Positions 1 to 64,000 of a stretch of DNA of 64,000 bases are shown in pieces. Numbering within the stretch: the first letter of the stretch is position 1; each line of letters begins with the position of its first letter. Origin of the DNA: an uncultured Desulfobacterales bacterium. Lineage in GTDB: Bacteria > Desulfobacterota > DSM-4660 > Desulfatiglandales > HGW-15. The notes beneath the pieces are model-generated. The model made no database searches. It was not told the DNA's origin and saw only the letters and a list, made by a program, of their open reading frames with translations. Location of the stretch: positions 70,935-134,934 of the forward strand of contig CAZYJR010000006.1 of the NCBI GenBank assembly GCA_964647905.1, given 5' to 3'. The position numbers were made by a program, and so were the translations under genes.

Positions 1-453
1 CTGAGGACCTCGAGACTCCTCCGGAGGGCCGGCTACGAGCACTACGAGGTCTCGAACTTCGCGCTTCCGGGGCACGAATCACGCCACAACTCCAAGTACT
101 GGCGGCGGGTCCCGTACCTGGGCCTGGGCCCGTCCGCCCATTCCATGCTGGGGGCCCGGAGGTGGTGGAACCACGCCTCCATCGAGAAATACCTGGAGGA
201 CCTCTCCCTGGGCGCGCGGCCCGTCGAAGGGGAGGAGACGCTGACCGCGGAGCAAGAGGCCGTGGAGACCCTGCTCCTGGGGCTTAGGACCGGCCGAGGG
301 GTGGCGCTCGAGTCCGTGCCCGAGACATCCCGGAGAAAAGACTCGGTAAGGCTGCTCGAGCAGCAGGGGCTGGCCCGGCTGGAAGGAGGGAGGCTGGTCC
401 CCACCAGGCGCGGTTTCCTGGTGGCGGACAGCCTGCCCCTGCTCTTTTTGTAG
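1..453 (+). CDS. hemW: C-terminal fragment of a HemW/HemN-like radical SAM haem chaperone (5' end lies outside the window)
   Basis: Frame 1 is open from base 1. The translation LRTSRLLRRAGYEHYEVSNFALPGHESRHNSKYW..LGLGPSAHS resembles the HemN_C region of HemW-type proteins. The ORF track only lists the part from internal Met 145. Confidence 0.7.
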   Translation: MRTSRLLRRAGYEHYEVSNFALPGHESRHNSKYWRRVPYLGLGPSAHSMLGARRWWNHASIEKYLEDLSLGARPVEGEETLTAEQEAVETLLLGLRTGRGVALESVPETSRRKDSVRLLEQQGLARLEGGRLVPTRRGFLVADSLPLLFL

Positions 454-574
454 CGGAATTTGTTTTATCGTTGAACCGGAGGCCCGATCCGGTTATAGAG
501 TGGGCGGATGAGAACAGCAAAGCCGCAGCCCCGGGCGAAACGGGGCGGGTGAAACCCCGGAAGGAGGAGGAAAC

Positions 575-1423
575 ATGGAGATCAGCACGATGGGCGTGGT
601 GGGAGCCGGGCAGATGGGCTCGGGCATAGCCCAGGTATCCGCCGCTGCGGGCATGGCCGTGGTTATGATGGACGTGGAGGAGAGATTCTTGGAGAGGGGA
701 TTCTCGGTCATAGAAAAGAACCTCACAAGGGCGGTGGAAAAGGGCAAGATGCCCGAGGACGAGAAAGACGCGATCCTGGGGAGGATCGAGGGCACCACCG
801 GCCTGGAGGACATGGCCAAGGCGGACTTCGTGGTGGAGGCGGCCACCGAGGACCAGGCCCTCAAGCTGGGGATTTTCCGCGACCTCGATCAATACTGCCG
901 CGCGGGCGTGATCCTGGCCACCAACACCTCGTCCATTTCCATCACCAAGATAGCCGGAGTCACCCAAAGGCCCGACGCGGTGATCGGTATGCACTTCATG
1001 AACCCGGTGCCGGTGATGAAGCTGGTGGAGGTGATAAGAGGCCTGGCCACCTCGGATGCGACCATGGAGACCACGAAGGCACTGGCCGAGAGGCTGGGGA
1101 AGACCCCGGTCCCGGCGAACGACTACCCCGGATTCGCCATCAACCGCATACTCATGCCCATGATAAACGAGGCGGTGTGCGCCCTCTTCGAGGGGGTGGG
1201 CGAGGCCGAGGACATCGACCGGATCATGAAGCTCGGCGCGAACCACCCCATGGGCCCCCTGGCCCTGGCCGACCTCATAGGGCTGGACACCTGCCTGGCC
1301 ATAATGCGGGTCCTCCACCAGGGCCTGGGAGACGACAAGTACAGGCCCTGCCCCCTGCTGGTCAAGTACGTGGATGCGGGCTGGCTGGGCAGGAAGACGG
1401 GCAAAGGGTTCTACGGTTACTAG
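575..1423 (+). CDS. hbd: 3-hydroxybutyryl-CoA / 3-hydroxyacyl-CoA dehydrogenase
   Basis: 282 aa. N-terminal Rossmann motif [12 protein letters not shown], then the typical 3HCDH N and C regions ([30 protein letters not shown]). SD GGAGGAGG lies upstream. Confidence 0.85.
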
Positions 1424-1554
1424 GGATTTGTTGTTTGCCCGGTGCTCGAAACTGTGTTAATTTCGGCGTGGAGGCCGAATCGGTCGCCCCGCACCGTGAT
1501 CGGTTTCAGGAAACCATCCATCGATCAAACCAGTGATTAAATCGGGAGTACGCC

Positions 1555-1935
1555 ATGGCCAAGATACTCATTGTGGACGACGAAGAACATATACGGTTCC
1601 TTTACTCCGAAGAGCTCACAGAGGCGGGATACGAAGTGATCACCGCGGACAGCGGCTACAGGCTCCTGGAGAGGATCGAGGAGGAGAAGCCCGACCTGGT
1701 GGTCCTGGACATCAAGATGGTGGACTACAACGGCTTGGATCTGCTCCAGGACATAAGGAACAAGTTCTACGATCTGCCGGTGGTCCTCTGCACGGCCTAC
1801 GACACGTTCAAGGAGGACATGAAGTCCATAGCCGCGGACTTTTACGTGATCAAGTCCTTCGACCTGACCGAGCTCAAGAACAAGATCTCCATGGCCCTGG
1901 ACGCGGGGCCCAAGCCTGAAAAGCCCCCTGCGTGA
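1555..1935 (+). CDS. single-domain response regulator (CheY-like receiver)
   Basis: 126 aa. ILIVDDEE acidic pocket, VVLDIKM phospho-Asp context, and a conserved Lys in the FYVIKSF region. Confidence 0.85.
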   Translation: MAKILIVDDEEHIRFLYSEELTEAGYEVITADSGYRLLERIEEEKPDLVVLDIKMVDYNGLDLLQDIRNKFYDLPVVLCTAYDTFKEDMKSIAADFYVIKSFDLTELKNKISMALDAGPKPEKPPA

Positions 1936-1947
1936 GCCCGCCCGGGC

Positions 1948-2421
1948 TCACTTGTGGTAGCCCTCTCCCGCCATGATGGTGCAGGCCCGGTAAAGCTGCT
2001 CCAGGAGCACCAGCCTGGTCATCTCATGGGTGAGGGTGAGCCGGGAGAGACTGAGCACCTCGGCCGAGCCCTCCACCGCCTCCCGGCTGAGTCCCAGCGG
2101 GCCTCCTATCAGGAAGCAGACCCGGCCGCCCGGCCGCGAGGCCATGCGCCCCAGCCAGGCCGCCAACTCCATAGAGTCATACTGCCTCCCCTCCCGGTCC
2201 AGGGCCACCGGGTGGTCGTCCCTTCCCAGGCGCTTGAGCAGCGAGACCCCCTCCTCGCGCACCACCTCTTCCTCCGAACGCCCCTTTTTCACCCGAACGG
2301 GCTTTACCTCCTCCCATTCGGTCCTTGCATACCGCCTGAGGCGCTCCAGGTAAAAGGCCTCCCCCTGCCTCAGGAACGCCGATCTGGTCCTGTCCACCAC
2401 CACGATCTTGAGCCGCAGCAT
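1948..2421 (-). CDS. rlmH: 23S rRNA (pseudouridine1915-N3)-methyltransferase RlmH
   Basis: 157 aa SPOUT protein. C-terminal FLIGGPLGLS..LSLSRLTLTHEM..LEQLYRA is typical of RlmH. Confidence 0.85.
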   Translation of the reverse strand: MLRLKIVVVDRTRSAFLRQGEAFYLERLRRYARTEWEEVKPVRVKKGRSEEEVVREEGVSLLKRLGRDDHPVALDREGRQYDSMELAAWLGRMASRPGGRVCFLIGGPLGLSREAVEGSAEVLSLSRLTLTHEMTRLVLLEQLYRACTIMAGEGYHK

Positions 2422-2431
2422 CAGACCGGGA

Positions 2432-3946
2432 TCACTCCTTCTCCTCTTCCAGCCCCAGGATGCGGGCGATCTCGGCCGCGGTCTCCTTGACGAACCGCTC
2501 CAGGTCCCCTCCCTCCAGGGGGCTCCCGGGCTCCGGGACCCGCTCCAGAGAGGCGGGCCGCACCACGGTGGGGGCGTTCTTCAGTTCGGGCCTGGGCCTG
2601 ATCCCGAAGGCCGGGTCAAAGGCGTCCTCGAAGTACATGTCCTGGAACCCGAGGAACTTGAGCATGTGGGCGGTGGAGTCCAGGACGCCGGTCTCGTCGC
2701 ACCCCACCAGGCCCTGCTCCACGGCCCGGGCGAAACCGGCCATGGACTCGCCGCCCTGGGTGCAGGCTATGTTGCCGTTTCGGTTGGCTATGATCATGGA
2801 GTCCATGATCTCCTGCTCCGAGACCCTGACCACGAACACGCGCCTGCCGCCCGCGACCCGCTCGTAGCGGCCGACCAGGTCCACCACCCTGGGCATGGAG
2901 ACCGGGTTGCCGATCATGGCCGCCTGGGCCACGCTGGGGCGGACGCTCACCGGCCTGAACTCACGCCTCCCGGGCTCCTCCTCCGTGTAATACCTGAAGA
3001 CCGGGTCGGCGTGCTCGGACTGGACTCCCACCACCTTGGGGAGCCCGGAGATGATCCCAAGCTCCCGGAACTTGAGGAACCCCTCCAGGACCGCGGTGAT
3101 GTTCCCGGCGTTGCCTATGGGGAGCACCACCACCTTGTCCTCCACCTCATAGTCGAAGTCCTGGGCTGTCTCGAACGAGAAGGACTCCTGCCCCAGGATG
3201 CGCCAACTGTTCTTGGAGTTCAAGAGAGCCACGTGGTAGCGGTCCGCCAGGGTCTCCACCACCTTCATGCAGTCGTCGAACACGCCCGGGATCTCCAGCA
3301 CGCGGGCCCCGCTTCCCAGGGGTTGGCCCAACTGCTGCGGGGTCACCTTCCCGTGGGGCAGGAGCACGGCCGACTTGAGGAACTCCTCCAGGTACGAGGC
3401 GTAAAGGGCCGCAGAGGCCGAGGTGTCCCCGGTGGAGGCGCAGATGGAAAGGAGGCTCTTCACCCCCTGCTCGGCCGCGTAATGGTTGAGGAAGCTCAAG
3501 GCGCACGCCATTCCCCTGTCCTTGAAGGATGCGCTGGGGTTGAGGCCGTCGTTCTTGAAGTAGAAGTCGCGGCCCAGCTCGCCCCTAAGGCGTGGGTTGG
3601 CCCTCACCACCGGTGTGTGTCCCTCGCCCAAATAGACTATGCGCTCCAGGGGTATCACCGGCGCGATGAACTCGTAGTACCTGAAGACCCCCTTCAGAGA
3701 CTGGATGTTGAGCATGCGGCGGTAGTCCAGGATCCGCCTCCAGTCCTCCGACGGGGTCTCGGCCAGCGCGGGGAAACCGGGGTCCCGGAGCATGAGGACG
3801 CTCCCGCATTCGGGACAGGTGTAGAGGAGCCTTTCCGTGCCGGACTCCCGGCCGCACCCCAGGCAGTGGTACACCATCTCCCCCCGGGGCTCGGGCACCA
3901 GCCCGGGGCGTATCTCTTCAGGGAAGTCTTGGAGTTTCATAATCAT
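2432..3946 (-). CDS. thrC: threonine synthase (long form with N-terminal zinc ribbon)
   Basis: 504 aa. CLGCG..CPECG ribbon at the N-terminus. PLP-lysine motif NPSASFKDRGMA and the GEGHTPVV substrate-loop region are present. Confidence 0.85.
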   Translation of the reverse strand: MIMKLQDFPEEIRPGLVPEPRGEMVYHCLGCGRESGTERLLYTCPECGSVLMLRDPGFPALAETPSEDWRRILDYRRMLNIQSLKGVFRYYEFIAPVIPLERIVYLGEGHTPVVRANPRLRGELGRDFYFKNDGLNPSASFKDRGMACALSFLNHYAAEQGVKSLLSICASTGDTSASAALYASYLEEFLKSAVLLPHGKVTPQQLGQPLGSGARVLEIPGVFDDCMKVVETLADRYHVALLNSKNSWRILGQESFSFETAQDFDYEVEDKVVVLPIGNAGNITAVLEGFLKFRELGIISGLPKVVGVQSEHADPVFRYYTEEEPGRREFRPVSVRPSVAQAAMIGNPVSMPRVVDLVGRYERVAGGRRVFVVRVSEQEIMDSMIIANRNGNIACTQGGESMAGFARAVEQGLVGCDETGVLDSTAHMLKFLGFQDMYFEDAFDPAFGIRPRPELKNAPTVVRPASLERVPEPGSPLEGGDLERFVKETAAEIARILGLEEEKE

Positions 3947-4104
3947 CCTTTCTCTCTCGCTGAAAATCAGGAATTCGGGTCCTGGTTACAATAAACCCTT
4001 TCGGATTGCAAAGGCAAACACGTTGGGCCTTGAGCGGAGGGCGGGATCGTGATACATAGACCGGCACCGGCGGGCGGGGCGTCCGGCCGGGGACGGGGTT
4101 CGAG

Positions 4105-5106
4105 ATGATTACGGAGCATATCAAGGAGGTCCTGAGGATCGAGGCCCAGGCCATCCTGGATCTGGTGGACCGGGTGGGGCCGGATTTGGAAAAGGCGGTC
4201 CGGATGATCCTGGAGGCCAGGGGAAGGGTGATACTGACCGGGATGGGCAAGTCCGGTCTGGTGGCCAGGAAGATTTCCGCCACCCTGAACAGCACCGGCA
4301 CGCCCTCGCTTTTCCTGCACCCGGCCGAGGCCATCCACGGCGACCTGGGGATGGTCACGGGCGACGACATAATCCTTGCCATATCCAACAGCGGGAGGAC
4401 CGCGGAGATCAATCAACTGCTTCCCATTCTCAAGGGGATGGAAGCGCGGATCATATCCATGACCGGCCGGCTAGACTCACCCATGGCCAGAGAGAGCGAC
4501 GTGGTGATCGACGTGGCGGTGGAGCGCGAGGCCTGCCCCATGGGACTGGCGCCGACCGCGAGCACCACCGCGGCCCTGGCCATGGGCGACGCCCTGGCCG
4601 TGGCCCTCATCCACTGCCGGAGGTTCAGCCGCAAGGACTTCCGGAGGTTCCACCCGGGCGGGACCCTGGGAGAGCGGCTCTCCACCCGGGTGGGAGAGGT
4701 CATGCTCACCGGGGAGAGGATCCCGCTGGTCCGCTCGGGCGTGACCCTGGAAGAGGCGGTCGGAGAGATCGAGGAAAAGAGCCTCGGCGCGGCCCTGGTG
4801 GTGGACGGGGACGAGCGCCTGGCAGGCATCATCACGGACGGCGACCTTCGCAGGGTGCTGGCCGGGCGGGGTGGGATCGGCGGCCTCAGGGCCGAAGACG
4901 CCATGTCCCCCGCGCCCAAGACGGTGCACGAGGATCAGACTGCCGCCGAGGCCCTGGGCCTCATGGAGATGTTCGCCATCACCCATCTGGCCATACTGGA
5001 CAAGAAAAGGAGGGTGAAGGGCGTGGTCCACCTCCACGACCTGCTGGGCAGGGAGGAGTTCCGCATCAATGGTGGAATCCAGGTTACCCCACGGCCTGAT
5101 AGTTGA
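4105..5106 (+). CDS. kdsD: arabinose-5-phosphate isomerase (KpsF/GutQ family: SIS domain plus two CBS domains)
   Basis: 333 aa. SIS motif VILTGMGKSG..ISNSGRT, followed by a CBS pair (GIITDGDLRR, GVVHLHDLL). Confidence 0.85.
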   Translation: MITEHIKEVLRIEAQAILDLVDRVGPDLEKAVRMILEARGRVILTGMGKSGLVARKISATLNSTGTPSLFLHPAEAIHGDLGMVTGDDIILAISNSGRTAEINQLLPILKGMEARIISMTGRLDSPMARESDVVIDVAVEREACPMGLAPTASTTAALAMGDALAVALIHCRRFSRKDFRRFHPGGTLGERLSTRVGEVMLTGERIPLVRSGVTLEEAVGEIEEKSLGAALVVDGDERLAGIITDGDLRRVLAGRGGIGGLRAEDAMSPAPKTVHEDQTAAEALGLMEMFAITHLAILDKKRRVKGVVHLHDLLGREEFRINGGIQVTPRPDS

Positions 5107-6019
5107 GCTGCTGACCCCGCTGGACTCGGAGGGCGCAGTGGACCGCCGCGGGCTGGCCGCTCAGTTGGAGCGCCTCCGGGTTCATGCGGATGGCATCCTC
5201 TTGTGCGGGCCCTGGGCGGGCAGGGGGCTCTCCCTCACCGCGGCCCGGAGGGCGGAGGTCCTGGAGGCGGCGGCCGCCGGGGCGGGAGGCGACACACCCC
5301 TGCTTGCATGGATCACCGGGCGGTCTCCGGACGAGACCGCCGGGAACCTGGCCTCCCTGGAGGCCCGAGTCCGGGAGGCCGGCGCCGAAACGCCGATCTC
5401 CTGGGTGGACACCCCCCTCTTCCACCACAGCAACAGGGGGCTTCCCGCGTATTACAGGGACCTTCTGTCCGTCGCCGGGAGGCCCGTGATCCTCTGGAAC
5501 GACCCGGAACTGGTCAAGGAGTCCGGCAAGGCCCTCAAGAGGTCCCACATCCGCACGGCCGTGCTAAAGGAGCTTGCACACCTCGAAGAGATCCGGGGGC
5601 TGATCTTCACGGGGTCCCTGGAGCGATGCCGGAACTACCGCAAGGCCGCCGGGTTCAGGGCCGAGTTCCGGATCTACGACGGTGACGAGGATCAGTTCCT
5701 GGCACACCCCAGCAGCCACGGGGTGGTCTCCCAGGGCGCGAACCTGGCTCCATCGGCCTGGCGGGAGGTCGCGGCCTACTCGCTTCAAGGCGGCCCCGAG
5801 GGCGGAGGACGAACCGACCGCCTGAGGCGGATCTGGGACCTGGGGCAATTCCTCCACGCGCTGCGGGAAACCTACTTGAAATCGCCGGCCCCGCTTATCC
5901 AAGGAGCCCTCCAGGCAAGCGGCGTCCTCGAGACCGGAGCCCCGCCGTACGAGGAGCCCGCCGATCCCGCAGGGGTATCCTGCCTGGCGTCCATGATCAA
6001 GGATAGGGGGGAGGCCTGA
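5069..6019 (+). CDS. DapA/DHDPS-family-like (TIM-barrel aldolase-like) protein; function uncertain
   Basis: 316 aa ORF overlapping the kdsD 3' end by 38 nt. The N-terminus GLIVELLTPLDSEGAVDRRGLAAQLERL.. resembles the start of dihydrodipicolinate synthase family proteins. I could not locate a clear catalytic Lys motif. Confidence 0.4.
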   Translation: MVESRLPHGLIVELLTPLDSEGAVDRRGLAAQLERLRVHADGILLCGPWAGRGLSLTAARRAEVLEAAAAGAGGDTPLLAWITGRSPDETAGNLASLEARVREAGAETPISWVDTPLFHHSNRGLPAYYRDLLSVAGRPVILWNDPELVKESGKALKRSHIRTAVLKELAHLEEIRGLIFTGSLERCRNYRKAAGFRAEFRIYDGDEDQFLAHPSSHGVVSQGANLAPSAWREVAAYSLQGGPEGGGRTDRLRRIWDLGQFLHALRETYLKSPAPLIQGALQASGVLETGAPPYEEPADPAGVSCLASMIKDRGEA

Positions 6020-6133
6020 GCCCCCGCCGGGCGTTCCCCTGGGGAAACGGCCTTGACACCCGGGCCGGATGCGATAGAGTACGCACCCGGCCCCGGGGGG
6101 CGCCCCCGCAAAATCAGCAGGAGACAAAGACCC

Positions 6134-8146
6134 ATGAAGAACGACCTGGATACCATTTGTATAAACACCATCCGCATGCTCTCAGCAGACGGAGTGGAGC
6201 GGGCCAAGTCCGGACACCCCGGACTTCCCATGGGCTGCGCGCCCATGGCCTACGTGCTCTGGACCCGGCATCTCAAGCACGACCCGGCCGATCCCCAATG
6301 GCCGGACAGGGACCGCTTCGTCCTCTCGGCCGGCCATGGATCCATGCTCCTCTACAGCCTGCTCCACCTGACCGGCTATGACCTCTCCCTCGAGGACCTC
6401 AAGGAATTCAGGCAGTGGGGGAGCCGCACGCCGGGCCACCCCGAGTTCGGCAGGACCCCGGGTGTGGAGACCACCACCGGCCCGCTGGGACAGGGCCTTG
6501 CGAACGCCGTGGGTATGGCCGCGGCCGAGCGCTTCCTGGCGGCCCGATTCAACCGCCCCGGCCACGAGATCGTGGACCACCGGACCTATGTCCTGGCAAG
6601 CGACGGGGACCTGATGGAGGGCATAAGCCACGAGGCCGCATCCCTCGCAGGGCACCTGAGGTTGGGAAGGCTGATCTGCCTCTACGACGACAACCGCATA
6701 ACCATAGACGGCGGGACCGAGCTCAGCTTCACCGAGGACCGGGAGGCCAGGTTCGCCGCCTACGGATGGCACACCCTGCGGGTGGAGGACGGAAACGACC
6801 CGGAGGCCCTGGACCGGGCCATACGGGAGGCCCGGGAGGAGGAAGAACGGCCCTCGCTGATATCGGTCCGCACCCGCATAGGCTTCGGGAGCCCGAACAA
6901 GCAGGACAAATCCTCGGCCCACGGCGAACCCTTGGGGGAGGAGGAGCTGCGGCTGACCAAGGAGAGTCTGGGCTGGCCGCAGGATCCCCGGTTCCACATC
7001 CCTCAGGAAGCCCTGAAGAGATTCGGGCGGGCCCTGGAAGAGGGGCGGCGAAGCCGCGGGGAATGGCTGGAGCGCATGGCCGCTTACAAGGACGAGCACC
7101 CCGATCTCGCGGCGGAGTGGGAGAGATGGATCTCCATGGAGATGCCCTCAGGCCTGGAGCGGGACATACCCGCGTTCGAGCCCGGTGCAAAGGCCGTGGC
7201 CACCCGCGCGGCCTCGGGAAAGGTATTGAACGCGCTGGCCCGGAGGCTACCCAACCTGGCCGGGGGCTCGGCCGACCTCTCCCCTTCCAACAAGACCGTG
7301 GTGGAAGGGGCGCCGGTCTTCCGGGCCGGGGCCTACGAGGGGCGGAATTTCCACTTCGGCGTGCGGGAGCACGCCATGGCCGGGATGATGAACGGCATGG
7401 CGCTCCACGGCGGCCTGATTCCATACTGCGGGACCTTCCTGATATTCGCCGACTACATGCGCCCGGCCATGCGTTTGGCAGCCATGATGGGCCTCAGGGT
7501 GATATACATCCTCACCCACGACAGCATCGGCCTGGGAGAGGACGGCCCCACACACCAGCCCATAGAGCAGTTGGCCGCACTCAGGGCCATCCCCGGGCTC
7601 ACCCTGATACGGCCGGCTGATGCGGGCGAGACAGCCGAGGCCTGGATGAACGCACTCACCAGGCGGGACGGGCCCACGGCCCTGTCCCTGACCAGGCAGG
7701 GGGTGCCGGTACTGGACCGCGGCGGGTGTCCGGGCGGGGTCCACAAGGGGGCCTATATACTGAGAGAGGCCCGGGGCGGCCGGCCGGACGTGATCCTGAT
7801 CGGCACGGGCTCCGAGGTGGGCATCGCCCTGGAGGCGGCGGTTCAAGTGGAAAGGGCCGCGGCGAGCGCGAGGGTGGTTAGCATGCCTTCCTGGGAGCTC
7901 TTCGAGGCCCAGCCCGAGGAATACCGCAAGGAGGTGCTCCCGCCCGAGATCACCGCGAGGGTGGTGATTGAGGCCGGGGCCACCCAGGGGTGGTGCAGGT
8001 ATGCGGGCGAGAGGGGCATCGTACTGGGGATCGACCGATTCGGCGCGTCCGCCCCGTATGAGGTCCTCTACGAACGTTTCGGGCTGACCCCGGAAAGAGC
8101 GGCGGAGGCGGCCTTGTCCCTGCTGGGGGCGGATCAGGGCAGGTAG
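6134..8146 (+). CDS. tkt: transketolase
   Basis: Start moved to the ATG at 6134 ([30 protein letters not shown]), the canonical Tkt N-terminus. TPP motifs GDG..EG and [16 protein letters not shown] are present. Confidence 0.9.
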
Positions 8147-8853
8147 TCCGGGCGCACGTTTGAAAGTGCGTGGAAGATGTTCCCCTTGATCTTGCGGTTG
8201 CTCCGGTAGAGGGATCGGAGCATGCCGCTCACCTCGCTCCTCTTGGTCGACCCGGCGCTGGGGCAGCCGAGATCGATCTCCGGCCATCCCATAGCCTTGG
8301 AGTATCGCTCCAAAACGGCTTCGTCCACCAGGTAGAGGGGCCGTATCACGGTCATCTCCCCTCCGAAGAACTCCTGCACGGGCTTCATGGTGCTGATCGA
8401 GGCCCCGTAGAAGATGTTCAGGAACAGGGTCTCGATCACGTCGTCCTTGTGATGGCCGAAGGCGATCTTGTTGCACCCCAGCTCCGCAGCCTTCTCGAAA
8501 AGGGCCTTCCTCCGCAGCCTTGAGCAGAGAAAGCAGGGGTTCTCCCGGTTTTCAGGCCCGTGCGCCCGGGGGCCAAAATCGCTCCTTATCACGCTGAAGG
8601 GGAACCCGTGCTCCTCCAGCCAGGCCGCCATCCGGCCGGCCGAGTCAGCGCCGAAGCCCGGGTCCACGTGGACCGCAATGATGTCGTAGTCCACCGGGAT
8701 CCTGGCCAGGCGCTCCCTCAGGAGCCAGAGGAGAGCGAGGCTGTCCTTCCCGCCGGATACGGCCGCCAGTATTCGGTCCCCGCCCGAGATCATGCCCCAG
8801 CGGTGGATGGCCTTCCCGCTCAGGCGCTTGATCTCTTTGGCCGCGTAACTCAA
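8134..8853 (-). CDS. ttcA: tRNA 2-thiocytidine biosynthesis protein TtcA (PP-loop ATPase)
   Basis: 239 aa. PP-loop SGGKDS and the CFLCSRLRR Cys motif. Confidence 0.8.
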
Positions 8854-8867
8854 GACCCGCGCCGCCC

Positions 8868-9521
8868 TCAGCCCCGCTCCCCGAAGATCAGGGTCCCTAT
8901 CCGCACCAGGTTCGCGCCCTCCTCCAGGGCAACCTTGTAGGAGTTGGACATGCCCATGGAGAGGCAGCGCATGTCCACCCCGGGGATTCCCACTGAGCGG
9001 ATCTCCTCGAAGAGCTCCCTTGTGGTGCGGAAGTACGGCCGGGATTCCTCAGGGTCCCCGGTAAAGGGGCCCATGGTCATGAGGCCCCGGACCTCCACGC
9101 TTTCCATGGAGGAGATCTCCCGGACCAGCCCGGCGGTCTCCTCGGGCCTTACCCCGGCCTTGTTCTCCTCGCGGCCGCTGTTGACCTCCACCAGCACCGG
9201 CATCCTGATCCCGGCCTTGGCGCACTCCTTGTCTATCTCCCGGGCCAGGCGCACGGAGTCCACGGTCTCGATCATGTCGAATATGCGTACCGCCTTTTTC
9301 ACCTTGTTCCGCTGCAGGTGCCCGATCATGTGCCACTTGACCCGCCGGCCCACCCGCTCGAATACCGCCTCGGCCTCCTGGAGGTAGTTCTCCCCGACTA
9401 TCCTCAGGCCGCCTTCGACGGCCTCAAGGATCTCCTCGGCCGAACGCGTCTTGGCCGCGGCCACCAGCTCCACCCCGGCCGGGAGCTCGTCCAGGATGCG
9501 CCTGACGTTCTCTCTTATCAT
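8868..9521 (-). CDS. yggS: YggS-family pyridoxal-phosphate homeostasis protein
   Basis: Start set at ATG 9521 (MIRENVRRI..), preceded by AAGGAG. Motifs AAAKTR..VGENYLQE..WHMIGHLQRNK..RIGTLIFG are typical of YggS. Confidence 0.85.
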   Translation of the reverse strand: MIRENVRRILDELPAGVELVAAAKTRSAEEILEAVEGGLRIVGENYLQEAEAVFERVGRRVKWHMIGHLQRNKVKKAVRIFDMIETVDSVRLAREIDKECAKAGIRMPVLVEVNSGREENKAGVRPEETAGLVREISSMESVEVRGLMTMGPFTGDPEESRPYFRTTRELFEEIRSVGIPGVDMRCLSMGMSNSYKVALEEGANLVRIGTLIFGERG

Positions 9522-9694
9522 CGCCCGCTCCTTTTCGGGCCTCTCGGCCCGCTCAACGTCTTGACACACCACTCTACTACCCCGTGGAGCGGGATTTCAA
9601 CAACAGAGGAGGAGCGGGGTTGAAGTCCGGGTAAAGACAGGGCCTCCCGCCCCGATCCCAGGGACGGGAGGCCCCGCGAAGGAGGGTATACGGA

Positions 9695-10027
9695 TCAGCA
9701 GCTGCAGGAACCGCCCGTGCCGCAACTGGTGCCGCAACCGCCTCCGGCGTTGAGGTTGGACTGGATGGAGAACCCCGATCCCATGGCGGTCTCCACGAAG
9801 TCCACGTTGATGGGCTTTACCTGCTCGTATAGATCCCTGTTGATCACATAAGTGATCTCGTTCTTCTCGAATACTTGGTCGTCTTCCTTAGGCTCGTCCA
9901 GAGCCATGCCCAGCGAGGGCCCGGCTCAACCGCCTTGGGCGAGAAAAATCCTTATGCCGGGGACCTCCTCCTTGTCCTTTAGGAAGTCCTTGATCATGCC
10001 GTCGGCCTTGTCCGTTACTTGAAGCAT
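9695..10027 (-). CDS. HesB/IscA-like small protein with an in-frame TGA (putative selenocysteine) and a Cys/Gly-rich tail
   Basis: ATG at 10027-10025 is preceded by AGGAGG with a 6-nt spacer. Translation is MLQVTDKADGMIKDFLKDKEEVPGIRIFLAQGG-TGA(9928-9926)-AGPSLGMALDEPKEDD.., continuing in frame into the 70-aa ORF of the track (9695..9907). The TGA sits where HesB-like proteins have the GG-Cys-xG cysteine. Confidence 0.7.
9901..9927 (-). promoter_or_regulatory. candidate SECIS-like hairpin immediately 3' of the in-frame UGA
   Basis: The mRNA reads UGAGCCGGGCCCUCGCUGGGCAUGGCUC. It can form an outer stem GAGCC/GGCUC, an inner stem GCCC/GGGC and a loop UCGCU. Folded by eye only. Confidence 0.4.
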
Positions 10028-10154
10028 TTTGTCCTCCTGATTATTCTCTGCCCCGCCGGGGCAGGGTTAAGTCTTTTAATCTATACATCGGCCGTGGATT
10101 GTCAATCCCTTTCCGCCGTCATGCTTGTATAGAGCCGGAAACGCGCATCAGGTT

Positions 10155-10790
10155 TCAAGCGAAGACTGGCTCTTCGCTCATGCGCTGCTCCAGCCACGCC
10201 AGGACCTTTCGGAACTCGGAGCGCAGCTCGGCCATGGCCTTTCCCCTGTGGCTGACGCGGTTCTTTACCCCGGCCGGGAGCTCGGCGAATGTCCTTCCCA
10301 GGGGCGGGTAAAAGAAGACCGGGTCATACCCGAACCCCTCATCCCCCGAGGGCCGGAGGGCTATCTCCCCTTCGCAGCGCGCCTCGTACGTCAGGGCCGG
10401 CCCCCTGGGAACAGCGATGCTTATGTTGCAGACGAACTCCGCCCGTCGGTCGGCAACGCCCGACAGCTCCTCCAAGAGCTTCCGGATGTTGTCCTCGTCC
10501 CCGGCCCCGGGGCCGGCGTAGCGGGCCGAACGTATGCCCGGGGCCCCTCCCAGGGCCGAGACCACCAGGCCGGAGTCGTCCGCGAGCGCGGGCAGCCCCA
10601 GGGCCTTTGCCGTAAAAGAGGCCTTCTTGTAGGCGTTCTCCTCAAAGGTGGACCCGTCCTCCTCCACCTCGGGGATGGGGCCGAAGTCGTTCAAGCTGCG
10701 CAGCTCCACTCCGAAATCGCCAACAAGCTCGCGGAACTCCCGGATCTTTCCCGGATTGCGCGTGGCCAGCACGATGGTTCTCTCAAGCAT
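10155..10790 (-). CDS. rdgB: dITP/XTP pyrophosphatase RdgB (HAM1 family)
   Basis: Start set at ATG 10790 (MLERTIVLATRNPGKIREF). FGYDPVF and SHRGKA motifs are present. Confidence 0.85.
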   Translation of the reverse strand: MLERTIVLATRNPGKIREFRELVGDFGVELRSLNDFGPIPEVEEDGSTFEENAYKKASFTAKALGLPALADDSGLVVSALGGAPGIRSARYAGPGAGDEDNIRKLLEELSGVADRRAEFVCNISIAVPRGPALTYEARCEGEIALRPSGDEGFGYDPVFFYPPLGRTFAELPAGVKNRVSHRGKAMAELRSEFRKVLAWLEQRMSEEPVFA

Positions 10791-12300
10791 GGATCCTGAT
10801 CCTTTCCATCCCGTCCAGGTTCTCCTTGATCCGGGCCGCCTCATCCTCCCAGCCCGGTTTGCCGATCAGCGCGAACATGGCCGCCTTGTAGGCCTCCACA
10901 CCGGGCTGCAGAAAGGGGTTGTGGCCCAGGAGGAGGCCGCTCACTGCCACGGATTTTTCCATCATGTAGTAGACCTGGCCCAGGTTGTAGGCGTTGCGCC
11001 GGGGCACTTCAAGCATCATGTTGGGGACTCCGCCCAGGTGATGGGCATAGGCCGGGCCCTCCACCACCTTGCGGTTGACCGCGGCAAGGTCCATTCCCTT
11101 CTCGGCCAGGAAGTTCAACCCGTCCAGGTCCCCGGGGTCCCGGGGGATCTCCAGGCGGCTGTCGTGCTCGGCAAGCAGCAGGAAGGTCTCCAGGATGTTC
11201 CTCTCCCCCTGCTGGACCATCTGGCCGTTTGCGTGGAGCTTTTCCGAGTAAAGTGAGGGCGAGACCCAAAGGCCCCTGCCCCGGTGCCCCTCGCTCTCCG
11301 GGAAGAGCTGCTCCATCCACCTGGCCACATAGTAGAGGGCCAGGGAGTTCGCCGCCACCACCTCCACCTTCTTGCCCTTGGTCCAGGCCGCGTAACGGAC
11401 CGCAGCGTGGGCCAGGGCCGGGTTCTCCCAGAACACGTCCGAGAGGCAGATTCGCCTCATCCTCCTGAACCCGGCGGTGAACTCCTCGATGTCGATCCCG
11501 GCCATTGCCAGGCCGAAGAGCCCCACGTCCGAGAGGACGCTGAACCGACCCCCGATGTCAGCCGGCACCTCCAGTGTGCGGTAGCCCTCCTCGAGGGCGG
11601 TCTCCCTCAGGGCCCCGCGCTCGGGATCGGTGGTCACCACAATGCAGTCGCCCGCCTTGTCGCCGGCGCTCCTCTCCAGGATGCGCCTGATGATCCGGAA
11701 GGCTATGGCGGTCTCCGTGGTGGTCCCGGACTTGGATATCACGTTAACCCCGACCCTCTTGCCTTCCAGCATGTCCAGGGTGTCACGGAAGTAGTCCGGG
11801 TCCATGTTCTGACCCAGGAAGTAGATCTCCGGCGCGCCGCCCCGGTCGCCGCGGTCCAGCCGGTTGAAGTGGGTATGGGTCAGGGCCTTGAAAGCTGCCT
11901 CCAGGCCCAGGTAGGACCCTCCGATACCGATGGAGACGAACGCGTCGATCCGGGAGGAGAGATCGCCCGCCAGGGCCCGTATGCCCTCCAGCCGCTCCCG
12001 GTCCAGCTTCTCGGGCATGTCGTGCCACCCGGTCATGGGCACGCCCCGGTCTCGGATGTCCCCTTGCCCGCGCTCCAGGGCCCGCTTGACCTCGAGGGCC
12101 CTCGGGGCCAGCTCGGCCAGGTCCCCGCGCGTTATGGGGGCGCCGCCCGGTGCGTCGAACACATAGGTGAGATCCAGGATAAGGCGGTTGGCCTCTTGGA
12201 AGGCCTCGGTGTGGAAGGGGCTCCTCTCACCGGGGCCGCTCCTTCGCTGCCGATCGATGGTCCCGTTCGGGCCCACTGCCTCCAGTCTGAGTACGCTCAT
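10783..12300 (-). CDS. pgi: glucose-6-phosphate isomerase
   Basis: 505 aa. Motifs SIGIGGSYLG and DIGGRFSVLSDVGL are PGI signatures. Confidence 0.85.
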   Translation of the reverse strand: MSVLRLEAVGPNGTIDRQRRSGPGERSPFHTEAFQEANRLILDLTYVFDAPGGAPITRGDLAELAPRALEVKRALERGQGDIRDRGVPMTGWHDMPEKLDRERLEGIRALAGDLSSRIDAFVSIGIGGSYLGLEAAFKALTHTHFNRLDRGDRGGAPEIYFLGQNMDPDYFRDTLDMLEGKRVGVNVISKSGTTTETAIAFRIIRRILERSAGDKAGDCIVVTTDPERGALRETALEEGYRTLEVPADIGGRFSVLSDVGLFGLAMAGIDIEEFTAGFRRMRRICLSDVFWENPALAHAAVRYAAWTKGKKVEVVAANSLALYYVARWMEQLFPESEGHRGRGLWVSPSLYSEKLHANGQMVQQGERNILETFLLLAEHDSRLEIPRDPGDLDGLNFLAEKGMDLAAVNRKVVEGPAYAHHLGGVPNMMLEVPRRNAYNLGQVYYMMEKSVAVSGLLLGHNPFLQPGVEAYKAAMFALIGKPGWEDEAARIKENLDGMERIRIHA

Positions 12301-12457
12301 GGTCCGACCTCCCCCGCCGGCCCGGGCCGGCGCGATTATCGTGCAAAGCCCCTCTTGTAGTACAGGGGCGGCGGGATTTCAATCACCGAGGCTTTGCTTT
12401 CCGGGGAAGCTCGTGCTAATCTTCGCTACTGATTACAAGGGGCTTTCACCATCGCTT

Positions 12458-13279
12458 ATGACCAATTCGACCGGCCGGACACGGAATCAATCGGAACTGC
12501 GGGATGACCTGGAGAACAGGCTCGCCGAGCTCCAGAAGATGGAGGCGGTGGCCGCCCGGGTGGCCGGCATGGCCCACAACCTGAGCGGCCCGTTGAGCTC
12601 CATCAGGGGGACCGCCGAGCTGAGCGAGTCCCTGCTGCTGGAATCCGACCCGGCGGCCGCGGCCGGGCATGAGATCCGCTCCCTGCTCCTGGAGAACATG
12701 CGCCGGATCATTGAAAACGCCGACCACATAAAGGAGATAATAGACTCCATCCTGATCAGGATAAAGAGCGACCAAGTAAGTGCCCACCAGCCCCTGGACA
12801 TAAACCGGATCCTGGAGAACGAGCTGCGGATCCTGGAAAACGACCTCTTTTTCAAGCACCGGGTGGCAAAGGAGATACGCATGGATCCCGGGCTGCCCGA
12901 GTTCAACGGGGTCTACAGCGACATCTCCCAGTGCTTTGACAACCTGCTCAAGAACGCCTCGGAGGCCCTCAAGGGAGCGGAAAAACCGCGCTTGACCGTG
13001 GAGACCGGCCGCGGCCCAGGATGCATCGAGGTCTTGATCCGGGACAACGGGGGCGGCATACCCCCGGAGATCAGGGAGCGGATATTCGAGCCCTTCTTTT
13101 CCACCAAGCGCCTGGATACCGCCGGGGGCGGCATGAGCGGTTGCGGGCTGGGGCTCTATACGGTAAAGCGCATACTGGCCCCTTACGGGGCCGGGCTGGA
13201 GCTGCAAAGCGCCGGAGGGGAGACCGAGTTCAAGGTGCGTCTCCCCTTGGGAAAGCCGGACGACCGGGCCGGGGACTGA
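12458..13279 (+). CDS. cytoplasmic sensor histidine kinase (HisKA-like plus HATPase_c)
   Basis: Start moved to ATG 12458; the upstream part of the track ORF is antisense shadow over pgi. H-box MAHNLSGPLSSI, N-box NLLKNASEAL, G1 IRDNGGGIP, G2 GCGLGL. Confidence 0.75.
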   Translation: MTNSTGRTRNQSELRDDLENRLAELQKMEAVAARVAGMAHNLSGPLSSIRGTAELSESLLLESDPAAAAGHEIRSLLLENMRRIIENADHIKEIIDSILIRIKSDQVSAHQPLDINRILENELRILENDLFFKHRVAKEIRMDPGLPEFNGVYSDISQCFDNLLKNASEALKGAEKPRLTVETGRGPGCIEVLIRDNGGGIPPEIRERIFEPFFSTKRLDTAGGGMSGCGLGLYTVKRILAPYGAGLELQSAGGETEFKVRLPLGKPDDRAGD

Positions 13280-13335
13280 CTTGCGGCCGCCCTCCTCCCC
13301 CCGAGGGGACTTTCCGCGTACGGGAGGCAAGGACA

Positions 13336-13722
13336 ATGAAGGCGAAAGGGATTCTGGTGGTGGACGATGACAGCACGGTCCTTTCCATGATCTCGGGCTG
13401 GCTGAGCAAGTACGGCTACACCGTGTTCACCGCCGCCGACATCGGGGGGGCGCTCGAGCTCTATCAGCTGCATCCCGGCGAGATAGGCCTCCTGATGACC
13501 GATGTCAAGCTCCGCCACGAGAGCGGCTTCGAGCTCGCCGACTCGCTCGAGGAGGACTTCGGGTTCGGCGGATGCGTCTTTTTCACGTCGTTTTTCTGGG
13601 AGGCCGAGACAGCAAAGGAGCTCCTGAGGAGAGGCAAGCCGTACTTCGAGAAGCCCCTCAAGTTCAAGGACGAGATACTCCCCTTCCTGGAGCGCTACTT
13701 CGCCGGGGGCGGGGATGAATGA
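13336..13722 (+). CDS. single-domain response regulator
   Basis: ATG 13336 (MKAKGILVVDDDSTV..). LLMTDVKL phospho-Asp context and YFEKP conserved Lys. Confidence 0.7.
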   Translation: MKAKGILVVDDDSTVLSMISGWLSKYGYTVFTAADIGGALELYQLHPGEIGLLMTDVKLRHESGFELADSLEEDFGFGGCVFFTSFFWEAETAKELLRRGKPYFEKPLKFKDEILPFLERYFAGGGDE

Positions 13723-15118
13723 GGAGCCGAGGCAGCCGGGCCCGGATGCAGGGGATCCGGAAGGCGCGGTAAGGATCCTGCTGGTGGACGACGAGGAGGG
13801 GTTTCTGCGCTCGGCCGGGATCTATCTGGAGCGCCGCGGCCTGGACGTGACCTGCACGGGCGACCCCCTGGCCGCGCTCCAGCTCATCCGGGAGCACCCC
13901 TTCGACATCCTGGTGACCGACATCAAGATGCCCCGGCTGGACGGGATCTCCCTTGCCACCGAGGCCAGGGCGATACACCCGGAATTGAGCATAGTACTGA
14001 TCACCGCCTTCGGGTCCATGGAGGAGGCCATCCAGGCGGTAAGGATCCATGCCTTCGACTTCCTGCTCAAACCCCTGGAGCTCCAGCACCTCCACCGGGT
14101 GATAAGAAAGATCGCCCGGGGCAAGGCCCTTCTCCGGGAGAACCTCCTGCTCAAGAGGGAGCTCAGGGAGCGGGGCTACATGGGGGAGTTCGTGGGAATC
14201 AGCCGGCCGGTGCAGGAGATATACGAGACCATACAAAAGATCAGCCACAGGGACACGCCGGTCTCCATAGAGGGGGAGTCCGGGACCGGCAAGGGGCTCC
14301 TGGCAAGGACCATACACAAGTACAGCCCCAGGAAGACCGAGCCTTTCGTGGAGGTGAACCTGGGGGCCATAGTGCCCCAGCTCATGGGGAGCGAGCTCTT
14401 CGGCCACGTCAAGGGGGCCTTTACCGGCGCCATCCGGGACAACCTGGGGATAATCCTCTCGGCCCACGGGGGCACGCTTTTCCTGGACGAGATAGCCGAG
14501 ATCGCCCCCGAGCTCCAGGTCAAGCTCCTGCGGGTGTTCCAGGACAAGGTGGTAAGACCGGTGGGCGGCAAGAGGGAGGTCCCGGCCGATGTAAGGATCA
14601 TCACCGCCACCAACAGGCCGCTCAAACAGGCGGTGGAGCAGGGGGACCTGAGGGAGGATTTCTACTACAGGATCCGGGTCCTTCCCATACGGATACCGCC
14701 CCTGAGGGAGCGCAAAGAGGACGTGCCCGTGCTGGTGGGACACATCCTCAGGCGGCTCCACCGGGAGGGCAAGTCCCGCATACAGGCCGTATCTCCCGGG
14801 GCGATGAACCTGCTCCTGTCATACGACTGGCCCGGCAACGTGCGGGAGCTGGAAAACCTCCTGGAGCGCTGCGCGGCCACCGCCCCGGGCGAACGGATCG
14901 AGCCCCGGGATCTGCCCGCCGAGCCCCTGGACTCGGTCCGCCCGGGCCCCCGGGACGAGGCACCCCTGAAACTGGCGGAGCTCGAGCTGGAGGCGCTCAA
15001 GCGGGCCCTGGCCAGGACCGGGGGCAACAAGAAGCGCGCAGCCGAGCTCTTGGGCATCGACAAGTCCACCCTCCACAGAAAGCTACGCCGCTACGGCCTC
15101 TCCGGGGGGCCGGGATGA
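13715..15118 (+). CDS. sigma-54-dependent response regulator (NtrC family: REC, AAA+ and Fis-type HTH)
   Basis: 467 aa. ILLVDDEE, Walker A GESGTGKG, the GAFTGA loop (HVKGAFTGA), and a C-terminal HTH KKRAAELLGIDKSTLHRKL. Confidence 0.9.
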   Translation: MNEEPRQPGPDAGDPEGAVRILLVDDEEGFLRSAGIYLERRGLDVTCTGDPLAALQLIREHPFDILVTDIKMPRLDGISLATEARAIHPELSIVLITAFGSMEEAIQAVRIHAFDFLLKPLELQHLHRVIRKIARGKALLRENLLLKRELRERGYMGEFVGISRPVQEIYETIQKISHRDTPVSIEGESGTGKGLLARTIHKYSPRKTEPFVEVNLGAIVPQLMGSELFGHVKGAFTGAIRDNLGIILSAHGGTLFLDEIAEIAPELQVKLLRVFQDKVVRPVGGKREVPADVRIITATNRPLKQAVEQGDLREDFYYRIRVLPIRIPPLRERKEDVPVLVGHILRRLHREGKSRIQAVSPGAMNLLLSYDWPGNVRELENLLERCAATAPGERIEPRDLPAEPLDSVRPGPRDEAPLKLAELELEALKRALARTGGNKKRAAELLGIDKSTLHRKLRRYGLSGGPG

Positions 15119-15124
15119 GAAGCC

Positions 15125-15151
15125 CATACAGTGGCGAATCGCCACTGTATG
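15125..15151. promoter_or_regulatory. 27-bp perfect palindrome (12-bp arms, 3-nt centre) between the NtrC-like gene and the pilin operon
   Basis: CATACAGTGGCG-AAT-CGCCACTGTATG lies 7 nt after the stop of the activator gene. It could be a terminator hairpin or a dimeric regulator site. No T-tract follows. Confidence 0.5.
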
Positions 15152-15417
15152 GCATTATGCATCTCACATCCAACCCGCCGATATCTCTTGCCCTTGCACT
15201 CGAGAGAGTTGCATTTTGCGCCCCCCCCAGGGGGCGCGCTTTCCCGCACCGACACCCCCACTGACATAACAGTCTGTTTTAACTGAGCTAAATCCTCCGG
15301 CCCCGGTCAGGCACAAATCTTGATTAGTCTGGTAGGAAAACCCACGCCCCTGGCCGGCACCGGGGGAGATCGAGGCAACCGGCATTGAAAGAAGAGGATT
15401 ATAAGGCGACAAGATCC

Positions 15418-15876
15418 ATGCGCGGGTTCACCCTGACCGAGCTGATCGTGGTGGTGGCGGTGGTGGCCTTCCTGGCCGTACTGGCTGTGCCGGTTTTCTC
15501 GGTATGGCTTCCCGGCTACAAGCTCAAGAGCGTGGCCCAGGACCTCTACTCCAACATGCAGGCGGCCAAGCTGAGGGCCATAAAGGAGAGCGTCACCTCG
15601 GGCGTAAGCTTTTATGCGGAGCCGGACCGCTACGTCTTCAGCCTTTCCGGAGTCACCCGCACCGTGACGCTCGCGGATTACGGCTACGGGGTGAACTTCG
15701 ACGGCCCTTCGGGCGAGACCTTTGACACCGCCTATCTGAGCTTCGATCCCAGGGGGTTCAGCAGCGGGGCGAACGCGTATCTTTCCAACGCCGGGGAGAC
15801 CGCCTATTACAGGGTGGGGGCCCTCGGCACGGGGGCGGTGCGGCTGCAGAAGTGGGAAGGAGGGGCATGGCAGTGA
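15418..15876 (+). CDS. type IV minor pilin, GspH/FimT-like (prepilin N-terminus)
   Basis: MRGFTLTELIVVVAVVAFLAVLAVP is a class III signal (G/F cleavage, Glu+5). Start set at ATG 15418. Confidence 0.75.
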   Translation: MRGFTLTELIVVVAVVAFLAVLAVPVFSVWLPGYKLKSVAQDLYSNMQAAKLRAIKESVTSGVSFYAEPDRYVFSLSGVTRTVTLADYGYGVNFDGPSGETFDTAYLSFDPRGFSSGANAYLSNAGETAYYRVGALGTGAVRLQKWEGGAWQ

Positions 15877-16532
15877 TGAAGGGGTCCCAAGGCTTTACCA
15901 TCGTGGAGCTCCTGGTCTCCCTGGCCATTGCCGGGGTGGTGAGCGCGGGGATCTATATGACGTTCTACTCCCAGCAGAAATCATACGTGACCCAGACCGC
16001 GGTGGCCGCCATGCAGCAGAACTTGAGAGCGGCCATGCACCTGCTCGAGCACGACATCAGGATGGCGGGGTATGACCCGGAAGGGACGGCCGGGGCGGGC
16101 ATCCTCTCGGCTTCGACCGCATCCGCCCGGGTGAGCATGGATATCACCGACGACGCCGGCACAGGGGAGCCGGACGGCGACACGGACGACGCGGGCGAAG
16201 ACGTGACATACTACCTCTATGACGCGGACGGCGACGGCGGCTCGGACCTAGGCAGGCAGACCTCCGCAGGAGTCGCGATGGCGGCGGAGAACTTAGACGC
16301 CCTGGACTTCGTGTACCTGGATTCGGACGGGGCTGTCACCACGACCCCGGCCGAGATAAGGTCGGTCCAGGTAAGCGTGGTTGCCAGGATCGGGAGGCCT
16401 GATCCTGGATACACGAACTCGGATTCATACCGGAATCAACAGGGGACCGTGATCTACACGGCCCCCGGGGACGGCTTCCGCCGCGGGCTCCTGACCGCCC
16501 AGGTCAAGTGCCGAAACCTGGGCCTGGAGTAA
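15876..16532 (+). CDS. pilW: type IV minor pilin PilW-like
   Basis: MKGSQGFTIVELLVSLAIAGVV prepilin N-terminus. Its ATG overlaps the previous stop (TGATG). Confidence 0.75.
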   Translation: MKGSQGFTIVELLVSLAIAGVVSAGIYMTFYSQQKSYVTQTAVAAMQQNLRAAMHLLEHDIRMAGYDPEGTAGAGILSASTASARVSMDITDDAGTGEPDGDTDDAGEDVTYYLYDADGDGGSDLGRQTSAGVAMAAENLDALDFVYLDSDGAVTTTPAEIRSVQVSVVARIGRPDPGYTNSDSYRNQQGTVIYTAPGDGFRRGLLTAQVKCRNLGLE

Positions 16533-16561
16533 GGAGCGGTTAAGCGGGCAAGGAGCAAGGA

Positions 16562-17026
16562 ATGAAGATCGACCCCGAATCAATGAGCCCCACCAACCGG
16601 GCAGGCGGCCAGGCTGGCTTCACCCTGCTGGAGGTGATACTGGCCATCGCCGTATTGAGCTTCGGGCTCTTGGCCGTCGCCACCATGCAGGTCTCAGGGA
16701 TCCGAGGCAACGCCTTTGCCGGGGACGTCACCCAGGGGGTGACCTGGGCCGGGGATATCGCGGAGAAGCTCCTCCAAAAAGGCCTTCAGGACTACAACGA
16801 CCCGGACCTACTGGACTCGGACGGCGACGGGGTCTCGGGCCTTGATCACGACTCCCAGGCGGATGCGGATCACGCCGAGACCCACGGCAGGTACCAAGTT
16901 TACTGGAACGTGGCCGAGGATCATCTCCTGGAAGGGACCAAGACGGTCCAGGTCATAGTGACGTGGGACCACCACGGGACGGCCAGGACGGTGACCACCC
17001 GAAGCGTCATACCGGAGATCGTCTGA
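16562..17026 (+). CDS. pilV: type IV pilus modification protein PilV-like minor pilin
   Basis: GFTLLEVILAIAVLSFGLLAVATMQ is typical of PilV. Confidence 0.75.
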   Translation: MKIDPESMSPTNRAGGQAGFTLLEVILAIAVLSFGLLAVATMQVSGIRGNAFAGDVTQGVTWAGDIAEKLLQKGLQDYNDPDLLDSDGDGVSGLDHDSQADADHAETHGRYQVYWNVAEDHLLEGTKTVQVIVTWDHHGTARTVTTRSVIPEIV

Positions 17027-17607
17027 TGAACGGGCAAGGACAAAAATCCTTTGATCACGGCCCGGGCGGGACCGGGGAGAGCGGCGCTGTCATGGTGATA
17101 GCGCTGATCATGCTGGTCCTCCTCACCCTGATCGGCATATCCGCCACGACCACCTCGGAGATCGAGATACAGGTGGCCGGGAGCCAGAAGGCCTTCAACA
17201 CGGCCTTTTACAACGCTGACAGCGGGGTCTACTCCACCCCCAAGGTGATATCCCGGGCGGTGGACCAGGGCGAGCAGCCGGATCTCTCCCAAATGACCTA
17301 CCTGGACAGCGGCACCAGCGACTTTTATCGCGAGATCATGGGCTACAAGGCCCATGACGAGGAGCGGGACCTGAGGTTCGCCCTGGGGGGGCACAACGTG
17401 GATATGGACGTGGAGCGAACCGGACAGCGGAGCCTGGCCGGCGGAGGCGTGGAGTTCGCAAGCGGCGCCGAGGGCGTGGGCGCCGGGGCCTCCGGGGGCG
17501 TGGCTGTACTCTACACCATCGACTCCCTGGGCGAGGGACCGAACTCGGCCCGATCAAACCTGGAGGGGGTCTACCGCAAGGTACTGGGAGTGGCGGGAGG
17601 TCTTTGA
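17026..17607 (+). CDS. pilX: PilX-like minor pilin / pilus assembly protein
   Basis: ATG 17026 overlaps the pilV stop. Hydrophobic N-terminus GAVMVIALIMLVLLTLIGISA, followed by EIEIQVAG..AFYNADSG as in the PilX N-terminal domain. Confidence 0.65.
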   Translation: MNGQGQKSFDHGPGGTGESGAVMVIALIMLVLLTLIGISATTTSEIEIQVAGSQKAFNTAFYNADSGVYSTPKVISRAVDQGEQPDLSQMTYLDSGTSDFYREIMGYKAHDEERDLRFALGGHNVDMDVERTGQRSLAGGGVEFASGAEGVGAGASGGVAVLYTIDSLGEGPNSARSNLEGVYRKVLGVAGGL

Positions 17608-17609
17608 GC

Positions 17610-20600
17610 ATGGAGCTATTGAAGCGTCTGGCGATGGTAATCCTGATTGCGGGCGGGCTGGTCCAGGCCCTTGAAGGGGCGGCCGCCGGGGCGTGCACCG
17701 AGCCCGTAATGGCCGACTACACGACCTACCCGGTTTTCCAGGCAAACGCCGTGGAGCCGAACATCCTGATCCTCCTGGACAACTCGGGCAGCATGAACGG
17801 CGCGGCCTACACCGAGGCCTATGATCACTCCACCAGGTATTACGGTTACTTCGAGCCATACAAGCGATACACCTACAGCTCCAATGTCTTCTACAGGGAT
17901 GAGAACGGGGACTGGGACGGGAACTTCCTCAACTGGGCCACCATGCGCAGGGTGGACGTGATCCGCAAGGTCCTCATGGGAGGCCTGGCCACCTCGCGTA
18001 CCGGCGGGGGGAACCAGACCAACTACGGCGAGTCCGCAGGCTCGAGCTACAGCTATTACCAGTATTACGGCCAGTTGACCGACACGGCCCAGGTACCGGC
18101 GTCGGTCTCGCCCTGCCCCGCGGGGAAGTACTTCTATTTCTACTTGAGCGGGGGCAATTTCCGGTTCAGGTACTGGGACGGGAGCTCCTGGCGGGACGTG
18201 GGAGAGGCCTCCTATTACATACGGGTCAAGAAGGGGGAAGATATCGATGGAAACGACCTTCCCGACGAGGACCACAACTTCCTGGACGGCAACCTGGCGG
18301 GCATCATGCAAAGGCTCTGGGAGCGGGCCAGGTTCGGCCTGGAGGTATTCAACACGGGGAGCGACGACAAGAAGTTCCAGAACGGGGGCCTGATCCCCAG
18401 GGTCATAGGCTCGAGCATGACCGACATGATAAACAACATCCAGAACATGGCCTGCGACACATGGACGCCGCTTGCCGAGGCCTATTATACGGCCATTAAA
18501 TACTTCAAGCAGGAGGACGTGGAGTCTGAGCTGGACTACGCCAACAACGTGATCCCCAACAACACCGCGGCCGAAGACCCTTACAACAACCCGGACCCGG
18601 TCCACTGCGCCAAGAGCTTCGTGCTGCTCCTCACCGACGGCGCGTCCACCAAGGACCTATATATCCCGGACGAGCTCAAGGACTATGACGGGGACGGAAA
18701 CGACGGGATCACCACGGTGGACTCGGGGACCACCAACGACGGCCGCCTGGAGGCGCAGGCAGGGAGCGACACGGACAAGACCTTCTACCTCAACTACATA
18801 GAAGGCTACGCGGCCGGAGTGACCCCTTACCCCTCGGGGACCACGCCTTTCAACGACGAGTATATCGGAAAGCGCCTGGTGCTCTTCGATTCCCAGGACA
18901 ATCAGATCTACTCGGCCGAGATCACCGCAGTCAACTACTATGACTCCACTTCCGGGACCAGCGAGATGGTCGTCTCCGGCACCACCGAGACGCCCGAGTG
19001 GAGGAGCGGGGCCTCCCCATATACCTACGATTTCCAGTGGAAGGTGGTTCAGACCGCGCCAAACAGCGAAGGAGGGATCACGGCGGGATCGGACTACCTG
19101 GACGACCTGGCCCTTTACGCCAGGATAAACGACTTGAGGGACGACCTTTACGGCGACCAAAACCTCCTTCTCTATGACGTATACGCGTTCGGGAGCGACG
19201 CATCGGCCAGGAACCTCCTCAAGGACGCGGCCAAGAACGGCGGATTCGAGGACAAGGACGGAGACCGGAGGCCCGACCTGGACGTGGAATGGGACGCGGA
19301 CGGAGACGGGGTGCCCGACACCTACTACGAGGCCTCGGACGGGTACCAACTGGAGTCCCAGCTCTTGAGGGCCATAAACGACATACTCAAGCGCGCGGCA
19401 TCCGGGACCGCGGTCTCGGTGCTCGCCACCTCGGGGGAAGGCGAAGGCAACCTGGTCCAGGCCTACTTCAGGCCCAGCGTCACCAGCGGGGTGACCGAGG
19501 TGACCTGGGTGGGATACCTCCAGAGCCTCTGGGCGGACCAGTACGGCAACCTCCGCGAGGACACGGACGGCGACCTGGCCCTGGATGTGACCGCGGACAG
19601 AATAATCAAGTACTTCCACGACTCCCAGGACGGGGACTCAAAGATCCGCAGGTTCGAGGTGAGCGGGGCATCCCCGTACCCGGACACGGATACCGCACCC
19701 TACGAGGTGATAGAGTTGGAGGAGGCCGAGCCCTTGTGGGAGGCCGGGAGCCTGCTGGCCGACAGGAGTGCGGATGACAGAGAGATATTCACCTACGCGG
19801 ACATGGACCGGGACGGCGTGGTCGACGACCCCGGAGGAGACCCGTTCGACGACCTGGGCGAGGCTGTCAGGTTCCATGCCTCCGGTGCCACGGAGGTGCT
19901 CAAGCCCTACTTCGGCATACGGGACGATGATTCTTGGGACTACCTGGGAGCGACGCAGGACGACCGGGTGCACAACCTCATAGAATACGTACGGGGGAAG
20001 GAAAGCGGGTTCTCCGGGACCACCCCCATGGCGGTGCGCTCCAGGGTGTTGGACGGCAAGGTCTGGAAGCTCGGCGACATAGTGCACTCCACCCCGGTGA
20101 GCATATCAAAACCGCCGGAGAACTATCACGCCATCTACAGCGACCAGTCCTACCAGGACTACTACGACGCCTACAAGGACCGGGAGACCGTCGTGTACGT
20201 GGGCGCCAACGACGGCATGCTCCACGCCTTCACCTCGTGGCAATACAGCGGCGTGTCCAAGCAGTATGAAACGCCCTCAGGGGCGGGTGCAGGGGAGCGG
20301 ATAGGCGACGAGATATGGGCCTACATCCCGCAGAGGGTGCTCCCCCACCTCAAGTGGCTCCCGTATACCGACTATACGCACACGTATTACGTGGACCTCA
20401 AGCCCAAGGTGTTCGACGCCAAGATATTCCCGGACGACACCCATTATACGGACGGCGACGCGGACCCCAACTGGGGCACCATACTCCTCCTGGGCCTCAA
20501 CATGGGCGGGAAGGAAATCTGCTCGGAGGACTGGTTCGACGACGGCACCGGGACCACGGTATACGAGACCAGGACCTTCCGCCCGAGCTATGCGGCGCTG

Positions 20601-21824
20601 GACGTCACGGATCCCAGGAATCCCGAGCTCCTCTGGGAGAGGACCTACCAGGACCTGGGCATGACCATGTCCATCCCGGCGGTGATCAAGGTGGGCGACG
20701 AGTGGTTCGCGGTATTCGGGTCCGGGCCCGAGACCTACCAGGGGACCACCACCAACAAGGGGCACGTCTACGTGGTGGATCTCGCCACCGGCGAGGCCTA
20801 CCCGAATCTCACTGAGTTCGGATCCGGGGTGACCGATGCGTGGCTCTACGAGACCTCTGAGTCGGACGCCTTCATGAACTCCCCGGTCTCCCTGGACAAG
20901 GAGCTCAACTACAACGTGGACGCGGTCTACTTCGGGGAGGCGTATCAGTCAAGCCCATGGAGCGGAAAGGTATACAAGATCTCCATCCCCTGGGACTGGT
21001 CCGACACCTCCACCTACTCGGACGACCCCAACGACACCACCAGCCCCTGGACCTTCTCCGACCTTTTCAGCTCTCCCGGGCCGATCACCGCACCCATGTC
21101 ACTCAGCATCGACTACTTCGACAATGTCTGGGTGTACTTCGGCACGGGGCGCTACCTATCAGAAGAGGACAAGAGCGATACAGACGCCCAGTACCTCTTC
21201 GGACTGGTGGACCCGTTCTTCAACGCCTACTACGACCAGGAGCCCACCGACTACTACCACAACTACGACAAGTCAAAGACCCTGGACTTCAGCACGGACC
21301 TGTTCAACGCGGACTCCTACCTGGTGACCACGGCCGGGAAGGTGTACGATTCCAGCTACAACTACTTCGGCACCTGGGACGACCTGGTGGACGAGGCCAG
21401 GACCAAGGACGGGTGGCGGAGGACCCTTAGCCTGAGCGGGGAGCGCTCCCTGGAGAAGTTCACCGTGCTGGGAGGAATAGCCTTCGCCCCCACCTTCATA
21501 CCCAGCGGCGACATCTGCGGTTTCGGCGGGGAAAGCTATCTCTACGGCCTCTACTACGAGACCGGGACCCCTTACTACAAATCCGTTTTCGAGGACGACA
21601 CCGAGATACTGGTGGTGGAGGAAGAGGGAGAGGAGGTGGAGTACGAGCGGCTCCTGGGCCGCGTCATCCTGGGATCGGGCAAGTCCTCCTCACTGGGGGT
21701 GCACGTGGGGCGCGAGGAGGGGGCCAAGGCCTTCATTCAGCAGAGCACGGGTACGGTGGTCGAGGAGATGATCACCCCGGCGTTCAAGATAAAGAGCGGC
21801 CTGGTCAACTGGCGTGAAAAATAG
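17610..21824 (+). CDS. pilY1: PilY1-like pilus tip adhesin with N-terminal vWA-like domain and C-terminal beta-propeller
   Basis: 1404 aa. Signal peptide present. MIDAS-like ILILLDNSGSM. PilY1/PilC hallmarks KLGDIVHSTPV and VYVGANDGMLHAF. ATG 17610 is preceded by GGGAGG. Confidence 0.85.
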   Translation: MELLKRLAMVILIAGGLVQALEGAAAGACTEPVMADYTTYPVFQANAVEPNILILLDNSGSMNGAAYTEAYDHSTRYYGYFEPYKRYTYSSNVFYRDENGDWDGNFLNWATMRRVDVIRKVLMGGLATSRTGGGNQTNYGESAGSSYSYYQYYGQLTDTAQVPASVSPCPAGKYFYFYLSGGNFRFRYWDGSSWRDVGEASYYIRVKKGEDIDGNDLPDEDHNFLDGNLAGIMQRLWERARFGLEVFNTGSDDKKFQNGGLIPRVIGSSMTDMINNIQNMACDTWTPLAEAYYTAIKYFKQEDVESELDYANNVIPNNTAAEDPYNNPDPVHCAKSFVLLLTDGASTKDLYIPDELKDYDGDGNDGITTVDSGTTNDGRLEAQAGSDTDKTFYLNYIEGYAAGVTPYPSGTTPFNDEYIGKRLVLFDSQDNQIYSAEITAVNYYDSTSGTSEMVVSGTTETPEWRSGASPYTYDFQWKVVQTAPNSEGGITAGSDYLDDLALYARINDLRDDLYGDQNLLLYDVYAFGSDASARNLLKDAAKNGGFEDKDGDRRPDLDVEWDADGDGVPDTYYEASDGYQLESQLLRAINDILKRAASGTAVSVLATSGEGEGNLVQAYFRPSVTSGVTEVTWVGYLQSLWADQYGNLREDTDGDLALDVTADRIIKYFHDSQDGDSKIRRFEVSGASPYPDTDTAPYEVIELEEAEPLWEAGSLLADRSADDREIFTYADMDRDGVVDDPGGDPFDDLGEAVRFHASGATEVLKPYFGIRDDDSWDYLGATQDDRVHNLIEYVRGKESGFSGTTPMAVRSRVLDGKVWKLGDIVHSTPVSISKPPENYHAIYSDQSYQDYYDAYKDRETVVYVGANDGMLHAFTSWQYSGVSKQYETPSGAGAGERIGDEIWAYIPQRVLPHLKWLPYTDYTHTYYVDLKPKVFDAKIFPDDTHYTDGDADPNWGTILLLGLNMGGKEICSEDWFDDGTGTTVYETRTFRPSYAALDVTDPRNPELLWERTYQDLGMTMSIPAVIKVGDEWFAVFGSGPETYQGTTTNKGHVYVVDLATGEAYPNLTEFGSGVTDAWLYETSESDAFMNSPVSLDKELNYNVDAVYFGEAYQSSPWSGKVYKISIPWDWSDTSTYSDDPNDTTSPWTFSDLFSSPGPITAPMSLSIDYFDNVWVYFGTGRYLSEEDKSDTDAQYLFGLVDPFFNAYYDQEPTDYYHNYDKSKTLDFSTDLFNADSYLVTTAGKVYDSSYNYFGTWDDLVDEARTKDGWRRTLSLSGERSLEKFTVLGGIAFAPTFIPSGDICGFGGESYLYGLYYETGTPYYKSVFEDDTEILVVEEEGEEVEYERLLGRVILGSGKSSSLGVHVGREEGAKAFIQQSTGTVVEEMITPAFKIKSGLVNWREK

Positions 21825-21839
21825 ACGGGGACGGGAACC

Positions 21840-22211
21840 ATGAGCTCGAACAAAGGCGAATCAAGAGGCGGCGTTGCGAGCCGGACCCTCCGGGCGGCGG
21901 CCGTATGCATCATAGTCCTTATACTGGGTCCGGCGGCGGCCCCGGCATTCCCGCCGCCCGCCCCGGATCCGGAGAAGGCCCAGGTGACCGCCGGGGTGAC
22001 CATCAGCGAAGTGGCCCATGAGTACAATCTCATATACGTCTCCGAGAGGCCCTTCAGGGTCCTGGCCGACACCCCGATCCTGGACCGGGAGGGCGGCCGG
22101 CTCTCCCTGGAAGCCTTGAGGCCCCCGCTTTCGGCCACGATCACCTTTCGGCTTCAGGGCCGGAACAGGCACCCCGTGGTAATCCGAATCGTGGTCGCGG
22201 GCGGGAAATGA
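21840..22211 (+). CDS. small secreted or membrane-anchored hypothetical protein
   Basis: 123 aa. Hydrophobic N-terminal segment AAAVCIIVLILGPAAA. Lies 15 nt after pilY1 and overlaps the next gene by 4 nt. No recognisable motif. Confidence 0.45.
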   Translation: MSSNKGESRGGVASRTLRAAAVCIIVLILGPAAAPAFPPPAPDPEKAQVTAGVTISEVAHEYNLIYVSERPFRVLADTPILDREGGRLSLEALRPPLSATITFRLQGRNRHPVVIRIVVAGGK

Positions 22212-22618
22212 TATCATCCGAGCCGTCGGTCATGCTGGTGGACTCGGACCCCTCCGCCATGGCCTACCTGGGGAGCGAGATCCGAAGCCGTCTGGGCTAC
22301 AAGATCATCACCGCGGGCGGCTGCCGGGAGGCCGTCCGCCTGGCCGGAGAAAACCAGGTCAGGATAGCCGTGGTCGACCTGGATCTCAGGGACGGCAAGG
22401 GATATCTCCTGGTGCCCCGCCTCAAGGCGATCCGCCGGGGCCTCCACGCCATCGTCACTTCCTCGGACTACTCGGAGGAGGCCGAACGCCGCTCCAGGGA
22501 ATGCGGTCTGGTCCTCTACATGACAAAGCCGCCGGATCCTGATATCCTTGAGGCGGCATTGAGAACAGCGTGGCGGAAGGCCCCGGCGGGAGCTCGGAGC
22601 ATGCCGGCGGCCGGGTGA
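22208..22618 (+). CDS. receiver-domain protein (single-domain response regulator)
   Basis: VMLVDSD, VVDLDLRDG, IVTSS and YMTKP are spaced as in CheY-like receivers. Confidence 0.6.
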   Translation: MISSEPSVMLVDSDPSAMAYLGSEIRSRLGYKIITAGGCREAVRLAGENQVRIAVVDLDLRDGKGYLLVPRLKAIRRGLHAIVTSSDYSEEAERRSRECGLVLYMTKPPDPDILEAALRTAWRKAPAGARSMPAAG

Positions 22619-22644
22619 AAGGGAATCCCTGGAGGACGAATCCC

Positions 22645-23334
22645 GTGCAGGCCGAACATAAGGAAAAAACGCGGGGCAAGGTGCTCTTCCTTAAAGAGCC
22701 CGCCGGGCGGCCGGGAGCGTCTCTCAAGGTGGACTGCCCGGAGTGCGGGCGGCTCCAGCCGGCCGGGGACCTGCGCGCCGCCGGGGCCCGAGTGGAGTTT
22801 TCGTGCTCCGGCTGCGGCGGGCGGTACACCCTGAACCGCCGGGACGAGAAGAGGGCCGGCCTTCCGGAAGGCAGCCCCTCCTGCCCCAGGTGCCTCCGCA
22901 CCTACAGGGCGGGCAGCGAGTCCTGCCCCGGGTGCGGCTTGATCTTCGACCTATGGGAAAACGGGACCGCCCGCAGGCCCGAGACCAAGGAGACTCCGCC
23001 GCCCGACGCCGCCGCTGAGGAACTCTGGTGCGGGGTGGAGGCCTCCCCGGAAGAGGCGGACCGCCACGAGGCGTTTCTGGCCTACTGCAGGGAGCGCAGG
23101 TGCCTGGATTTCGCCGCCGCCAAGTACCAGGCCATGGTCGCGGCCGATCCCGGGAACGAGCTGATAGGCGGATACAGGGACCGGTTGGTGCTGCTGGCCG
23201 GCCTGACTCCCCCCGAGCGGGATCGCGGAACCCGCGGCATAAAGCGCTTTACCGGCCTCAAGATAGTACTGGCCCTGTCCATGGCCGCGATACTCTGGGC
23301 CTTCGTGATGATCCAATGGCTGGGCCCGAAGTGA
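22645..23334 (+). CDS. double zinc-ribbon protein with a C-terminal transmembrane helix
   Basis: CPECG..CSGCG and CPRC..CPGCG Cys pairs. C-terminal IVLALSMAAILWAFVMI. Start placed at GTG 22645 (GGAGGA 8 nt upstream); the track start 22570 overlaps the previous gene. Confidence 0.45.
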   Translation: MQAEHKEKTRGKVLFLKEPAGRPGASLKVDCPECGRLQPAGDLRAAGARVEFSCSGCGGRYTLNRRDEKRAGLPEGSPSCPRCLRTYRAGSESCPGCGLIFDLWENGTARRPETKETPPPDAAAEELWCGVEASPEEADRHEAFLAYCRERRCLDFAAAKYQAMVAADPGNELIGGYRDRLVLLAGLTPPERDRGTRGIKRFTGLKIVLALSMAAILWAFVMIQWLGPK

Positions 23335-23359
23335 CAACGAGCGGCCCTGCGGGCGGATA

Positions 23360-25108
23360 ATGCGGATCTCGAGGATAGAGACCTCCTTTTTAAAGAGTCG
23401 GGTGGCTCGAAGGGTCTTCGGCCTGTTCGTCATCTGCGCCCTGCTGCCCCTCCTGGCCCTGGCCGGTTTCACGTTCTTCTTTGTCAGCGGGGAGCTGGAG
23501 GAGCAGACAGCGGCCAGGCTGGTGAGGACCTGCAAGGCCAAGGGCCTGGAGATCTACGAGCACCTCCTTTTTCTGGAAACCGAGATGCTCATGACAGCGG
23601 AGGCCCTGAGGGAGGGTACCGCCCGGCGGATCGACCCGGTGCCCTATGCATCGGACAAGGGCTCGGGAGGGAGATTCAGGCGCATCTATCTGGCCGCCGG
23701 AGACGGGGCCGTAACCCCTTTGTTCGGGGAGGCGGGCCGGCCCCCGGAGCCCGGGCCCGGGGAGCGCCGGCACATGGAGCGCGGAGGGACACTGGTCACC
23801 GCCGGGCACCGCTCCGGACCGCCCTCGGTCCGCATGATGCGACTCCTCCGCCCCGGGGACCGCTCATCGCCGATCCTGACCGCCGAGGTCAACCCCCTCT
23901 ACCTTTGGGGGATAGGCACCGAGGGATCCCTCCCGCCGAACGTGGAGATAATGGTCAGCGACGCCGGGGGGAGGATCCTGCTCTCGTCCCTTCCCTCGGT
24001 GAGGTCGGGAGGCCGCCTCCCGGCCGGGGCGGCCGAACAGCCACCCCGGAGGAGCTTCGCCTTCGGCTCGGAGGGCAAGGATTACATAGCCGCCTCCTGG
24101 GAGCTCTTCATGGAGCCCCGGTTCTTCGCCAAGAGCTGGACCATTGTACTGGCCGAATCAGAGGGCTCCTTTCTCCGGCCGGTAAAAGGCTTCAAGGCGT
24201 TCTTCTTCCCGGTGGTGCTGCTCACCTTCTGGGTGGTGCTTCTCTTGAGCGTGGTCCTGATACGAAAGAGCATGGTCCCCATAGAGAGCCTGCGGAGCGC
24301 CACCGAACGAATAGCGGCGGGCGAACTGGACGCCCGGGTGGATATACGAAGCCGGGACGAGTTCGAGGCCCTGGGGCGATCCTTCAATGAAATGGGCCGC
24401 AGGCTCGAGGAGGGAAGGCTCCTCTTGGCCCGGAGCGCCAAGATGAGCGCTTTCGGCCAGATGGCAGCGGGCGTGGTCCACGAGATAGGCCAGCCCCTGA
24501 CCTCGCTCCAGGGGCTGGTCGAGCTCACCCTGGACGGTCCCACGGACCCCGAGCAGCGCAAGTACCTGGAGACCGTGCAGCAGGAGCTCGAAAGGCTTAG
24601 AGGGATCGTGATCAAGTTCAAGGCCTTCTCCCGCGCACCGGACGGGGCGCGGGAAGAGGTGTCCCTGAACGACCTGGTGCTGGAGGCGCAAAGGCTGGTG
24701 GAGCATCAGCTCGAGATGAAGGGTATATCATGCACGGTGGAGACCGAGGAGGCCATGCCCCCGGTGCGGGGGGACGCGAACAGCCTCCAGCAGGTCCTGG
24801 TCAACCTCCTTATCAACGCCATGGACGCGCTGGAGGAATCGGGCAAGCATGGTCGCGCCATAGAGATCCGGACCTTCACTCAATCGGGAAGGGCGTGCGT
24901 CAGCGTCCGGGACAACGGCCCCGGCGTTCCGGATGAGATCAGGGACAGGATATTCGACCCCTTCTTCACCACCAAGGAGGGGGGCAAGGGCACCGGGCTC
25001 GGCCTGGCCATAGTGGAGTCCATTGTGCACCAGCACGGCGGCGCCGTCCGGGTGGAGACCGATCCGGCCCCGGGTATGACCTTCACCGTCCTCCTGCCGC
25101 CCGCCTAG
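23360..25108 (+). CDS. membrane sensor histidine kinase (2 TM, periplasmic domain, HAMP, HisKA, HATPase_c)
   Basis: 582 aa. TM1 VFGLFVICALLPLLALAGFTFF and TM2 FFFPVVLLTFWVVLLLSVVLI. HAMP region, H-box VVHEIGQPL, N-box NLLINAMDAL, G-boxes RDNGPGVP and GTGLGL. Confidence 0.85.
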   Translation: MRISRIETSFLKSRVARRVFGLFVICALLPLLALAGFTFFFVSGELEEQTAARLVRTCKAKGLEIYEHLLFLETEMLMTAEALREGTARRIDPVPYASDKGSGGRFRRIYLAAGDGAVTPLFGEAGRPPEPGPGERRHMERGGTLVTAGHRSGPPSVRMMRLLRPGDRSSPILTAEVNPLYLWGIGTEGSLPPNVEIMVSDAGGRILLSSLPSVRSGGRLPAGAAEQPPRRSFAFGSEGKDYIAASWELFMEPRFFAKSWTIVLAESEGSFLRPVKGFKAFFFPVVLLTFWVVLLLSVVLIRKSMVPIESLRSATERIAAGELDARVDIRSRDEFEALGRSFNEMGRRLEEGRLLLARSAKMSAFGQMAAGVVHEIGQPLTSLQGLVELTLDGPTDPEQRKYLETVQQELERLRGIVIKFKAFSRAPDGAREEVSLNDLVLEAQRLVEHQLEMKGISCTVETEEAMPPVRGDANSLQQVLVNLLINAMDALEESGKHGRAIEIRTFTQSGRACVSVRDNGPGVPDEIRDRIFDPFFTTKEGGKGTGLGLAIVESIVHQHGGAVRVETDPAPGMTFTVLLPPA

Positions 25109-26181
25109 AGCAGGGACTCCCTGCCCTCCCTTTCCAGGGCCCGGACGATCCGGCGGATGTCCTGCCCCCTTTTGCGATCCGCCACCAAGACCGCGTCAGG
25201 GGAATCCACCACCAGACAGTCCTTCATCCCGAGGCAGGCCACCAGCCTCCCGCCCCCGGAAGAGGCTAAGACCCCGGAGCACTCCTCGAGGAGCGCGTCC
25301 CCGCGCACCAGGTTTCCGTCCGGGTCGTGCTCCGGCCCCAGGAGCTCGTACAGGGACTCCCATGAGCCCACGTCGCTCCACCCGCACTCGCAGGAGACCA
25401 CGAAGACCTCGGCCTCGGTCTTCTCCATAACGCCGTAGTCGAAGGAGACCGAAGGGAGCTCCGGGTAGACCGCCTCCATCTCCCGCCGGAACCCCGGGCC
25501 GCCCATGGCCGGCTCCAGCCGCTCCAGGCCGCCCGCCAAATCCGGCAGGCAGCGCCTGATCTCCTCCTTTATGGTATCGGGCGTGGCTACGAAGATCCCG
25601 GCGTTCCAGTAGTAGAGACCGCTCTTTATATAGCCCAGGGCGGTCTCCGGGTCAGGCTTCTCCACAAAGGCCGAGACCCGGTACGCGGCCGGCCCTCCGT
25701 CCCCGGCGAGCGGATCCCCCCGGCGGATGTAGCCGTACCCGGTCTCCGGCCGGGTGGGTACGATCCCCAGGGTGGCTATGCCCCCCCCGCGGGCCATGTC
25801 CGCCGCCCGGGCCAGCGCCTCCAGAAAGGCGCCGGGGTCCGCGATGAAGTGGTCCGCGGGCATGAACGCCACAGGCCCCGTGCAGCCCAGGCTGGCTGCG
25901 TAGACTGCCCCCAGCCCGATGCACGGTGCGGTGTTCCTGCCCACGGGCTCCCCGAGCATGTGAACCGAGCGCCCCCGGAAAAGAGACCCTGCCTCGTCCA
26001 GGTGCTCCGCGCCCAGGACCAGTATCTGCTCCTCGTCCGTGCAAAGCGGCCCCAGGCGGTTGGACGTCTCCACCACCATGGGCTCTCCCCCGGTCACGGG
26101 AAGGAACTGCTTGGGCCGGCGCCTGCGGCTTGCGGGCCAGAACCGGGTTCCCGAGCCCCCGGCCATGATTACGGCGTACAT
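25105..26181 (-). CDS. manC: mannose-1-phosphate guanylyltransferase
   Basis: MYAVIMAGGSGTRFWPASRRRRPKQFL is the canonical nucleotidyltransferase N-terminus of ManC/CpsB-type enzymes. Confidence 0.85.
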   Translation of the reverse strand: MYAVIMAGGSGTRFWPASRRRRPKQFLPVTGGEPMVVETSNRLGPLCTDEEQILVLGAEHLDEAGSLFRGRSVHMLGEPVGRNTAPCIGLGAVYAASLGCTGPVAFMPADHFIADPGAFLEALARAADMARGGGIATLGIVPTRPETGYGYIRRGDPLAGDGGPAAYRVSAFVEKPDPETALGYIKSGLYYWNAGIFVATPDTIKEEIRRCLPDLAGGLERLEPAMGGPGFRREMEAVYPELPSVSFDYGVMEKTEAEVFVVSCECGWSDVGSWESLYELLGPEHDPDGNLVRGDALLEECSGVLASSGGGRLVACLGMKDCLVVDSPDAVLVADRKRGQDIRRIVRALEREGRESLL

Positions 26182-26224
26182 TTGTCCCGTCCTCCTCGTT
26201 TTCCCCCGGGATCGGCCTCCCGGG

Positions 26225-27415
26225 TCAGGTCCTGTAACCGGCGTTTATGCGGACATAGTCCTCTGTGAGATCGCAGGTAAAGACCTCTTCCTCGGCCTCT
26301 CCCAGGTGAAGATCGACGGTCAGGGTGAATCGGTCGTTCCGCATGCGGGAAGCGGCCCTCCTTTCCGCCTCCTCGCCCTTGCCCGTTCCCGCCTCCACTA
26401 TCATTACATCGTCCACGCTGATGCTGACCAGGTCCTCGGCCATGTCCGCCCCCGAGCGCCCCACGGCCGCCATGATGCGGCCCCAGTTGGGATCCTGGCC
26501 GTAGCACGCGGTCTTTACCAGGGCCGAGTTGGCCACGGCCCGGGCCGCCTTCAGGGCGTCCTCCCGCCCGAGGGCCCCCCTGACCCTGACGCATACCACC
26601 TTGGTGGCCCCCTCGCCGTCCCGGACCATCATCAGGGCCAGGGACTCCATGACCGAGCGGAGCCCCTCCCGGAACTCCTCGAGCTCCGGGGGCGAGAGGG
26701 GGCGGTTTCCGGCTAGGCCGTTCGCCAGTACCATCACCGTGTCGTTGGTGCTGGTATCGCCGTCGACCGTTATGCGGTTGAAGGTCAGGTCCGCGGCCCG
26801 GTAAAGGGCCTTCTCGAGCTCGACCCGGGGCAGGGCGATGTCGGTGAGGACAAAGCAAAGCATGGTGGCCATGTCCGGCATGATCATGCCCGCGCCCTTA
26901 GCCGTCCCCGCTATCCTGTAGTCCGCCCCACCTCCGTTGGCTTCGAAACGGCTGAGCTTGGCAAAGCGGTCCGTTGTCATGACGGCCTCGGCGAAACACG
27001 GGAGGCCGCGATCCGAGAGGCCCCGGACCAGCTCGGGCACGGCGGTCTCAATCCTACCCACATCCAGGGGAAGGCCTATCACCCCGGTCGAGGCCACCAG
27101 CACCTCCTCAGGGGCCGCCCCCAGGGCTCCTGCGATCGCCGCGGCCGACCGCCGGGCATCGGCCAGGCCCCGGGGTCCGGTGCAGGCGTTGGCATTGCCC
27201 GCATTGGCCAGAATCGCCCGGGCCCGGCCCGAGGTTATGTGCTCCTGGGAGACCAGGATCGGCGCGGCCTTCACCTTGTTGGTGGTGAAGACCCCGGCAG
27301 CGGCCGCAGGGACCTCGGAATGAATAAGCCCCAAGTCCAGCCCGCCGTGCTTCTTGAGCCCCGCTTCAACGGCCCAGGACCGGAATCCCCTGACCCGGTA
27401 ATCGGCATCCTCCAT
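26225..27415 (-). CDS. argJ: bifunctional glutamate N-acetyltransferase / amino-acid acetyltransferase ArgJ
   Basis: Start set at ATG 27415 (MEDADYRVRGFRS..). Autoprocessing site PDMATMLCFVLTD and C-terminal YVRINAGYRT are present. Confidence 0.9.
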   Translation of the reverse strand: MEDADYRVRGFRSWAVEAGLKKHGGLDLGLIHSEVPAAAAGVFTTNKVKAAPILVSQEHITSGRARAILANAGNANACTGPRGLADARRSAAAIAGALGAAPEEVLVASTGVIGLPLDVGRIETAVPELVRGLSDRGLPCFAEAVMTTDRFAKLSRFEANGGGADYRIAGTAKGAGMIMPDMATMLCFVLTDIALPRVELEKALYRAADLTFNRITVDGDTSTNDTVMVLANGLAGNRPLSPPELEEFREGLRSVMESLALMMVRDGEGATKVVCVRVRGALGREDALKAARAVANSALVKTACYGQDPNWGRIMAAVGRSGADMAEDLVSISVDDVMIVEAGTGKGEEAERRAASRMRNDRFTLTVDLHLGEAEEEVFTCDLTEDYVRINAGYRT

Positions 27416-27447
27416 AGCCGCCCCTTGTCTCTGCCCTGCCGGCGGAT

Positions 27448-30312
27448 CTAAGCGCCGGCCCCGCAGCATTTCTTGTATTTCTTGCCGCTCCCGCAGGGGC
27501 ACGGCGCGTTCCTGCCCACCTTCTTAGCCCGGCGGCGTACGGTCTCCCCGCCCTGGTCCCCGTCTCCCCCGCGGCTCAACTGCATGGACCTTTGCATGGG
27601 CCTGGAGACCTCCTCGGGCTTCTGCTTCAGGACCCTTATCCGGCTCAGGGTGGAGAGCGCCTCTTCGCGGATCCTGTCCATCAGCTCCTCGAAAAGGGCG
27701 TAACCCTCCTTCTTGTACTCCCTCAAGGGGTCGAGTTGGCCGTAGCCCCTGAGCCCTATCCCCTCCTTCATGTGCTCCATGTCCTGGAGATGGGTCACCC
27801 ACTGCTTGTCTATTATCTGGAGCAATATGATCCGCTCTATCCGGGCGAGGTCCTCCTCCCCGAACTCGTCCTTCCTCTCCTCGTAGGCCTGCCCGGCGCC
27901 CTCCCCGAGTATCCGTATCAGCTCATCCTGGTCGAGGTCGTTGAACTCATCCTCCCCCAGGTCCTCCGGGCCTATCCTGGGAATGAACCCGAACAGCCTG
28001 GACGCCCCTTCCTTGATCCCCCTTATGTCCCAGTCCTCGGGCACCGACTTGGGATCGGTGAAGCGGTGGACCAGGTCATGGACCTTGGCCTCGATCATGT
28101 CCAGCATTATGGCCTCGAGCCCTTCCCCCAGCAGGACATCCCTCCGCAGGGAGTAGATGATCTCCCTGTGCTTGTTCATGACGTCGTCGTATTCCAGGAG
28201 GTGCTTGCGGATGTCGAAGTTGTGGGCCTCCACCTTCTTCTGGGCGTTCTCGATGGCCTTGGATATCATGCCGGCCTCGATGGGCTGGCCTTCCTCCATG
28301 CCGAAGCGCTCCATGATGGAGGAGATCCGGTCCGAGCCGAAGATCCGCAGGAGGTCGTCCTCCAGCGAGAGATAGAACCGGGAGGACCCCGGGTCCCCCT
28401 GCCTGCCTGCGCGCCCCCGGAGCTGGTTGTCGATGCGGCGGCTCTCGTGGCGCTCGGTCCCTATGATGTGGAGACCGCCGAGATCCACCACCCCCTCTCC
28501 GAGGACGATGTCGGTCCCGCGGCCGGCCATGTTCGTCGAAATGGTCACGGTATGCTTCTGCCCGGCCTGTGCTATTATCTCGGCCTCCCGCTCGTGGTGT
28601 TTGGCATTGAGGACCGAGTGAGGGATGCCCGCGCGCTTTAGGAGCTTGCTCAGCAGCTCGGATTTCTCTATGGAGATGGTTCCCACCAGAGCGGGCTGGC
28701 CCTTCTCGTAAAGGGCCTTGATCTCGCCCACCACCGCATCGAACTTCTCCCTCGTGGTCTTGTAGATCACATCGGGATGGTCCACCCGGATCATGGGCTT
28801 GTTGGTCGGGACCACCATCACCTCGAGGTTGTAGATGTTGCTGAACTCCACCGCCTCGGTGTCCGCGGTCCCGGTCATGCCGGCCAGCTTGTCGTACATT
28901 CGGAAGAAGTTCTGGAACGTGATGGTGGCCAGGGTCTGGTTCTCGCCGGCCACACTCACTCCCTCCTTGGCTTCCACGGCCTGGTGCAGGCCGTCGCTCC
29001 ATCTCCGGCCCGGCATCATGCGGCCGGTGAACTCGTCCACTATCACGATCTGGTCGTCCTTGATCACGTAGTGAACGTCCTTTTCAAAGAGCCAGTAGGC
29101 CTTGATAAGCTGCTGGGTGGCATGAAGGAGCTCCGAGGCCCTCATGTAGCGGCCCTCGAGCTCCCTGAGGCGCTCGGCCTTCTCCGAGTCGTCCAGGTCC
29201 TCGCTCTCCCTTATTTCGTGCCCTTCGAGATCGAGGTCCGGGAGCACGAACTCCCCCAGCCCCCCGCCGGAGAGCAGCCGGATGCCCTTCTCGGTCAGAT
29301 CCACCGAGTTGCCGCGCTCGTCGATCACGCAGTAGAGGTCCTGGTCGAGGTCCGGGAGCATCTTCTGGGCGCTCAGCATGCTCTCGGTGCGGTCGATCTG
29401 CTTCTTCAGGGCGGGATTTTGGGCCACCAGGTCCAGAAAGACCGGGTTCTTGGGGTCGCCGCGCTTTACCTGGACCAGCTTCTCTATGGTCCCGTCGCCG
29501 TACTCCCCGCTCTCGAGGCGGGAGCTGATCTCGTCCAGGATGGAGCGGACCACCCCCCCCTGCTTTTTCTTGAGCTCGATCACCAGGGGCTTGACCTCCA
29601 CGAAGGTCTCGTTCCCGCTCTTTTCAACGGCGCCGCTGATGATAAGAGGGGTGCGCGCCTCGTCGATCAGGATGCTGTCCACCTCGTCCACTATGGCGTA
29701 GTTATATCCGCGCTGGACCAGGTCGGAGACGTCGTACTTCATGTTGTCCCGGAGGTAGTCGAACCCGAACTCGTTGTTCGTCCCATAGGTGATGTCGCAG
29801 GCGTATGCCTCTTTTCTCTCCGAGTCGTCCATCCCGTGGACGATCACCCCCACGGAGAGCCCCAGGAAGTTGTAGATCCCCCCCATCCATTCTGCGTCGC
29901 GGCGGGCGAGATAGTCATTGACCGTAACCAGATGACAGCCCTTTCCGGTGAGGGCGTTCAGGTACAAGGGAAGGGTGGCAGCCAAGGTCTTTCCCTCGCC
30001 CGTCTTCATCTCGGCTATCTTGCCTTGATGAAGCACGATGCCGCCCAACAACTGCACATCGAAATGACGCATGCCCAGGGTCCGGACCGAGGCCTCCCTT
30101 ACCGCGGCAAAGGCCTCCGCGAGAATTTCCTCCAGGGTCTCCCCCCGGTCCAGCCGCTCCCTGAACTCGTCCGTCTTGGCCCGCAGGTCCCGGTCGGACA
30201 TCTCCCTGTACTCGGGCTCCAGGGCGTTTATGCGCTCCACCAAGGGCCTCATGCGCTTGAGCTCGCGCTCGTTCTTGCTTCCGAAAATCCCCTTTACGAT
30301 TTTTCCAAACAT
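27448..30312 (-). CDS. secA: preprotein translocase ATPase SecA
   Basis: Start set at ATG 30312 ([20 protein letters not shown]). Walker [13 protein letters not shown]-like [12 protein letters not shown], and C-terminal zinc motif [14 protein letters not shown]. Confidence 0.95.
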
Positions 30313-30471
30313 GACTCTTCTCTCAACCCAAGGCTCCCCTTGGATCTCGGATTTGGCGTACTGCGAATCCCGTAGCATGGGCTGCCGGCATCGGTCCGGA
30401 AAACGCTCCGGACTCCGGCCCCGCCCATAACATACCAGTATACACAAAAAGTGAAGGGATAAAAATGGAAA

Positions 30472-31374
30472 CTAGTTGAGGATGTACCTGCGGGGGTCCA
30501 CCGGGACGCCGTTGAGGTGGACCTCGTAATGGAGATGCGGCCCCGTAGTGCGCCCCGTCGCCCCCACCAGGGCTATCTCTTGGCCGCGCTTCACGTACTC
30601 GCCCTTCTTCACCAGGACCTCGCTCAAATGGGCGTATTTGGTCTTGAGGCCGTTGCCGTGGACCATGGTGAGGGTCTTTCCGTAGCCGTAGTTCGACCCG
30701 ACTCTCCCTATCATCCCGTCGGCCGGGGCCACGATCGGGGTCTTCATGGGCGCGCAGATGTCCAGCCCCTGGTGAAACTCCTCCTTCTCGGTGAAGGGCG
30801 ATGTCCTGGGACCGAACCCCGAGCTCACCCACCCCTTGGTGGGCCAGATGGAAGGGGTGGACCTGAGCATGGCCTTTTGGTCCTCGAGGTAGTCGTAGAG
30901 CTCTTTTTTCTCCCCTATTTGAACCTCCACCTCTTCCTTGAGACTGTCCAGGCTCTGATGCATGAGCCTTACAAGGCTCCTATGGGCCCTATCCTGGGCT
31001 TCGCTTGCATCGAATATATCCGGATCCGATCCCCCTATGCCCACAAATTGCCTTCCGCCTTCACTCTGATCCTTGTTGACCATGACCTTCAACTTCTCGT
31101 CAAAGGCGCGCATCTCCCCCACCTGCTGTGCTATATCCTGTATCTTCTGCGAGAGGGCCAGGAGCTGGACCTTTTGCTGCCGGTTCTCTTTCCGCAGCCT
31201 GCTGAGCTGGGGGATCTCGCCCTTTACCGCCTGGTAGTCCGTCAGCACCCAGGCGAGGAGGGCGGCCGAGCAAAGGGCCAAGAGGATGGAGAAGGTTATC
31301 ATGAAACGGGGGAGCTTTATCTGGCGTACCGTCCGCGCTCCGTCGGAGAGGAACATGATGGTGATCTTTTTCAC
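30472..31374 (-). CDS. M23-family murein endopeptidase with N-terminal membrane anchor and coiled coil
   Basis: HQGLDICAP and GPHLHYEVHLNG are LytM motifs. Start proposed at GTG 31374 (VKKITIMFL..), preceded by GAGAGG; the track ORF extends further upstream. Confidence 0.8.
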   Translation of the reverse strand: MKKITIMFLSDGARTVRQIKLPRFMITFSILLALCSAALLAWVLTDYQAVKGEIPQLSRLRKENRQQKVQLLALSQKIQDIAQQVGEMRAFDEKLKVMVNKDQSEGGRQFVGIGGSDPDIFDASEAQDRAHRSLVRLMHQSLDSLKEEVEVQIGEKKELYDYLEDQKAMLRSTPSIWPTKGWVSSGFGPRTSPFTEKEEFHQGLDICAPMKTPIVAPADGMIGRVGSNYGYGKTLTMVHGNGLKTKYAHLSEVLVKKGEYVKRGQEIALVGATGRTTGPHLHYEVHLNGVPVDPRRYILN

Positions 31375-31459
31375 GGTCGATGACCTCTCTTGAGAGTCCC
31401 GATAAACGGGGATCAAAGGGCAAAAAAGGGCGGAGAAGCAAAATTGTTGGAGGGGTTTA

Positions 31460-33325
31460 TCACACCCCCAGGCCATTGTCAACCCTATCGCCATCCTCGG
31501 CCAGGGCCTGCAAGATGTCCCTTGCCATGCGGAGGCTAACCCCGGGTAAGGCCGAAATGTCCTCGGGCGCGCTTGACGCGAGGGTTTCCACATCACCGAA
31601 TCGGCTCAAGAGGAGGCTCTTTTTCCTGGGGCCTATCCCGGGCACGGAATCCAGCCTGGAGGACTTCATGTCCTTCCCCCTCAGCTTGCGGTGGTGCCCC
31701 ACGGCCCGCCGGTGCGCCTCGTCCCTGACCCGCATCAGGAATCGGAGCACCGGGCTCTCAGGGCCCAGGGAGAGCGGGTTCTTCCTGCCCGGGATGAAGA
31801 CCTTGTCGGCGCGCTCGCCCAGGCTTTCGTCCCGCTTGGCAATGGCGGCCACAGCGGGCCCGCCCGGCCCCATGACTTCTTCCACCACCCTGGCCACCGC
31901 AGCCAGGTGCCCACGGCCCCCGTCCACCAGGAGGAGATCCGGGGGATCTCCCTTGTCCAGACGCCTGGCCGCCACCTCGGCCATCATCCCGTAGTCGTCT
32001 ATACCGCCCAGTCCCTTGATCCGGTAGCTCCGGTATCCGGGCTTATAAGGCCTGCCGCCCCTGAAGGATACCACGGCGCCCACCGCTGTCCGCCCCTGGA
32101 TATTGGAGATATCCATGCCCTCTATCCTCTCAGGGACCTCTTCCAGGCGGAGGGCCTCTTTGACCCGCTCCATGAGCTCAGCCCCTTCCCCTCCCGCGGA
32201 CGCCCTCAATAGATTCCTGGCGTTGGCCTCGGCCATCTTCACCAGCTCGAGCTTCTCCCCCCTCCGGGGCCGGTGTATGAGGACCCGGCGGCCGGCCAGA
32301 TCCGTCAGCCATGCCTGGATCGAGTCCATGTCGCCCATCTCACGGTTAACCAGCACCCTCTTGGGCACAAAGGCCCCGCGGGCATAGTACTGCTTGACAA
32401 AGGCCTCCATTATCTCGGCCCGGGAGGCGCCAGGGGCCTTGAAGGAGTAGTCCCGCGTCCCGGCCAACGCCCCCTTCCTGACGTGTAGCACCACCACCCG
32501 TAAGGAGCCGTTTCCTCCCTCCACCGCGACTGCGTCCCGGTCCTCCATGGAATGGGATACCACGTGCTGGCGTTCGATGGTCCTCTCCACAGCCCGAATC
32601 CGATCCCTCATGCGGGCGGCCTTCTCGAATTCCAGGGCCTCGGAGGCCGACTTCATCCGCTCTCTCAGCTTGGCCACCAGCTCCCTGTTCCTGCCCTCCA
32701 GGAAGAGCCGCACCTCTTCCACATACTCCCGGTAGGCCTCGGGCGGGACGTCCCTGGTGCAGGGGGCCGGGCAGCGCCCCAGTTGGTGGTTCAGGCAGGG
32801 CCGCGAGCGCTTGGGCGGATTGCTCCCCTTGCATTTGCGCAAGGGGAAGACGGTCTCGATCAGCCTGAGGGTGGAGTGCACCGCGCCCGCGGAAGAAAAC
32901 GGCCCGAAGTACAGGGCCCCGTCCTTCCTTATGCGGCGGACCACTCTGAGCCCGGGGTAGGTCTCCTTGGGGTCCAGGCGCACCCAAGGATACCTCTTGT
33001 CGTCCCTCAGGATCACGTTGTACCGGGGCTGATGCCTCTTGACCAGGGTATCCTCGAGGATGAAGGCCTCGTTCTCCGTGGCGGTCAGGATGGTCTCCAG
33101 CCCGGCCGCCCTTTCCATCATCAGGCGGGTCTTCACCGGGTGCTCGCCCGGGGGCTTGAAGTAGCTCAGCACCCGCTTCCGCAAATCCTTGGCCTTGCCC
33201 ACGTAGATGATGCGCCCGTCGCGGTCCTTGAAAAGATAGACCCCGGGCTCGCCGGGCAGGGTCTCCCGGAGCCGATCAGGGTCCAGGCCGTATTGGGATG
33301 CGGATGAATCTTGGGGGGCTGTCAC
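31460..33325 (-). CDS. uvrC: excinuclease ABC subunit C
   Basis: 621 aa. GIY-YIG motif GVYLFKDRDGRIIYVGKAKDLRKRV, and C-terminal (HhH)2 SRLDSVPGIGPRKKSLLLSRFG. Confidence 0.9.
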   Translation of the reverse strand: MTAPQDSSASQYGLDPDRLRETLPGEPGVYLFKDRDGRIIYVGKAKDLRKRVLSYFKPPGEHPVKTRLMMERAAGLETILTATENEAFILEDTLVKRHQPRYNVILRDDKRYPWVRLDPKETYPGLRVVRRIRKDGALYFGPFSSAGAVHSTLRLIETVFPLRKCKGSNPPKRSRPCLNHQLGRCPAPCTRDVPPEAYREYVEEVRLFLEGRNRELVAKLRERMKSASEALEFEKAARMRDRIRAVERTIERQHVVSHSMEDRDAVAVEGGNGSLRVVVLHVRKGALAGTRDYSFKAPGASRAEIMEAFVKQYYARGAFVPKRVLVNREMGDMDSIQAWLTDLAGRRVLIHRPRRGEKLELVKMAEANARNLLRASAGGEGAELMERVKEALRLEEVPERIEGMDISNIQGRTAVGAVVSFRGGRPYKPGYRSYRIKGLGGIDDYGMMAEVAARRLDKGDPPDLLLVDGGRGHLAAVARVVEEVMGPGGPAVAAIAKRDESLGERADKVFIPGRKNPLSLGPESPVLRFLMRVRDEAHRRAVGHHRKLRGKDMKSSRLDSVPGIGPRKKSLLLSRFGDVETLASSAPEDISALPGVSLRMARDILQALAEDGDRVDNGLGV

Positions 33326-33394
33326 TTGTCTTCTTGCTCGACTAGACCGGTATCACGCTGATACCCGGGAACACGACCACCCGGGCCAAAAAAT

Positions 33395-34006
33395 TCATGC
33401 AAAGGGGAGCCTCTTTACCATCAGCGCCAAGTCCCGGTAGCCGCCGTCCCTATCCTTGACGAAATCCCTCAGCACCGCCTCCCTCAGGAAGCCGAGCGTT
33501 TCCACCCCGCGCATCAAGGAGGCGTCTCTTCCCTCCACCAAGCGCATCAGGAGTCGCTCCAGGCCCATGGACATGGCGGCGTTTATCAGGTCCAGGAGCA
33601 TCCAGGTCCCCAGCCTCTTCTCCCGATAGGCCGGTATCACCGAGGTCTGTATCCTCCCCACGTGCCCCTCGGCCCCCGGCCGCTCCCTGATCAGGGCGGC
33701 CGCGGCTATCATCTCCCTCTCCAGCAAGGCCGAGACCGTGAACACCCTGTCCCGGCCCGTGGCCCCCACCCACCTCTCCACGAACCCTGCCACGGGCCCG
33801 CCCAGGCCGAGGAACCATCGGTCTTCCTCGGTCAGACGCTCGAGCATCCTCTCGAGCATGGGCCCGTCCGATGAACCGAGCGGCCTGAGGGTCACCCCTC
33901 TTCCATCCCTCAGGATAACCTCCTTGGGATAGTCCTTTGCCACGTGTATCAGAGGGCACTCCACCGCCGCCATGCCTCCCGTTTGCGTAGGGACAGTCAA
34001 ATCCAT
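33395..34006 (-). CDS. GNAT-family N-acetyltransferase (probable)
   Basis: 203 aa. YREKRLGTWMLLDLINAAMSMGLERL resembles GNAT motif A. Weak call made by eye. Confidence 0.55.
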   Translation of the reverse strand: MDLTVPTQTGGMAAVECPLIHVAKDYPKEVILRDGRGVTLRPLGSSDGPMLERMLERLTEEDRWFLGLGGPVAGFVERWVGATGRDRVFTVSALLEREMIAAAALIRERPGAEGHVGRIQTSVIPAYREKRLGTWMLLDLINAAMSMGLERLLMRLVEGRDASLMRGVETLGFLREAVLRDFVKDRDGGYRDLALMVKRLPFA

Positions 34007-34092
34007 GCTTGCGCGGCTTCAGGGTAAGTGATACGTAAGAACCCAGTCAAGCCAATTGTCCCCGCCCGGCCTCGGGCGGGGGGAGAGGTGGA

Positions 34093-35085
34093 TTGAATAC
34101 ATTATACCTCATTCGCCTTGCGGTTCTCATCCCGGCCGCGGCCGTACTCCTCTCCTGCGCCGCGCCGGGCAGGCCACGCATCCCTGAGGCCAGGGTCCCT
34201 GGAGTGCAGGGAAGCTTCCGGGCCGGCGACATAGTGGATCTGCACCGGGGAGAGGCGATCTCTTTCCCCACACTGCTCGAAAGGCTCGCCCCCCACGACT
34301 TGGTGTTCGTGGGCGAGGTCCACGACCAGGCCGAGCACCACCTGATACAGGTACAGCTCCTCCAGGGGCTCATGGAGCAGGGCCGCCCGGTGGTGGTGGC
34401 CATGGAGTGCTTCCGCAGCCACCAGCAGAACGCGGTGGACCGCCACCTGAGCGGGGCCCTGCCTGAAGAGGCATTCCTGGAACAGGTGGATTGGGACTCC
34501 GGTTGGGGATTCCCATACCGCTTCTACCGCCCGCTGGTATCCCTGGCAAGGGAGAACCGAGCCCGGGTCCTGGCCATGAACGTCCCCCGGGAGCTGGTGA
34601 GCAAGGTGGCCAGGGCGGGCCTCAAGGGCCTCACTGACCGGGAGCGGGCCCGGCTCCCGAGGGACATAGACCTGACCGACCGGGAGCACCGCAGGTACGT
34701 TCGGGAGGCCTACCTCATGCACGACCGGGCCGGGATCCCGGACTTCGATTTCTTCTACGAAGCCCAGTGCGTTTACGACGAGGCCATGGCCGAGCGGCTG
34801 GCGCGGTACTTCGAGGAGGAGGGGCGGCACCGGGCCAAGGTGGCGGCCTTTGCCGGGAACGGACACCTGATCCGGAGGGGGATCCCGGACCGCGTCACCA
34901 GGCGCACGCCGGTCTCAGCGGTCATAGTCCTGCCCTACCCCCTGGGGGAGGATATCGCCGTTGACAGCGGGGCGGCGCATTTCCTGTGGCTGACCCCTCC
35001 CTGCAACCGCGGCAGACCGGAGGGGAAGGAAAGCGCAAAGGACACTCTTGCGCCGAGTTCCGGATCCGACCATGAAAGAAAGTGA
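34093..35085 (+). CDS. ChaN-like haem-binding lipoprotein (Tiki/ChaN fold)
   Basis: TTG start. Lipobox LLSCAAP. DLVFVGEVHDQAEHH and AFAGNGH motifs are typical of ChaN/Cofac_haem_bdg proteins. Confidence 0.65.
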   Translation: MNTLYLIRLAVLIPAAAVLLSCAAPGRPRIPEARVPGVQGSFRAGDIVDLHRGEAISFPTLLERLAPHDLVFVGEVHDQAEHHLIQVQLLQGLMEQGRPVVVAMECFRSHQQNAVDRHLSGALPEEAFLEQVDWDSGWGFPYRFYRPLVSLARENRARVLAMNVPRELVSKVARAGLKGLTDRERARLPRDIDLTDREHRRYVREAYLMHDRAGIPDFDFFYEAQCVYDEAMAERLARYFEEEGRHRAKVAAFAGNGHLIRRGIPDRVTRRTPVSAVIVLPYPLGEDIAVDSGAAHFLWLTPPCNRGRPEGKESAKDTLAPSSGSDHERK

Positions 35086-35593
35086 CTCGTTCAAGTTCTG
35101 CCCCTTGTGCGGGGGCGGGCTGGAGGTCAGGTCCCTCAAGGAAGGCGAGCCCGACAGGCTGGTCTGTACCGCCTGCCGGAGCCCTCACTACCTGGACCCC
35201 AAGCTCGTCTCCTGCTCCATAGTGGAGACCGGCGGCGGGATAGTGCTCCTGAGGCGGGGGATCCGGCCCGGTGCCGGCCTTTGGGTCATGCCGGGTGGCT
35301 TCGTGGACAGAGGCGAGACAGTGGAAGGGGCCGCGATCAGGGAGACCAGGGAGGAGTGCGGGCTGGAGATCAGGATATCCGGCCTGCTGGGGGTGTACTC
35401 CTATCCGGGGGAGCCGGTGGTGGTGGTGGCCTTCAGGGCGGCCAGGGCGGCGGGGGAGCTGGTGGCCGGGGACGAGACCCTGGAATCCCGCATATACAAG
35501 CCCGAGGACATCCCCTGGGAGGCCCTTGCATTCCCAAGCACCAGGGATGCCTTGGTTACATACTTGGAGGAAAAGGGTCAGCAATGGAGCTGA
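35072..35593 (+). CDS. NUDIX hydrolase with N-terminal zinc ribbon
   Basis: CPLCGG..CTAC ribbon. Nudix box GGFVDRGETVEGAAIRETREECGL. Confidence 0.8.
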   Translation: MKESDSFKFCPLCGGGLEVRSLKEGEPDRLVCTACRSPHYLDPKLVSCSIVETGGGIVLLRRGIRPGAGLWVMPGGFVDRGETVEGAAIRETREECGLEIRISGLLGVYSYPGEPVVVVAFRAARAAGELVAGDETLESRIYKPEDIPWEALAFPSTRDALVTYLEEKGQQWS

Positions 35594-36876
35594 GACCGGA
35601 GAGAATAGCCGATCTGGGGGCCGAGGAGCGGCGGTCGCTGATCAGACGGTCCATGGAGGACATATCCTCGATCTACGATTATGTGCGGGATCTGGTAAGG
35701 GACGTAAGAGAGAGGGGCGACCGGGCGGTGATCGAGGGCCATCTGGGGATGGACCAGGCGCTTTCCCTGCAAACCCTGGAGATAACAGGAGACGAGATCA
35801 AGGACGCCTACAAGAGGGTGGAGAGCGACGTGGTGGAAGCCCTCAGGGCCGCCGCCCGCAACATCACCGCGTTCCACCGGGCTCAACTGGAAAGATCCAT
35901 GTGGTCGGTGGAAGTCGCACCGGGCATTCTGGCCGGCAGGGTCACCAGGCCCATTGAGAGCGTGGGCTGCTATATCCCGGGCGGGCGGGCGGCCTACCCC
36001 AGCACCACCCTGATGACCGTCCTCCCCGCCAGGGCGGCCGGGGTGGACCTGGTCTCGGCGGCCACCCCCCCGGACCGCGGGGGAGCGGTGGCCACGGAGA
36101 CGCTTGTCGCTCTGGACATAGCCGGGTGCGACCGGATCTTTCGCATGGGCGGTCCGTGGGCTGTGGCCGCCCTGGCTTACGGGACCGAGTCCGTACCCGG
36201 GGTGGACAAGATCGTAGGACCCGGCAACAAATACGTTACCGCCGCCAAGATGGCGGTCTTCGGGGAGGTGGGGATCGACTCCCCGGCCGGGCCGAGCGAG
36301 TCCCTGATACTGGCGGACGATACCGCGGAGTGCGAGTGGGTATCACTGGACTTCCTCAGCCAGACCGAGCACGACCCGGATTCCGCGGCGATCCTGGCGA
36401 CCACGTCCGAGGACCTGGCGCTCGGGGTGTGCGAGTGGATCAACAAGGCGCTGGGCTCCCTTCCCAGGCGGGAGATAGTGGAGCGGTCCTTGTCCTCCCA
36501 CTGCCGCGTCCTCCTGGCAAGTGATATGGATGAGGCCGTGGATTTCGCCAATGAGTACGCGCCGGAGCACCTCCAGCTGGTCTGCAGGGACCCCTTTATC
36601 GTCCTCAACCGGATCAGACACGCGGGCTCCATATTCCTGGGGCCTTACGCCCCGGTGCCGGCCGGCGACTATGCCTCGGGCACCAACCACGTGCTCCCCA
36701 CCGGCCGGGCCGCGCGCATGTTCTCCGGCCTCTCGGTGGACGACTTTCTCAAGCGGCCCACTTTCCAGTACCTGAGCCGCGAGGGCCTGAGGAGCATCCA
36801 AGGAACGGTCACCACCCTGGCCGAGGCCGAGGGCTTGTTGCTCCACGCCCGCGCGGTCAGGGCCAGGTTCTCGTGA
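35584..36876 (+). CDS. hisD: histidinol dehydrogenase
   Basis: Start set at ATG 35584 (MELRPERI..). The upstream 159 codons of the track ORF are an off-frame overlap of the NUDIX gene. The conserved QTEHDPDS and HLQL motif regions are present. Confidence 0.9.
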   Translation: MELRPERIADLGAEERRSLIRRSMEDISSIYDYVRDLVRDVRERGDRAVIEGHLGMDQALSLQTLEITGDEIKDAYKRVESDVVEALRAAARNITAFHRAQLERSMWSVEVAPGILAGRVTRPIESVGCYIPGGRAAYPSTTLMTVLPARAAGVDLVSAATPPDRGGAVATETLVALDIAGCDRIFRMGGPWAVAALAYGTESVPGVDKIVGPGNKYVTAAKMAVFGEVGIDSPAGPSESLILADDTAECEWVSLDFLSQTEHDPDSAAILATTSEDLALGVCEWINKALGSLPRREIVERSLSSHCRVLLASDMDEAVDFANEYAPEHLQLVCRDPFIVLNRIRHAGSIFLGPYAPVPAGDYASGTNHVLPTGRAARMFSGLSVDDFLKRPTFQYLSREGLRSIQGTVTTLAEAEGLLLHARAVRARFS

Positions 36877-36996
36877 CGATCGAAGCAGGGGCCCAACGGC
36901 CTTGAACTGTGTGACCATCCATGCTAAAGACGACCTCGCAAGGAGCTTTCCAGGGTCGTCGTTCGCTTCTCAACCAAGAAAAGGAGGGCAAGGCTT

Positions 36997-37434
36997 ATGG
37001 CGGAGATCAAAGGCTACAACATGCCGGACGAGCTCTACTACCACGAGGAGCATAGCTGGGCCCGGGTGGACGGAAACAGAGTCACGGTGGGCATGAACGA
37101 CTTCTTCCAGAAGGAAGCCGGGGACATCGTGTTCGTGGACCTCCCTGAGGAGGAGGAAGAGGTGAGCCAGGGCGAGGTCTGCGGGAAGATTCAATCCAGG
37201 AAGTGGATCGGGAAGCTGGTGGCCCCGGTATCCGGCGAGATAGTGGAGGTGAACGAGGACCTCGAGGAGGACACCAGCCTGATCAACTCAGACCCCTACG
37301 GCAAGGGCTGGATCCTGGTGATAGAGGCAGAGGACCTGGAATCCGAGCTGGAGAACCTGATGCAGGGACAGGCGCTGGCCGATTTCCTGGAAAAGGAGAT
37401 ACGGCGGGCCGAGGAGGAAAAGGCCAAGGGTTAG
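36997..37434 (+). CDS. gcvH: glycine-cleavage H-like lipoyl carrier protein
   Basis: 145 aa. HSWARV..VTVGMNDF, and lipoyl-Lys context IQSRKWIGKLVAPVSGEIVEVN..PYGKGW aligning to ESVKA..APVSGEV. Confidence 0.85.
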   Translation: MAEIKGYNMPDELYYHEEHSWARVDGNRVTVGMNDFFQKEAGDIVFVDLPEEEEEVSQGEVCGKIQSRKWIGKLVAPVSGEIVEVNEDLEEDTSLINSDPYGKGWILVIEAEDLESELENLMQGQALADFLEKEIRRAEEEKAKG

Positions 37435-37441
37435 CCGGATC

Positions 37442-38512
37442 ATGAGCGAGACGTGGCGTTTTTTCAGGGATTGGGGCCGTCCGCTTTCCACCGCGGAGGG
37501 GCTGGCCGTGGACGACACCCTGCCCCGATCGGTGGAGGAGCAAGGCTCACCGCCCGTCCTTCACCTCTACAGCTTCGTCCCCTCGGCCATAGCGGGCAAG
37601 TACCAGGACATTGAAGCGGCCCTGGACCTGGAGCGGTGCGAGGCCCGGGGGATCGAGTACAACCGCCGGAGCACCGGCGGGGGCACGGTGATAATGGGGC
37701 CCGACGTGGTCTCGCTGGGCCTGGGCATCAACATGGACCACCCCGGACTGGGAGGCGGCGGCGTAGCCGGGGTCTTTGCATCCCTCAGCAAGGCCCTGGC
37801 CGGTGCCTTGGAGCAGTTCGGAATCAGGGCGGCCTTTCGGCCCAAGAACGATCTTGAGGTGGAAGGCCGAAAGATTGCGGGGCTCTCGGCCGCCTCCGAG
37901 GCCGGCAAGAGCCTCCTCTTCCACACCTCCCTGCTGGTGGATTTCGATCTCGAACTCATGTCCGATATCATGCGGACGCCGGCTGCCAAGCTGAGCGACA
38001 AGGGCTACAACTGCTTCAGCAGGCGTATGACCACGGTGAGGGAGGAAGCGGGCCGGGACGTGGAGGTGGACGAAGTGATAGAGGCCGTGGCCGTGGCCTT
38101 TGAGGAGCACTTCGGGATCCGGTTCCGGCCGGACGGGCCGGACACATGGGAGAGAAGGACCATCTGCGGGTTGATGGAGGAGAGATACACCAACCGGGAG
38201 TGGGTCTTTTCCTACAAGCACCCGCGCTCGCGAATGGGCGTGGGAAGGCTAAAGACCCCGGGAGGGCTCCTGGAGATATATCTCTCCCTGGCCGGGGCCT
38301 CCATAGAGAACGTGGTTATAACAGGGGACTTCTTCTCCACCACCGGGGACGTCAATCTACTGGAGAGCGCCCTCAGGTGGACCACCGCCCAGGAGCAAAG
38401 GATCTCGGAGAACCTGAGCCGGGTGTGGCGGGAGGACATGATATACGGGGTGGACGTCCCCACCTTGACAAAGGCCGTGCTCCTGGCCAAGGAAAACCAG
38501 GTGCGGCTCTGA
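37442..38512 (+). CDS. lplA: lipoate-protein ligase family protein (BPL/LPL catalytic domain)
   Basis: 356 aa. RRSTGGGTVIMGP and GRKIAGLSA motifs are characteristic of LplA/LipB-type ligases. Confidence 0.8.
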   Translation: MSETWRFFRDWGRPLSTAEGLAVDDTLPRSVEEQGSPPVLHLYSFVPSAIAGKYQDIEAALDLERCEARGIEYNRRSTGGGTVIMGPDVVSLGLGINMDHPGLGGGGVAGVFASLSKALAGALEQFGIRAAFRPKNDLEVEGRKIAGLSAASEAGKSLLFHTSLLVDFDLELMSDIMRTPAAKLSDKGYNCFSRRMTTVREEAGRDVEVDEVIEAVAVAFEEHFGIRFRPDGPDTWERRTICGLMEERYTNREWVFSYKHPRSRMGVGRLKTPGGLLEIYLSLAGASIENVVITGDFFSTTGDVNLLESALRWTTAQEQRISENLSRVWREDMIYGVDVPTLTKAVLLAKENQVRL

Positions 38513-38525
38513 GGACTGGATTGAA

Positions 38526-39638
38526 ATGCCGGGCGTTTCTATTTTGCAAAGGACGGATGCCGAAAGGGTGAGGCCCGCCGCAGAGGCGCGGAGCCCGGAG
38601 GCGGTCAAGATAAGCCTCGCCTCGGCCATCTCCCTGGGCCTGGCCCGGGGCCGAATGTACAGGGGCGCGGTCAACCGCTGCGTGAACCTCCTGGTCCACT
38701 ACCCCGAAGGGTGCTCGGCCAATTGCGCCTACTGCGGTCTGGCCGACAAGCGCCCGGGCAGGTACCGGGACAAGAGCTTCATCCACGTGGCATGGCCGGT
38801 CTTTCATATGGACGAAATCGTGGAGGCGATCCAGGCCGCACCGGGCTATGTAAAGCGCACCTGCATATCCATGATCACCAACGGAAGATGCCGCAAGGAC
38901 ACAATCTACATGGCCGAGCGGCTGACCCGGGAGACAGACCCGCCCCTTTCCGTCCTGATCAGCCCCACGCTGCTGGAAAAGGACGACCTCAAGGCCCTGA
39001 GGGATGCCGGAGCGGACAAGATAGGAGTCGCATTGGACCTCGCTACGCCGGAGCTCTTCGACCGGTACCGGGGAACAGGCGTCTCCGGCCCCCACCGCTG
39101 GGACAAATACTGGCGGATCCTGGAGCAGGGTCTTGAAATCTTCGGCCCCACAAACGTGGGGGCGCACCTCATGGTCGGGATGGGAGAGACAGAGGAGCAG
39201 ATGGTTACACTAATGGAGAGGCTTTGGGGCATGGGTGCGGCCAATCACCTCTTCTCCTTCCTGGCCGAGGAGGACTCCGCCCTGGCCGACCGCCCTCAGC
39301 CCCCTTGGCCCGTATACCTGAGGGTTCAACTCGCCCGATACCTTATAGAAGAAGGAATCGCAGGCACCGGGGACATGACCTTCGACCCCAGGGGCCGCAT
39401 CAGGGACTTCGGGCTGCCCCGGGAAGAGCTCACGGAGATAATAGGCCTCAGCACCCCGTTCATGACCACCGGCTGCCTGGGCCCGGACGGAGAGGTGGCG
39501 TGCAACCGCCCGTTCGGCAACTGCCTCCCGGACGTCCGCCAGTGGAACTACCCCTACCTGCCGAACCACGAGGAGACCGAGCTGATCAAACGGCACATCA
39601 TGGATCTCCAGAAAATCCCTTTGACAGAATCATTTTGA
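38526..39638 (+). CDS. radical SAM protein (candidate lipoyl synthase of the LipS type or BioB-like)
   Basis: 370 aa. CSANCAYC (CxxxCxxC) cluster motif. TIM-barrel-like core with GMGETEEQ. Additional C-terminal cysteines (TTGCLGPDGEVACNRPFGNC). Confidence 0.7.
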   Translation: MPGVSILQRTDAERVRPAAEARSPEAVKISLASAISLGLARGRMYRGAVNRCVNLLVHYPEGCSANCAYCGLADKRPGRYRDKSFIHVAWPVFHMDEIVEAIQAAPGYVKRTCISMITNGRCRKDTIYMAERLTRETDPPLSVLISPTLLEKDDLKALRDAGADKIGVALDLATPELFDRYRGTGVSGPHRWDKYWRILEQGLEIFGPTNVGAHLMVGMGETEEQMVTLMERLWGMGAANHLFSFLAEEDSALADRPQPPWPVYLRVQLARYLIEEGIAGTGDMTFDPRGRIRDFGLPREELTEIIGLSTPFMTTGCLGPDGEVACNRPFGNCLPDVRQWNYPYLPNHEETELIKRHIMDLQKIPLTESF

Positions 39639-39649
39639 CATGATATGTA
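39621..39649 (+). promoter_or_regulatory. possible sigma-70 promoter for the tRNA genes
   Basis: TTGACA (39621-39626), a 17-nt spacer, then TATGTA (39644-39649), about 12 nt before tRNA-Lys. It overlaps the 3' end of the radical SAM gene. Confidence 0.35.
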
Positions 39650-39661
39650 TTAAAGTTTACG

Positions 39662-39738
39662 GGGCCGTTAGCTCAGCCAGGTAGAGCAGCGGACTTTTAA
39701 TCCGTTGGCCACAGGTTCGATTCCTGTACGGCCCACCA
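39662..39738 (+). tRNA. tRNA-Lys (anticodon UUU), CCA encoded
   Basis: Acceptor GGGCCGT/ACGGCCC, D stem GCTC/GAGC, anticodon loop CTTTTAA, T arm ACAGG-TTCGATT-CCTGT, discriminator A, then CCA. Confidence 0.9.
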
Positions 39739-39845
39739 GAGAGCAAACGGGCCTCGACAGACGCCCGAGCGGCACTTGACATATATGGACTTTGACGGGA
39801 TGACCTCCCGGCGATGGCCATAACCGCAGTCCTTCCTACAACTGC

Positions 39846-39923
39846 GTCCCCATCGTCTAGCCAGGTCCAGGACACCGGCCTTTCACGCCGGCGACAGGGG
39901 TTCAAATCCCCTTGGGGACGCCA
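39846..39923 (+). tRNA. tRNA-Glu (anticodon UUC), CCA encoded
   Basis: GTCCCCATCGTCTAGCCAGGTCCAGGACACCGGCCTTTCACGCCGGCGACAGGGGTTCAAATCCCCTTGGGGACGCCA is near-colinear with the classic bacterial tRNA-Glu. Anticodon loop is CTTTCAC. Confidence 0.9.
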
Positions 39924-40012
39924 AATAATTTCAAGGAGTTGCGCGATGTGCAGCCCCTTTTTTATTCCACCCCGTTTCGATTTCCAACCCTATTTCCAAC
40001 CCTGGAAAGGGA

Positions 40013-40041
40013 TTGACACCCAGGCTCAACCGCAGTAGACT
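40013..40041 (+). promoter_or_regulatory. sigma-70-like promoter upstream of the riboswitch
   Basis: TTGACA (40013-40018), a 17-nt spacer, then TAGACT (40036-40041). The riboswitch P1 begins about 10 nt downstream. Confidence 0.45.
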
Positions 40042-40148
40042 CTCTTCAAAATCATGAAGAGTGGCGCGAGGGAACTGGCCCGATGACCGCCCGCCAACCT
40101 GCTCCGCAAGGTGGTAATGCCAGCCCTGCTTCAGGGATCCATGAGGTC
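40042..40148 (+). promoter_or_regulatory. SAM-I (S-box) riboswitch aptamer
   Basis: AUCAUG-AAGAGUGGCGCGAGGGAACUGGCCCGAUGACCGCCCGCCAACC-UGCUCCGCAA-GGUGGUAAUGCCAGCCCUGCUUCAGGGAUC-CAUGA matches the S-box core (AGAG.GG..GAGGGA.UGGCCCGAUGA..CC.GCAACC...GGUGCUAAUUCCAGC). P1 is UCAUG/CAUGA and P4 is CCCUG/CAGGG. Confidence 0.7.
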
Positions 40149-40176
40149 GGCAAATGGCAAACGGAAGCGCCTACAG

Positions 40177-40199
40177 ACCTCCCCATAGCGGGAGGTTTT
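40177..40199 (+). terminator. riboswitch expression-platform terminator
   Basis: ACCTCCC-CATAGC-GGGAGGT followed by TTT. An alternative antiterminator pairs GAGGTC (40143-40148, overlapping the P1 3' strand) with GACCTC (40176-40181). Confidence 0.55.
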
Positions 40200-40381
40200 C
40201 CTGTCTCTGGGGTAGAGCCCCCCCCCTTATAGACCTTCTCAGCATTCCCGGTTACCGCTGGGCTGAATCGAGGGCACCGCCCAATCCCTGGGCATGGACT
40301 CCGGAATCCGGCCGGAGGCAATGAGCATGCTCTCTCCAGCCCTCGCCAATCCGATAACGCTCGCAAAAAGGAGAAGGAAAA

Positions 40382-40801
40382 ATGTTTGATGAAGACCTGG
40401 ATCAAGAAGAGACGAGCTTTGCCTGTGACAGACTGAGCGACGACGTCCTCCAGGAGGAATACAACGAATGGCTCGAGCAGGCATCAGACGAGGAGATCGA
40501 GAAGATGGCCAATAAGGCGGCCGAGGCCCTGATCAGGCGCTTTCCCGAGCTCGGCGGCAATGATGATCGATCTCCGGGGGGTGTATCCGACGAGGATCCT
40601 CCTCCCTATCCTTCCGGAAACTCGGATACGGACGAGGAGCATCAGGAAGAGGACCCGCCGGCCGAGGCCCTTGATGACGACGAGTGGATTGCCTCGATCA
40701 CGGGGCATTTCAGTCTGACCGACACCTTGGCGAGCGATCTCCGCCAGGCCTTCCCCGGCCTCTCCGAGGAGGATCTGAAGAAGTATCTGGACGGCCTATA
40801 A
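40382..40801 (+). CDS. highly acidic hypothetical protein (139 aa)
   Basis: ATG preceded by AAGGAGAAGGAAAA. By hand count 42 of 139 residues are Asp/Glu versus 9 Lys/Arg. No recognisable catalytic motif. Confidence 0.5.
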   Translation: MFDEDLDQEETSFACDRLSDDVLQEEYNEWLEQASDEEIEKMANKAAEALIRRFPELGGNDDRSPGGVSDEDPPPYPSGNSDTDEEHQEEDPPAEALDDDEWIASITGHFSLTDTLASDLRQAFPGLSEEDLKKYLDGL

Positions 40802-41474
40802 TGGGGATCGTGAGGGTGTCCGCATCCTCTAATACGACCCTGAGTGCTTTGGCGCAACTGCTCCTGGCGTAGGGGACGCGGACGCCCTCTCCTATCCAAG
40901 CGGGGCGATTTCCCCTACAGGGTGGCCATCAAACCTTCACTGGGAGGCCGCTGCATCCCGGGAGGGGTGAGAGCTGCATGAGAGGCGATTCTCGGCAGAC
41001 GCTTCCATGGGAACAGGCTCGTTCGCCGGGGGGACAAGGGACGTTTCCATAGTATACTGGTTGCTCTTGTGATTGAATAATCCGGCTCGCAGCCAACTTG
41101 TAGCTTGATTTTGTGATTTTGGGAGGGTAGTATAGCCACCAAACTGCACTTTTTTCTGGGATTCAAATAGGCTTTTTGCCGTCTGTGCGAGGGAGCCATG
41201 TCCCGAGGCGCGCTCCAAGCCCCATTTCTCATGAGAGAGGTGGGGTTTTTGCTTTTGCGGCCTATATAAAGACATGGCGATTAGGTGAATGGTTGTAGGG
41301 TGAATATGCAATAGGGTGACTTGCCGGCATTCATCACGACTCATTGCTAAATTGGTTTGGGGGTTTCTGCCCGAATAACAAGTTTGTCGGCTTTGGGAAT
41401 TGGTTGTCCGAGTAATCTCCTTTCAAACGGAGTAATCAAGAAGCCACATATTTACTTGTTATCCGGGCTGTTCA

Positions 41475-41891
41475 CTACCCAGAATGACCAGGAAAGCTGG
41501 ATTCAAGTGCTTCTTTCGCTGCTTGCACTAAAAATGAGGATCGGGACATCCCGTGTTTTTTTGCCGCGGCATCGATCTGCTTCAGAGTCATTTCAGGCAG
41601 CGTAATATTCACACGTACCGTCCTAGGCTTTGCACCAGGGACCGAAACTACTAGATAGGCGGTCGCATCGGCATAATCTGAATCCGCCATGATATCTTCC
41701 AAGCGGGAGGGGGTTGGCAATTGCTCTCCATCCTCCAGCAAACCTTGAATATGAAGGGACAAGGCATCTTGCGCCATATCCTTGGCTTCGTCAATGTCCT
41801 TCCCGGCCGTGATGCACCCCTGAAAGTCGGGAAATGAGACACCGAAATCGGTCGCGTCCTCTTTGTGGACGACTGCAATAAAATTCGCCAT
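41475..41891 (-). CDS. hicB: HicB-family antitoxin (HicB N-domain plus C-terminal ribbon-helix-helix)
   Basis: MANFIAVVHKEDATDFGVSFPDFQGCITAGKDIDEA..ALSLHI.. is typical of HicB. C-terminal VRVNITLPEMTLKQIDAAAKKHGMSRSSFL is RHH-like. ATG 41891 is preceded by GAGGT. Confidence 0.8.
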   Translation of the reverse strand: MANFIAVVHKEDATDFGVSFPDFQGCITAGKDIDEAKDMAQDALSLHIQGLLEDGEQLPTPSRLEDIMADSDYADATAYLVVSVPGAKPRTVRVNITLPEMTLKQIDAAAKKHGMSRSSFLVQAAKEALESSFPGHSG

Positions 41892-41899
41892 GGCATACC

Positions 41900-42088
41900 T
41901 CAATTGAACTCGATCCCAGATTGGCGTTCTATGCTCTTGAGGGTGCCAACCGGGATATCCTTTTTCGGATGCGGGACCGTGACCCGCCCTTTTCGTTGAG
42001 CGTGGCTGAATTGAAGGTGGCTACCGGACTTAGCCACTTCTTGCCATCCATGCATTTTGAGCGCTTTGATGATCGTCCGGCTGTCCAT
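41900..42088 (-). CDS. hicA: HicA-family mRNA interferase toxin
   Basis: 62 aa. IKALKMHGWQEVAKSGSHLQFSH..GRVTVPHPKKDIPVGTLKSIERQSG matches the HicA/YcfA pattern. It lies directly upstream of hicB. Confidence 0.85.
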   Translation of the reverse strand: MDSRTIIKALKMHGWQEVAKSGSHLQFSHAQRKGRVTVPHPKKDIPVGTLKSIERQSGIEFN

Positions 42089-42090
42089 GG

Positions 42091-42125
42091 TGTGTATTGA
42101 TACACATTTCCCGTTGGTTTGTCAA
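42091..42125 (-). promoter_or_regulatory. possible hicAB promoter with overlapping palindromic operator
   Basis: Minus strand: TTGACA (42125-42120), a 17-nt spacer, then TATCAA (42102-42097). The 16-bp palindrome TGTGTAT-TG-ATACACA (42091-42106) overlaps the -10. The ATG is only about 8 nt downstream, implying a near-leaderless mRNA if this is real. Confidence 0.35.
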
Positions 42126-42306
42126 GCTGAAATGTATCGGATAACATGAGGCTCAAGCGGACGCTCCTTCATCGCGGCCCTCTAGCCTCTGAGTTGAGGT
42201 ATTGCTCTGCAATCCTTCTGATTTTGTTCCCCGCCGATTTTCGAGCTTACGATAAGGATTCTGCATAAAACTCTGCTGGTTTTTTCACCGTCGACATCGC
42301 GCATGA

Positions 42307-42837
42307 TTCCAAAGGCAATACCATATACTAACCAAGATTATCAGCAACGGCCAACCGGGAGCCGCCCGAGCGGCCGTTGACGCAGCCATCGAACTCGTCA
42401 CCCCCCACGAGGGCCGGACCCCCAAAGGGTACCCCGCCGAAGCCGGGCCCCTGGTGGAGCGATACAACCTGACTGAGGTGCCCACGAAGGACTATGCGGA
42501 TTGCACAAGGCAGAACATCCTCGATTCCGATGGTACCGTCATCTACTCGCACGGCGAACTCGGGGGCCAATCAAAGCTCACTGCGGACATGGCCACAGAA
42601 CTCAGGCGGCCCTTCCTTCATATCGACCTCCAGAAGGAGCTGATTGCCGGAGCCGCAAAGGTGCTCTCTGTGTGGACAGAACTCCACAAGATAGCGGTTC
42701 TCAATGTCACGGGACCCACGGCCAGCGAGGACCCTCAGATATACGAGAAGGTGAAAACCGTGATGGAGGTCGCCCTGGTGCTCTTAAGGGGGCAGAAGAG
42801 GTGGCAAGCAATGGAGTCAGGCCATCCTACTCACTGA
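42307..42837 (+). pseudogene. SLOG-fold YpsA-like ('putative molybdenum carrier') gene lacking a canonical start codon
   Basis: The frame is open from 42307. KIISNGQPGAARAAVDAAIELVTPHEGRTPKGYPAEAGPLVERYNLTEVPTKDY..DSDGTVIYS parallels the KIISGGQTGADRAALDAA..GGWCPKGR..Y.L.E family pattern. There is no ATG/GTG/TTG before the internal GTG 42454, and the GGQTGAD loop is degenerate (NGQPGAA). Confidence 0.45.
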
Positions 42838-42996
42838 CCTTATGAACTCGAAGAATCCCACCCATGGAGGATCCGGAAGGAGCAAAGTGGGGGGGCTGCT
42901 TAGTGTCTCATGGCCTCTTTGGGATGGACAAGAAGGCTCTGGAGACATTAAGGTGTCATCCGCATGTGAATATTTCGGGTCCATAAGGAGGGGGGT

Positions 42997-45900
42997 ATGT
43001 CTCTTCCCACGATATTTGATATATGCATGCCGCGACAGGACGTCCTCGACCATTCCTTCACAGAGGCTGACTTTGCCGCTGACTTGGCGGCAGTGCTGCG
43101 AGAAGACGGCCCCGAGGAGTATCGCGACCCGGCCAAGTTTTTCGCCCGCACCTATCCTACCGAGGGCCTCAAGACCTTGCTTCGCAGTGTCTGCTCCCGG
43201 CTGACCGGAGGTGGAGAGAGTATAGCGCCGATCTTCCGCCTGGACACAAACTACGGAGGCGGCAAGACTCACGCCTTGATCGCCCTTGCCCATGCTGCCA
43301 AAGGCATGCAGGGGGTGTCTAACGCCTCAGAGTTCATCGATCCGGCTAAGCTGCCTTCGGGGCCCGTCCGGGTGGCGTCCTTTGACGGCGAGAATGCCGA
43401 CCCTTACAACGGCAATCCGCTTGAGGGGGACCTAAGGGCATACACTCCTTGGGGAGAGATTGCCTATGCGCTTGCCGGCCGAGAGGGCTATGAGAGGGTC
43501 AGGAGGAGCGATGAGGCCAGGGGTGCTCCCGGGGCGGGGACCATCAAGGAGCTTTTCGGGAGCGAGCCCACACTGATTCTTTTGGATGAGCTCTCCGTCT
43601 ACCTGCGGAAGCTCAAGTCGAGCGACATCAGGAGGGATCAGCTCACCGCCTTCCTCACAAGCCTCTTCAAGGCGGTGGAAAGCTTTCCCAGGGCCGCGGT
43701 GGTTTACACCTTGGCCATCGGCAAGGGCGGGGTGGCCACGGATGCCTACCGCCAGGAGAACATGGAGATTGCCGACGCAATGGCCGAGGCGGAAAGCGTA
43801 TCGGCCCGAAAGGCCACCCTGCTTGACCCCACCGAGGAAGACGAGACGGTGAGAGTGCTCCAGCGCCGTCTTTTCGAGCAAGTGGATCAGACCAGAGTGG
43901 ATCAGGTGGTGGAGGCCTTCAAGCGGATATGGGGCCACAACAAGCCCCTGCTGCCCTCTGTCGGGGCGACCGATACGCGCATGGAGGACATGAAAGACGG
44001 CTTCCCCTTCCACCCGGAGCTCATCGCCACCCTCAGGAACAAGACCGCGACCTTGAGCAATTTCCAGCGCGTCCGAGGGATGTTGCGGATCCTGGGGCGC
44101 ACGGTGGGCCGCCTGTGGGCTAAGCGCCCGGGCAATACCTTTGCCATTCATCTTCACCACATTGATCCCGGGTTCGAGCCTATCCGCCAGGAGATCGTAA
44201 CCCGCCTGGGGCAGAGCCATCTCCTGCCTGCCCTGCGGGCCGACGTGGCAGCTGCCGAGGGTGAGCAGCCCTCCCTGGCCGAGCAGCTTGATGCTGACCA
44301 CTACGGCGGCCTTATGCCTTATGCCTCCATGGCGGCCCGCACCATCTTCTTTCACACGCTGGCTTTCAATGACCAGCTCAAGGGGGCCTCGCGAGAGGAG
44401 ATTCGATATTCCATAATCGGCCCGGAGCGCGACATCAGCTTCATTGATGATGCCACAACCCGCTTCATACAGCAGTCCGCTTATCTTGACGACCGGCCCA
44501 ATGTCCCTTTGCGCTTCCAGGCCGAGGCCAACCTGACGCAGATCATCAAGCGCCAGGAAGACAACGTGGACAAGACCGAGGTCCGGGCCCAGCTAAACGA
44601 CCGCATCCGGGATATCTACTGCGGCAAGGTGATCACCTTCAACCCTGTTTCCTTCCCCGGCGGCCCCTATGACGTACCCGATGACACCTCCCAGGGGCGT
44701 CCTTCCCTGGTGGTGATCGGGTATGACGCAGCAGACATATCGGGCCAGACCCTGGAGATCCCAGAGCTGGTGGAGCGCATCTACCGTCACCACGGCTCGG
44801 CCGGGGACATACGGATCAACCGCAACAACCTGGTCTTCCTCCTTGCCGACAGTGACCGAAAGGAACAAATGCGCCGGATGATGCGCCGCCACCTGGCCCT
44901 ACAAGACCTTCTGCGACGAGAGCGCCTGGAGGAACTGGCCGAGCACCAGCAGAACAAGATGCGCGAGTTGGCGAAGCGCTCTGAGCAGGAGCTGGCCCTG
45001 GCCATCCAACAGTGTTACCGCCACGTCCTCTACCCCTCCAAGAACCGGGTGGAGGGTGCAAGGGTGGATCTTGCCCATGCGGCCATAGAGGTCCACACAG
45101 CCTCTCAGACCCCGGGCGACGGGCAGAAGCATGTGATCCAGGTGCTGCGCGACAGTAAGAAGCTGCGCCTGCCGGAAGACGACCCAGACAGCCCGAGCTA
45201 CGTGCGAGACAAGACCCCCTTGAAGAAGGGAGGCCTCACCACCGCCGGGCTCAGGCGGGAGTTTTCCCGCGACCCGGCCTTGCCCATGCTGGTGGGAGAT
45301 GATGTCTTTTTGCGGGGATTGCGCCAGGGAATAGAACAGGGCACATACGTCTACCAGAGCGGCGATCTGATCTGGGCACAGGGGATGCCTCCTGTAGAGA
45401 TGAAGATTGACGAGAACTCCATGGTCTACACCTCTGAGTACTCCAGGGAGCATGGTATTTGGCCGAAGCCCGAGCCTCCTAAGCCCCCGCCCCCCTTTCC
45501 GGAGCCCGGTCCAGCTCCTGGTGCTGAGGAAAAGCCTGGTGTGAAACCCCCGGAGGCAGCCGAGGGAGGCGGTGGGCCTTTTCCCCCTCCTCAGCCCCCG
45601 CCAGTGGGCGATGTCTCGGCCGAAGGGCCGCTCAAGGAAGCCCTGTCCAGCCTGTGGGAAAAGGCGCGCAGCTCCAATATGGGGAACGTGGGGCTCCTCT
45701 CATTGCAGCTCTATGATCACTCGGACGGCTTCAAAGTCATGGTCCTGGCGAGCGGCATCCCCGGTGCCGCCAAGGTGGCCTCCATCAGGGGAGCGTATGA
45801 GACCACTGCCGGGGGTGAGCTCTCACTCGAGTTCAAAGGACCTGTTGACGATGCCCACCCCATAAAGGACTTCCTGGAGCCCCAGCTCAGGGCCGCCAAG

Positions 45901-46050
45901 GAGAAGGATTTCAAGGTGACCATCTCTATCGAATTCAACGACGGCCTGGACCTCTCCGGCGATGAGCCCGAGAAGCTCACAGATCGCTTGGGTAAATTCG
46001 GGAGTGGGGCGGCCTATGTCTCGGCCTCGGCCAAGGGAGGCGGGGCATGA
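42997..46050 (+). CDS. DUF499-type P-loop ATPase (BrxC/PglY-like), 1017 aa
   Basis: AAGGAGGGG SD. Walker A NYGGGKTH (43249-43272) and Walker B LILLDE (43573-43590). Long helical body, a Pro-rich linker (PKPEPPKPPPPFPEPGPAPG..PPPQPPP), and a C-terminal domain of about 150 aa. Confidence 0.85.
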   Translation: MSLPTIFDICMPRQDVLDHSFTEADFAADLAAVLREDGPEEYRDPAKFFARTYPTEGLKTLLRSVCSRLTGGGESIAPIFRLDTNYGGGKTHALIALAHAAKGMQGVSNASEFIDPAKLPSGPVRVASFDGENADPYNGNPLEGDLRAYTPWGEIAYALAGREGYERVRRSDEARGAPGAGTIKELFGSEPTLILLDELSVYLRKLKSSDIRRDQLTAFLTSLFKAVESFPRAAVVYTLAIGKGGVATDAYRQENMEIADAMAEAESVSARKATLLDPTEEDETVRVLQRRLFEQVDQTRVDQVVEAFKRIWGHNKPLLPSVGATDTRMEDMKDGFPFHPELIATLRNKTATLSNFQRVRGMLRILGRTVGRLWAKRPGNTFAIHLHHIDPGFEPIRQEIVTRLGQSHLLPALRADVAAAEGEQPSLAEQLDADHYGGLMPYASMAARTIFFHTLAFNDQLKGASREEIRYSIIGPERDISFIDDATTRFIQQSAYLDDRPNVPLRFQAEANLTQIIKRQEDNVDKTEVRAQLNDRIRDIYCGKVITFNPVSFPGGPYDVPDDTSQGRPSLVVIGYDAADISGQTLEIPELVERIYRHHGSAGDIRINRNNLVFLLADSDRKEQMRRMMRRHLALQDLLRRERLEELAEHQQNKMRELAKRSEQELALAIQQCYRHVLYPSKNRVEGARVDLAHAAIEVHTASQTPGDGQKHVIQVLRDSKKLRLPEDDPDSPSYVRDKTPLKKGGLTTAGLRREFSRDPALPMLVGDDVFLRGLRQGIEQGTYVYQSGDLIWAQGMPPVEMKIDENSMVYTSEYSREHGIWPKPEPPKPPPPFPEPGPAPGAEEKPGVKPPEAAEGGGGPFPPPQPPPVGDVSAEGPLKEALSSLWEKARSSNMGNVGLLSLQLYDHSDGFKVMVLASGIPGAAKVASIRGAYETTAGGELSLEFKGPVDDAHPIKDFLEPQLRAAKEKDFKVTISIEFNDGLDLSGDEPEKLTDRLGKFGSGAAYVSASAKGGGA

Positions 46051-46526
46051 GCCTGGTGGTAAAGCGGGAGCCTGGAACCGCTCCTGTCTACGAGCTCAGG
46101 GTGCGCCGGAACCCCTCGGTCGGTCTGGGCTTGGAGATATGGCAGCGACCCTCGCCCAACTCCCCTCAACTGAAAGAGCCTCTTTATATAGCGGGCCTCA
46201 AGGGGCGCAACCTTTCTCTCGTGGAGCATCGCGTCCTCAGGCAGCTCTCCAAGGCCGGCGTTGACCTGGGCGGGTTGCGGCTTAACCATCGCCGCACCTA
46301 TCCCCTGGATGAAGATCTGGCCCTTTCCCTGGGGCTGATGTTTCGTGCCCTGGCCCCCATGCGGAGCCGCGACAACATGCGCATGGTGGCCGAGGGTATA
46401 GAGGCCATGGGCCGCGAGGAGGCCGCATACTGGCTGGGGATGGCCATGCATCGCAAGTACCCGCGCCGAGTACTGATGGCCCTTAGGTTCCTGCTGATCG
46501 ACCCCAAACAGAAGAAACGGACTTGA
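46047..46526 (+). CDS. small basic protein of unknown function, translationally coupled within the operon
   Basis: 159 aa. Its ATG overlaps the upstream stop (ATGA), and its stop lies 1 nt before the next ATG. Arg/Lys-rich, with no catalytic motif recognised. Confidence 0.7.
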   Translation: MSLVVKREPGTAPVYELRVRRNPSVGLGLEIWQRPSPNSPQLKEPLYIAGLKGRNLSLVEHRVLRQLSKAGVDLGGLRLNHRRTYPLDEDLALSLGLMFRALAPMRSRDNMRMVAEGIEAMGREEAAYWLGMAMHRKYPRRVLMALRFLLIDPKQKKRT

Positions 46527-46527
46527 G

Positions 46528-49473
46528 ATGACCGAGCGCCTTATAGAGAAGTGGCTGCCCATTGCTGAGTTGGGTGAAGAGAGCATACGGGAGCGTCGCT
46601 CGATGACAGCCCTCCCACCTACTTACTACCTCCACGTATGGTGGGCGCGACGGCCCCTGGTGGCCTCGCGCGCGGCGGTCTTGGCCTCGGTGCTGCCGGC
46701 CGATGCCGACCAGGACAGGTTTATGCACGCTCTGGGGATTCATGGGGATCCGATCAAGACCAAGCGACAGCTTGAACACGCCAAGAGGACTGGAGAAAAC
46801 CTTGGCCTCAACCCGTATGGTTACAAACGTGCCTTCCAATACCATCCAGACAAGGATGAGAAGGAGTGGATCAAGTACGAGACAGGGCGACTAGGTCTCC
46901 AGGACCTCCTAGTGCTTGATCCCACTGCCGGTGGGGGCAGTATTCCTTTCGAATCAACGCGCTTAGGAATCGCCAGCTTGGCCAACGACCTCAACCCGGT
47001 GGCCGGGCTTGTTTTAAGGGCAACTATCGAAGCGCCCATGCGCCATGGCCTTGATGTGCTCTACCAGTTCAATCGCCTTTCTAAGCGCTTCTTAGAATTG
47101 GCTGAGCCTAGATTCCGGGGTGTATTTCCGCCAGAGCCCGAAGATGCCCAAGTGCTTGGCTACCTCTGGAGCCGCACAATAACCTGTCCTTACTGCGACG
47201 GCCTTATCCCGCTTTCTCCCAACTGGCGTCTTGCTCCGGACGGCACCGGCGTGCGCTTGCACCCGAGCACCGGTCCTGGCGAGCGGCGTTGCTCCTTCGA
47301 GATCGTCAAGAAGGCCGAAGAGCAGTCGGAGGGGACCGTCACCGGCGGCAATGCCACATGCCCCTTCCCCGATTGCGGCCGTGTGGTGGACGGCTCCGAG
47401 GTCAAGCGGCAAGCCCAGGCCGGGGGTATGGGCGAGCAGCTCTATGCCGTCGTCTACAAGAAGCGGGTGGAGACCCGTACCAAGAACGGAAAGGTCCGCG
47501 AGAAGTGGGTGCGGGGCTACCGGGCCCCTCGGGAGGAGGACGACAACTCAGATGCGATTAGGAAGGTCCTGGCCCAGAAGCTGCCCGAGTGGGAGGCCCT
47601 GGATATGGTGCCAACTGAGACATACAACTATATGTACTCTGACCGCTCCAAGGTGTATGGAGTGGATTTTTGGCGCGACCTCTTTTCCCCCCGCCAGCTC
47701 CTGGGCCACTGCACCAGTGTGGAGGTCTACCGCGAACTCCTGGAGAAGGCCACGGCCGAGGCCGGGGGCGAGCTACCAGAAGCGACCAAGGCCGCCTTAG
47801 GGTATTTGGCTTTGGGGTTGGATAAGCTCAGAGACTACAACTCCCGTATGACTCGCTGGCACAGCTCCCGACAGGTGATGGTGAACACTTTCGACAGGCA
47901 TGATTTCTCATTCAAGTGGTCTTACGCCGAGATGGCTCCCCTCATAGTAGGCTTGGGCTATGACTGGGCCCTGGAGCAGACGGCCAAGTGTATAGCCGAG
48001 CTGGTGGAACTGGCCCGTCCTGATATAGACGTAAAGAAGGCCCTCAAGCACCCCGACCAGGTCTCCATGCCCAACGGCAACTTCTCACCCCCTCACGTCA
48101 CCGTGACGTGCAAGTCAGCCGACGGCCTGGACCACCTTGGTGATGCCTCGGTGGACGTGGTGGTCATGGACCCCCCTTACTACGACAACGTGATGTACGC
48201 CGAGCTGTCCGATTTTTTCTACGTATGGCTCAAGCGCACCGCCGGATATGTTTACCCCGAGTTCTTCCGGAGGCCGCTGACCGACAAGGAACAGGAGGCC
48301 GTGGCCAACCCGGCCCACTTCAGGGGGCAAAAGGGGGCCAAGATGCTCGCTTACAAGGAGTACCGCGACCGCATGGCCGCGATCTTCTCCGAGAGCAGGC
48401 GGGTGCTCAAGCCCGCCGGTGTCATGACCCTTATGTTCACCCACAAGGCGACCGGCGCATGGGACGCCCTTACCACCGGACTCATGGAGGCGGGCTTTGT
48501 GATAACCGCCAGTTGGCCTGTAAACACAGAGGCTGAAGGGTCCATGCACATCAAGGACAAGTCTGCTGCAAACAGCACGGTCTTCCTGGTCTGCCGCCCG
48601 CGCCCGGAGCGGGCCGATGACGTCGATGTCCCCTACTGGGAAGACCTGGAGCCCAGAGTGAGAACAGCCGTACGCGGGCGCATCAAGGACTTTCAGGGGG
48701 CCGGCATCCGGGGTGTGGATCTATATCTCTCGGCATTCGGTCCCGCTCTCCAGGAGTTCTCTCGGCACTGGCCCGTCAAGAGGGGTACTCCAAGGGAGCG
48801 TCCTGCCGATCTTCAGCGCAAGAGACAGCTTGAGTTTCTCGAAGAGGAGTTCGACCCCTATGTCGCCACCCCGGAGGACGCCCTGGACGCAGCCCGGCGT
48901 GAGGTCAAACGCTGGCGGCTCGAGCAGTTGACCAACGTCCAGCGCCGGGGAGAGCTTGATCCCCTTACGGAGTGGTTTGTGCTGGCCTGGGACGCCTTCA
49001 AGGCCCCTCAGTTCCCATATGATGAAGCCCTGCGCCTGGCCCGGGCCGTAGGGGTGGATATGGACACGCAGGTCATAAAGACCCTGGCAGGGAAGAAGAC
49101 GAGCTCTGTAATTATGTGGGACGCCTCGACCCGTGCGGCAAAGGGCGCCCTGGGGCCGGCAGACGGCAGCCGCTCCATGCTGGACGCCCTTCACCACGCG
49201 GCTCATATGGCCCGGACCCGCACCTTGAATGCAGCCAAAGATCTGATCGACCAGACCGGATTGGCGGCCGAGCCCCGCTTTCTCACGGCGCTGGAGGCGG
49301 TTCTGGAGGTGCTGCCGCCTTCTCGGGCCTATACAGGCCTGGACCCTGCCAGGGCCGCCGAGCCGGCCGCGAGCGACTTCGAGGCCTTGGAGAGCCTGCG
49401 CCGCCTGGCCTTCAGTGAGGAGGTGGATGAGCCACAGCAGCTCTCCTTCTTGAGGGAAGAAGGGAGAGCCTAA
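46528..49473 (+). CDS. DUF1156-type DNA methyltransferase (DPPY; N6-adenine or N4-cytosine class) with zinc ribbons
   Basis: 981 aa. N-terminus WLPIAELGEESIRER..TYYLHVWWARRP (DUF1156 signature). Motif I VLDPTAGGGSIPFES. Cys pairs CPYCDG and CPFPDCG. Motif IV VVVMDPPYY (DPPY at 48169-48180). Confidence 0.9.
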   Translation: MTERLIEKWLPIAELGEESIRERRSMTALPPTYYLHVWWARRPLVASRAAVLASVLPADADQDRFMHALGIHGDPIKTKRQLEHAKRTGENLGLNPYGYKRAFQYHPDKDEKEWIKYETGRLGLQDLLVLDPTAGGGSIPFESTRLGIASLANDLNPVAGLVLRATIEAPMRHGLDVLYQFNRLSKRFLELAEPRFRGVFPPEPEDAQVLGYLWSRTITCPYCDGLIPLSPNWRLAPDGTGVRLHPSTGPGERRCSFEIVKKAEEQSEGTVTGGNATCPFPDCGRVVDGSEVKRQAQAGGMGEQLYAVVYKKRVETRTKNGKVREKWVRGYRAPREEDDNSDAIRKVLAQKLPEWEALDMVPTETYNYMYSDRSKVYGVDFWRDLFSPRQLLGHCTSVEVYRELLEKATAEAGGELPEATKAALGYLALGLDKLRDYNSRMTRWHSSRQVMVNTFDRHDFSFKWSYAEMAPLIVGLGYDWALEQTAKCIAELVELARPDIDVKKALKHPDQVSMPNGNFSPPHVTVTCKSADGLDHLGDASVDVVVMDPPYYDNVMYAELSDFFYVWLKRTAGYVYPEFFRRPLTDKEQEAVANPAHFRGQKGAKMLAYKEYRDRMAAIFSESRRVLKPAGVMTLMFTHKATGAWDALTTGLMEAGFVITASWPVNTEAEGSMHIKDKSAANSTVFLVCRPRPERADDVDVPYWEDLEPRVRTAVRGRIKDFQGAGIRGVDLYLSAFGPALQEFSRHWPVKRGTPRERPADLQRKRQLEFLEEEFDPYVATPEDALDAARREVKRWRLEQLTNVQRRGELDPLTEWFVLAWDAFKAPQFPYDEALRLARAVGVDMDTQVIKTLAGKKTSSVIMWDASTRAAKGALGPADGSRSMLDALHHAAHMARTRTLNAAKDLIDQTGLAAEPRFLTALEAVLEVLPPSRAYTGLDPARAAEPAASDFEALESLRRLAFSEEVDEPQQLSFLREEGRA

Positions 49474-49489
49474 TGATTTCCGGGGAGGA

Positions 49490-52400
49490 GTGATCGTGGC
49501 CTGCTTGGCCGACCGGAAATGGGAGACCTACTACGCACCTGGTTATGCCGACCTGGTCCGTGACTTCTACGAGCCCGCCCTCGCCTGCGCTGTTCGCTAT
49601 GACCGCTCCACGGGCTACTTCAACGCCCCGGCTCTGGCCTTGGCCATGCGCGGGCTGGAGGGCCTCATTGCCAACCAGGGCCATATGCGGCTGCTGGTGG
49701 GCTGCACCCTGGATCAGGCCGAGGTCGAGGCGATAGAGAAGGGCTATACCCTGAGAGATACGGTGGAAGCCCACCTGCTTGAGATACCCCTGGAGGCGCC
49801 GGACCAGGCCGCCTACGAGGCCCTGGAGCTCCTTGCCTGGATGGTCGCCAAGGGATACCTGGAGGTCAAGGTGGCGGTGCCCTGCGACTCGTCCCGGCGG
49901 CCTTTGCCTTCGGTGGGGATATTCCACGCAAAGGCCGGGATCATTGAAGACAAGGTGGGCGAGAGGCTGGTCTTCAGCGGCAGCATAAACGAGACCGTCT
50001 CCGGGTGGCTGCACAATTACGAGGCCTTTCATGTTTTCACCAGCTGGGAGGGCGGCGAGAAGCATGTAGATGCAGAAGAGCGCGAGTTTCAGGCCCTGTG
50101 GGCGGATAAATCCAAGCATGTTGTGGTTATTGACGTTCCGGCGGCCAAGCGGGACCAGCTGCTCCAGTTCATGCCCAAGGACGACAAGCCCGCCCGCATC
50201 AAGCGGTTGGAGGAGTCTGCCAAGGACAATATGCTTTCGTCTCCTCCGGAGGAAGAGCAGCCTGATCCAGAGCCTCCAGTCTCTGAGGCAAATCCCCGAC
50301 GGGTGGTGTGGTCGTTCCTGCGCATTGCTCCCCGATTGCCCGAGGGCGGTGAGCGCGTGGGAGAGGCTACTTCGGCCGTCACTCCCTGGCCCCACCAGGT
50401 GCGAGCCTTTGAGCGGATGTACCGGAAATGGCCCCCGCGGCTCCTTATAGCCGATGAGGTGGGTCTAGGAAAAACCATCCAGGCGGGCATGCTCCTCAGG
50501 CAGGCCTGGCTGGCCGGGCGGGCAAAGCGGGTGCTTATCCTGGCTCCCAAGGCCCTTCTGGGCCAGTGGCAGATAGAGCTCAGGGAAAAATTCAATCTCA
50601 ACTGGCCGATCTACGACGGCAACCGCCTGACCTGGTGCCAGGCCCCCGGCCTTCGTGGTCCCATCTCCCGCACTGTAACCAGCGAAGCCTGGCACCATGA
50701 GCCCTTTGTCATCACCTCGAGTCAGTTGATGCGCCGACGAGACCGCGCCCAAGAGCTTCTCCATGGAGCCGAGCCCTGGGACCTGGTGGCGCTGGATGAG
50801 GCCCACCACGCCCGCAGACGCGCGGGAGGCCTGGGCCAGGACGACCGGCCCAACCAGCTCCTGCGCCTGATGCGGGAGCTGCGGGACTGTACCCAAGGGC
50901 TGATCCTCCTCACCGCCACCCCCATGCAGGTAAGCCCGGTGGAGGTCTGGGATCTCCTCGACCTCTTGGGACTCCCCCCGGCATGGGAAAAGGAGGCCTT
51001 CCTTAAGTATTTCGAGACAGCGGCCAAGCCCAGCCCTTCTCATGAAGAGATGCGGTACCTTGCAGGTCTCTTTCGTTCTGTTGAGGCCTCCTTCGGTGCG
51101 GTCGCGCCCGAGGAGGCAAAGCTCGTTACCGGAATCGAGAGCAACCTCAAGGTGAAAAAGCTGATCGGGGCGCTCCATGACGAGTCCTCCATACCAATAA
51201 AACAACTGAGCAGCGAAGAGCGAAAGGCCGTCTTGAGGCTTCTCAAGGCCAACACTCCTGTCCGGAGGCTCATCTCCCGCCATACCCGAAGGCTCCTGCG
51301 CCGCTATTATGAGGCCGGCAAGATATCGACCCCTATCCCGGCCCGGGAGGTGGCTGACCGCTTTGTATCGCTCTCCGAACAGGAGGCCCAGGTCTATGCG
51401 GCTATGGAGGATTACATCAGCAGCACCTATAACAACGCCTCCCAGGAACGCCGCACTGCGGTGGGCTTTGTCATGACCGTTTACCGCCGCCGCCTGGCCA
51501 GCAGCTTTTACTCCCTGGCCAACACGCTCAATAAGCGTCTTGCGGCCCTCAAGCCCGGTCCCGCTTCCCTAATGGACCCTGCCCGGATCGAGGAAGATCT
51601 CTCCGATGACGAGGTCCAGCCCGAGATCATGGACGTCGAGACAGCTCAGGAACTGGAGGCCGAGGCCCTCACCGCTGAGGAGATAGGCGATCTCCAGGGC
51701 CTTCTGGAATCGGTGCGCCGCCTGCCCACCGATACCAAGGCCACCGCCCTCCTGGAGGCCGTCAACGAGGTGCGCGCAGACGGCTACAGCCAGGTCATGG
51801 TCTTCACCCAGTACACAGACACCATGGACTTCCTGCGGGAGTTCCTGGTGAAGCATTCTTCCTTGCGGGTCATGTGTTTCTCCGGGAGGGGCGGGGAGGT
51901 ACTTGGCAGCGACAGACGCTGGAATCCGGTCACCCGCGACGAGATCAAGCGGCGCTTCCAGGAGAGGTGGGCCGATATCCTGGTCTGTACCGATGCAGCC
52001 GCCGAGGGCCTGAACTTCCAGTTCTGCGGCGCACTGGTCAACTACGACATGCCCTGGAACCCCATGAAGGTGGAGCAACGCATCGGCCGAATCGACCGTA
52101 TGGGCCAGAAGCACGACAAGGTCAGGATCGTGAATCTGCACTATGAAAACACGGTGGAGACCGATGTCTACCTGGCCCTTCGCGAGCGCATCAACTTGTT
52201 CGAGACCTTTGTGGGCGCGCTCCAGCCCATCCTGAGCCGGCTCCCAAGGGCCATAAGAGACGTGGCATTTACCGGCCGCGACGAGAGGGAACGCGAGAAA
52301 GCCGCCCTGGTGGACGACTTGGCCAGAGAGGCGAAGGAGGCCGAGCAGGCGAGCTTCGACATAGACGCGGTTACCGAGGGCGAGGTGGAGGAGCGCCCCC

Positions 52401-52693
52401 GGCCCCCCGCACTCTACGGCCTTACCGAGTTGGGCCGCATACTGACCCGGCCGGACTTGATGCCGCCCGGATGCGAAGTCAGCCCTGCCGGTACCAAGGA
52501 TCACGCCTATCTCGCCCCGGGCATGGACGCACCGGTACGGGTCACAACAGCCGCCGACTTCTACGAGCAGCACGCAGACAGCGTGGAGCTGTGGTCCCCC
52601 GGATCCCCCCTGTTTCCCGACGTGGCTGAAGAAGGCACAGACGAGAATGTCAATCGGGAGAGATTTCTCATGGTGTTAGGCCAAGATTCTTGA
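49490..52693 (+). CDS. PLD-family nuclease domain fused to an SNF2-family helicase
   Basis: 1067 aa. HKD motif FHAKAGIIEDKVGERLVFSGSINET (His codon at 49925). SNF2 motif I ADEVGLGKT (50453-), motif II LDEAHHARR (50795-), and motif VI QRIGRIDRMGQ. The start may be GTG 49490 or GTG 49496 (GGAGGA upstream). Confidence 0.9.
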   Translation: MIVACLADRKWETYYAPGYADLVRDFYEPALACAVRYDRSTGYFNAPALALAMRGLEGLIANQGHMRLLVGCTLDQAEVEAIEKGYTLRDTVEAHLLEIPLEAPDQAAYEALELLAWMVAKGYLEVKVAVPCDSSRRPLPSVGIFHAKAGIIEDKVGERLVFSGSINETVSGWLHNYEAFHVFTSWEGGEKHVDAEEREFQALWADKSKHVVVIDVPAAKRDQLLQFMPKDDKPARIKRLEESAKDNMLSSPPEEEQPDPEPPVSEANPRRVVWSFLRIAPRLPEGGERVGEATSAVTPWPHQVRAFERMYRKWPPRLLIADEVGLGKTIQAGMLLRQAWLAGRAKRVLILAPKALLGQWQIELREKFNLNWPIYDGNRLTWCQAPGLRGPISRTVTSEAWHHEPFVITSSQLMRRRDRAQELLHGAEPWDLVALDEAHHARRRAGGLGQDDRPNQLLRLMRELRDCTQGLILLTATPMQVSPVEVWDLLDLLGLPPAWEKEAFLKYFETAAKPSPSHEEMRYLAGLFRSVEASFGAVAPEEAKLVTGIESNLKVKKLIGALHDESSIPIKQLSSEERKAVLRLLKANTPVRRLISRHTRRLLRRYYEAGKISTPIPAREVADRFVSLSEQEAQVYAAMEDYISSTYNNASQERRTAVGFVMTVYRRRLASSFYSLANTLNKRLAALKPGPASLMDPARIEEDLSDDEVQPEIMDVETAQELEAEALTAEEIGDLQGLLESVRRLPTDTKATALLEAVNEVRADGYSQVMVFTQYTDTMDFLREFLVKHSSLRVMCFSGRGGEVLGSDRRWNPVTRDEIKRRFQERWADILVCTDAAAEGLNFQFCGALVNYDMPWNPMKVEQRIGRIDRMGQKHDKVRIVNLHYENTVETDVYLALRERINLFETFVGALQPILSRLPRAIRDVAFTGRDEREREKAALVDDLAREAKEAEQASFDIDAVTEGEVEERPRPPALYGLTELGRILTRPDLMPPGCEVSPAGTKDHAYLAPGMDAPVRVTTAADFYEQHADSVELWSPGSPLFPDVAEEGTDENVNRERFLMVLGQDS

Positions 52694-52888
52694 ACTGGGC
52701 CGGTATGCCGGCAGCAGGAAACAATGAGCCCGCATCCCTCGGGATTTCTAAATCCCCCGAGCAGGTTGTGAGAGCCTATAGGAGGAGCAGTTGGCAATCC
52801 AGATCGAGATCGCCTTTCGCCATCAAGACACTGCTTGGTGAAGACGAACCGCCCGCGGACACCGTTCTTGGGATCATGAAGGATTATC

Positions 52889-53614
52889 GTGAATACTAAG
52901 CGAGACCAGATCGAGGTGAGCGGCATCCAGGTGGAGGTAGTCAGGAAGCGCATCAAGAACCTCTACGTGCGCATCTACCCGCCGGAGGGAAGAGTGCGTG
53001 CAACCGTGCCTGTTGGCCTCAGTGATGAAGAAATCCGCTCGGCAATCGTGTCCCGCTCGGAGTGGATCCTGAGGCACCGGGAGAAGTTGAGCAAGGAGCC
53101 CCAACCCGGATACACGATGGATACGGGCGAGATCCACCATTTCCAAGGGCGTGGATATAGGCTTCAGGTGATTGAGCATCTCGGGCCGCCATCAGTCCGC
53201 ATAGTCGATAACACGACCCTCCAGTTGATCGTGCGCCCTGGAACTGGGAGGGGCAAGCGGGAGGCGGTACTTCAGCAGTGGTATCGCCAGATGCTCCGGA
53301 AACGGATCCGGGAATTGATCCCCCAATGGCAACCTGTGATCGGGGTCGAAGTCGCCGATTGGGGCATCAAGAAGATGAAGACGCTCTGGGGCAGCTGTAA
53401 TACCAGGGCGAGAAGGGTTTGGGTGAATCTGGAGCTGGCCAAGAAGCCGCCGGAGTGCCTCGAATACATCCTGGTCCATGAGATGCTCCACTTGCTCGAG
53501 CGTCACCACAACGAGCGATTCCGAGAACTCATGAACAAGCTCATGCCGCAGTGGCGGCTCCATCGTGACAAGCTGAACCAGACGCCCCTATCGCATGAGG
53601 ACTGGAGCTACTAG
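52889..53614 (+). CDS. DUF45/YgjP-like zinc metallopeptidase (M48-like, HExxH)
   Basis: 241 aa, GTG start. WGSCN motif and HEMLH (53477-53491), as in YgjP-type proteins that often accompany type I R-M and helicase loci. Confidence 0.8.
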   Translation: MNTKRDQIEVSGIQVEVVRKRIKNLYVRIYPPEGRVRATVPVGLSDEEIRSAIVSRSEWILRHREKLSKEPQPGYTMDTGEIHHFQGRGYRLQVIEHLGPPSVRIVDNTTLQLIVRPGTGRGKREAVLQQWYRQMLRKRIRELIPQWQPVIGVEVADWGIKKMKTLWGSCNTRARRVWVNLELAKKPPECLEYILVHEMLHLLERHHNERFRELMNKLMPQWRLHRDKLNQTPLSHEDWSY

Positions 53615-53645
53615 CCGGCCGGGAGGGCATGGTAGCCTTCGACTC

Positions 53646-54272
53646 CTACAGCTCATTCGCATACACGCTCCGGATCTCCTCCGGCTGCACACATAGGTAG
53701 TCTAGCGTTTGCCGCTGCGTACTGTGATTGAAGCACACCATGAGCTCAGGCAGCCCGACCCCGAAAGTGACTCATTGGTGATACCCCCAGGTCTTCCGGA
53801 GCGTGTGGGAGCCGTAGTTGCCCTTGAGGTTAATCGCCCGGCACCACGACTTCACGAGCCTGTTCACACTCGGCGCGGTCAGAACGGCACCACGCTGGCT
53901 CCGGAAGAGGAGGTCCTGGTATGCCCCGGAGGCCAAGAGCGCTCTCACGGCCTCCACGCAGGCCTTGTTGAGGGTGATGCGGCGTGTCTTGCCGGTCTTG
54001 CGCTCATGGATCTCGATCTCGTCCATGGGCTTGAGGTTGAGTACCTGGCCGGCGCGGATGTTGAGGAGGTCGCTCGCGCGGAGGTTGGTGTTGATCCCCA
54101 GTGTGAATAGGGCCAGGTCACGGGGCTTGTCCTTCAGTAGCCGGCGGATGGTCGCGATGTCCCTCGTGGACCGGATGGGCTCGACCTTGATGCGGGAGCC
54201 TTTGGGCGGGTGGTTGGGGTTGCCTTTGGGTACGGCAATTCCTCCCGGTGAAAATGTTGAGTTTATCGAATA
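53646..54272 (-). pseudogene. small tyrosine recombinase/integrase with in-frame TGA and no canonical start
   Basis: The continuous frame reads ..PKGNPNHPPKGSRIKVEPIRSTRDIATIRRLLKDKPRDLALFTLGINTNLRASDLL..GSHTLRKTWGYHQ-TGA(53774-53772)-VTFGVGLPELMVCFNHSTQRQTLDYLCV... Catalytic R, HxxR and the Tyr (TLDYL) lie on opposite sides of the stop. No ATG/GTG/TTG lies upstream of Met 54026. Confidence 0.7.
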
Positions 54273-54328
54273 TTATGCACTAAAGTTGGCGAGATCAGCT
54301 CTCGATCTGATCTACCCGGGGAGCCGTC

Positions 54329-54504
54329 ATGAAGGATTCACCTGAGCTCTGCGACATGTGTGGACACCACGTTGCGATTCAGCAGAAGGCGCATATCGTT
54401 AAGGGCCGAAGAAGGGAGCGAACTTGATGATGCTGTGCCCAAGCTGTCACCTCATGTTCGACACGCACCTGAAACCCAAGATGTGCAAGGGCCTAAGGGA
54501 TTAG
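54329..54504 (+). pseudogene. small HNH endonuclease, frameshifted
   Basis: MKDSPELCDMCGHHVAIQQKAHIVKG.. stops at 54425-54427. The motif continues in another frame from 54421 (NLMMLCPSCHLMFDTHL..). Together these give C..CG..H..N..CP.CH, typical of HNH. Confidence 0.5.
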
Positions 54505-54666
54505 GGAGTGTCGGGGCTCGCACCGTCGCGGGAGATGGCGATCTAGGAGGTGGCTGGCAAGAACGCCGCCGCAAGGATTAGGGCGACAGAAGACAAAAAA
54601 AGGCATCAAGCCGGGGGACGCTGAGGAACAGGTAGTCAGGTAGGTGAGAGCCAGAGGGGGTACAGC

Positions 54667-55146
54667 ATGATCGAACAGGAAACGGTTGACATCCAGAGCC
54701 GGGATTTCTGGTTCAAGGTCGTCGAGATGCTCCAGCAGAACTGGGCACTGATCGAGGAGGATCCCGAAGGCGGCGTCACGGTGTATTTCATACACGATGG
54801 ATCGGGCGTATTCGACCAGATGGATTTCACTTCGCGCGAGGAGGCTGGTGCCGCCCTCCGCCGGAACGGCTTCGAACGGTATGAGAAGGACGTGGAATGG
54901 CAGAAGTTCATCGCGCCGCCGCGGCCGCCGTTCTGGAAAGCTGCGCACCCGAACGGCCCGATTTACTCGTCCGGTCGGTTCTGGAGATACCCAGCATGTT
55001 GTGGTAGAGTAAGTGGTAGAGTGAGCGGCCGAAACGGCTCCGCAGCCGCTCCAGCACCTGGCCCCTGTGTTAGAAGCAGCTACACCTTCAGCCTCAAGGC
55101 CCACCATGGCGGTTCCAAAGAGACAACTCACCGAATGTGTATATGA
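54667..55146 (+). CDS. hypothetical protein
   Basis: 159-aa ORF. The first 115 aa or so look protein-like (..FTSREEAGAALRRNGFERYEKDVEWQKFIAPPRPPFW..HPNGPIYSSGRFW). The tail overlaps the IHF-like gene and contains a 12-nt tandem repeat (55001-55024). Confidence 0.4.
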   Translation: MIEQETVDIQSRDFWFKVVEMLQQNWALIEEDPEGGVTVYFIHDGSGVFDQMDFTSREEAGAALRRNGFERYEKDVEWQKFIAPPRPPFWKAAHPNGPIYSSGRFWRYPACCGRVSGRVSGRNGSAAAPAPGPCVRSSYTFSLKAHHGGSKETTHRMCI

Positions 55147-55393
55147 TCGATGTGGCTTTCGCATGCGGGAAGCTGCAGCTGCCGTCGAGGCCTTGCTGGA
55201 GCTGATCAAGTCGGAACTCGAATCCGGAGAGGACATCCTGATATCTGGCTTCGGGAAGTTCTACGTGAGGGATAAGCCCACAAGGCGGGGCCGGAACCCC
55301 CAGACAGGGGAGGAACTCACATTGGAGTCGCGGCGATTGGTGACGTTCAAGCCATCGGGGGTGCTGAGAAGGAAGCTGAATGGGCGGGGCTGA
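55106..55393 (+). CDS. integration host factor / HU-family DNA-bending protein
   Basis: Start set at ATG 55106. GFGKFYVRDKPTRRGRNPQTGEELTLESRRLVTFKPSGVLRRKLN is the IHF/HU beta-arm signature. Confidence 0.8.
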   Translation: MAVPKRQLTECVYDRCGFRMREAAAAVEALLELIKSELESGEDILISGFGKFYVRDKPTRRGRNPQTGEELTLESRRLVTFKPSGVLRRKLNGRG

Positions 55394-55741
55394 TGTTACG
55401 TAGTAGGGTAATCCTCTACTGCTTCTGCTCTTTGGTATGGCATTACATCCGAAAGTGGTAACTCGTTACACATCTGCTGCCCCCTGAACGTTTGTGTCAT
55501 ACATAAGCCTCTGAAAATATTTTATTTCTCCCCTTTACCAGTTTTTGGCATTGCTATTGCGAAGATACTGAACGATGTCATATCCCAAACGTGAGGATCA
55601 TGAAATGGAAGGAGCGCGGTGATGTGCATCTCAAAGTGGCCCTTGGTGCTGCTGATGGGATCGTAATGAAAAGTTAGGCACGAGATGCTTAATAGAGAAT
55701 AACAAAACACATAAATTGACAAATGGAAAGGAGAAGTAACC

Positions 55742-56470
55742 ATGTCAAAGACAACAAGACCTTTCCGTCGCTTGTTCCTTGCCTTCTGCCTTTCACTTAT
55801 CTGCTTTCTCCTGGGCCGCGCTGAAGCCAGCATAATAGATGTCACGGGGGAAGGGGCGTTGCAAACAGCGGGACAGACCATTTCGGGTCAGTTCCAGGTA
55901 GATGGGACGTATGTCGGCTACGATCTTGAGCTGATCAGTGCAGATCTTGGTGACTCTTCTTACGATTCTTATGTCTCATGGAACGGGGAGGATCGATCAA
56001 CATCCGCGGGGCTCTCCTGGGGAGACGGTGGCGCTAGCTGGGAAGTCCAATTCAACTTTACGAGACCGATTAACGCAATCTTCTCCCAAAACGGAGGGAG
56101 CGGGTGGGCGAACGAGCATTGGTCAGAATGGACGATCAATTGGGATGATCCCGGGGATACCAGGATTCTCGACCCGGATAATCAGCTGGACAACAAGTCG
56201 ACGGGCGACGGGACCGCAACGTTCTCCATCTCCAGTAGACTAACCAATTCTTCTGCGACTTGGACTGTGGAAGGGCCCGCATCGAGCGGGTACACCATTT
56301 CGTGGGAGAACACCAGTTCTTCAGGTATTGGGACTGACGCGTTCGGATTCGATACATCCCAAACAACGCTTGCTCCGATCCCGGAGCCCTCCTCCGCGGC
56401 GCTTGTCACGACCGGCCTAGGCGTTATCGCCCTCGGTGCGCTCTTCGCCAGAAGAAGAGGTGTGGCCTGA
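55742..56470 (+). CDS. PEP-CTERM sorting-domain secreted protein
   Basis: Signal peptide LFLAFCLSLICFLLGRAEA. C-terminal PIPEPSSAALVTTGLGVIALGALFARRRG is a PEP-CTERM anchor. Confidence 0.8.
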   Translation: MSKTTRPFRRLFLAFCLSLICFLLGRAEASIIDVTGEGALQTAGQTISGQFQVDGTYVGYDLELISADLGDSSYDSYVSWNGEDRSTSAGLSWGDGGASWEVQFNFTRPINAIFSQNGGSGWANEHWSEWTINWDDPGDTRILDPDNQLDNKSTGDGTATFSISSRLTNSSATWTVEGPASSGYTISWENTSSSGIGTDAFGFDTSQTTLAPIPEPSSAALVTTGLGVIALGALFARRRGVA

Positions 56471-56649
56471 GGCCCCCCGCCCGCATTCAACCCAAAAAAG
56501 ATTCCGTCGTAAGAACCCCGAATCGCGAAATTCCGATTTCGCCCGCCCGGGGTCACGCGGCGTGGGCGAGGGGTTGGCCGTGAAATAATCCGTGGATTCT
56601 TGCCAGCACGCTCAAAATCGCAATACGGAGCCCTTGAGCACGGCCAGCC

Positions 56650-56978
56650 TTGGCCTTGGCGGCCTTGTCCCGCTCCGGTTCGATGTACCTCTTGATGTTG
56701 ATGGCCAAGGACTTGCAGGTGACGGAAAGCGACCCTAACGATGCTAGCACCTGGTTATCTCTCGGTTACGCCTACGATGAATTCGTTACAACGAGGCTAT
56801 CGAGGCCTATCGCCAGGCCATCCGCATGGACCCGGAGTATGCCAGCGCTTGGAATAGCCTGGCGCTATTCTGCGCCCTCTCCGGCAACCGGGGAGCCGCC
56901 CTAGATGCCGTCCAAGAATTGCGAAGGCTCGACCCGCAGAGCGCCGATGAGCTTTTCAACCTGATGGTACCGCCCTGA
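56650..56978 (+). pseudogene. TPR-repeat gene remnant with frameshift
   Basis: ..DASTWLSLGYAYDEF in one frame continues as YNEAIEAYRQAIRMDPEYASAWNSLALFCALSGNRGAALDAVQELRRLDP.. in another. The shift is near 56778-56790. Confidence 0.5.
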
Positions 56979-57006
56979 TGGAAGCGATTCTGGGCTGAAA
57001 CGAACC

Positions 57007-57303
57007 GGTTACCAGGTTCTGACTGTAAAAGACGGTGCCGAGGCCCTGGAGGCAATGGCGTCGCACAACGGCCCGGTACATTTGCTGCTGAGCGATGTGG
57101 TCCTTCCAGGGATGAACGGCAAGGAGCTTTACGAGGAAGCCCTTGCAATGCGACCTTCTCTCAAAGTCCTCTACATGTCGGGGTATACCGGCAATGTGAT
57201 CACGCATCGAGGGGTGTTCGACGAGGGGGTTCAGTTTATCCAGAAGCCGTTTACCGTACATGGGCTTGCCGCCAAGGTTCGGGAATTGCTGGGTGAGAAG
57301 TAG
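57007..57303 (+). pseudogene. 5'-truncated response-regulator receiver domain
   Basis: GYQVLTVKDGAEALEAMASHNGPVHLLLSDVVLPGMNG..LYMSGYT..FIQKPF. The phospho-Asp and Lys contexts are present, but the N-terminal DD pocket strand is missing. Confidence 0.55.
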
Positions 57304-57408
57304 TGGTTTTTCAAGGGGCCAAGGATTGCGCTGGAATGCCTGTAATTCCAGATCCTACAGGAAGTCCGTATTTCGATAAGTAGCACCCGGCGGGCACCTC
57401 ATTGTTCA

Positions 57409-57883
57409 TCATGCCCGCTGCAGCAGTATCTGGGGCTTCATTATCCTCCTCACATCCCCCACCTCCCTCCCCGTGTGCTCGGCAACAGGCCCCAGCATCC
57501 CCAGGCCGCACCTATGCTCCTGCTGGCTCTGGTACGTGAGCTGGTGGCACTCACGGCACGCGAAGTACGCCTCTCCAGGCGGCAGGTAGAGCTTACCAAC
57601 CCGGCGCCCACACCGGCGGCCTGTGGGGTGGACCTGTGGGGTCCTTGACTGGGCACTGGAACCACCATCGCACCCCGCCATGGTTCGGCCGAGTGGTTGT
57701 AAGGTGGATCATGAGCATCATCCGGTCACTATCCGGAGCCTGATATGAGAGATCAATACTCGCGGCATCAGTGCGCCAGCAGTCCACCCAGTAACGACAC
57801 GAGGCCGTGCTCCCGCCCCTGATCAGGTTTTGCCACTCGAGGTTGCCGGTCTCATGCGCACCCCTCAGGTGAGGCCGCGGCAC
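57409..57883 (-). pseudogene. frameshifted zinc-finger hypothetical gene
   Basis: Two overlapping minus-strand ORFs (57593..57883 and 57409..57681) together read ..GGVRWWFQCPV..//..CGRRVGKLYLPPGEAYFACRECHQLTYQSQQE. This looks like a single CxxC..CxxC protein family split by a frameshift. Confidence 0.4.
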
Positions 57884-58072
57884 TCTTAAGGAAACGGCGG
57901 GTACTCGGGCTCGGGCGGGGACTTGGGTGGTGGATCGGGAGGTGTATCGGACCGGAGGGCTTTCAGAACGCGGTCACACTCGGCCCGGTGGGCGGTCTCT
58001 CCCCTGGGGAAGCAGTAAGAGGATTACGGCAAGAGCTGAATCGCTATCGACTCTGACAATTGCCCCAGGCCG

Positions 58073-58290
58073 TCAGCGGACTGGGTATAGTACCCGGAGC
58101 AGCAGAAACACTTGCCGGAGGTTCTCGTCTGAAATCGCCTTGATGATCTCTGTCACCCGCTTTTCAATCTCCTTTCGATCTGAGATCTCGCCTTCAAAAC
58201 GGAAGAGCTCGGGGAGTTCGACCTCCAGGGCCCCGGCGATTTTCGCCAGCACCTTGAACGAAGGGTTCTGCTGCCCCCGCTCAACTTGTC
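58073..58290 (-). pseudogene. XRE-family HTH regulator remnant (N-terminus missing)
   Basis: The minus-strand frame reads ERGQQNPSFKVLAKIAGALEVELPELFRFEG..., the third helix and C-terminal part of a Cro/CI-type HTH. No intact first helices or start are present. It abuts the 3' end of the methyltransferase gene. Confidence 0.35.
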
Positions 58291-58997
58291 CTTCTCCCGG
58301 AATCCTGCAATTTGCTTATCTTCGCCTGTATCTCCTCCCCCTGCACTTTGATCTCGTATTCCCGAAACCCAGCCTGCTCGATCATGGAAGCTACATCTTC
58401 GCGGCCATAGACCCGGCCCGGGTTCACCTTTGAAAAGAGCAGAAACAGTAGGTATAGTGCCTTTTCAGCAATTGTAAGGGAGGTCTTCCATTCCCGCACA
58501 TCGATCTGGGAGGACACCCTTGCGGGGTCGTATACCCATGCCTCGCCGCCCGGTTTCAATACCCTCCGGCATTCCCTGAGCACCCGGACCGGATCCTTGA
58601 GGCTATGGAGCATGCCCGTGCTGATCACCATGTCATAGGCCTGGTCTTCAAATCGGAGCCTCGAGGCATCCCCCTTCTCGAACCTGACCCTCTCACTCAC
58701 CCCGGCCCTGGCGGCGTTTTCCTGGGCCATCTTGATGAGCCTCTGACTGAGATCGATCCCGTCAACCGTGATCCTCGGGGACCTCTTGGCGATCTCGATG
58801 GGAAGGTACCCTGGGCCGGTACCGAGGTCCAGGATCCTCCCTTCCCCCAGCGAGGCCGCCACCTCAGAGGCGATAGGGGCGTAGTAGGTCTCTCGGACCA
58901 TCCGGGTCGCCTTTTCGTAGAGCGAGGCAAAGGGGCCCGGTATCCTTTCTATCAAGACTTCTCCTCTGGTCACGTCAATACCCTCCTTACAATCCAC
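58281..58997 (-). CDS. class I SAM-dependent methyltransferase
   Basis: 238 aa. Motif I ILDLGTGPGYL, a post-I acidic residue, and VISTGMLHSL..LKPGG. Confidence 0.8.
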   Translation of the reverse strand: MDCKEGIDVTRGEVLIERIPGPFASLYEKATRMVRETYYAPIASEVAASLGEGRILDLGTGPGYLPIEIAKRSPRITVDGIDLSQRLIKMAQENAARAGVSERVRFEKGDASRLRFEDQAYDMVISTGMLHSLKDPVRVLRECRRVLKPGGEAWVYDPARVSSQIDVREWKTSLTIAEKALYLLFLLFSKVNPGRVYGREDVASMIEQAGFREYEIKVQGEEIQAKISKLQDSGRRTS

Positions 58998-59273
58998 CCA
59001 CCGACCGCTGCTCTCGGCCCTCCAAAGGCCAAGGGCTCACTTCGGGGGGATGGAGATGATCGCCCAGGCCCTCCCGAGACGGGGCAGGCGGGAGTCTCTG
59101 GGACTCGCTCTTTCTTGGTCTCTTCCCATGCACCCAAGCCCCGGGCTCGCGGGTGGAGAGCCCAGCCTCTCTAGCCCTCGCTTGTAAGGCCAGGGTTCGT
59201 GGCCTTCCATCTCCTGCCGGAAGAGGAGGATCTTGAGCTGGGACTAGCGCTCGGGATAGGCACCTCACGAGGA

Positions 59274-59570
59274 CTAGAGCCCTCCGGCTGCCTCACTCTC
59301 ATCCCACGCTTTGTTCTCCCATTTCTCCCTCTGCTCTATTGCTTCTGCCACCTGCCGTTCCCACTCCTCGATCGAGGCGACCTTCTTGCACGTGACTTTC
59401 CGGCGGCCCTGCCAGACCATTCGCTCGAACTCGGCAATCGTCTGGCACTCGTAGGCCTCTCCGGGCGTCCGGTCTCCGACCCTCTCAGTTATCGACCTGC
59501 AGAGGGAATCGATAATCTCTTCTGGCCTGAAGTCTCTCTCTAATCCTCTGCTGGCACCCCGGCGACTCAT
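59274..59570 (-). CDS. hypothetical protein (weak call)
   Basis: 98-aa ORF overlapping the 3' end of the upstream HTH gene by about 86 nt. No motif found. Confidence 0.3.
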   Translation of the reverse strand: MSRRGASRGLERDFRPEEIIDSLCRSITERVGDRTPGEAYECQTIAEFERMVWQGRRKVTCKKVASIEEWERQVAEAIEQREKWENKAWDESEAAGGL

Positions 59571-59991
59571 TGCCTATCTCCTCGTCTATGATCTTTATCA
59601 CTTCGGCGACCTCGGTGGCCTGGAAGAGCTTGTAGCCAATGTCGGCCATCGAGCCGATGAGCTTTCTCATCTCGGCGGCGAACTTGAGCTTCTGGTTCTG
59701 CCACTCTCGGTACTCGGCCCCCGTGGTAGGGGGAACGGAGTCCTCTATCCAGTCGAGTTCATACTTCGCCCGCCTCACCAGCTCCATCAGGTGCTCCGAG
59801 GCGGCATCCCGGCGATCAGCGTACTTGGGGGCGTGAGCAACGGCTGCCTTGCTCACATGTATGCCCATCTCCTTTAGCACCTTGGAGACCGCCCCCTTGG
59901 TGCAGCCGAGCTTCTTGGCAATCTCCGTTACGGTGCCCCCTTCGTCATACATCGCCTTCACAGTGGTGCGGTCAATCCTTGTCCTGCCCAT
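59485..59991 (-). CDS. phage-like HTH DNA-binding protein (small-terminase/regulator-like)
   Basis: Start set at ATG 59991. MGRTRIDRTTVKAMYDEGGTVTEIAKKLGCTKGAVSKVLKEMG is an N-terminal HTH. Confidence 0.55.
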   Translation of the reverse strand: MGRTRIDRTTVKAMYDEGGTVTEIAKKLGCTKGAVSKVLKEMGIHVSKAAVAHAPKYADRRDAASEHLMELVRRAKYELDWIEDSVPPTTGAEYREWQNQKLKFAAEMRKLIGSMADIGYKLFQATEVAEVIKIIDEEIGNESPGCQQRIRERLQARRDYRFPLQVDN

Positions 59992-60312
59992 TGGAAACCT
60001 CCATGGAAACGTTTCCGGGAAATGGGAAACTCGGAAGCTGATCTGGCCAAAGTTTCCGAGAATCGGAAACACGGCACAGGGATTCGGGTCTAGGTCATAA
60101 ATATCATAATTGTTTTTCCGTTTCCGGCGTGTTTCCGGAGCAGGACCTCCCTTGGGCGATTATTGCATAGCCTTCCGCCAGGGGAGATCCCGCTCCGGGA
60201 ATGAGAGCAGCACATGCTCCTTCTTCGACATCCTTTCTTTTCTAAAGCGACCTGCACTCATAATATTATATGTGACTAATGCCCTCATGAACTCCTGAAC
60301 CATTCGGCGGTA

Positions 60313-60993
60313 TCAGCGGTCGAATATCTCGCGCCAATCCTTCCCCGCCGATGAGAGGCAGGACTTGGACGCCGTCTCGGCTTCGACTCGACGGAGTTCT
60401 CGTTCCGCCTTGACGGCCCTCTGTTGACCCCACTCCAAGAATTTCTCAACCTGGACCCCGAATGACGCCATGTGGTGCCTGGGGAGAGTGGAGCTAAACA
60501 AAAGCCCGGCTGCAAGTGCAAGCTGCCGCACCACATAAGCCTTGAGGCCCAAAATGGATCCAAGACGGCCGCAAAGCTCGATGTCGTGCCGATTCGCGTA
60601 GGTGTGGTAAGAGCGCTCACCAGCAATGTCGAGGCTGAAATAACCAGCCTCAAACCAGCCCCGATCTTCCGGGTCCACAGAGAGCGCAAAAACCTGCGCA
60701 GCCGCCTTCTCGATTCTTGACACGAATGGCTGCTCCAAGAGCTTCGTGACGCCCTTGTGTAGTGCCGCCTGGACGACCCCGGACTGAGTCTTAGAGAGCC
60801 GCTCAGCCAAGTAACCCACGGACCACCGCAAGGCGGGAGAGCACCTGTGCACCATGAGCCCTTTCACCTCGTCAGGGTTAGCGGCGGGGGTGTTACCATC
60901 TCGAATACCTCTTCTAATCGCCTCTTCAAGGACGAAATCATCGGAGCTCGTCGCGTCTTCGGGAGATAAAGAAACAGGATTTGGTTTTCGCAT
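60313..60993 (-). CDS. hypothetical protein
   Basis: 226-aa ORF with protein-like composition and no motif I recognise. Confidence 0.45.
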   Translation of the reverse strand: MRKPNPVSLSPEDATSSDDFVLEEAIRRGIRDGNTPAANPDEVKGLMVHRCSPALRWSVGYLAERLSKTQSGVVQAALHKGVTKLLEQPFVSRIEKAAAQVFALSVDPEDRGWFEAGYFSLDIAGERSYHTYANRHDIELCGRLGSILGLKAYVVRQLALAAGLLFSSTLPRHHMASFGVQVEKFLEWGQQRAVKAERELRRVEAETASKSCLSSAGKDWREIFDR

Positions 60994-61015
60994 TTTTATA
61001 CTCCTTCCATGCCCT

Positions 61016-61246
61016 TTAGCTTAAGTTTAGTAAATCAGGAAACGGGTCAGAGGCCCCACGCTTGATTAAGGCCTCGCGGATTCTGGTTTTTTGGTCCCGG
61101 TCCAGGTTGTAACGGCCACGGGTGGCCATGCTGACCAAGGATTCAGCCACCTGGGCCTCACGGGCAAGGGCCCTTTGAGTCAAACCGGCCTCAAAAATGG
61201 AGAACTTGAGGGCCATCCCTGGCTTTTTTGGATCTCTGTCTTTCAT
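61016..61246 (-). CDS. XRE/Cro-like HTH transcriptional regulator
   Basis: Start set at ATG 61246. GLTQRALAREAQVAESLVSMATRGR is an HTH motif. Confidence 0.6.
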   Translation of the reverse strand: MKDRDPKKPGMALKFSIFEAGLTQRALAREAQVAESLVSMATRGRYNLDRDQKTRIREALIKRGASDPFPDLLNLS

Positions 61247-61518
61247 CGATCTTCCTCCTGTAATACTCCAAAATGGTTCAATAAATTCCAATCAAAGACC
61301 CCAAAACAAATAGTCACCTCCTTTCTGTCCTAAAATATGCTATTAAATGCCCTGATAAGTACCCATCAGGACGCATTAAAGTATCCTATAGATTTCAGTA
61401 AAATGTGTCAAGTAGTTCTAAATCAGCATAATTTTGTGTAGCATATTGGTATTTTCCAACTTATTTGGAACTGTAAAAACGATGGTTTAAGCTGGCCTCG
61501 GATGTGTAACGAAATTGA

Positions 61519-61547
61519 TTGACATTCGTCTGACGCAAAGGTATGTT
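61519..61547 (+). promoter_or_regulatory. sigma-70-like promoter of the recombinase gene
   Basis: TTGACA (61519-61524), a 17-nt spacer, then TATGTT (61542-61547), within an AT-rich intergenic region. Confidence 0.4.
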
Positions 61548-61601
61548 TTTAGCCGAATTTCGGGTTTTCGCTTAACAACACCTGCAAGGAGAGCCCATCC
61601 C

Positions 61602-62216
61602 GTGAAAACCGTATCCTACCTTCGAGTCAGCACGGACGCCCAGGACACGGCCAATAACAAGGCTGCGGTGCTCGATTTCGCTAATACGAAGGACTTCGGC
61701 AAGGTCGATTTCGTAGAGGAGAAGGTCTCCGGGAAGACGCCCTGGAGGGAGCGCAAGATCAAGGAGGTTCTTGACGGCCTCGGAGAGGGGGATAGGCTCA
61801 TCGTGCCCGAGCTATCCCGGCTGGGGAGATCCACCCTGGAGGTCCTGGAGATCCTCAAGGAGGCCAAGGACAAGGGCGTCGATGTCTACAGCGTCAAGGA
61901 GGGTCTCTCCCTCAATGGGGACGGCATGCAGGCCAAGATCATGACCACCATGCTCGCCCTATTTGCAGAGCTCGAGAGGGACTTCATCTCGCAACGGACC
62001 AAGGAGGCGCTGAAGGCGAGGAAGGCCGCCGGCGTCAGGCTGGGCCGGCCCAAGGGCCCGGGCAAGAGCAAGCTGGACGAGCACAGGGAGGAGATCGTGG
62101 CGCTCCTCAAGAACGGTGCCACAAAGGCCTTCGTTGCCAAGCGCTATGGGACCTCCAAGGTGAACCTCTATAACTGGATCAAGAAGAACGGGATTGATGC
62201 GAGCCCGGAGCCGTAG
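61602..62216 (+). CDS. serine recombinase (resolvase/invertase family) with C-terminal HTH
   Basis: GTG 61602 preceded by AAGGAGAG. VSYLRVSTDAQ catalytic Ser motif, LIVPELSRLGRS, and C-terminal HTH AKRYGTSKVNLYNWIKK. Confidence 0.85.
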   Translation: MKTVSYLRVSTDAQDTANNKAAVLDFANTKDFGKVDFVEEKVSGKTPWRERKIKEVLDGLGEGDRLIVPELSRLGRSTLEVLEILKEAKDKGVDVYSVKEGLSLNGDGMQAKIMTTMLALFAELERDFISQRTKEALKARKAAGVRLGRPKGPGKSKLDEHREEIVALLKNGATKAFVAKRYGTSKVNLYNWIKKNGIDASPEP

Positions 62217-62271
62217 GGGGGCTTGAGATAGAGGGATGAGGCCACCTCAGTGTGCTCCTGCTAGCGGGCAC

Positions 62272-63330
62272 TCAGGTGGATGCCGCGAGAGTATCCGGTG
62301 CTCCCAGATGGAACTTTACCTCGTAGCGGCGCAGCTCGACATTTTCGAGGGTGCTGAGTGCATACCGGAGTGCGTCATCCGCCTTTCGGCATATGATCAT
62401 GCCGTGGACCTGATCCCCGGCTTCAGCCAGGTGCCTCTTCACCCATCCCATGTATCGCAGGAGCTGGCCGACGGTCTGGTCGCTGCTTTGATTGCGCTTG
62501 AGCTCCACCACTAGCCAGCGCGGCTCTCGGCGGTGTTTGGCAAGGAGATCTATGCGCCCCACGTCACATGGGTACTCATATCCTGCCTCTTCGTCCCCCG
62601 GCTCCTGATATATAGCCCAGTCCCGGCCGAGCTCAATATGCTGCCAGTTGTCTCTGAGGAACTCGTGAAGGTGGCGCTCCAGCCCGAACCGCTGTTCGGA
62701 TTCCGCCCACACGTCGCCGGGGATCGGGTCACTGTCGCCAGGGGGCAACGAATCCCTCTGGTCCAAGTACCACCACAGTGCATCCAGGGTCCAGAGGTCG
62801 ATCTTGAGGGCGTCCCGAAGCTGAAGCAGGATCTGGTTTACCTTGACATACCGGCTCCCGAACGACTCTCCCCGGTCGAAGTGCGGCCAAATGCCGAGCT
62901 GTTTCATGTTCGCCTCGGAGCGGTTATTCCACACTCCGTAACGCTCAGGATGTATGACCAGGAGGATACCGCTTGCCACGTTCTTTCCCATGCCAGGGAC
63001 CATTGCTGTACCCTGATCCAGGCGGTCAGCCACCGACTGGGTCTCGTCAGCTAGCATTGATAGGGCCTGTCGCAGGTTGTCCATGTCAGCACACATGCGG
63101 GGGCCTTGACGTTGGAGTCCGGTCCAGTGGTGGTTGTTTTCAAAGAGCAGGAAGCTGCGGAACTCTTCGGCTGTAATCTCTGGTATGTGTTCGGGGGAAA
63201 AGACCGGCTGGTACCTGGCCAGGACAGCATCTCGTGGTTCAACAACCTCTTTGTAGATTGCCGAGCTCTTAAGACCGGCAAGGGCCTCACGTAGCTCCCC
63301 TATCACATCCGGCGTAACAGTCTCAGCCAT
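62272..63330 (-). CDS. NucS/DUF91-like PD-(D/E)xK nuclease domain protein with an N-terminal helical domain
   Basis: Start set at ATG 63330 (GGAGGAGA SD). C-terminal ..GRIDLLAKHRREPRWLVVELKRNQSSDQTVGQLLRYMGW.. is a D..E.K nuclease core, as in NucS-like/Mrr-like enzymes. Confidence 0.65.
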   Translation of the reverse strand: MAETVTPDVIGELREALAGLKSSAIYKEVVEPRDAVLARYQPVFSPEHIPEITAEEFRSFLLFENNHHWTGLQRQGPRMCADMDNLRQALSMLADETQSVADRLDQGTAMVPGMGKNVASGILLVIHPERYGVWNNRSEANMKQLGIWPHFDRGESFGSRYVKVNQILLQLRDALKIDLWTLDALWWYLDQRDSLPPGDSDPIPGDVWAESEQRFGLERHLHEFLRDNWQHIELGRDWAIYQEPGDEEAGYEYPCDVGRIDLLAKHRREPRWLVVELKRNQSSDQTVGQLLRYMGWVKRHLAEAGDQVHGMIICRKADDALRYALSTLENVELRRYEVKFHLGAPDTLAAST

Positions 63331-63716
63331 TTCGCTGTCTCCTCCAGCGGGTACGAACAACATGCCCCTGCTTGATGTACACCTCATGGTCCCCGGTATC
63401 CGGTGCCGAATCCCGCTGTGCTCCTTCGCCCCTTATGTTGATGTTGATCCCTTTCCCGGCAACAGGCATAGGTAGGCCTCCTGAGATGGGCAAGCCTTCG
63501 TGACGGTAGTCGGGCGGGATTATCGAATAATCCGAAGGTAAAGTCAATTTTGCTGCTGCAAAAGGCGAGATAACACACACAGGAGTGGTCTAGGCGTCTG
63601 TCTGCAGCCCCTTATGGGGACCTCGCTCCCAGCCCCGGGCGAACCTCAAGAACACCATCTGAAGGCCCCGGGGGGATATCTGAGGTCTTCCTTCTTTCAA
63701 CGGCTCTCTGCCGTTG

Positions 63717-63816
63717 ACCGCCTTTATGGAGCCATTGCAGAATCGCCTTAATGGAGCCAGGTGGTGATCGCCCTAATCAGGCCAGTTGTTGATGGCCCTA
63801 ATCGAGCCATGGCCTG
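63717..63816. repeat. four tandem imperfect 25-bp direct repeats (iteron-like)
   Basis: ACCGCCTTTATGGAGCCATTGCAGA / ATCGCCTTAATGGAGCCAGGTGGTG / ATCGCCCTAATCAGGCCAGTTGTTG / ATGGCCCTAATCGAGCCATGGCCTG, head to tail at exact 25-nt spacing. Preceded by an 8-bp-stem hairpin TCAACGGC-TCTCT-GCCGTTGA (63697-63717). Confidence 0.7.
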
Positions 63817-64000
63817 ATCGGGATATGCTAACAAGGGAGGAGGCTGCACAAGTCGCCGTCCCCGCTGCTTCCTCCTCGAGGGCTTAATGAGGACCACCGA
63901 ATGAGCACCTGGACGGGCCCACTGCCCGAGACGTCTTCATGCTCGCCCGCAGTCTCGGTATAGATCCCGAGGCCGATACCGGTTTCGAAATCATTCCTAA

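Follow-up and report, generated by a model that had tools for sequence, protein, structure and literature searches.

An in-frame UGA in a hesB/iscA-like gene of an uncultured Desulfobacterales bacterium is predicted to encode selenocysteine with the help of a conserved 15-nucleotide hairpin

The locus described here lies on the minus strand of a 64,000-nucleotide stretch of genomic DNA (the window) from an uncultured Desulfobacterales bacterium. An ATG at 10027, preceded by AGGAGG at 10038-10033 and a 5-nt spacer, opens a frame that crosses a TGA at 9928-9926 (codon 34) and ends at a second TGA at 9697-9695. The 33 codons upstream of the first TGA are joined in frame, without any other stop, to a 70-aa open reading frame (ORF) listed at 9695..9907. 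The locus therefore raises the question of whether the first TGA ends a short peptide or is a selenocysteine (Sec) codon within one gene and, if the latter, which RNA element would direct its decoding and what the protein would do. We place a probability of about 0.92 on the reading that 10027-9695 is one monocistronic gene for a 110-residue Sec protein resembling the A-type Fe-S carriers, with UGA 34 decoded via a hairpin at 9905-9891. The elements of the gene itself are as follows.

9695..10027, minus strand: full-length hesB/iscA-like gene of a predicted selenoprotein, 110 codons plus the TGA stop at 9697-9695 (NF038090, TIGR00049, PF01521 and an AlphaFold model).
9926..9928, minus strand: in-frame UGA, codon 34, a putative Sec codon that replaces the first conserved cluster-ligand Cys (homolog alignments).
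10033..10038, minus strand: Shine-Dalgarno (SD) sequence AGGAGG, 5 nt 5' of ATG 10027 (the sequence and its relatives).

The preliminary description of this DNA had already reported the ATG with its AGGAGG, the TGA at 9928-9926 and the open run into the 70-aa ORF. Every one of these sequence statements holds, and the product string given there matches the joined product, which has 110 residues with Sec34 counted. An SD of the GGAGG type precedes the same ATG in 20 of the 20 nearest relatives. The terminal TGA at 9697-9695 was considered as a second Sec codon and rejected. Most relatives have TAA or TAG directly after the final CSC, and the read-through peptides of the relatives that end in TGA are unrelated to each other. 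The same mRNA would carry UGA in both senses, as the Sec codon 34 and as a real stop.

Three further elements flank the gene.

10078..10105, minus strand: sigma-70-like promoter candidate TTGACA-16-TAGATT, which agrees with the consensus at 10 of 12 positions; a match to the consensus only.
10048..10064, minus strand: small 5' leader hairpin CUGCCCC-GGC-GGGGCAG (-13.6 kcal/mol), between the promoter-like site and the SD.
9637..9677, minus strand: terminator-like GC-rich 17-bp hairpin, 18 nt after the stop and followed by CUUU (fold of 9700-9620, -41.1 kcal/mol).

The promoter scan returned two sites against 0.1 expected in shuffles. The U tract after the hairpin at 9637-9677 is too short for the terminator consensus scan. 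Because a promoter-like site stands before the gene and a terminator-like hairpin behind it, a monocistronic unit is suggested. The loop of the latter hairpin, UGGGAUC, fits the pattern of bacterial SECIS elements (bSECIS) loosely; we read the arrangement as a stop followed by a terminator. The upstream neighbours are a gene for a Ham1/RdgB-type NTPase (10844-10155, minus strand) and PGI, and the downstream neighbour encodes a YggS-type PLP-binding protein (9572-8868, minus strand). The order Ham1-hesB-yggS is kept in most of the 20 nearest relatives and not further out. The neighbours point to no particular pathway, and there is no obvious functional link among the Ham1/RdgB, hesB and YggS genes.

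Profile searches place the joined protein, with Cys in place of Sec, in a defined subfamily. The NCBIfam model NF038090, named IscA_HesB_Se, is matched over positions 1-101 of 101 with 127.5 bits against a cut-off of 85. In a six-frame search of the genome, the same model gives 120.4 bits with one TGA. The residue pattern of the model is present as well, with U34 in QGG-U-AGP and the C-terminal Cys cluster kept. The general model of A-type carriers, TIGR00049, is passed with 67.2 bits (cut-off 58.8) and the Pfam family PF01521 with 35.3 bits (cut-off 26.3). TIGR01911, named HesB_rel_seleno, gives 51.8 bits, below its cut-off of 66.35, and the protein stays well below each cut-off of the equivalog models for IscA, SufA and ErpA.

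The AlphaFold2 model, built on 27 sequences, has a mean pLDDT of 82, and residues 96-110 are disordered in it (pLDDT <50). Foldseek matches this model to E. coli IscA, the [2Fe-2S]-bound IscA (1x0g) and SufA, with TM scores of 0.66-0.81. The protein is thus a member of the IscA/HesB selenoprotein subfamily with a predicted IscA/SufA fold. The model puts residue 34 in the loop that separates strands 25-30 and 38-43. The 70-aa ORF, which starts at M41, would consequently be without about one third of a single compact domain, that is, without strands 2-4 and 25-30, helix 6-16 and the start of strand 38-43.

The column of U34 is occupied by Cys in the Cys homologs (P0065, P0082, P0105 and P0119) and in the solved structures 1nwb, 2apn and 1r94 (E. 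coli IscA). Opposite U34, HMMER likewise places the cysteine in the GGC(S)G of Aquifex AQ_1857, of H. influenzae HI1723 and of E. coli IscA. In E. coli IscA, this cysteine is Cys35, the first of the three conserved ligand cysteines. The TGA had been assigned beforehand to the conserved Cys of the GG-C-xG motif, and a failure of Cys homologs to align there had been named as one of the observations that would speak against it; the Cys homologs and E. coli IscA do align at that position.

The remaining cysteines of interest are found at the C-terminus.

9698..9736, minus strand: C-terminal Cys-rich tail GCGTSCGTGGSCSC, composed of the conserved C-terminal cysteines and a clade-specific insertion.

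C98, C108 and C110 are invariant in alignment A1, and the family consensus ends in C-G-x-S-C-S-C. The clade-specific part of the tail consists only of the 6-residue insertion SCGTGG, which brings a fourth Cys, C102, and is common only to the nearest relatives (P0088, P0109, L032, L035 and L043). In the alignment with Aquifex AQ_1857, the tail falls on that protein's C-terminal Cys cluster, the end CG-CGSSFSC. The earlier suggestion that the Gly/Cys-rich tail is unusual and may form a second metal or cluster site is not borne out. The tail is family-wide, and its cysteines align with the canonical C-terminal Cys cluster of A-type carriers; for this reason, it probably supplies the remaining ligands of the Sec34 site rather than a second site.

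In the proposed mechanism, Sec34 would replace the first of the three ligand cysteines that are conserved in IscA/SufA-type carriers, and the other ligand cysteines would lie in the flexible C-terminal C-x(n)-C-x-C tail. With these residues as ligands, iron or a transient Fe-S cluster would most likely be bound and passed on. By analogy with A-type carriers, this most likely takes place at a dimer interface, with the selenolate as one of the ligands. When TIGR00049 is combined with a six-frame HMM scan in which TGA is read through, no A-type carrier homolog other than this gene can be detected in the assembly. A whole-genome search with PF01521 returned no candidates and missed this gene too; it was set aside and replaced by that combination. 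The Sec gene is also the sole NF038090 match in 25 of the 28 nearest genomes that have it.

An alternative is that the gene encodes a Sec protein that is not an Fe-S carrier, in which Sec34 and the C-terminal cysteines would act as a redox-active selenenylsulfide or would handle selenium, sulfur or a metal. Most uncharacterised prokaryotic selenoproteins are thought to have redox functions (PMC13188914), and the archaeal HesB-like selenoprotein is without an assigned function. The literature describes the role of HesB-like selenoproteins as unclear, and a disruption mutant of Methanococcus was unimpaired in nitrogen fixation (PMC11097638). The fold matches include, at rank 9, the sulfur-oxidation protein DsrR, which has an IscA fold, and the neighbouring Ham1/RdgB, YggS-like and PGI genes offer no Fe-S context. 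However, the general A-type carrier model is passed over its cut-off, and the full Cys/Sec ligand pattern is kept at the IscA/SufA positions. A housekeeping role would otherwise be unfilled in an assembly in which no other A-type carrier homolog is detectable. We regard this alternative as unlikely, though by no means negligible, and the carrier reading as the preferred one.

Decoding of UGA as Sec in bacteria involves a SECIS hairpin within the gene, the prototype of which is that of E. coli fdhF. Two hairpins that share a segment have to be distinguished at this locus.

9891..9905, minus strand: predicted bacterial SECIS hairpin, with the stem GGCUC (9905-9901)/GAGCC (9895-9891) and the loop UGGAC (9900-9896), from the RNAalifold consensus.
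9901..9927, minus strand: hairpin of the preliminary description, an alternative pairing that uses the SECIS 5' arm; not conserved (single-sequence fold and 45-gene alignment).

RNAalifold was applied to A2, an alignment of 45 homologous genes. The only structure predicted was the pairing of columns 33-37 with 43-47, which corresponds to GGCUC-UGGAC-GAGCC. All five core pairs are formed in 45 of the 45 sequences (225 of 225 cells). Pair 35-45 is C-G in 40 sequences and U-A in five, namely in L036 and, separately, in L063, L064, L065 and L069. In each U-A case, a change from Ala to Val (GCU to GUU) is matched by a synonymous change from GAG to GAA. Pair 34-46 is G-C in 34 sequences and G-U in 11, and 12 changes from G-C to G-U were counted in the stem.

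The conservation of this hairpin largely coincides with the conserved peptide ALDE, and only five core pairs are available. Because of this overlap, the evidence for the RNA rests on the synonymous sites, on the one covarying pair and on the contrast with Cys paralogs. Synonymous sites are frozen within the hairpin: Ala is GCU in 40 of 40 and Leu is CUG in 45 of 45, and the Glu codon is GAG or GAA strictly in step with its pairing partner. A few positions upstream in these sequences, the codon choice for other Leu, Ala and Ser residues varies freely. Seven Cys paralogs from the same loci encode the same or a similar peptide through GCC, UUG and other codons, and keep only 0-4 of the five pairs.

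The hairpin also agrees with the published bSECIS constraints. These are a loop of 3-9 nt that has a G within its two opening nucleotides, a stem of 4-16 bp, a distance of 16-37 nt from the UGA to the loop and a minimum free energy (MFE) of -7.5 kcal/mol or lower (PMC13188914, Fig. 2). The values found for 9905-9891 are a 5-nt loop (UGGAC), a 5-bp stem, a spacing of 25 nt and -8.1 kcal/mol. In relatives with UUGG...CCAA, the stem extends to 7 bp. An Rfam scan of 9500-10200 at E <= 10 gave chance-level matches only (for example miRNA models and P35), with no family on the stretch downstream of the UGA, and it bears neither way on the SECIS. We conclude with good comparative support that the predicted SECIS of the gene is the hairpin at 9905-9891. 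This would pin the SECIS of the subfamily to a specific 15-nt hairpin and make it a clean target for reporter or SelB-binding work.

The preliminary description had placed a hairpin at or directly after the UGA, at 9927-9901. This hairpin can form, and it is the MFE structure of the single-sequence fold of 9935-9870 (-25.9 kcal/mol). It starts inside the UGA and competes with 9905-9891 for the segment UGGCUC. It might therefore be the functional SECIS itself, or one side of a mutually exclusive switch with 9905-9891 that tunes Sec insertion. In support of this, the GAGCC at the UGA repeats the SECIS 3' arm in the window, as it does in other relatives whose next codon is likewise Ala (GCC), and the inner 4-bp stem covaries somewhat, with pair 18-30 changed on both sides in seven cells. 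However, the stability of the structure is ordinary when compared with shuffles (z = -1.32). The bSECIS rules on spacing and on the loop G are violated, with only 9 nt from the UGA to the loop and a loop, UCGCU, whose two opening nucleotides include no G.

Conservation also speaks against 9927-9901. Over the 45 genes, pairing is kept in 78% of its cells; pair 13-35 is open in 24 of the 45, pair 14-34 in 11 and pair 15-33 in 13. The outer stem and the middle pairs are broken wherever the next codon is Ser instead of GCC. In addition, most of this hairpin would be hidden under a ribosome that has the UGA in its A site. A functional role for 9927-9901 is improbable, and what stands of the earlier proposal is that such a hairpin can form, not that it is the conserved SECIS.

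With 9905-9891 as the predicted SECIS, decoding may proceed as follows. When the ribosome reaches the UGA of codon 34, the 5-bp hairpin GGCUC-UGGAC-GAGCC, 21 nt downstream, would stand just outside the ribosome. Its UGG-containing loop would be offered to SelB carrying GTP and Sec-tRNA(Sec), and this complex would insert selenocysteine at UGA 34 instead of allowing termination. At the second UGA (9697-9695), which is followed by no conserved element or coding sequence, translation would terminate. The analysis establishes the structure of the gene, its family, the correspondence of Sec and Cys, the constraint on the RNA and the presence of selA, selB and selC; Sec insertion itself, the contact of SelB with the hairpin and the role as Fe-S carrier are inferred.

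A wider proposal joins several of these points: the Sec gene would be the sole A-type carrier here and in most of the order, Fe-S trafficking would be partly selenium-dependent, and alternative pairing of the SECIS would tune insertion in about half of the genes. Taken together, this proposal is tentative and rather doubtful. If the Sec gene were indeed the sole carrier, Fe-S trafficking would in part be obligatorily dependent on selenium, and a selenolate would directly ligate a transient cluster.

The in-frame UGA itself is widely conserved. An NF038090 match over the cut-off with exactly one in-frame TGA is present in 28 of the 41 nearest genomes, the window's own genome counted. Phylum-wide, a match over the cut-off was obtained in 119 of the 301 genomes sampled; among the matches listed, about four in five contain one TGA, and those without TGA are often in tandem with a TGA copy. 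The comparative set of 45 homologous genes was extracted from across the phylum and is a phylogenetically structured sample; within it, the TGA is at the same codon in 45 of 45, in the context GG-U-[AGS]G-[PA]. On these comparisons, the conservation of the TGA is far beyond chance. Close relatives of the gene are found in metagenome-assembled genomes (MAGs) labelled Desulfobacteraceae, Desulfatiglandales or Ca. Desulfacyla. Homologs with 43-61% identity also occur on contigs binned as Anaerolineales, Acidobacteriota and Armatimonadota (L106, L118 and L124), which could reflect horizontal transfer or mis-binning.

Sec and Cys paralogs stand in tandem, a few hundred bases apart, at the loci L046-L049, L052 and L063-L065 in other families of the phylum. 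Pairs of Sec and Cys isogenes are known from methanogens. The tandem paralogs resemble these pairs and, by this analogy, may reflect selenium-dependent switching.

The substitution pattern points in the same direction as the conserved UGA. Compared with three close relatives, the differences upstream of the TGA at codon positions 1/2/3 are 3/0/11, 4/1/15 and 6/1/15, and this pattern equals that downstream of the TGA. The region upstream thus evolves as coding sequence, with both sides under purifying selection. These data bear on the possibility that the TGA really stops translation or is an inactivating mutation, so that only a 33-residue peptide or the 70-aa ORF would be made from a split gene or pseudogene. 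Such a reading would agree with the output of gene callers and with the protein database, in which the 70-aa fragment (P0008) is the sole entry for this organism's gene, and with the failure to find selD in the assembly. It is very improbable, however, because 45 genes, drawn from many families of the phylum, share the TGA at one codon, with purifying selection on both sides of it. No SD-like site was found before ATG 9907, the start of the 70-aa ORF, half of a single compact domain would not fold, and the UGA is followed by a SECIS-type hairpin with Sec-specific nucleotide constraint.

Decoding of the UGA as Trp, Gly or Cys through a reassigned code or near-cognate read-through is hardly credible: W does stand at the Sec column in many metagenomic database entries (P0002-P0035), but these are evidently table-4 miscalls on short contigs and not Trp variants, because the terminal TGA is likewise read as W in one of them (P0003), and in addition the gene itself ends in TGA, table 11 yields normal genes across the whole window, the genome has a dedicated tRNA-Sec, selA and selB, and the homolog residue at this column is Cys, not Trp or Gly. 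Dozens of metagenomic entries are full-length only through table 4 on short contigs, with W at the Sec codon and in some cases at the final TGA too, and these could mislead alignments.

The genome encodes most of the machinery that Sec insertion would need. SelA is found with 613.1 bits, selB with 404.7 bits, and a tRNA-Sec of 94-98 nt with the anticodon UCA with 74.9 bits. Two other selenoprotein families are also represented, TsoA (206 bits) and rSAM_SeCys (370 bits), each with one in-frame TGA. The search for selA, selB, selC and selD proposed in the preliminary description thus succeeded for selA, selB and the tRNA-Sec. In this assembly, neither TIGR00476 nor NF002098 nor tblastn with the SelD of three relatives detected selD. 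The selD searches returned only paralogs of the PurM/ThiL/HypE type.

The assembly is 95.4% complete and consists of 69 contigs, the shortest of 2.5 kb. SelD is over the cut-off in 22 of 25 relatives, where it usually contains TGA and often sits on a short contig or at the end of a contig. The SelD of relatives is itself a selenoprotein with the motif GAGU-ASK (L070-L072 and L131). When the whole 7-kb selD contig of a same-genus relative was mapped to this genome, no counterpart and no synteny were found; the other genes of that contig encode an ABC transporter, an MFS transporter, a P-loop ATPase and an Fe-S protein. In that relative, selD adjoins the ABC transporter with a PBP_like_2 binding protein. 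The absence of selD is most likely due to an unassembled segment, because loss of selD is improbable in a genome that retains selA, selB, selC and numerous conserved Sec codons.

A separate observation on the assembly concerns contigs C13 and C14, on which radical-SAM matches are identical in score and length. One such pair is 21068-21538 with 14732-15202, and a second is 48640-49035 with 42304-42699. This suggests a duplicated contig or a strain duplication in the assembly.

Finally, we compare the gene with known systems. HesB-like proteins were described as a bacterial selenoprotein family with 11 members in 2006 (PMC1794560), including those of Syntrophobacter fumaroxidans, Syntrophus aciditrophicus, Desulfovibrio vulgaris and Geobacter sulfurreducens (PMC1794560, Table 3). 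They appear in the table of a 2026 review under TIGR01911 with the motif UxGP (PMC13188914, Table 1), and the HesB-like selenoprotein of Methanococcus maripaludis was confirmed by 75Se labelling (PMC11097638). The protein described here shares with them the UxGP motif (UAGP in this case), the HesB/IscA homology, the existence of Cys homologs and an anaerobic host of the deltaproteobacteria type. The likeness to the genes of the named species is one of descriptions and models. Both papers, PMC1794560 and PMC13188914, bear out that the family is known from Deltaproteobacteria-type anaerobes, as had been stated at the outset. Together with NF038090, the alignments of Cys homologs and the presence of selA, selB and tRNA-Sec, they support the first reading of the gene as a HesB/IscA-like selenoprotein.

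The gene is thus an unannotated member of a family known since about 2004-2006, and knowledge of selenoproteins as such is unchanged by the finding. What is new is the corrected position of the SECIS with its comparative support, the reinterpretation of the tail, the observation that the gene is the sole carrier detected and the missing selD. The main value is one of annotation: databases keep the organism's sole detectable A-type Fe-S carrier as a fragment of 70 residues, and many metagenomic homologs are entered with a spurious Trp where Sec would stand.

The predicted hairpin shares with the bSECIS consensus (PMC13188914, Fig. 2A) its place within the gene 3' of the UGA and a loop with G at position 2 followed by another G, but its stem is short and without the bulged U. 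With IscA, SufA and ErpA (1r94/1s98, 1x0g of T. elongatus and SufA 2d2a), the protein has in common the predicted fold, the TIGR00049 and PF01521 matches and a three-ligand pattern, in which the first ligand stands in GG-C-xG and two are near the C-terminus. The first ligand is Cys in these A-type carriers, whereas it would be Sec in this protein. Their C-terminal motif is C-G-C-G-x-S-F, whereas here C-x3-C-x5-C-x-C stands at the very end. The protein falls below the cut-off of TIGR01911 and belongs to the sister model NF038090, with its C-terminal cysteines kept. The NF038090 subfamily, which is widespread in the same phylum and mostly contains one TGA, has the same Sec position, the GG-U-xGP motif and the C-terminal Cys tail; the present gene differs from it only by the 6-residue insertion with the fourth C-terminal Cys.

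Follow-up and report, generated by a model that had tools for sequence, protein, structure and literature searches.

Here we describe a leader at positions 40013-40204 of a 64,000-nucleotide stretch of DNA from an uncultured Desulfobacterales bacterium (the whole stretch is referred to below as the window). On balance, we consider it to be a genuine SAM-I leader that functions as a transcription-termination OFF switch and belongs to a mobile lineage, rather than the stranded leader of a met gene. Its anatomy is that of a true OFF switch; the class is known, and the mobile deployment is unusual. The features of the region are collected in Table 1.

SAM-I riboswitches are viewed as housekeeping elements that regulate sulfur and methionine metabolism, and the routine assumption is that genes behind them are part of that pathway (PMC3766115). 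The window leader shares with the usual members of the class (B. subtilis yitJ and metI, T. tengcongensis metF) the four-helix aptamer, K-turn, pseudoknot, ligand contacts and OFF platform. It departs from them in gene context, which is unrelated to Met/Cys/SAM metabolism or transport, and in its location in accessory DNA; it and its relatives are followed by unrelated small ORFs. In place of the usual regulon, an orphan ORF follows the window leader, and its sisters precede unknown ORFs, ADP-ribosylglycohydrolases or genes of the Hma defence system.

Table 1. Features of the riboswitch region and the adjoining accessory DNA (positions are those of the window)
Feature	Position	Strand	Description	Basis
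tRNA-Glu(UUC)	39846..39923	+	last element common to related genomes	ARAGORN and Rfam
Sigma-70-like promoter	40013..40041	+	TTGACA-17-TAGACT; matches 10/12 positions	
SAM-I (S-box) aptamer	40049..40147	+	P1-P4 four-way junction, K-turn motif, pseudoknot	RF00162
Predicted antiterminator	40143..40181	+	GAGGUC 40143-48 with GACCUC 40176-81; inner GGC/GCC can pair	
Predicted intrinsic terminator	40176..40204	+	stem ACCUCCC/GGGAGGU 40177-83 / 40190-96, loop CAUAGC, tail UUUUCCUGU	
GGGG-UAGAG-C9 hairpin	40209..40226	+	directly 3' of the terminator	
Remainder of the 5' UTR	40227..40381	+	includes SD GGAG 40368-71	
Predicted orphan acidic protein gene, 139 aa	40382..40801	+	SD GGAG 10 nt before ATG	
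Strong intrinsic terminator	41217..41258	+	14-bp stem, then T-rich tail	
hicB-hicA toxin-antitoxin pair	41475..42088	-	convergent with the acidic ORF	
cpYpsA (SLOG) gene remnant	42333..42837	+	directly upstream of HmaC	PF12694
Hma defence operon	42997..52693	+	HmaC/DUF499 ATPase, DUF7680, HmaB/DUF1156 methyltransferase, PLD-SNF2 helicase	Pfam, PADLOC

An earlier note on this DNA, made from the letters alone, had claimed an S-box core at this site, and each of the sequence elements that it listed is in place. In Rfam cmscan, the RF00162 model was matched over its full length (model positions 1-108 of 108) at 60.5 bits; the gathering score of the family is 44.4. The E-value was 1.6e-11 in the scan of the entire window and 7.5e-13 when just the local region was scanned. 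This match confirms, at the level of the covariance model, a full-length aptamer of the known SAM-I class. In the cmscan alignment, P1 is formed by UCAUG (40052-56) and CAUGA (40140-44), and P2, P3 and P4 (CCCUG/CAGGG) can likewise be read from it. The pseudoknot between the P2 loop and J3-4 would pair CUGG (40075-78) with CCAG (40120-23); both strands are invariant in the four leaders discussed below, which is compatible with the pairing and shows no covariation. SAM is said to contact A6, U7, G11, C44, A45, A46, U57, G58, A87 and U88 of the T. tengcongensis aptamer, a list reportedly due to Montange and Batey in 2006. When the cmscan alignment was mapped onto this numbering, all ten ligand-contact positions were canonical in the window aptamer. 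We infer that the aptamer binds SAM and controls termination.

Three homologous leaders, designated L134, L114 and L139, were found in metagenomes. Identity is 84-90% over the part of the leader that aligns, compensatory changes occur in both P3 and the terminator, and the L134 leader is the closest to that of the window. Across the four leaders, 94.6% of the pair cells form standard pairs, as against 31-48% when the partners are slid. Six pairs have changed on both sides, three of them in P3 and three in the terminator, and the double changes in P3 include one C-G/G-C swap. The P3 pair next to the binding pocket shows a compensatory swap in the window, being C-G in place of the G-C that is the Rfam consensus and is retained in L139. 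The promoter that had been claimed upstream of the aptamer is present, and in the three homologous leaders its -35 element TTGAC is invariant and its -10 element conserved.

The expression platform comprises an antiterminator and a terminator that are mutually exclusive, and the OFF-switch design proposed for it from the window letters gains support from the sister leaders, where the pairing logic of GAGGUC/GACCUC versus ACCUCCC/GGGAGGU is preserved and compensatory changes conserve the platform in L134 and L139. L134 keeps the antiterminator pairing as GGGGUC/GACUUC, with wobbles, and the single C-to-U change in its shared strand still pairs with G in both alternative helices. The L139 antiterminator is longer (AUGAGGUC/GACCUCAU). 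In the window, the antiterminator and the 3' strand of P1 have G40143 and A40144 in common; the overlap is thus only two canonical P1 nucleotides, versus four to five in L139. The antiterminator forms in the minimum free energy (MFE) fold of the free tail, at -12.1 kcal/mol for the isolated region, and the terminator hairpin is estimated at about -14.6 kcal/mol. Whole-leader MFE folds were no better than those of shuffled sequences (z of -1.2 and -0.27) and the constrained folds were isoenergetic, meaning that thermodynamic folding of the whole leader cannot tell ON from OFF. The U-tract of the window terminator, UUUUCCUGU, is degenerate and the weakest of the four, with two U-to-C changes relative to L134; the corresponding tracts are U7 in L134 and L139 and U6 in L114. 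A simple terminator scan left the window hairpin uncalled, while scanners called both promoter and terminator in L134 and L139. The small hairpin directly beyond the terminator is conserved in L134 as GGGGTAGATCCCCCCCC, and the similarity between the window and L134 ends just past it.

This anatomy suggests the following mechanism. With SAM bound, P1 would close and keep G40143 and A40144 from the antiterminator; the antiterminator being blocked, the ACCUCCC/GGGAGGU hairpin would form and RNA polymerase would stop near 40200. When SAM is scarce, GAGGUC would be free to pair with GACCUC, preventing the terminator. Read-through should then cross a 184-nt UTR and the 139-codon acidic ORF before ending at the 41217-41258 terminator, which is likely the 3' end of the transcript from the riboswitch promoter. 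For the remainder of the UTR (40227-40381), allowing E-values up to 1 gave no Rfam match, and none of the fetched loci was homologous to it; no trace of a further gene or RNA turned up in the 184-nt UTR or at 40802-41470.

The acidic ORF had been put forward as the only downstream gene on the same strand and as unrelated to Met, Cys or SAM metabolism. It belongs to no Pfam, PADLOC or PHROG family and has no homolog, and it alone is a plausible cis target of the switch. The predicted protein has 42 Asp and Glu residues (30%) and nine Lys and Arg residues, giving a pI of about 4, with helical N- and C-terminal parts around a disordered middle rich in Pro, Asp and Glu. No homolog was found among about 15 billion proteins; a word-indexed search of 5.8 billion clusters returned only the protein itself, and in a full HMMER search of 1.84 billion representatives the only other match was of low complexity. 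In consequence, conservation cannot vouch for the ORF. Its codon statistics are nevertheless coding-like, at 0.415 bits per codon in frame with the other two same-strand frames negative and a GC1/2/3 of 0.68/0.37/0.71, and its codon periodicity equals that of the confident genes of the window. The neighbouring 135-aa ORF on the minus strand (40937-41344) fails the same test and was rejected as a gene because the coding signal is absent. A lone Pfam line for the acidic protein, OHCU_decarbox at 17 bits, lay under the cutoff and was also rejected. The AF2 single-sequence model of the protein was poor (pLDDT 58), and Foldseek comparison of this weak model with the PDB gave matches only at E above 3. 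We infer from the coding signal and the SD that the ORF is translated.

These data bear on the alternative that the leader is a relic or incidental, with an intact aptamer but regulating nothing useful any more in its window copy. Termination would then be leaky from the degraded U-tract, and the 139-codon ORF would be lineage-specific or spurious; alternatively, the short terminated RNA would be the sole product, an sRNA-like species after the manner of Listeria SreA. The two U-to-C changes and the absolute orphan status of the ORF fit this account, as do the shuffle-like folding of the leader, the lack of relationship among the ORFs downstream of the four leaders, and the GC-richness of the window DNA, in which long spurious ORFs are common. 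On the other hand, the aptamer exceeds the gathering score by 16 bits and retains all the conserved core positions; a 47-nt core block has just two variable positions, in one leader each, across four different contexts; and the ORF has an SD, an ATG and a periodicity on par with confident genes. We therefore regard a decayed or idle switch as quite unlikely. In Listeria monocytogenes, SreA and SreB are said to be SAM-I riboswitches whose terminated transcripts act in trans. The comparison is relevant because the ORFs downstream of the four leaders are not conserved: here, too, the short RNA left by termination at a SAM-I leader could act in its own right, although no trans target is known or predictable for the window leader.

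Comparison with related genomes places the riboswitch outside the conserved chromosome. Most of 80 related loci share the gene order radical-SAM gene, tRNA-Lys, tRNA-Glu, and the tRNA-Glu gene is the left boundary of a variable, accessory region: blastn homology with relatives stops at or just past its 3' end (39924-40001), and GC falls after 40000. In the 80 syntenic loci, which are of Desulfatiglandales type, everything to the right of tRNA-Glu is absent, riboswitch included; the window ORFs tested from 40382 to 63387 gave no match in any of these loci, versus matches in 27-77 of them for the upstream genes. From this absence it follows that the riboswitch sits in accessory, horizontally acquired DNA. 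Other loci were searched for SAM-I elements with a regex prefilter followed by Rfam confirmation. No confirmed element was found at this site in the 80 loci by regex or in the seven loci submitted to Rfam; the only regex matches, in L071 and L080, were both rejected as SAM-I by Rfam. Also, there is no second copy of the tRNA-Glu 3' end inside the window, which puts the right end of the island beyond it. In Logan, contigs of the same species stop at the 3' end of tRNA-Glu and at 41106, so that no island-free allele is readable from them.

The first of two readings in the earlier note held that an ancestral chromosomal leader of a Met/Cys/SAM gene had been parted from its gene by insertion of the island. 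The usual position of SAM-I leaders before such genes (PMC3766115) and the location of this one at an island edge beside a tRNA gene would agree with that history. The switch, however, lies on the island side of the boundary, within variable DNA; no confirmed SAM-I element was found at the syntenic site in the 80 loci; the window ORFs tested up to 63387 include no Met/Cys gene; and the same leader occurs in three other places, always before non-met ORFs. An orphaned met leader is, on this evidence, highly improbable.

The contexts of the four leaders point instead to mobility. The window leader, at the edge of the tRNA-Glu island, is followed by the 139-aa acidic ORF. The L134 leader adjoins an IS630-like transposase and is followed by a 148-aa ORF and two ADP-ribosylglycohydrolase genes; the L114 leader lies 3 kb from an integrase and precedes an 89-aa ORF; and the L139 leader is followed by a small basic ORF and then by Hma. 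The small ORF behind each sister is thus a different and unrelated one, in surroundings of mobile type, and comparison of the four first ORFs found nothing in common; these ORFs could be incidental. The leader was not found in viral contigs (two patterns searched) or in plasmids. Apparently, promoter, aptamer and terminator make up a module, and the four copies represent a small, horizontally mobile lineage of it.

The adjacent SAM-dependent defence system supposed in the earlier note was identified by Pfam and PADLOC as Hma. Pfam recognised DUF499, DUF1156, SNF2 and PLDc_2 domains in the operon, and PADLOC assigned HmaC (1.6e-97), HmaB (2.4e-74), PLD_Helicase (3.3e-83) and HmaA (8.8e-58). Hma has been described as the Snf2-nuclease helicase HmaA, the DUF1156 methylase HmaB and the DUF499 ATPase HmaC (PMC11232893). 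The window operon matches the HmaC, HmaB and helicase models; it differs in that its lineage has DUF7680, a cpYpsA gene and a helicase with an N-terminal PLD domain. It is collinear with the operons of L139, L141 and L142 at 70-77% nucleotide identity. Between the switch and Hma lie a terminator, the convergent hicBA pair and the broken cpYpsA gene, whose 127-aa ORF matches PF12694 (6.6e-27) and is 70% identical in nucleotide sequence to an intact 210-aa gene in L143. HicB was recognised by Pfam (HicB_lk_antitox, 1.5e-35) and hicA was assigned from the sequence of a 62-aa ORF alone; the low GC3 of the pair (0.52 and 0.62) was read as marking a separate insert.

The second reading was that low SAM serves as a cue to switch on a gene linked to this defence system. 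In a sharper form, the leader lineage would be functionally tied to Hma: the L139 order of leader, small ORF and Hma would be ancestral, and hicBA and other inserts would later have split it in the window. A fall in SAM, whether through starvation or a phage SAM lyase, would release the switch and increase expression of a small modulator, perhaps along with that of the Hma operon; the acidic protein could modulate the SAM-dependent system, for example as a DNA-mimic-like brake on self-restriction when methylation fails. In favour of such a link, Hma follows two of the four known leader copies on the same strand, and the HmaC proteins of the window and L139 are 84% identical. The L139 leader is 0.9 kb upstream of the operon, with no other sigma-70-like promoter and no plus-strand terminator predicted from the riboswitch terminator to HmaC. 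Window and L139 are 84% identical in the leader and about 77% in the Hma genes, while the DNA between is unrelated. Furthermore, HmaB is a SAM-dependent methylase, and the acidic protein, small and 30% acidic, resembles DNA mimics in composition only. The DNA mimics Ocr and ArdA are small, extremely acidic anti-restriction proteins; the likeness extends to size, acidic content and pI but not to sequence or, as far as the weak AF2 model shows, to fold.

Several observations run against the link. The two cases belong to one Hma clade, so that a single inherited linkage would explain both. No SAM riboswitch was present at 11 other Hma loci (L141-L144, L146-148, L153, L154, L157 and L158), among them L143, the closest Hma relative with upstream DNA (HmaC 89%); a SAM-I leader near two of about 13 Hma loci, both of the same clade, falls short of conserved co-occurrence. 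For the closest leader, L134, the locus fetched spans 13.4 kb (0.2 kb upstream and 13 kb downstream) and contains no Hma gene. The first ORFs of L139 and the window are unrelated to each other, the former basic and the latter acidic. In the window, the distance from the ORF to HmaC is 2.2 kb, and there is a separate promoter-like site for Hma. In the literature searched, no paper was found linking SAM riboswitches with restriction-modification or defence, and the Hma descriptions found make no mention of a riboswitch. What survives of the second reading is that the L139 leader again lies upstream of a homologous Hma operon; the unrelated first ORFs and the 11 loci lacking the switch weigh on the other side, and the terminator, hicBA and cpYpsA remnant in between leave it a hint. 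A functional tie between leader and Hma is thus unlikely, and it is with the same reserve that we entertain the proposal that a mobile Hma-type island recruited SAM-I leaders as a sensor of cellular SAM, with the acidic product of the window modulating the methylation-dependent system.

In the favoured interpretation, a canonical SAM-I OFF switch appears as a travelling module, two copies of which neighbour the same SAM-dependent anti-phage system. Should the link to Hma prove functional, it would be the first example of a metabolite riboswitch integrated into a defence island based on methylation, and the idea that SAM depletion signals infection or danger could be put directly to a reporter test. 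If it is not functional, riboswitch leaders are still documented as possible mobile cassettes, and annotation that relies on guilt by association with a riboswitch can go astray. Riboswitch-like control of defence genes has a precedent in the abiF motif, or RCd22, a structured 5' leader with premature termination before the AbiF defence gene of C. difficile (PMC12373285). That RNA is unrelated and its ligand unknown, whereas for the window leader the defence link is a hint and the ligand class, SAM, is known.

The SAM-I element that the earlier note had described from position 40013 onward was found with all of its parts in place in the window sequence 39800-41000, and the assignment is borne out by an Rfam cmscan of the whole window, in which the full RF00162 model was matched at 60.5 bits (E 1.6e-11), well above the gathering score of 44.4. 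Only three matches in the window reached gathering level, the others being tRNA-Lys and tRNA-Glu, and a permissive rescan of 39900-43000 gave no further Rfam RNAs. The promoter-like site upstream matches at 10 of 12 positions; on its upstream side, the -35 is abutted by a tandem repeat, which may represent an operator or what is left of an att site. The ligand contacts, which we take to be A6, U7, G11, C44, A45, A46, U57, G58, A87 and U88 in the T. tengcongensis metF numbering, are all canonical. The sole oddity is a pocket-adjacent P3 pair, C-G in the window versus G-C in the Rfam consensus, which on its sequence is a compensatory swap. The element belongs to SAM-I by every testable criterion and lacks only the usual regulon; in the searchable literature SAM-I is presented as a regulator of Met, Cys and SAM genes, with unknown downstream genes assigned to that metabolism (PMC3766115). 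The element is real and of a known class, and it is its deployment that is unusual.

Features of the window around the SAM-I leader (P1 to P4 and pseudoknot from the cmscan alignment)
Feature	Position	Strand	Remarks
Core genes			upstream; secA, M23 peptidase gene, uvrC, chaN, hisD, gcvH, lplA, radical-SAM gene, then tRNA-Lys and tRNA-Glu
Tandem repeat	39981-40003	+	TTTCCAACCCT x2
Promoter-like site	40013-40041		TTGACA-17-TAGACT
RF00162 (SAM-I)	40049-40147	+	
P1	U40052-G40056 with C40140-A40144	+	
P2	G40061/G40063-G40066 with C40088-C40092; GGG 40070-72 with CCC 40079-81	+	
P3	40093-40101 with 40107-40115	+	
P4	CCCUG 40124-28 with CAGGG 40132-36	+	
Pseudoknot	CUGG 40075-78 with CCAG 40120-23	+	
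Antiterminator	GAGGUC 40143-48 with GACCUC 40176-81		
Terminator	ACCUCCC 40177-83 with GGGAGGU 40190-96		then UUUUCCUGU
Hairpin	40209-40226	+	GGGG-UAGAG-C9, directly 3' of terminator
Acidic ORF	40382-40801		GGAG 10 nt before ATG
Promoter-like site to terminator	41031-41258	+	GGGACA-16-TATACT
Strong terminator	41217-41258	+	
hicB-hicA	41475-42088	-	convergent, downstream of acidic ORF
cpYpsA/SLOG (PF12694), apparently broken	42333-42837	+	directly upstream of HmaC
Hma operon	42997-52693		HmaC/DUF499, DUF7680, HmaB/DUF1156 methylase, PLD-SNF2 helicase
Further downstream			YgjP, unknown ORFs, methyltransferase, resolvase, NucS-like nuclease

The antiterminator/terminator complementarity behind the proposed mutually exclusive OFF design was also recovered, with some weak points. 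G40143 and A40144 are common to the P1 3' strand and the antiterminator, and folding of the isolated regions predicts -14.6 kcal/mol for the terminator and -12.1 kcal/mol for the antiterminator. The platform reads as a classic OFF design. The weak points are a poor U-tract, with the hairpin missed by a simple scanner, an antiterminator that overlaps P1 by no more than two of its canonical nucleotides, and MFE folds of the entire leader that were no better than those of shuffles. We regard as moderately likely a combined reading in which a SAM-I transcription-termination OFF switch would allow expression of the acidic ORF only at low SAM, and in which the leader would belong to a small mobile lineage, a promoter-aptamer-terminator unit placed in accessory DNA before varying small ORFs.

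The ORF itself agrees with the description of an orphan acidic protein with a Shine-Dalgarno sequence. Its 139-aa product (42 D+E, 9 K+R, pI about 4) has no family in Pfam, PADLOC or PHROG; a collection of 5.8 billion clusters returned the protein itself only, and full HMMER against 1.84 billion representatives added one low-complexity match. That the leader is a relic, or that its short RNA stands on its own and the ORF is incidental, appears improbable: codon use is coding-like (0.415 bits/codon in frame, the other two same-strand frames being negative; GC1/2/3 of 0.68/0.37/0.71) and no worse than in confident window genes, and the overlapping or neighbouring long opposite-strand ORFs failed the same codon test. 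An AF2 model made without an alignment (pLDDT 58) has helices at 20-53 and 99-138 and an acidic, disordered middle, and gave no Foldseek match; the likeness to the DNA mimics Ocr and ArdA is in acidity and composition only. The transcript probably ends at the strong terminator at 41217-41258. This terminator and a promoter-like site bracket ~190 nt of AT-rich DNA, in which no ORF with coding signal, Rfam match or special fold was found; position 41106 is where each of two contigs assembled from short reads of this species stops.

The location of the switch was compared with 80 Desulfatiglandales-type loci, collected by searching a set of genomes for the radical-SAM protein (65-74% amino-acid identity). 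Most keep the radical-SAM gene/tRNA-Lys/tRNA-Glu order, and genes upstream of the tRNAs are present in 27-77 of them, but of 19 window ORFs from the interval 40382-63387 that were tested, not one was found in any locus, nucleotide homology ends at 39924-40001, and no SAM-I was confirmed (regex on all 80, Rfam on seven). Hence tRNA-Glu marks a boundary, and the riboswitch is on its accessory side. The earlier suggestion that an island insertion cut a switch off from its met gene is therefore not supported, and an orphaned met-gene leader seems highly improbable. GC goes from ~0.65 before 40000 to 0.55-0.62 after, and it is precisely at the 3' end of tRNA-Glu that assemblies of short reads from this species are interrupted; within the window, the tRNA end does not recur as an att-like repeat. 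Two regex-flagged SAM-I candidates among the 80 loci were rejected by Rfam.

Downstream of tRNA-Glu the DNA of the relatives also looks foreign. NaphS2 (L064) carries a phage-type C4 antisense RNA (RF01695) at 19265-19350 (-), 8 kb past tRNA-Glu, and in L023, another relative, the tRNA-Glu 3' 30-mer recurs at 15439-15468, 4 kb downstream; together these suggest an integration hot spot. At a metagenome locus (L135:1337-1668) a SAM-I aptamer and two tRNA genes are divergently oriented and 108 nt apart, so that this aptamer too, like that of the window, has tRNA genes as neighbours.

A metagenome scan requiring a SAM-I core with the unusual P3 swap gave 56 loci; all 20 that were tested scored above the RF00162 gathering score, and two, L134 and L114, proved closely related to the leader in the window. 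L134, the closest sister, is identical at 88 of 99 aptamer positions, and the similarity takes in everything from the -35 to a GGGG-N5-C8 hairpin past the terminator and then ends. Its terminator stem, ACUUCCU/AGGAGGU followed by U7, shows compensatory and wobble changes relative to the window, and both its promoter and its terminator were called by the scanner. Downstream (10453-12907, -) are a 148-aa ORF, unrelated to that of the window, and two further genes, one for an ADP-ribosylglycohydrolase and one that is weakly ARH-like but scores below the Pfam cutoff; upstream is the divergent start of an IS630-like transposase, recognised by eye, and further along a homolog of the window resolvase's HTH portion. 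L114, identical at 84 of 99 positions, is followed by an 89-aa ORF, again unrelated, and has a phage-integrase-family gene 3 kb away. The GGGG-UAGAG-C9 hairpin of the window is kept in L134 (near 13062-13090, -), and similarity stops just past it, as if at a leader-module junction. One would not expect to see a SAM switch in front of such an operon with an ADP-ribosylglycohydrolase gene.

The third sister leader, L139, was found via contigs encoding close HmaC homologs (HmaC 84% identical to that of the window; operon 77% identical in nucleotides). Its SAM-I (3671-3767, 56.2 bits in Rfam) is 84% identical to window 40049-40168 and keeps the canonical G-C at the swapped P3 pair; the promoter is TTGACT-18-TATAAT, the antiterminator has 8 bp (AUGAGGUC/GACCUCAU) and the terminator 11 bp then U7. 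When the four leaders are aligned, 94.6% of pair cells are standard, versus 31-48% with slid partners, and six pairs are altered on both sides. The first ORFs of the four are mutually unrelated (pI 4.05, 4.89, 5.32 and 9.7).

In L139 the riboswitch shares its strand with a small ORF for a basic product and, after 620 nt of spacer, with HmaC, and simple scans found neither another promoter nor a plus-strand terminator between riboswitch and HmaC. This one lead makes testable the idea that the leader serves the adjacent defence system as a SAM sensor, a functional tie that we consider unlikely. Rfam found no SAM riboswitch at 11 other Hma loci with upstream DNA, namely L141 and L142 (HmaC 74%), L143 (89%), L144, three viral-contig loci (L146-L148), L153, L154, L157 and L158, and none of the 56 pattern loci has Hma genes; the linkage is therefore observed in two cases, both in one Hma clade, and could stem from a single ancestral arrangement. 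The window switch cannot drive Hma directly, since the two are separated by a terminator, the convergent hicBA and 2.2 kb, and cpYpsA-HmaC has a promoter-like site in front of it. The window cpYpsA is apparently split into 25-aa and 127-aa ORFs; in L143 an intact 210-aa copy and two other genes precede HmaC. Hma has been described as HmaA/HmaB/HmaC, without a riboswitch (PMC11232893), and the AbiF defence gene has a riboswitch-like leader (PMC12373285); the searchable literature held no paper combining SAM riboswitches with R-M or defence.

On GC-rich peat and soil contigs (L083-L138), SAM-I with the same P3 C-G swap lies ~10-100 nt before small proteins (for example L084:5207-5295, L103:541-629, L117:5616-5704, L112 and L123). 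These proteins form recurrent families, unrelated to Met metabolism and sometimes sharing a neighbourhood: an unknown family of ~104-130 aa with 'YVERRSDLYRWSLAH' (17 loci), a Cys-rich one of ~100 aa with 'ALSNYVLAMSE' (9 loci) and TY-Chap3 (PF22552; 5 loci). SAM_HAT-like genes occur at three of the loci and a MetE-like gene at one only.

Follow-up and report, generated by a model that had tools for sequence, protein, structure and literature searches.

The operon described here occupies positions 42997-52693 of the window, the whole 64,000-nucleotide stretch of DNA that was analysed. It consists of four intact, co-directional and tightly coupled ORFs (Table 1), and reading the junctions from the sequence confirmed that they form one packed unit, as a first-pass annotation of this DNA had claimed. 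Genes 1 and 2 share an ATGA overlap (46047-46050), by which gene 2 is translationally coupled to gene 1. The TGA of gene 2 (46524-46526) is followed by one base (46527) and then by the ATG of gene 3 (46528), and the TAA of gene 3 (49471-49473) is separated from the GTG of gene 4 (49490) by the 16 nt GGGGAGGA. The overlap and both gaps are as first described, the last gap being 22 nt if gene 4 begins at an in-frame GTG at 49496, which is probably the true start because its Shine-Dalgarno spacing is better than that of GTG 49490. All motifs quoted earlier for genes 1, 3 and 4 are present at verified coordinates, and the calls of DUF499, DUF1156, PLDc_2, SNF2-rel_dom and Helicase_C are supported by Pfam. 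The domain calls for the four genes are far above chance level.

The operon lies in an island next to two tRNA genes, with a G+C content that falls from about 40 kb onward and with HicA/HicB adjoining the operon. The tRNA-adjacent island and the toxin-antitoxin system of the first-pass annotation were thus found again, while its integrase remnants were not: no ORF tested had a Pfam integrase match, and the sole recombinase found is a serine resolvase.

Table 1. Position of the operon genes, their motifs and neighbouring features in the window
Feature	Position	Strand	Length
tRNA-Lys and tRNA-Glu	39662-39923		
HicA/HicB	41475-42088		
Gene 1, DUF499 ATPase	42997-46050	+	1017 aa
Gene 1, Walker A GGGKT	43255-43269		
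Gene 1, Walker B LILLDE	43573-43590		
Gene 2, DUF7680 small protein	46047-46526	+	159 aa
Gene 3, DUF1156-type methyltransferase	46528-49473	+	981 aa
Gene 3, WWARRP	46639-46656		
Gene 3, motif I DPTAGGGS	46918-46941		
Gene 3, insert, Cys pair CPYC	47185-47196		
Gene 3, insert, Cys pair CPFPDC	47359-47376		
Gene 3, motif IV DPPY	48169-48180		
Gene 4, HKD (PLD-family) nuclease-Swi2/Snf2 helicase fusion	49490-52693	+	1067 aa
Gene 4, single HKD motif, FHAKAG	49922-49939		
Gene 4, single HKD motif, GSINET	49979-49996		
Gene 4, Snf2 GLGKT	50462-50476		
Gene 4, Snf2 DEAH	50795-50806		
Gene 4, Snf2 QRIGRIDRMGQ	52076-52108		
Serine resolvase	61515-62216		

Gene 1 matches DUF499 in Pfam (E 3.6e-37; 128 bits, cut-off 23). 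By its sequence it is a BrxC-like STAND/ORC-type AAA+ ATPase, and the ATPase core of the family has been described as ORC/STAND-type (PMC12839542). K90 and D197/E198 are invariant in 66 of 66 clade members. The only strongly variable stretch is a Pro-rich linker at about aa 820-870, and the C-terminal domain after it is about 140 aa long. The best PADLOC score was obtained with HmaC (326 bits), with 144 bits for DUF499, and the NCBIfam model DUF499_antiphage gave 208 bits (cut-off 1200).

The small gene 2 was left nameless in the first pass and is assigned by Pfam to DUF7680 (E 6.9e-45). No PADLOC or NCBIfam model matched it, and a Pfam search even at E<=10 returned DUF7680 alone, with no match to DUF3780. 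The family comprises at least 2354 clusters at 90% identity (545 at 50% identity), and its conservation across phyla, 62-76% identity, is no lower than that of the operon enzymes. The AlphaFold2 model of gene 2 (pLDDT 86.8) has an alpha+beta fold with the order b1-b2-b3-a1-b4-a2-a3-a4-a5(-a6), for which there was no match in PDB or BFVD.

Gene 3 matches DUF1156 (Pfam, E 1.2e-14; 54.6 bits, cut-off 24), with a sub-threshold match to N6_N4_Mtase (19.7 bits, cut-off 26.7), and its specificity is probably for N6-adenine. All four residues of the DPPY motif are invariant in the 44 clade members, as are D131, P132, T133 and G135-G137 of motif I, which varies at A134 (kept in 40/44) and S138 (kept in 41/44). 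The insert with the two Cys pairs is not hypervariable among clade members, unlike many restriction-modification target-recognition domains. In PADLOC the best match was HmaB (249 bits), followed by DUF1156_MTase (132 bits) and PglXI (62 bits); the score against NCBIfam DUF1156_antiphage was 202 bits with a cut-off of 1000.

The N-terminal part of gene 4 matches PLDc_2 at aa 138-204 with 27.0 bits, which is exactly the cut-off, and the helicase part matches SNF2-rel_dom (E 1.3e-20, 74 bits), Helicase_C (E 3.8e-18, 66 bits) and also ResIII (all Pfam). No Pfam domain was detected after Helicase_C. H146, K148, N167, GLGKT and DEAH are invariant in 38 of 38 clade members, and among solved structures the helicase core is closest to RapA. 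The PADLOC scores were highest for PLD_Helicase (278 bits), followed by BrxHI (263), PbeA (243), DrmD (233), HmaA (194) and BrxHII (190). NCBIfam phospholipD_antiphage gave 380 bits (cut-off 1100) and DrmD 286 bits (cut-off 610).

The DUF7680 arrangement was found in the genomes of 504 species from many phyla, including archaea, and on plasmids, and its conserved order answers the question raised in the first pass of whether the genes occur together in other genomes. Of 80 related loci, 78 have the DUF7680 gene directly after a homologue of gene 1, and the other two are cut by contig ends. A homologue of gene 3 lies downstream of the DUF7680 gene in 64 of the 80, and in 45 loci gene 3 is followed by a homologue of gene 4. 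The same four genes are present in Sinorhizobium, Rhodococcus and haloarchaeal plasmids, and the distribution is patchy and cross-phylum with 55-76% identity. The conserved order and the invariant catalytic residues indicate that the four-gene operon is a real, selected system. In the relatives, co-oriented Septu, Menshen (NsnABC), Schlafen-like or STAND-TPR cassettes often lie between gene 2 and gene 3. This site is an insertion hotspot for defence cassettes, the same "embedding" as has been reported for Hma systems.

Operons of a DUF499 ATPase, a DUF1156 methylase and an Snf2 helicase have been named Hma (PMC8565338; PMC11232893), and types 1-3 of DUF499-centred BREX-Related (BR) systems have been described by Rakesh & Krishnan (NAR 2026; PMC12839542). 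The statement in the first-pass annotation that DUF499/DUF1156 neighbourhoods had been flagged earlier was correct, while the untyped, novel system that it implied did not hold up, the family being described already in PADLOC, in NCBIfam and in these three papers. The operon proteins are matched by the PADLOC-DB models HmaA/B/C, DUF499, DUF1156_MTase and PLD_Helicase and by the NCBIfam "anti-phage-associated" models for DUF499, DUF1156 and PLD-helicase. With a DUF499 ATPase with intact Walker A/B, a DUF1156 methylase and a Swi2/Snf2 helicase in one operon, it is, on these profile matches, a member of the DUF499-centred BR/Hma family of restriction-modification-like anti-phage systems.

The layout is that of BR Type-2, which combines DUF499, a small protein, a DUF1156 methylase and an HKD-Snf2 helicase, the HKD being in place of the helicase N-terminal TUDOR and the standalone small gene lying between ATPase and methylase (PMC12839542). 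The N-terminal HKD on the helicase, the DUF1156 N-terminus on the methylase, the tight packing and the order ATPase, small gene, methylase, helicase are common to the operon and to canonical Type-2, as seen in annotated A. baumannii and B. cereus plasmid loci. The core proteins are however just 20-28% identical to those of canonical Type-2, and the ATPase and methylase are nearer to Type-1/Hma. All three Type-2 equivalogs of NCBIfam (NF042962/3/4) were missed, with scores at 17-35% of the cut-offs. DUF3780 is found in 98% of published Type-2 taxa (PMC12839542), and in the NCBIfam quartet [quoted passage not shown] it has the place that DUF7680 has here. The refuting condition named in the first pass, assignment to an already characterised system type, thus applies in part: the family has been described, while the DUF7680 branch lacks one hallmark of Type-2.

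DUF7680 occupies the same operon slot as DUF3780 of canonical Type-2, and its predicted fold agrees with the published description of DUF3780, a four-stranded sheet with five helices (PMC12839542). The predicted secondary-structure elements of the two have the same order and nearly equal residue positions, with a DUF3780 model of low confidence (pLDDT 57.7). Between the two profiles hhalign detected no similarity (probability 0.08-0.12%). DUF7680 is probably, as far as the models go, a structural and functional counterpart of DUF3780.

Comparison with the other systems speaks against several assignments. Hma/Type-1 has the same three core families (HmaA helicase-nuclease, HmaB methylase, HmaC ATPase) and likewise hosts embedded cassettes such as Septu, but the Thermus and Arthrobacter loci have the order helicase, methylase, ATPase, whereas the ATPase is first here. 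The Hma helicase carries a TUDOR and a C-terminal PD-(D/E)XK nuclease where gene 4 has an N-terminal HKD, many HmaC have an N-terminal HEPN that gene 1 lacks, and Hma has no obligate small gene. The HKD helicase, the reverse gene order and the absence of a Pfam domain after Helicase_C speak against Type-1/Hma. The operon resembles Type-3 BREX (BrxC, PglXI, BrxHII, PglZ, BrxA, BrxF) and Type-3 BR in its ATPase (BrxC-like), N6 methylase (PglXI-like) and Snf2 helicase (BrxHII-like), the three components through which the family has been linked evolutionarily to Type-3 BREX (PMC12839542); the nuclease of the operon is fused to the helicase. DISARM (DrmA, DrmB, DrmC PLD nuclease, DrmD Snf2, DrmMI/MII) likewise has a methylase, a PLD-family nuclease and a DrmD-related Snf2 helicase, but here a single protein combines PLD and Snf2, and there is a DUF499 ATPase, which DISARM lacks. 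Pfam identified no PglZ, iSTAND, BrxA, BrxB/F, BrxL, DrmA or DrmB (DUF1998) in the 30 larger ORFs scanned, of which 10 lie within 1-34 kb (at least 373 aa), 4 lie within 34-40 kb and the remaining 16 flank the operon (40-43 kb and 53.7-63.4 kb), and none of the four operon genes matched PglZ in Pfam, PADLOC or NCBIfam. With PglZ, BrxL, DrmA and DrmB not found in these ORFs, the operon cannot be assigned to canonical BREX or DISARM, in agreement with the first-pass annotation.

What is new here is a widespread branch of DUF499-centred systems, apparently nameless, with a different small protein, DUF7680. Whether these operons make up a fourth, so far nameless lineage of DUF499-centred BREX-related systems can be answered only tentatively, at a little under an even chance. 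Under such a reading the three enzymes may constitute a separate clade found in both bacteria and haloarchaea, DUF7680, as an obligate small subunit, may have replaced DUF3780 or diverged from it past recognition, and other defence cassettes may dock preferentially at the junction between DUF7680 and the methylase.

The operon can be interpreted, with moderate confidence, as an intact anti-phage/anti-plasmid module of the BR/Hma family with a Type-2 layout and with restriction-modification-like defence as its most likely function. The DUF1156 DPPY methyltransferase would N6-methylate the adenines of a host motif, and the Zn-ribbon-containing insert that separates motifs I and IV would recognise this motif. 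A complex of the DUF499 AAA+ ATPase and the DUF7680 subunit would assemble on DNA as a scanning or licensing scaffold analogous to BrxC. If incoming DNA is unmodified, gene 4 would translocate on it by its Snf2 motor, and because there is a single HKD motif per protein, two copies would pair into a PLD-type active site, compare Nuc/BfiI-type enzymes, that cuts or nicks the DNA. The mechanism suggested in the first pass, in which the methylase would mark self, the PLD-Snf2 protein would be the effector and the ATPase sensor or scaffold, has also been proposed in PMC12839542. The tRNA-adjacent, lower-GC island, the HicAB neighbour, the patchy distribution, the embedded anti-phage cassettes and the protection that a Type-1 helicase-nuclease gives E. 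coli against T4 count for a defence role; the low Type-2 equivalog scores, the absence of DUF3780, the insert that is not hypervariable and the PLDc_2 score at threshold, despite invariant H, K and N, count against the interpretation.

The family has been the subject of one experimental study, in which HmaA, the Type-1 helicase-nuclease, by itself protected E. coli from T4 and overexpression of the methylase left T4 sensitivity unchanged, with no restriction-modification-like effect. Methylation-based discrimination of self and non-self is therefore unproven, and no experimental test was found in the literature for any member of the DUF7680 branch or of Type-2. These results count for a defence independent of methylation, in which the ATPase, together with DUF7680, would sense a phage cue in a STAND-like manner and license the HKD-Snf2 effector directly. 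The methylase would then not mark self, and may have a regulatory role, act as an anti-restriction decoy or serve as a specificity subunit that binds DNA. Growth on cells expressing HmaB gave phage no protection, about 15-20% of HmaA loci are without HmaB or HmaC, and the ORC/STAND-type core of the ATPase fits a sensor. T4 DNA is hypermodified, so the experiment is a poor test of restriction-modification logic. The invariance of DPPY and of the AdoMet motif core in 44/44 clade methylases indicates that methylase catalysis is under selection, and the methylase is kept in 64/80 loci although insertions beside its gene are frequent. A methylation-independent defence is considered unlikely.

It is improbable that the operon is not primarily for defence but for mobile-element maintenance, addiction or DNA repair, for example as a restriction-modification-like cassette that keeps an island or plasmid stable through post-segregational killing. 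Relatives on plasmids and islands adjoin transposases, integrases and relaxases, and viral contigs rarely carry the system (4 matches in IMG/VR), as such a role would have it. Addiction and defence can however coexist in restriction-modification-like modules, and Septu and Menshen co-oriented inside the operon are a pattern of bona fide defence systems. A BREX-like exclusion without cleavage, with replication or injection of unmodified DNA blocked and the HKD domain DNA-binding or structural only, would be in line with the relationship to Type-3 BREX and with a PLDc_2 score no higher than the threshold, but is very improbable, as H146, K148 and N167, which correspond to the HKD catalytic triad, show no variation (38/38) and the fused nuclease of BR Type-1 needs nickase activity for defence.

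The four genes form one compact operon, and the four-ORF structure and the motifs quoted in the first-pass annotation were borne out by the ORF list, by direct reading of the junctions and by the motifs in the translations, whose coordinates were verified. Genes 1 and 2 share an ATGA overlap, genes 2 and 3 are separated by a single base, and at the junction of genes 3 and 4 the sequence reads TAA, 16 nt, GTG (all read directly). Gene 1 is preceded by a strong Shine-Dalgarno sequence. Gene 4 is annotated from the GTG at 49490, and this codon directly abuts a GGAGGA Shine-Dalgarno; a spacing of 6 nt is obtained with the in-frame GTG at 49496 (window 49484-49498), which is therefore the likelier start.

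Features of the window and of the gene 2-3 gap in related loci (handles beginning with L denote loci of relatives, in their own coordinates)
Feature	Position	Strand	Size or remark
tRNA-Lys and tRNA-Glu	39662-39923		
SAM (S-box) riboswitch RF00162	40049-40147	+	60.5 bits, gathering score 44.4
HicA toxin/HicB antitoxin pair	41475-42088	-	intact; directly upstream of operon
cpYpsA (circularly permuted YpsA SLOG, 'molybdenum carrier-like')	42454-42837	+	160 nt upstream of gene 1
Gene 1	42997-46050	+	1017 aa (ORF list)
Gene 2	46047-46526	+	159 aa (ORF list)
Gene 3	46528-49473	+	981 aa (ORF list)
Gene 4	49490-52693	+	1067 aa (ORF list)
YgjP-like (M48/SprT-like) metallopeptidase	52889-53614	+	195 nt past gene 4
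Serine resolvase	61515-62216	+	
YhcG/NucS-like PD-(D/E)XK protein	62272-63387	-	
Septu PtuA/PtuB, gene 2-3 gap			7-10 loci
Menshen NsnABC, gene 2-3 gap			7-8 loci
Schlafen AlbA_2/HATPase_c_4 protein, gene 2-3 gap			present too in Desulfovibrio sulfodismutans
Known or candidate defence cassettes (Septu, Menshen, Schlafen) jointly	L023:11012-13032; L040:10447-13745; L025:8639-10366; L004:10493-12109		
STAND-TPR protein, gene 2-3 gap			
Uncharacterised three-gene cassette, last product MBL-fold, gene 2-3 gap	L018:10509-12909; also L016, L017 and about 8 others		co-oriented; 10-11 of 64 loci

In Pfam searches gene 1 matched DUF499 (E 3.6e-37) and gene 2 DUF7680 (E 6.9e-45), gene 3 gave DUF1156 and a sub-threshold N6_N4_Mtase match beginning at the DPPY motif, and gene 4 gave PLDc_2 at 27.0 bits, exactly at the cut-off, with SNF2-rel_dom, ResIII and Helicase_C. 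Genes 1 and 3 had no sequence relatives among solved structures, and RapA is the closest solved relative of the gene 4 helicase core. The sequence shows that the AAA+ ATPase of gene 1 and the DPPY methylase of gene 3 are intact, as are both parts of the gene 4 protein, in which a nuclease with a single HKD is joined to an Snf2 motor. It also shows that a Zn-ribbon-bearing insert separates motifs I and IV of the methylase and that the ATPase and the DUF7680 protein are translationally coupled. The PADLOC-DB matches were HmaC (326 bits) and a generic DUF499 model (144) for gene 1, HmaB (249), DUF1156_MTase (132) and PglXI (62) for gene 3, and PLD_Helicase (278), BrxHI (263), PbeA (243), DrmD (233) and HmaA (194) for gene 4, with no match in that database for gene 2. 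The NCBIfam 'anti-phage-associated' equivalogs scored 208 bits for DUF499 (cut-off 1200), 202 for DUF1156 (cut-off 1000) and 380 for the phospholipase-D-like protein (cut-off 1100).

A helicase-methylase-ATPase operon was named Hma by Payne et al. 2021, with 1,638 instances in 26 phyla, and Rakesh & Krishnan 2026 (PMC12839542) unified such operons as DUF499-centred 'BREX-Related' (BR) systems of three types. Type-1 is Hma, with a helicase bearing TUDOR, Snf2 and restriction-endonuclease domains; Type-2, found in 1120 taxa, consists of DUF499, a standalone DUF3780 (present in 98%), a DUF1156 methylase and an HKD-Snf2 helicase; PglZ and an inactive STAND protein are the additional parts of Type-3 (PMC12839542). 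In annotated loci of A. baumannii and B. cereus plasmids the canonical Type-2 order is DUF499, DUF3780, DUF1156, PLD-helicase, whereas the Type-1 order in Thermus and Arthrobacter is helicase, methylase, ATPase. The window locus shares both the gene order and the HKD-helicase with the Type-2 loci and is therefore Type-2-like; it very probably belongs to the BR/Hma superfamily. Hma/Type-1 itself is ruled out by gene order and nuclease type. BREX and DISARM are also ruled out, as PglZ, BrxL, DrmA and DrmB were not found in the ORFs scanned and the DrmD match is below its cut-off. The locus does not amount to a defence system of a new category, and the reading as untyped and novel that the first-pass annotation implied was not supported. 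Comparative genomics has already made this kind of system known, annotation models cover it in part, and it is the DUF7680 branch that appears to be new.

The locus differs from canonical Type-2 in three respects. First, gene 2 is DUF7680 instead of DUF3780. Second, sequence homology between the two families was rejected, with hhalign giving probabilities of 0.08-0.12% under three settings, also when the DUF7680 profile was made more diverse. Third, the ATPases, methylases and helicases of the window, Sinorhizobium, Rhodococcus and Halobacterium were compared with those of Type-1 and canonical Type-2 by all-against-all BLASTP. The DUF7680-associated proteins group together, with 260-1230 bits among themselves, 83-240 bits against canonical Type-2 proteins and 150-300 bits against Type-1 proteins, and the ATPase and methylase of the branch lean to Type-1. 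From the small protein, the profiles and this grouping, the DUF7680 operons thus behave as a coherent separate branch. The 98% occurrence of DUF3780 in Type-2, together with the lack of HKD in the list of Type-1 nucleases, suggests that the branch is not contained in the published BR classification. DUF7680 is not mentioned in the literature searched, and neither it nor the accession numbers tried occur in the searched text and supplements of PMC12839542.

The DUF7680 protein is strikingly conserved, with 62-76% identity across phyla and a C-terminal half that is almost invariant (LAPMRSRDNMR...EEAAYWLGMAMHRKxPRRVL), and in every case it is a small standalone protein. Its AlphaFold2 model from a 22-sequence alignment is confident (pLDDT 86.8, pTM 0.82), with the element order b1-b2-b3-a1-b4-a2-a3-a4-a5 and a short a6; Foldseek gave nothing significant for this fold in PDB or BFVD. 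The DUF3780 model is of low confidence (pLDDT 57.7), and has its elements in the same order at near-identical residue numbers. It also fits the published description of DUF3780 as an antiparallel sheet of four strands with a backing of five helices (PMC12839542). Given the topology shared by the models, of which one is weak, DUF7680 is taken as the positional counterpart of DUF3780 and probably as its structural counterpart too. An 'EExx[WY]WL' motif seen by eye at helix 4 of both was supported by no alignment and was dropped.

A scan of 185,579 species, one genome per species, gave 504 DUF7680 genes. The hosts include Alpha-, Beta- and Gammaproteobacteria, Desulfobacterota, Acidobacteriota, Latescibacterota, Binatia, Entotheonella and Gemmatimonadota, and the gene is also found on cyanobacterial, rhizobial, actinobacterial and haloarchaeal plasmids. 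Only four matches were obtained among 2.9 million viral contigs. The best 80 of the 504 loci confirmed that the gene order is conserved across genomes. A gene-1 homologue lies upstream of DUF7680 in 78 of the 80, the other two meeting contig ends within 150 nt. Of the 74 loci whose upstream stretch is 3.2 kb or longer, 67 have the end of gene 1 no more than 400 nt from the DUF7680 gene. On the downstream side, 64/80 carry a gene-3 homologue; among the remaining 16, eight are truncated contigs and eight have 10 kb or more of other DNA. Gene 4 comes after gene 3 in 45 loci, and in 33 the two adjoin or overlap. Invariant residues are the Walker A Lys and Walker B Asp/Glu in gene 1 (66/66), the DPPY motif and, within motif I, the D-P-T and G-G-G positions in gene 3 (44/44), and the HKD His, Lys and Asn, GLGKT and DEAH in gene 4 (38/38). 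Apart from a few short patches and the Pro-rich linker in gene 1, conservation is flat along the proteins; within the clade the methylase showed no hypervariable target-recognition region and the ATPase no hypervariable C-terminal domain. On the 28.8-kb plasmid pMIC7113.06 of Allocoleopsis franciscana (L088), an HKD-Snf2 helicase with 36% identity to gene 4 (985-4907) lies directly 3' of a HEPN AbiU2 gene, with a DUF499 gene about 16 kb away; the system appears to be rearranged or split here.

Genes 2 and 3 adjoin, as in the window, in only 8 of the 64 loci. The gap has a median of 2.1 kb and reaches more than 9 kb, and the inserted ORFs are mostly co-oriented and form recurrent cassettes. These insertions reproduce the 'embedding' described in Hma, with embedded genes in 62.7% of the systems and Septu the commonest of them; the hotspot is good circumstantial evidence for a defence role. 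The three-gene cassette, with products of roughly 236, 200 and 362 aa, the last with a metallo-beta-lactamase fold, is a candidate new embedded defence module. Its first two proteins have no match in Pfam or PADLOC, and the third weakly matches LmuA/RTasMBL models.

HKD/PLD nucleases require two HKD motifs per active site, so that a single-HKD protein acts as a dimer. DPPY typically occurs in amino-methyltransferases acting on N6-adenine and in some acting on N4-cytosine. A restriction-modification-like mechanism is considered somewhat probable: the methylase would mark self DNA, the ATPase and DUF7680 might serve in scanning or licensing, and the Snf2 motor would join two HKD domains on unmodified DNA, leading to cleavage. 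The mechanism of the first-pass annotation is the one proposed in PMC12839542 and is biologically sensible; it stands here, too, as a proposal. The main rival, a methylation-independent sensor-effector logic, seems unlikely. It is hinted at by HmaA, an Snf2 helicase with a C-terminal PD-(D/E)XK nickase that alone protects E. coli against T4; HmaB showed no restriction-modification-like effect (Liu et al. 2024).

The DUF499/DUF1156/Snf2 family is present in thousands of genomes. As the window locus lacks embedded genes and has all catalytic motifs intact, it offers a clean construct for probing self-marking by the methylase, sensing by the ATPase and the role of the invariant small subunit. With DUF7680 as a marker, PADLOC, DefenseFinder and PGAP could call about 500 species-level loci that now fall below the Type-2 equivalog cut-offs, and the gene 2-3 junction of relatives is a source of candidate defence cassettes such as the MBL-fold one. 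If the branch is already included in the published Type-2 counts, the finding shrinks to one further member of a known system. Its use lies in the clean point of entry that it gives to experiments and in the annotation gap.

The first 39.6 kb of the window are housekeeping (transketolase, PGI, SecA, UvrC, ArgJ, HisD, lipoate ligase). The G+C content is about 0.64-0.66 at 34-38 kb and 0.61 at 38-40 kb, and then goes down to 0.55-0.62. The SAM riboswitch lies about 125 nt past tRNA-Glu, at the island edge. The next forward ORF (40382-40801, 139 aa) is very acidic and without a Pfam match, and none of the genes that follow is a Met/SAM gene; insertion of the island may have split the riboswitch from its gene. 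Besides the operon the island carries HicB/HicA, cpYpsA, the YgjP-like metallopeptidase, unannotatable ORFs, a SAM-methyltransferase, an HTH protein, the serine resolvase and the PD-(D/E)XK protein. As parts of the system cpYpsA, HicAB and the metallopeptidase are ruled out by the 80 related loci, in which they are not conserved beside it; cpYpsA was not found there and the metallopeptidase is absent from all 80. On a Nitrosococcus plasmid a gene annotated similarly to cpYpsA lies upstream of a helicase gene, and an M48 metallopeptidase is close to a Type-1 locus on a Thermus plasmid. No direct repeat of the tRNA 3' end bounding the island was found, and Pfam detected none of the previously suggested integrase remnants in the ORFs tested. 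The serine resolvase and the YhcG/NucS-like protein, located towards the far end of the low-GC region, may mark the other end of the mobile island.
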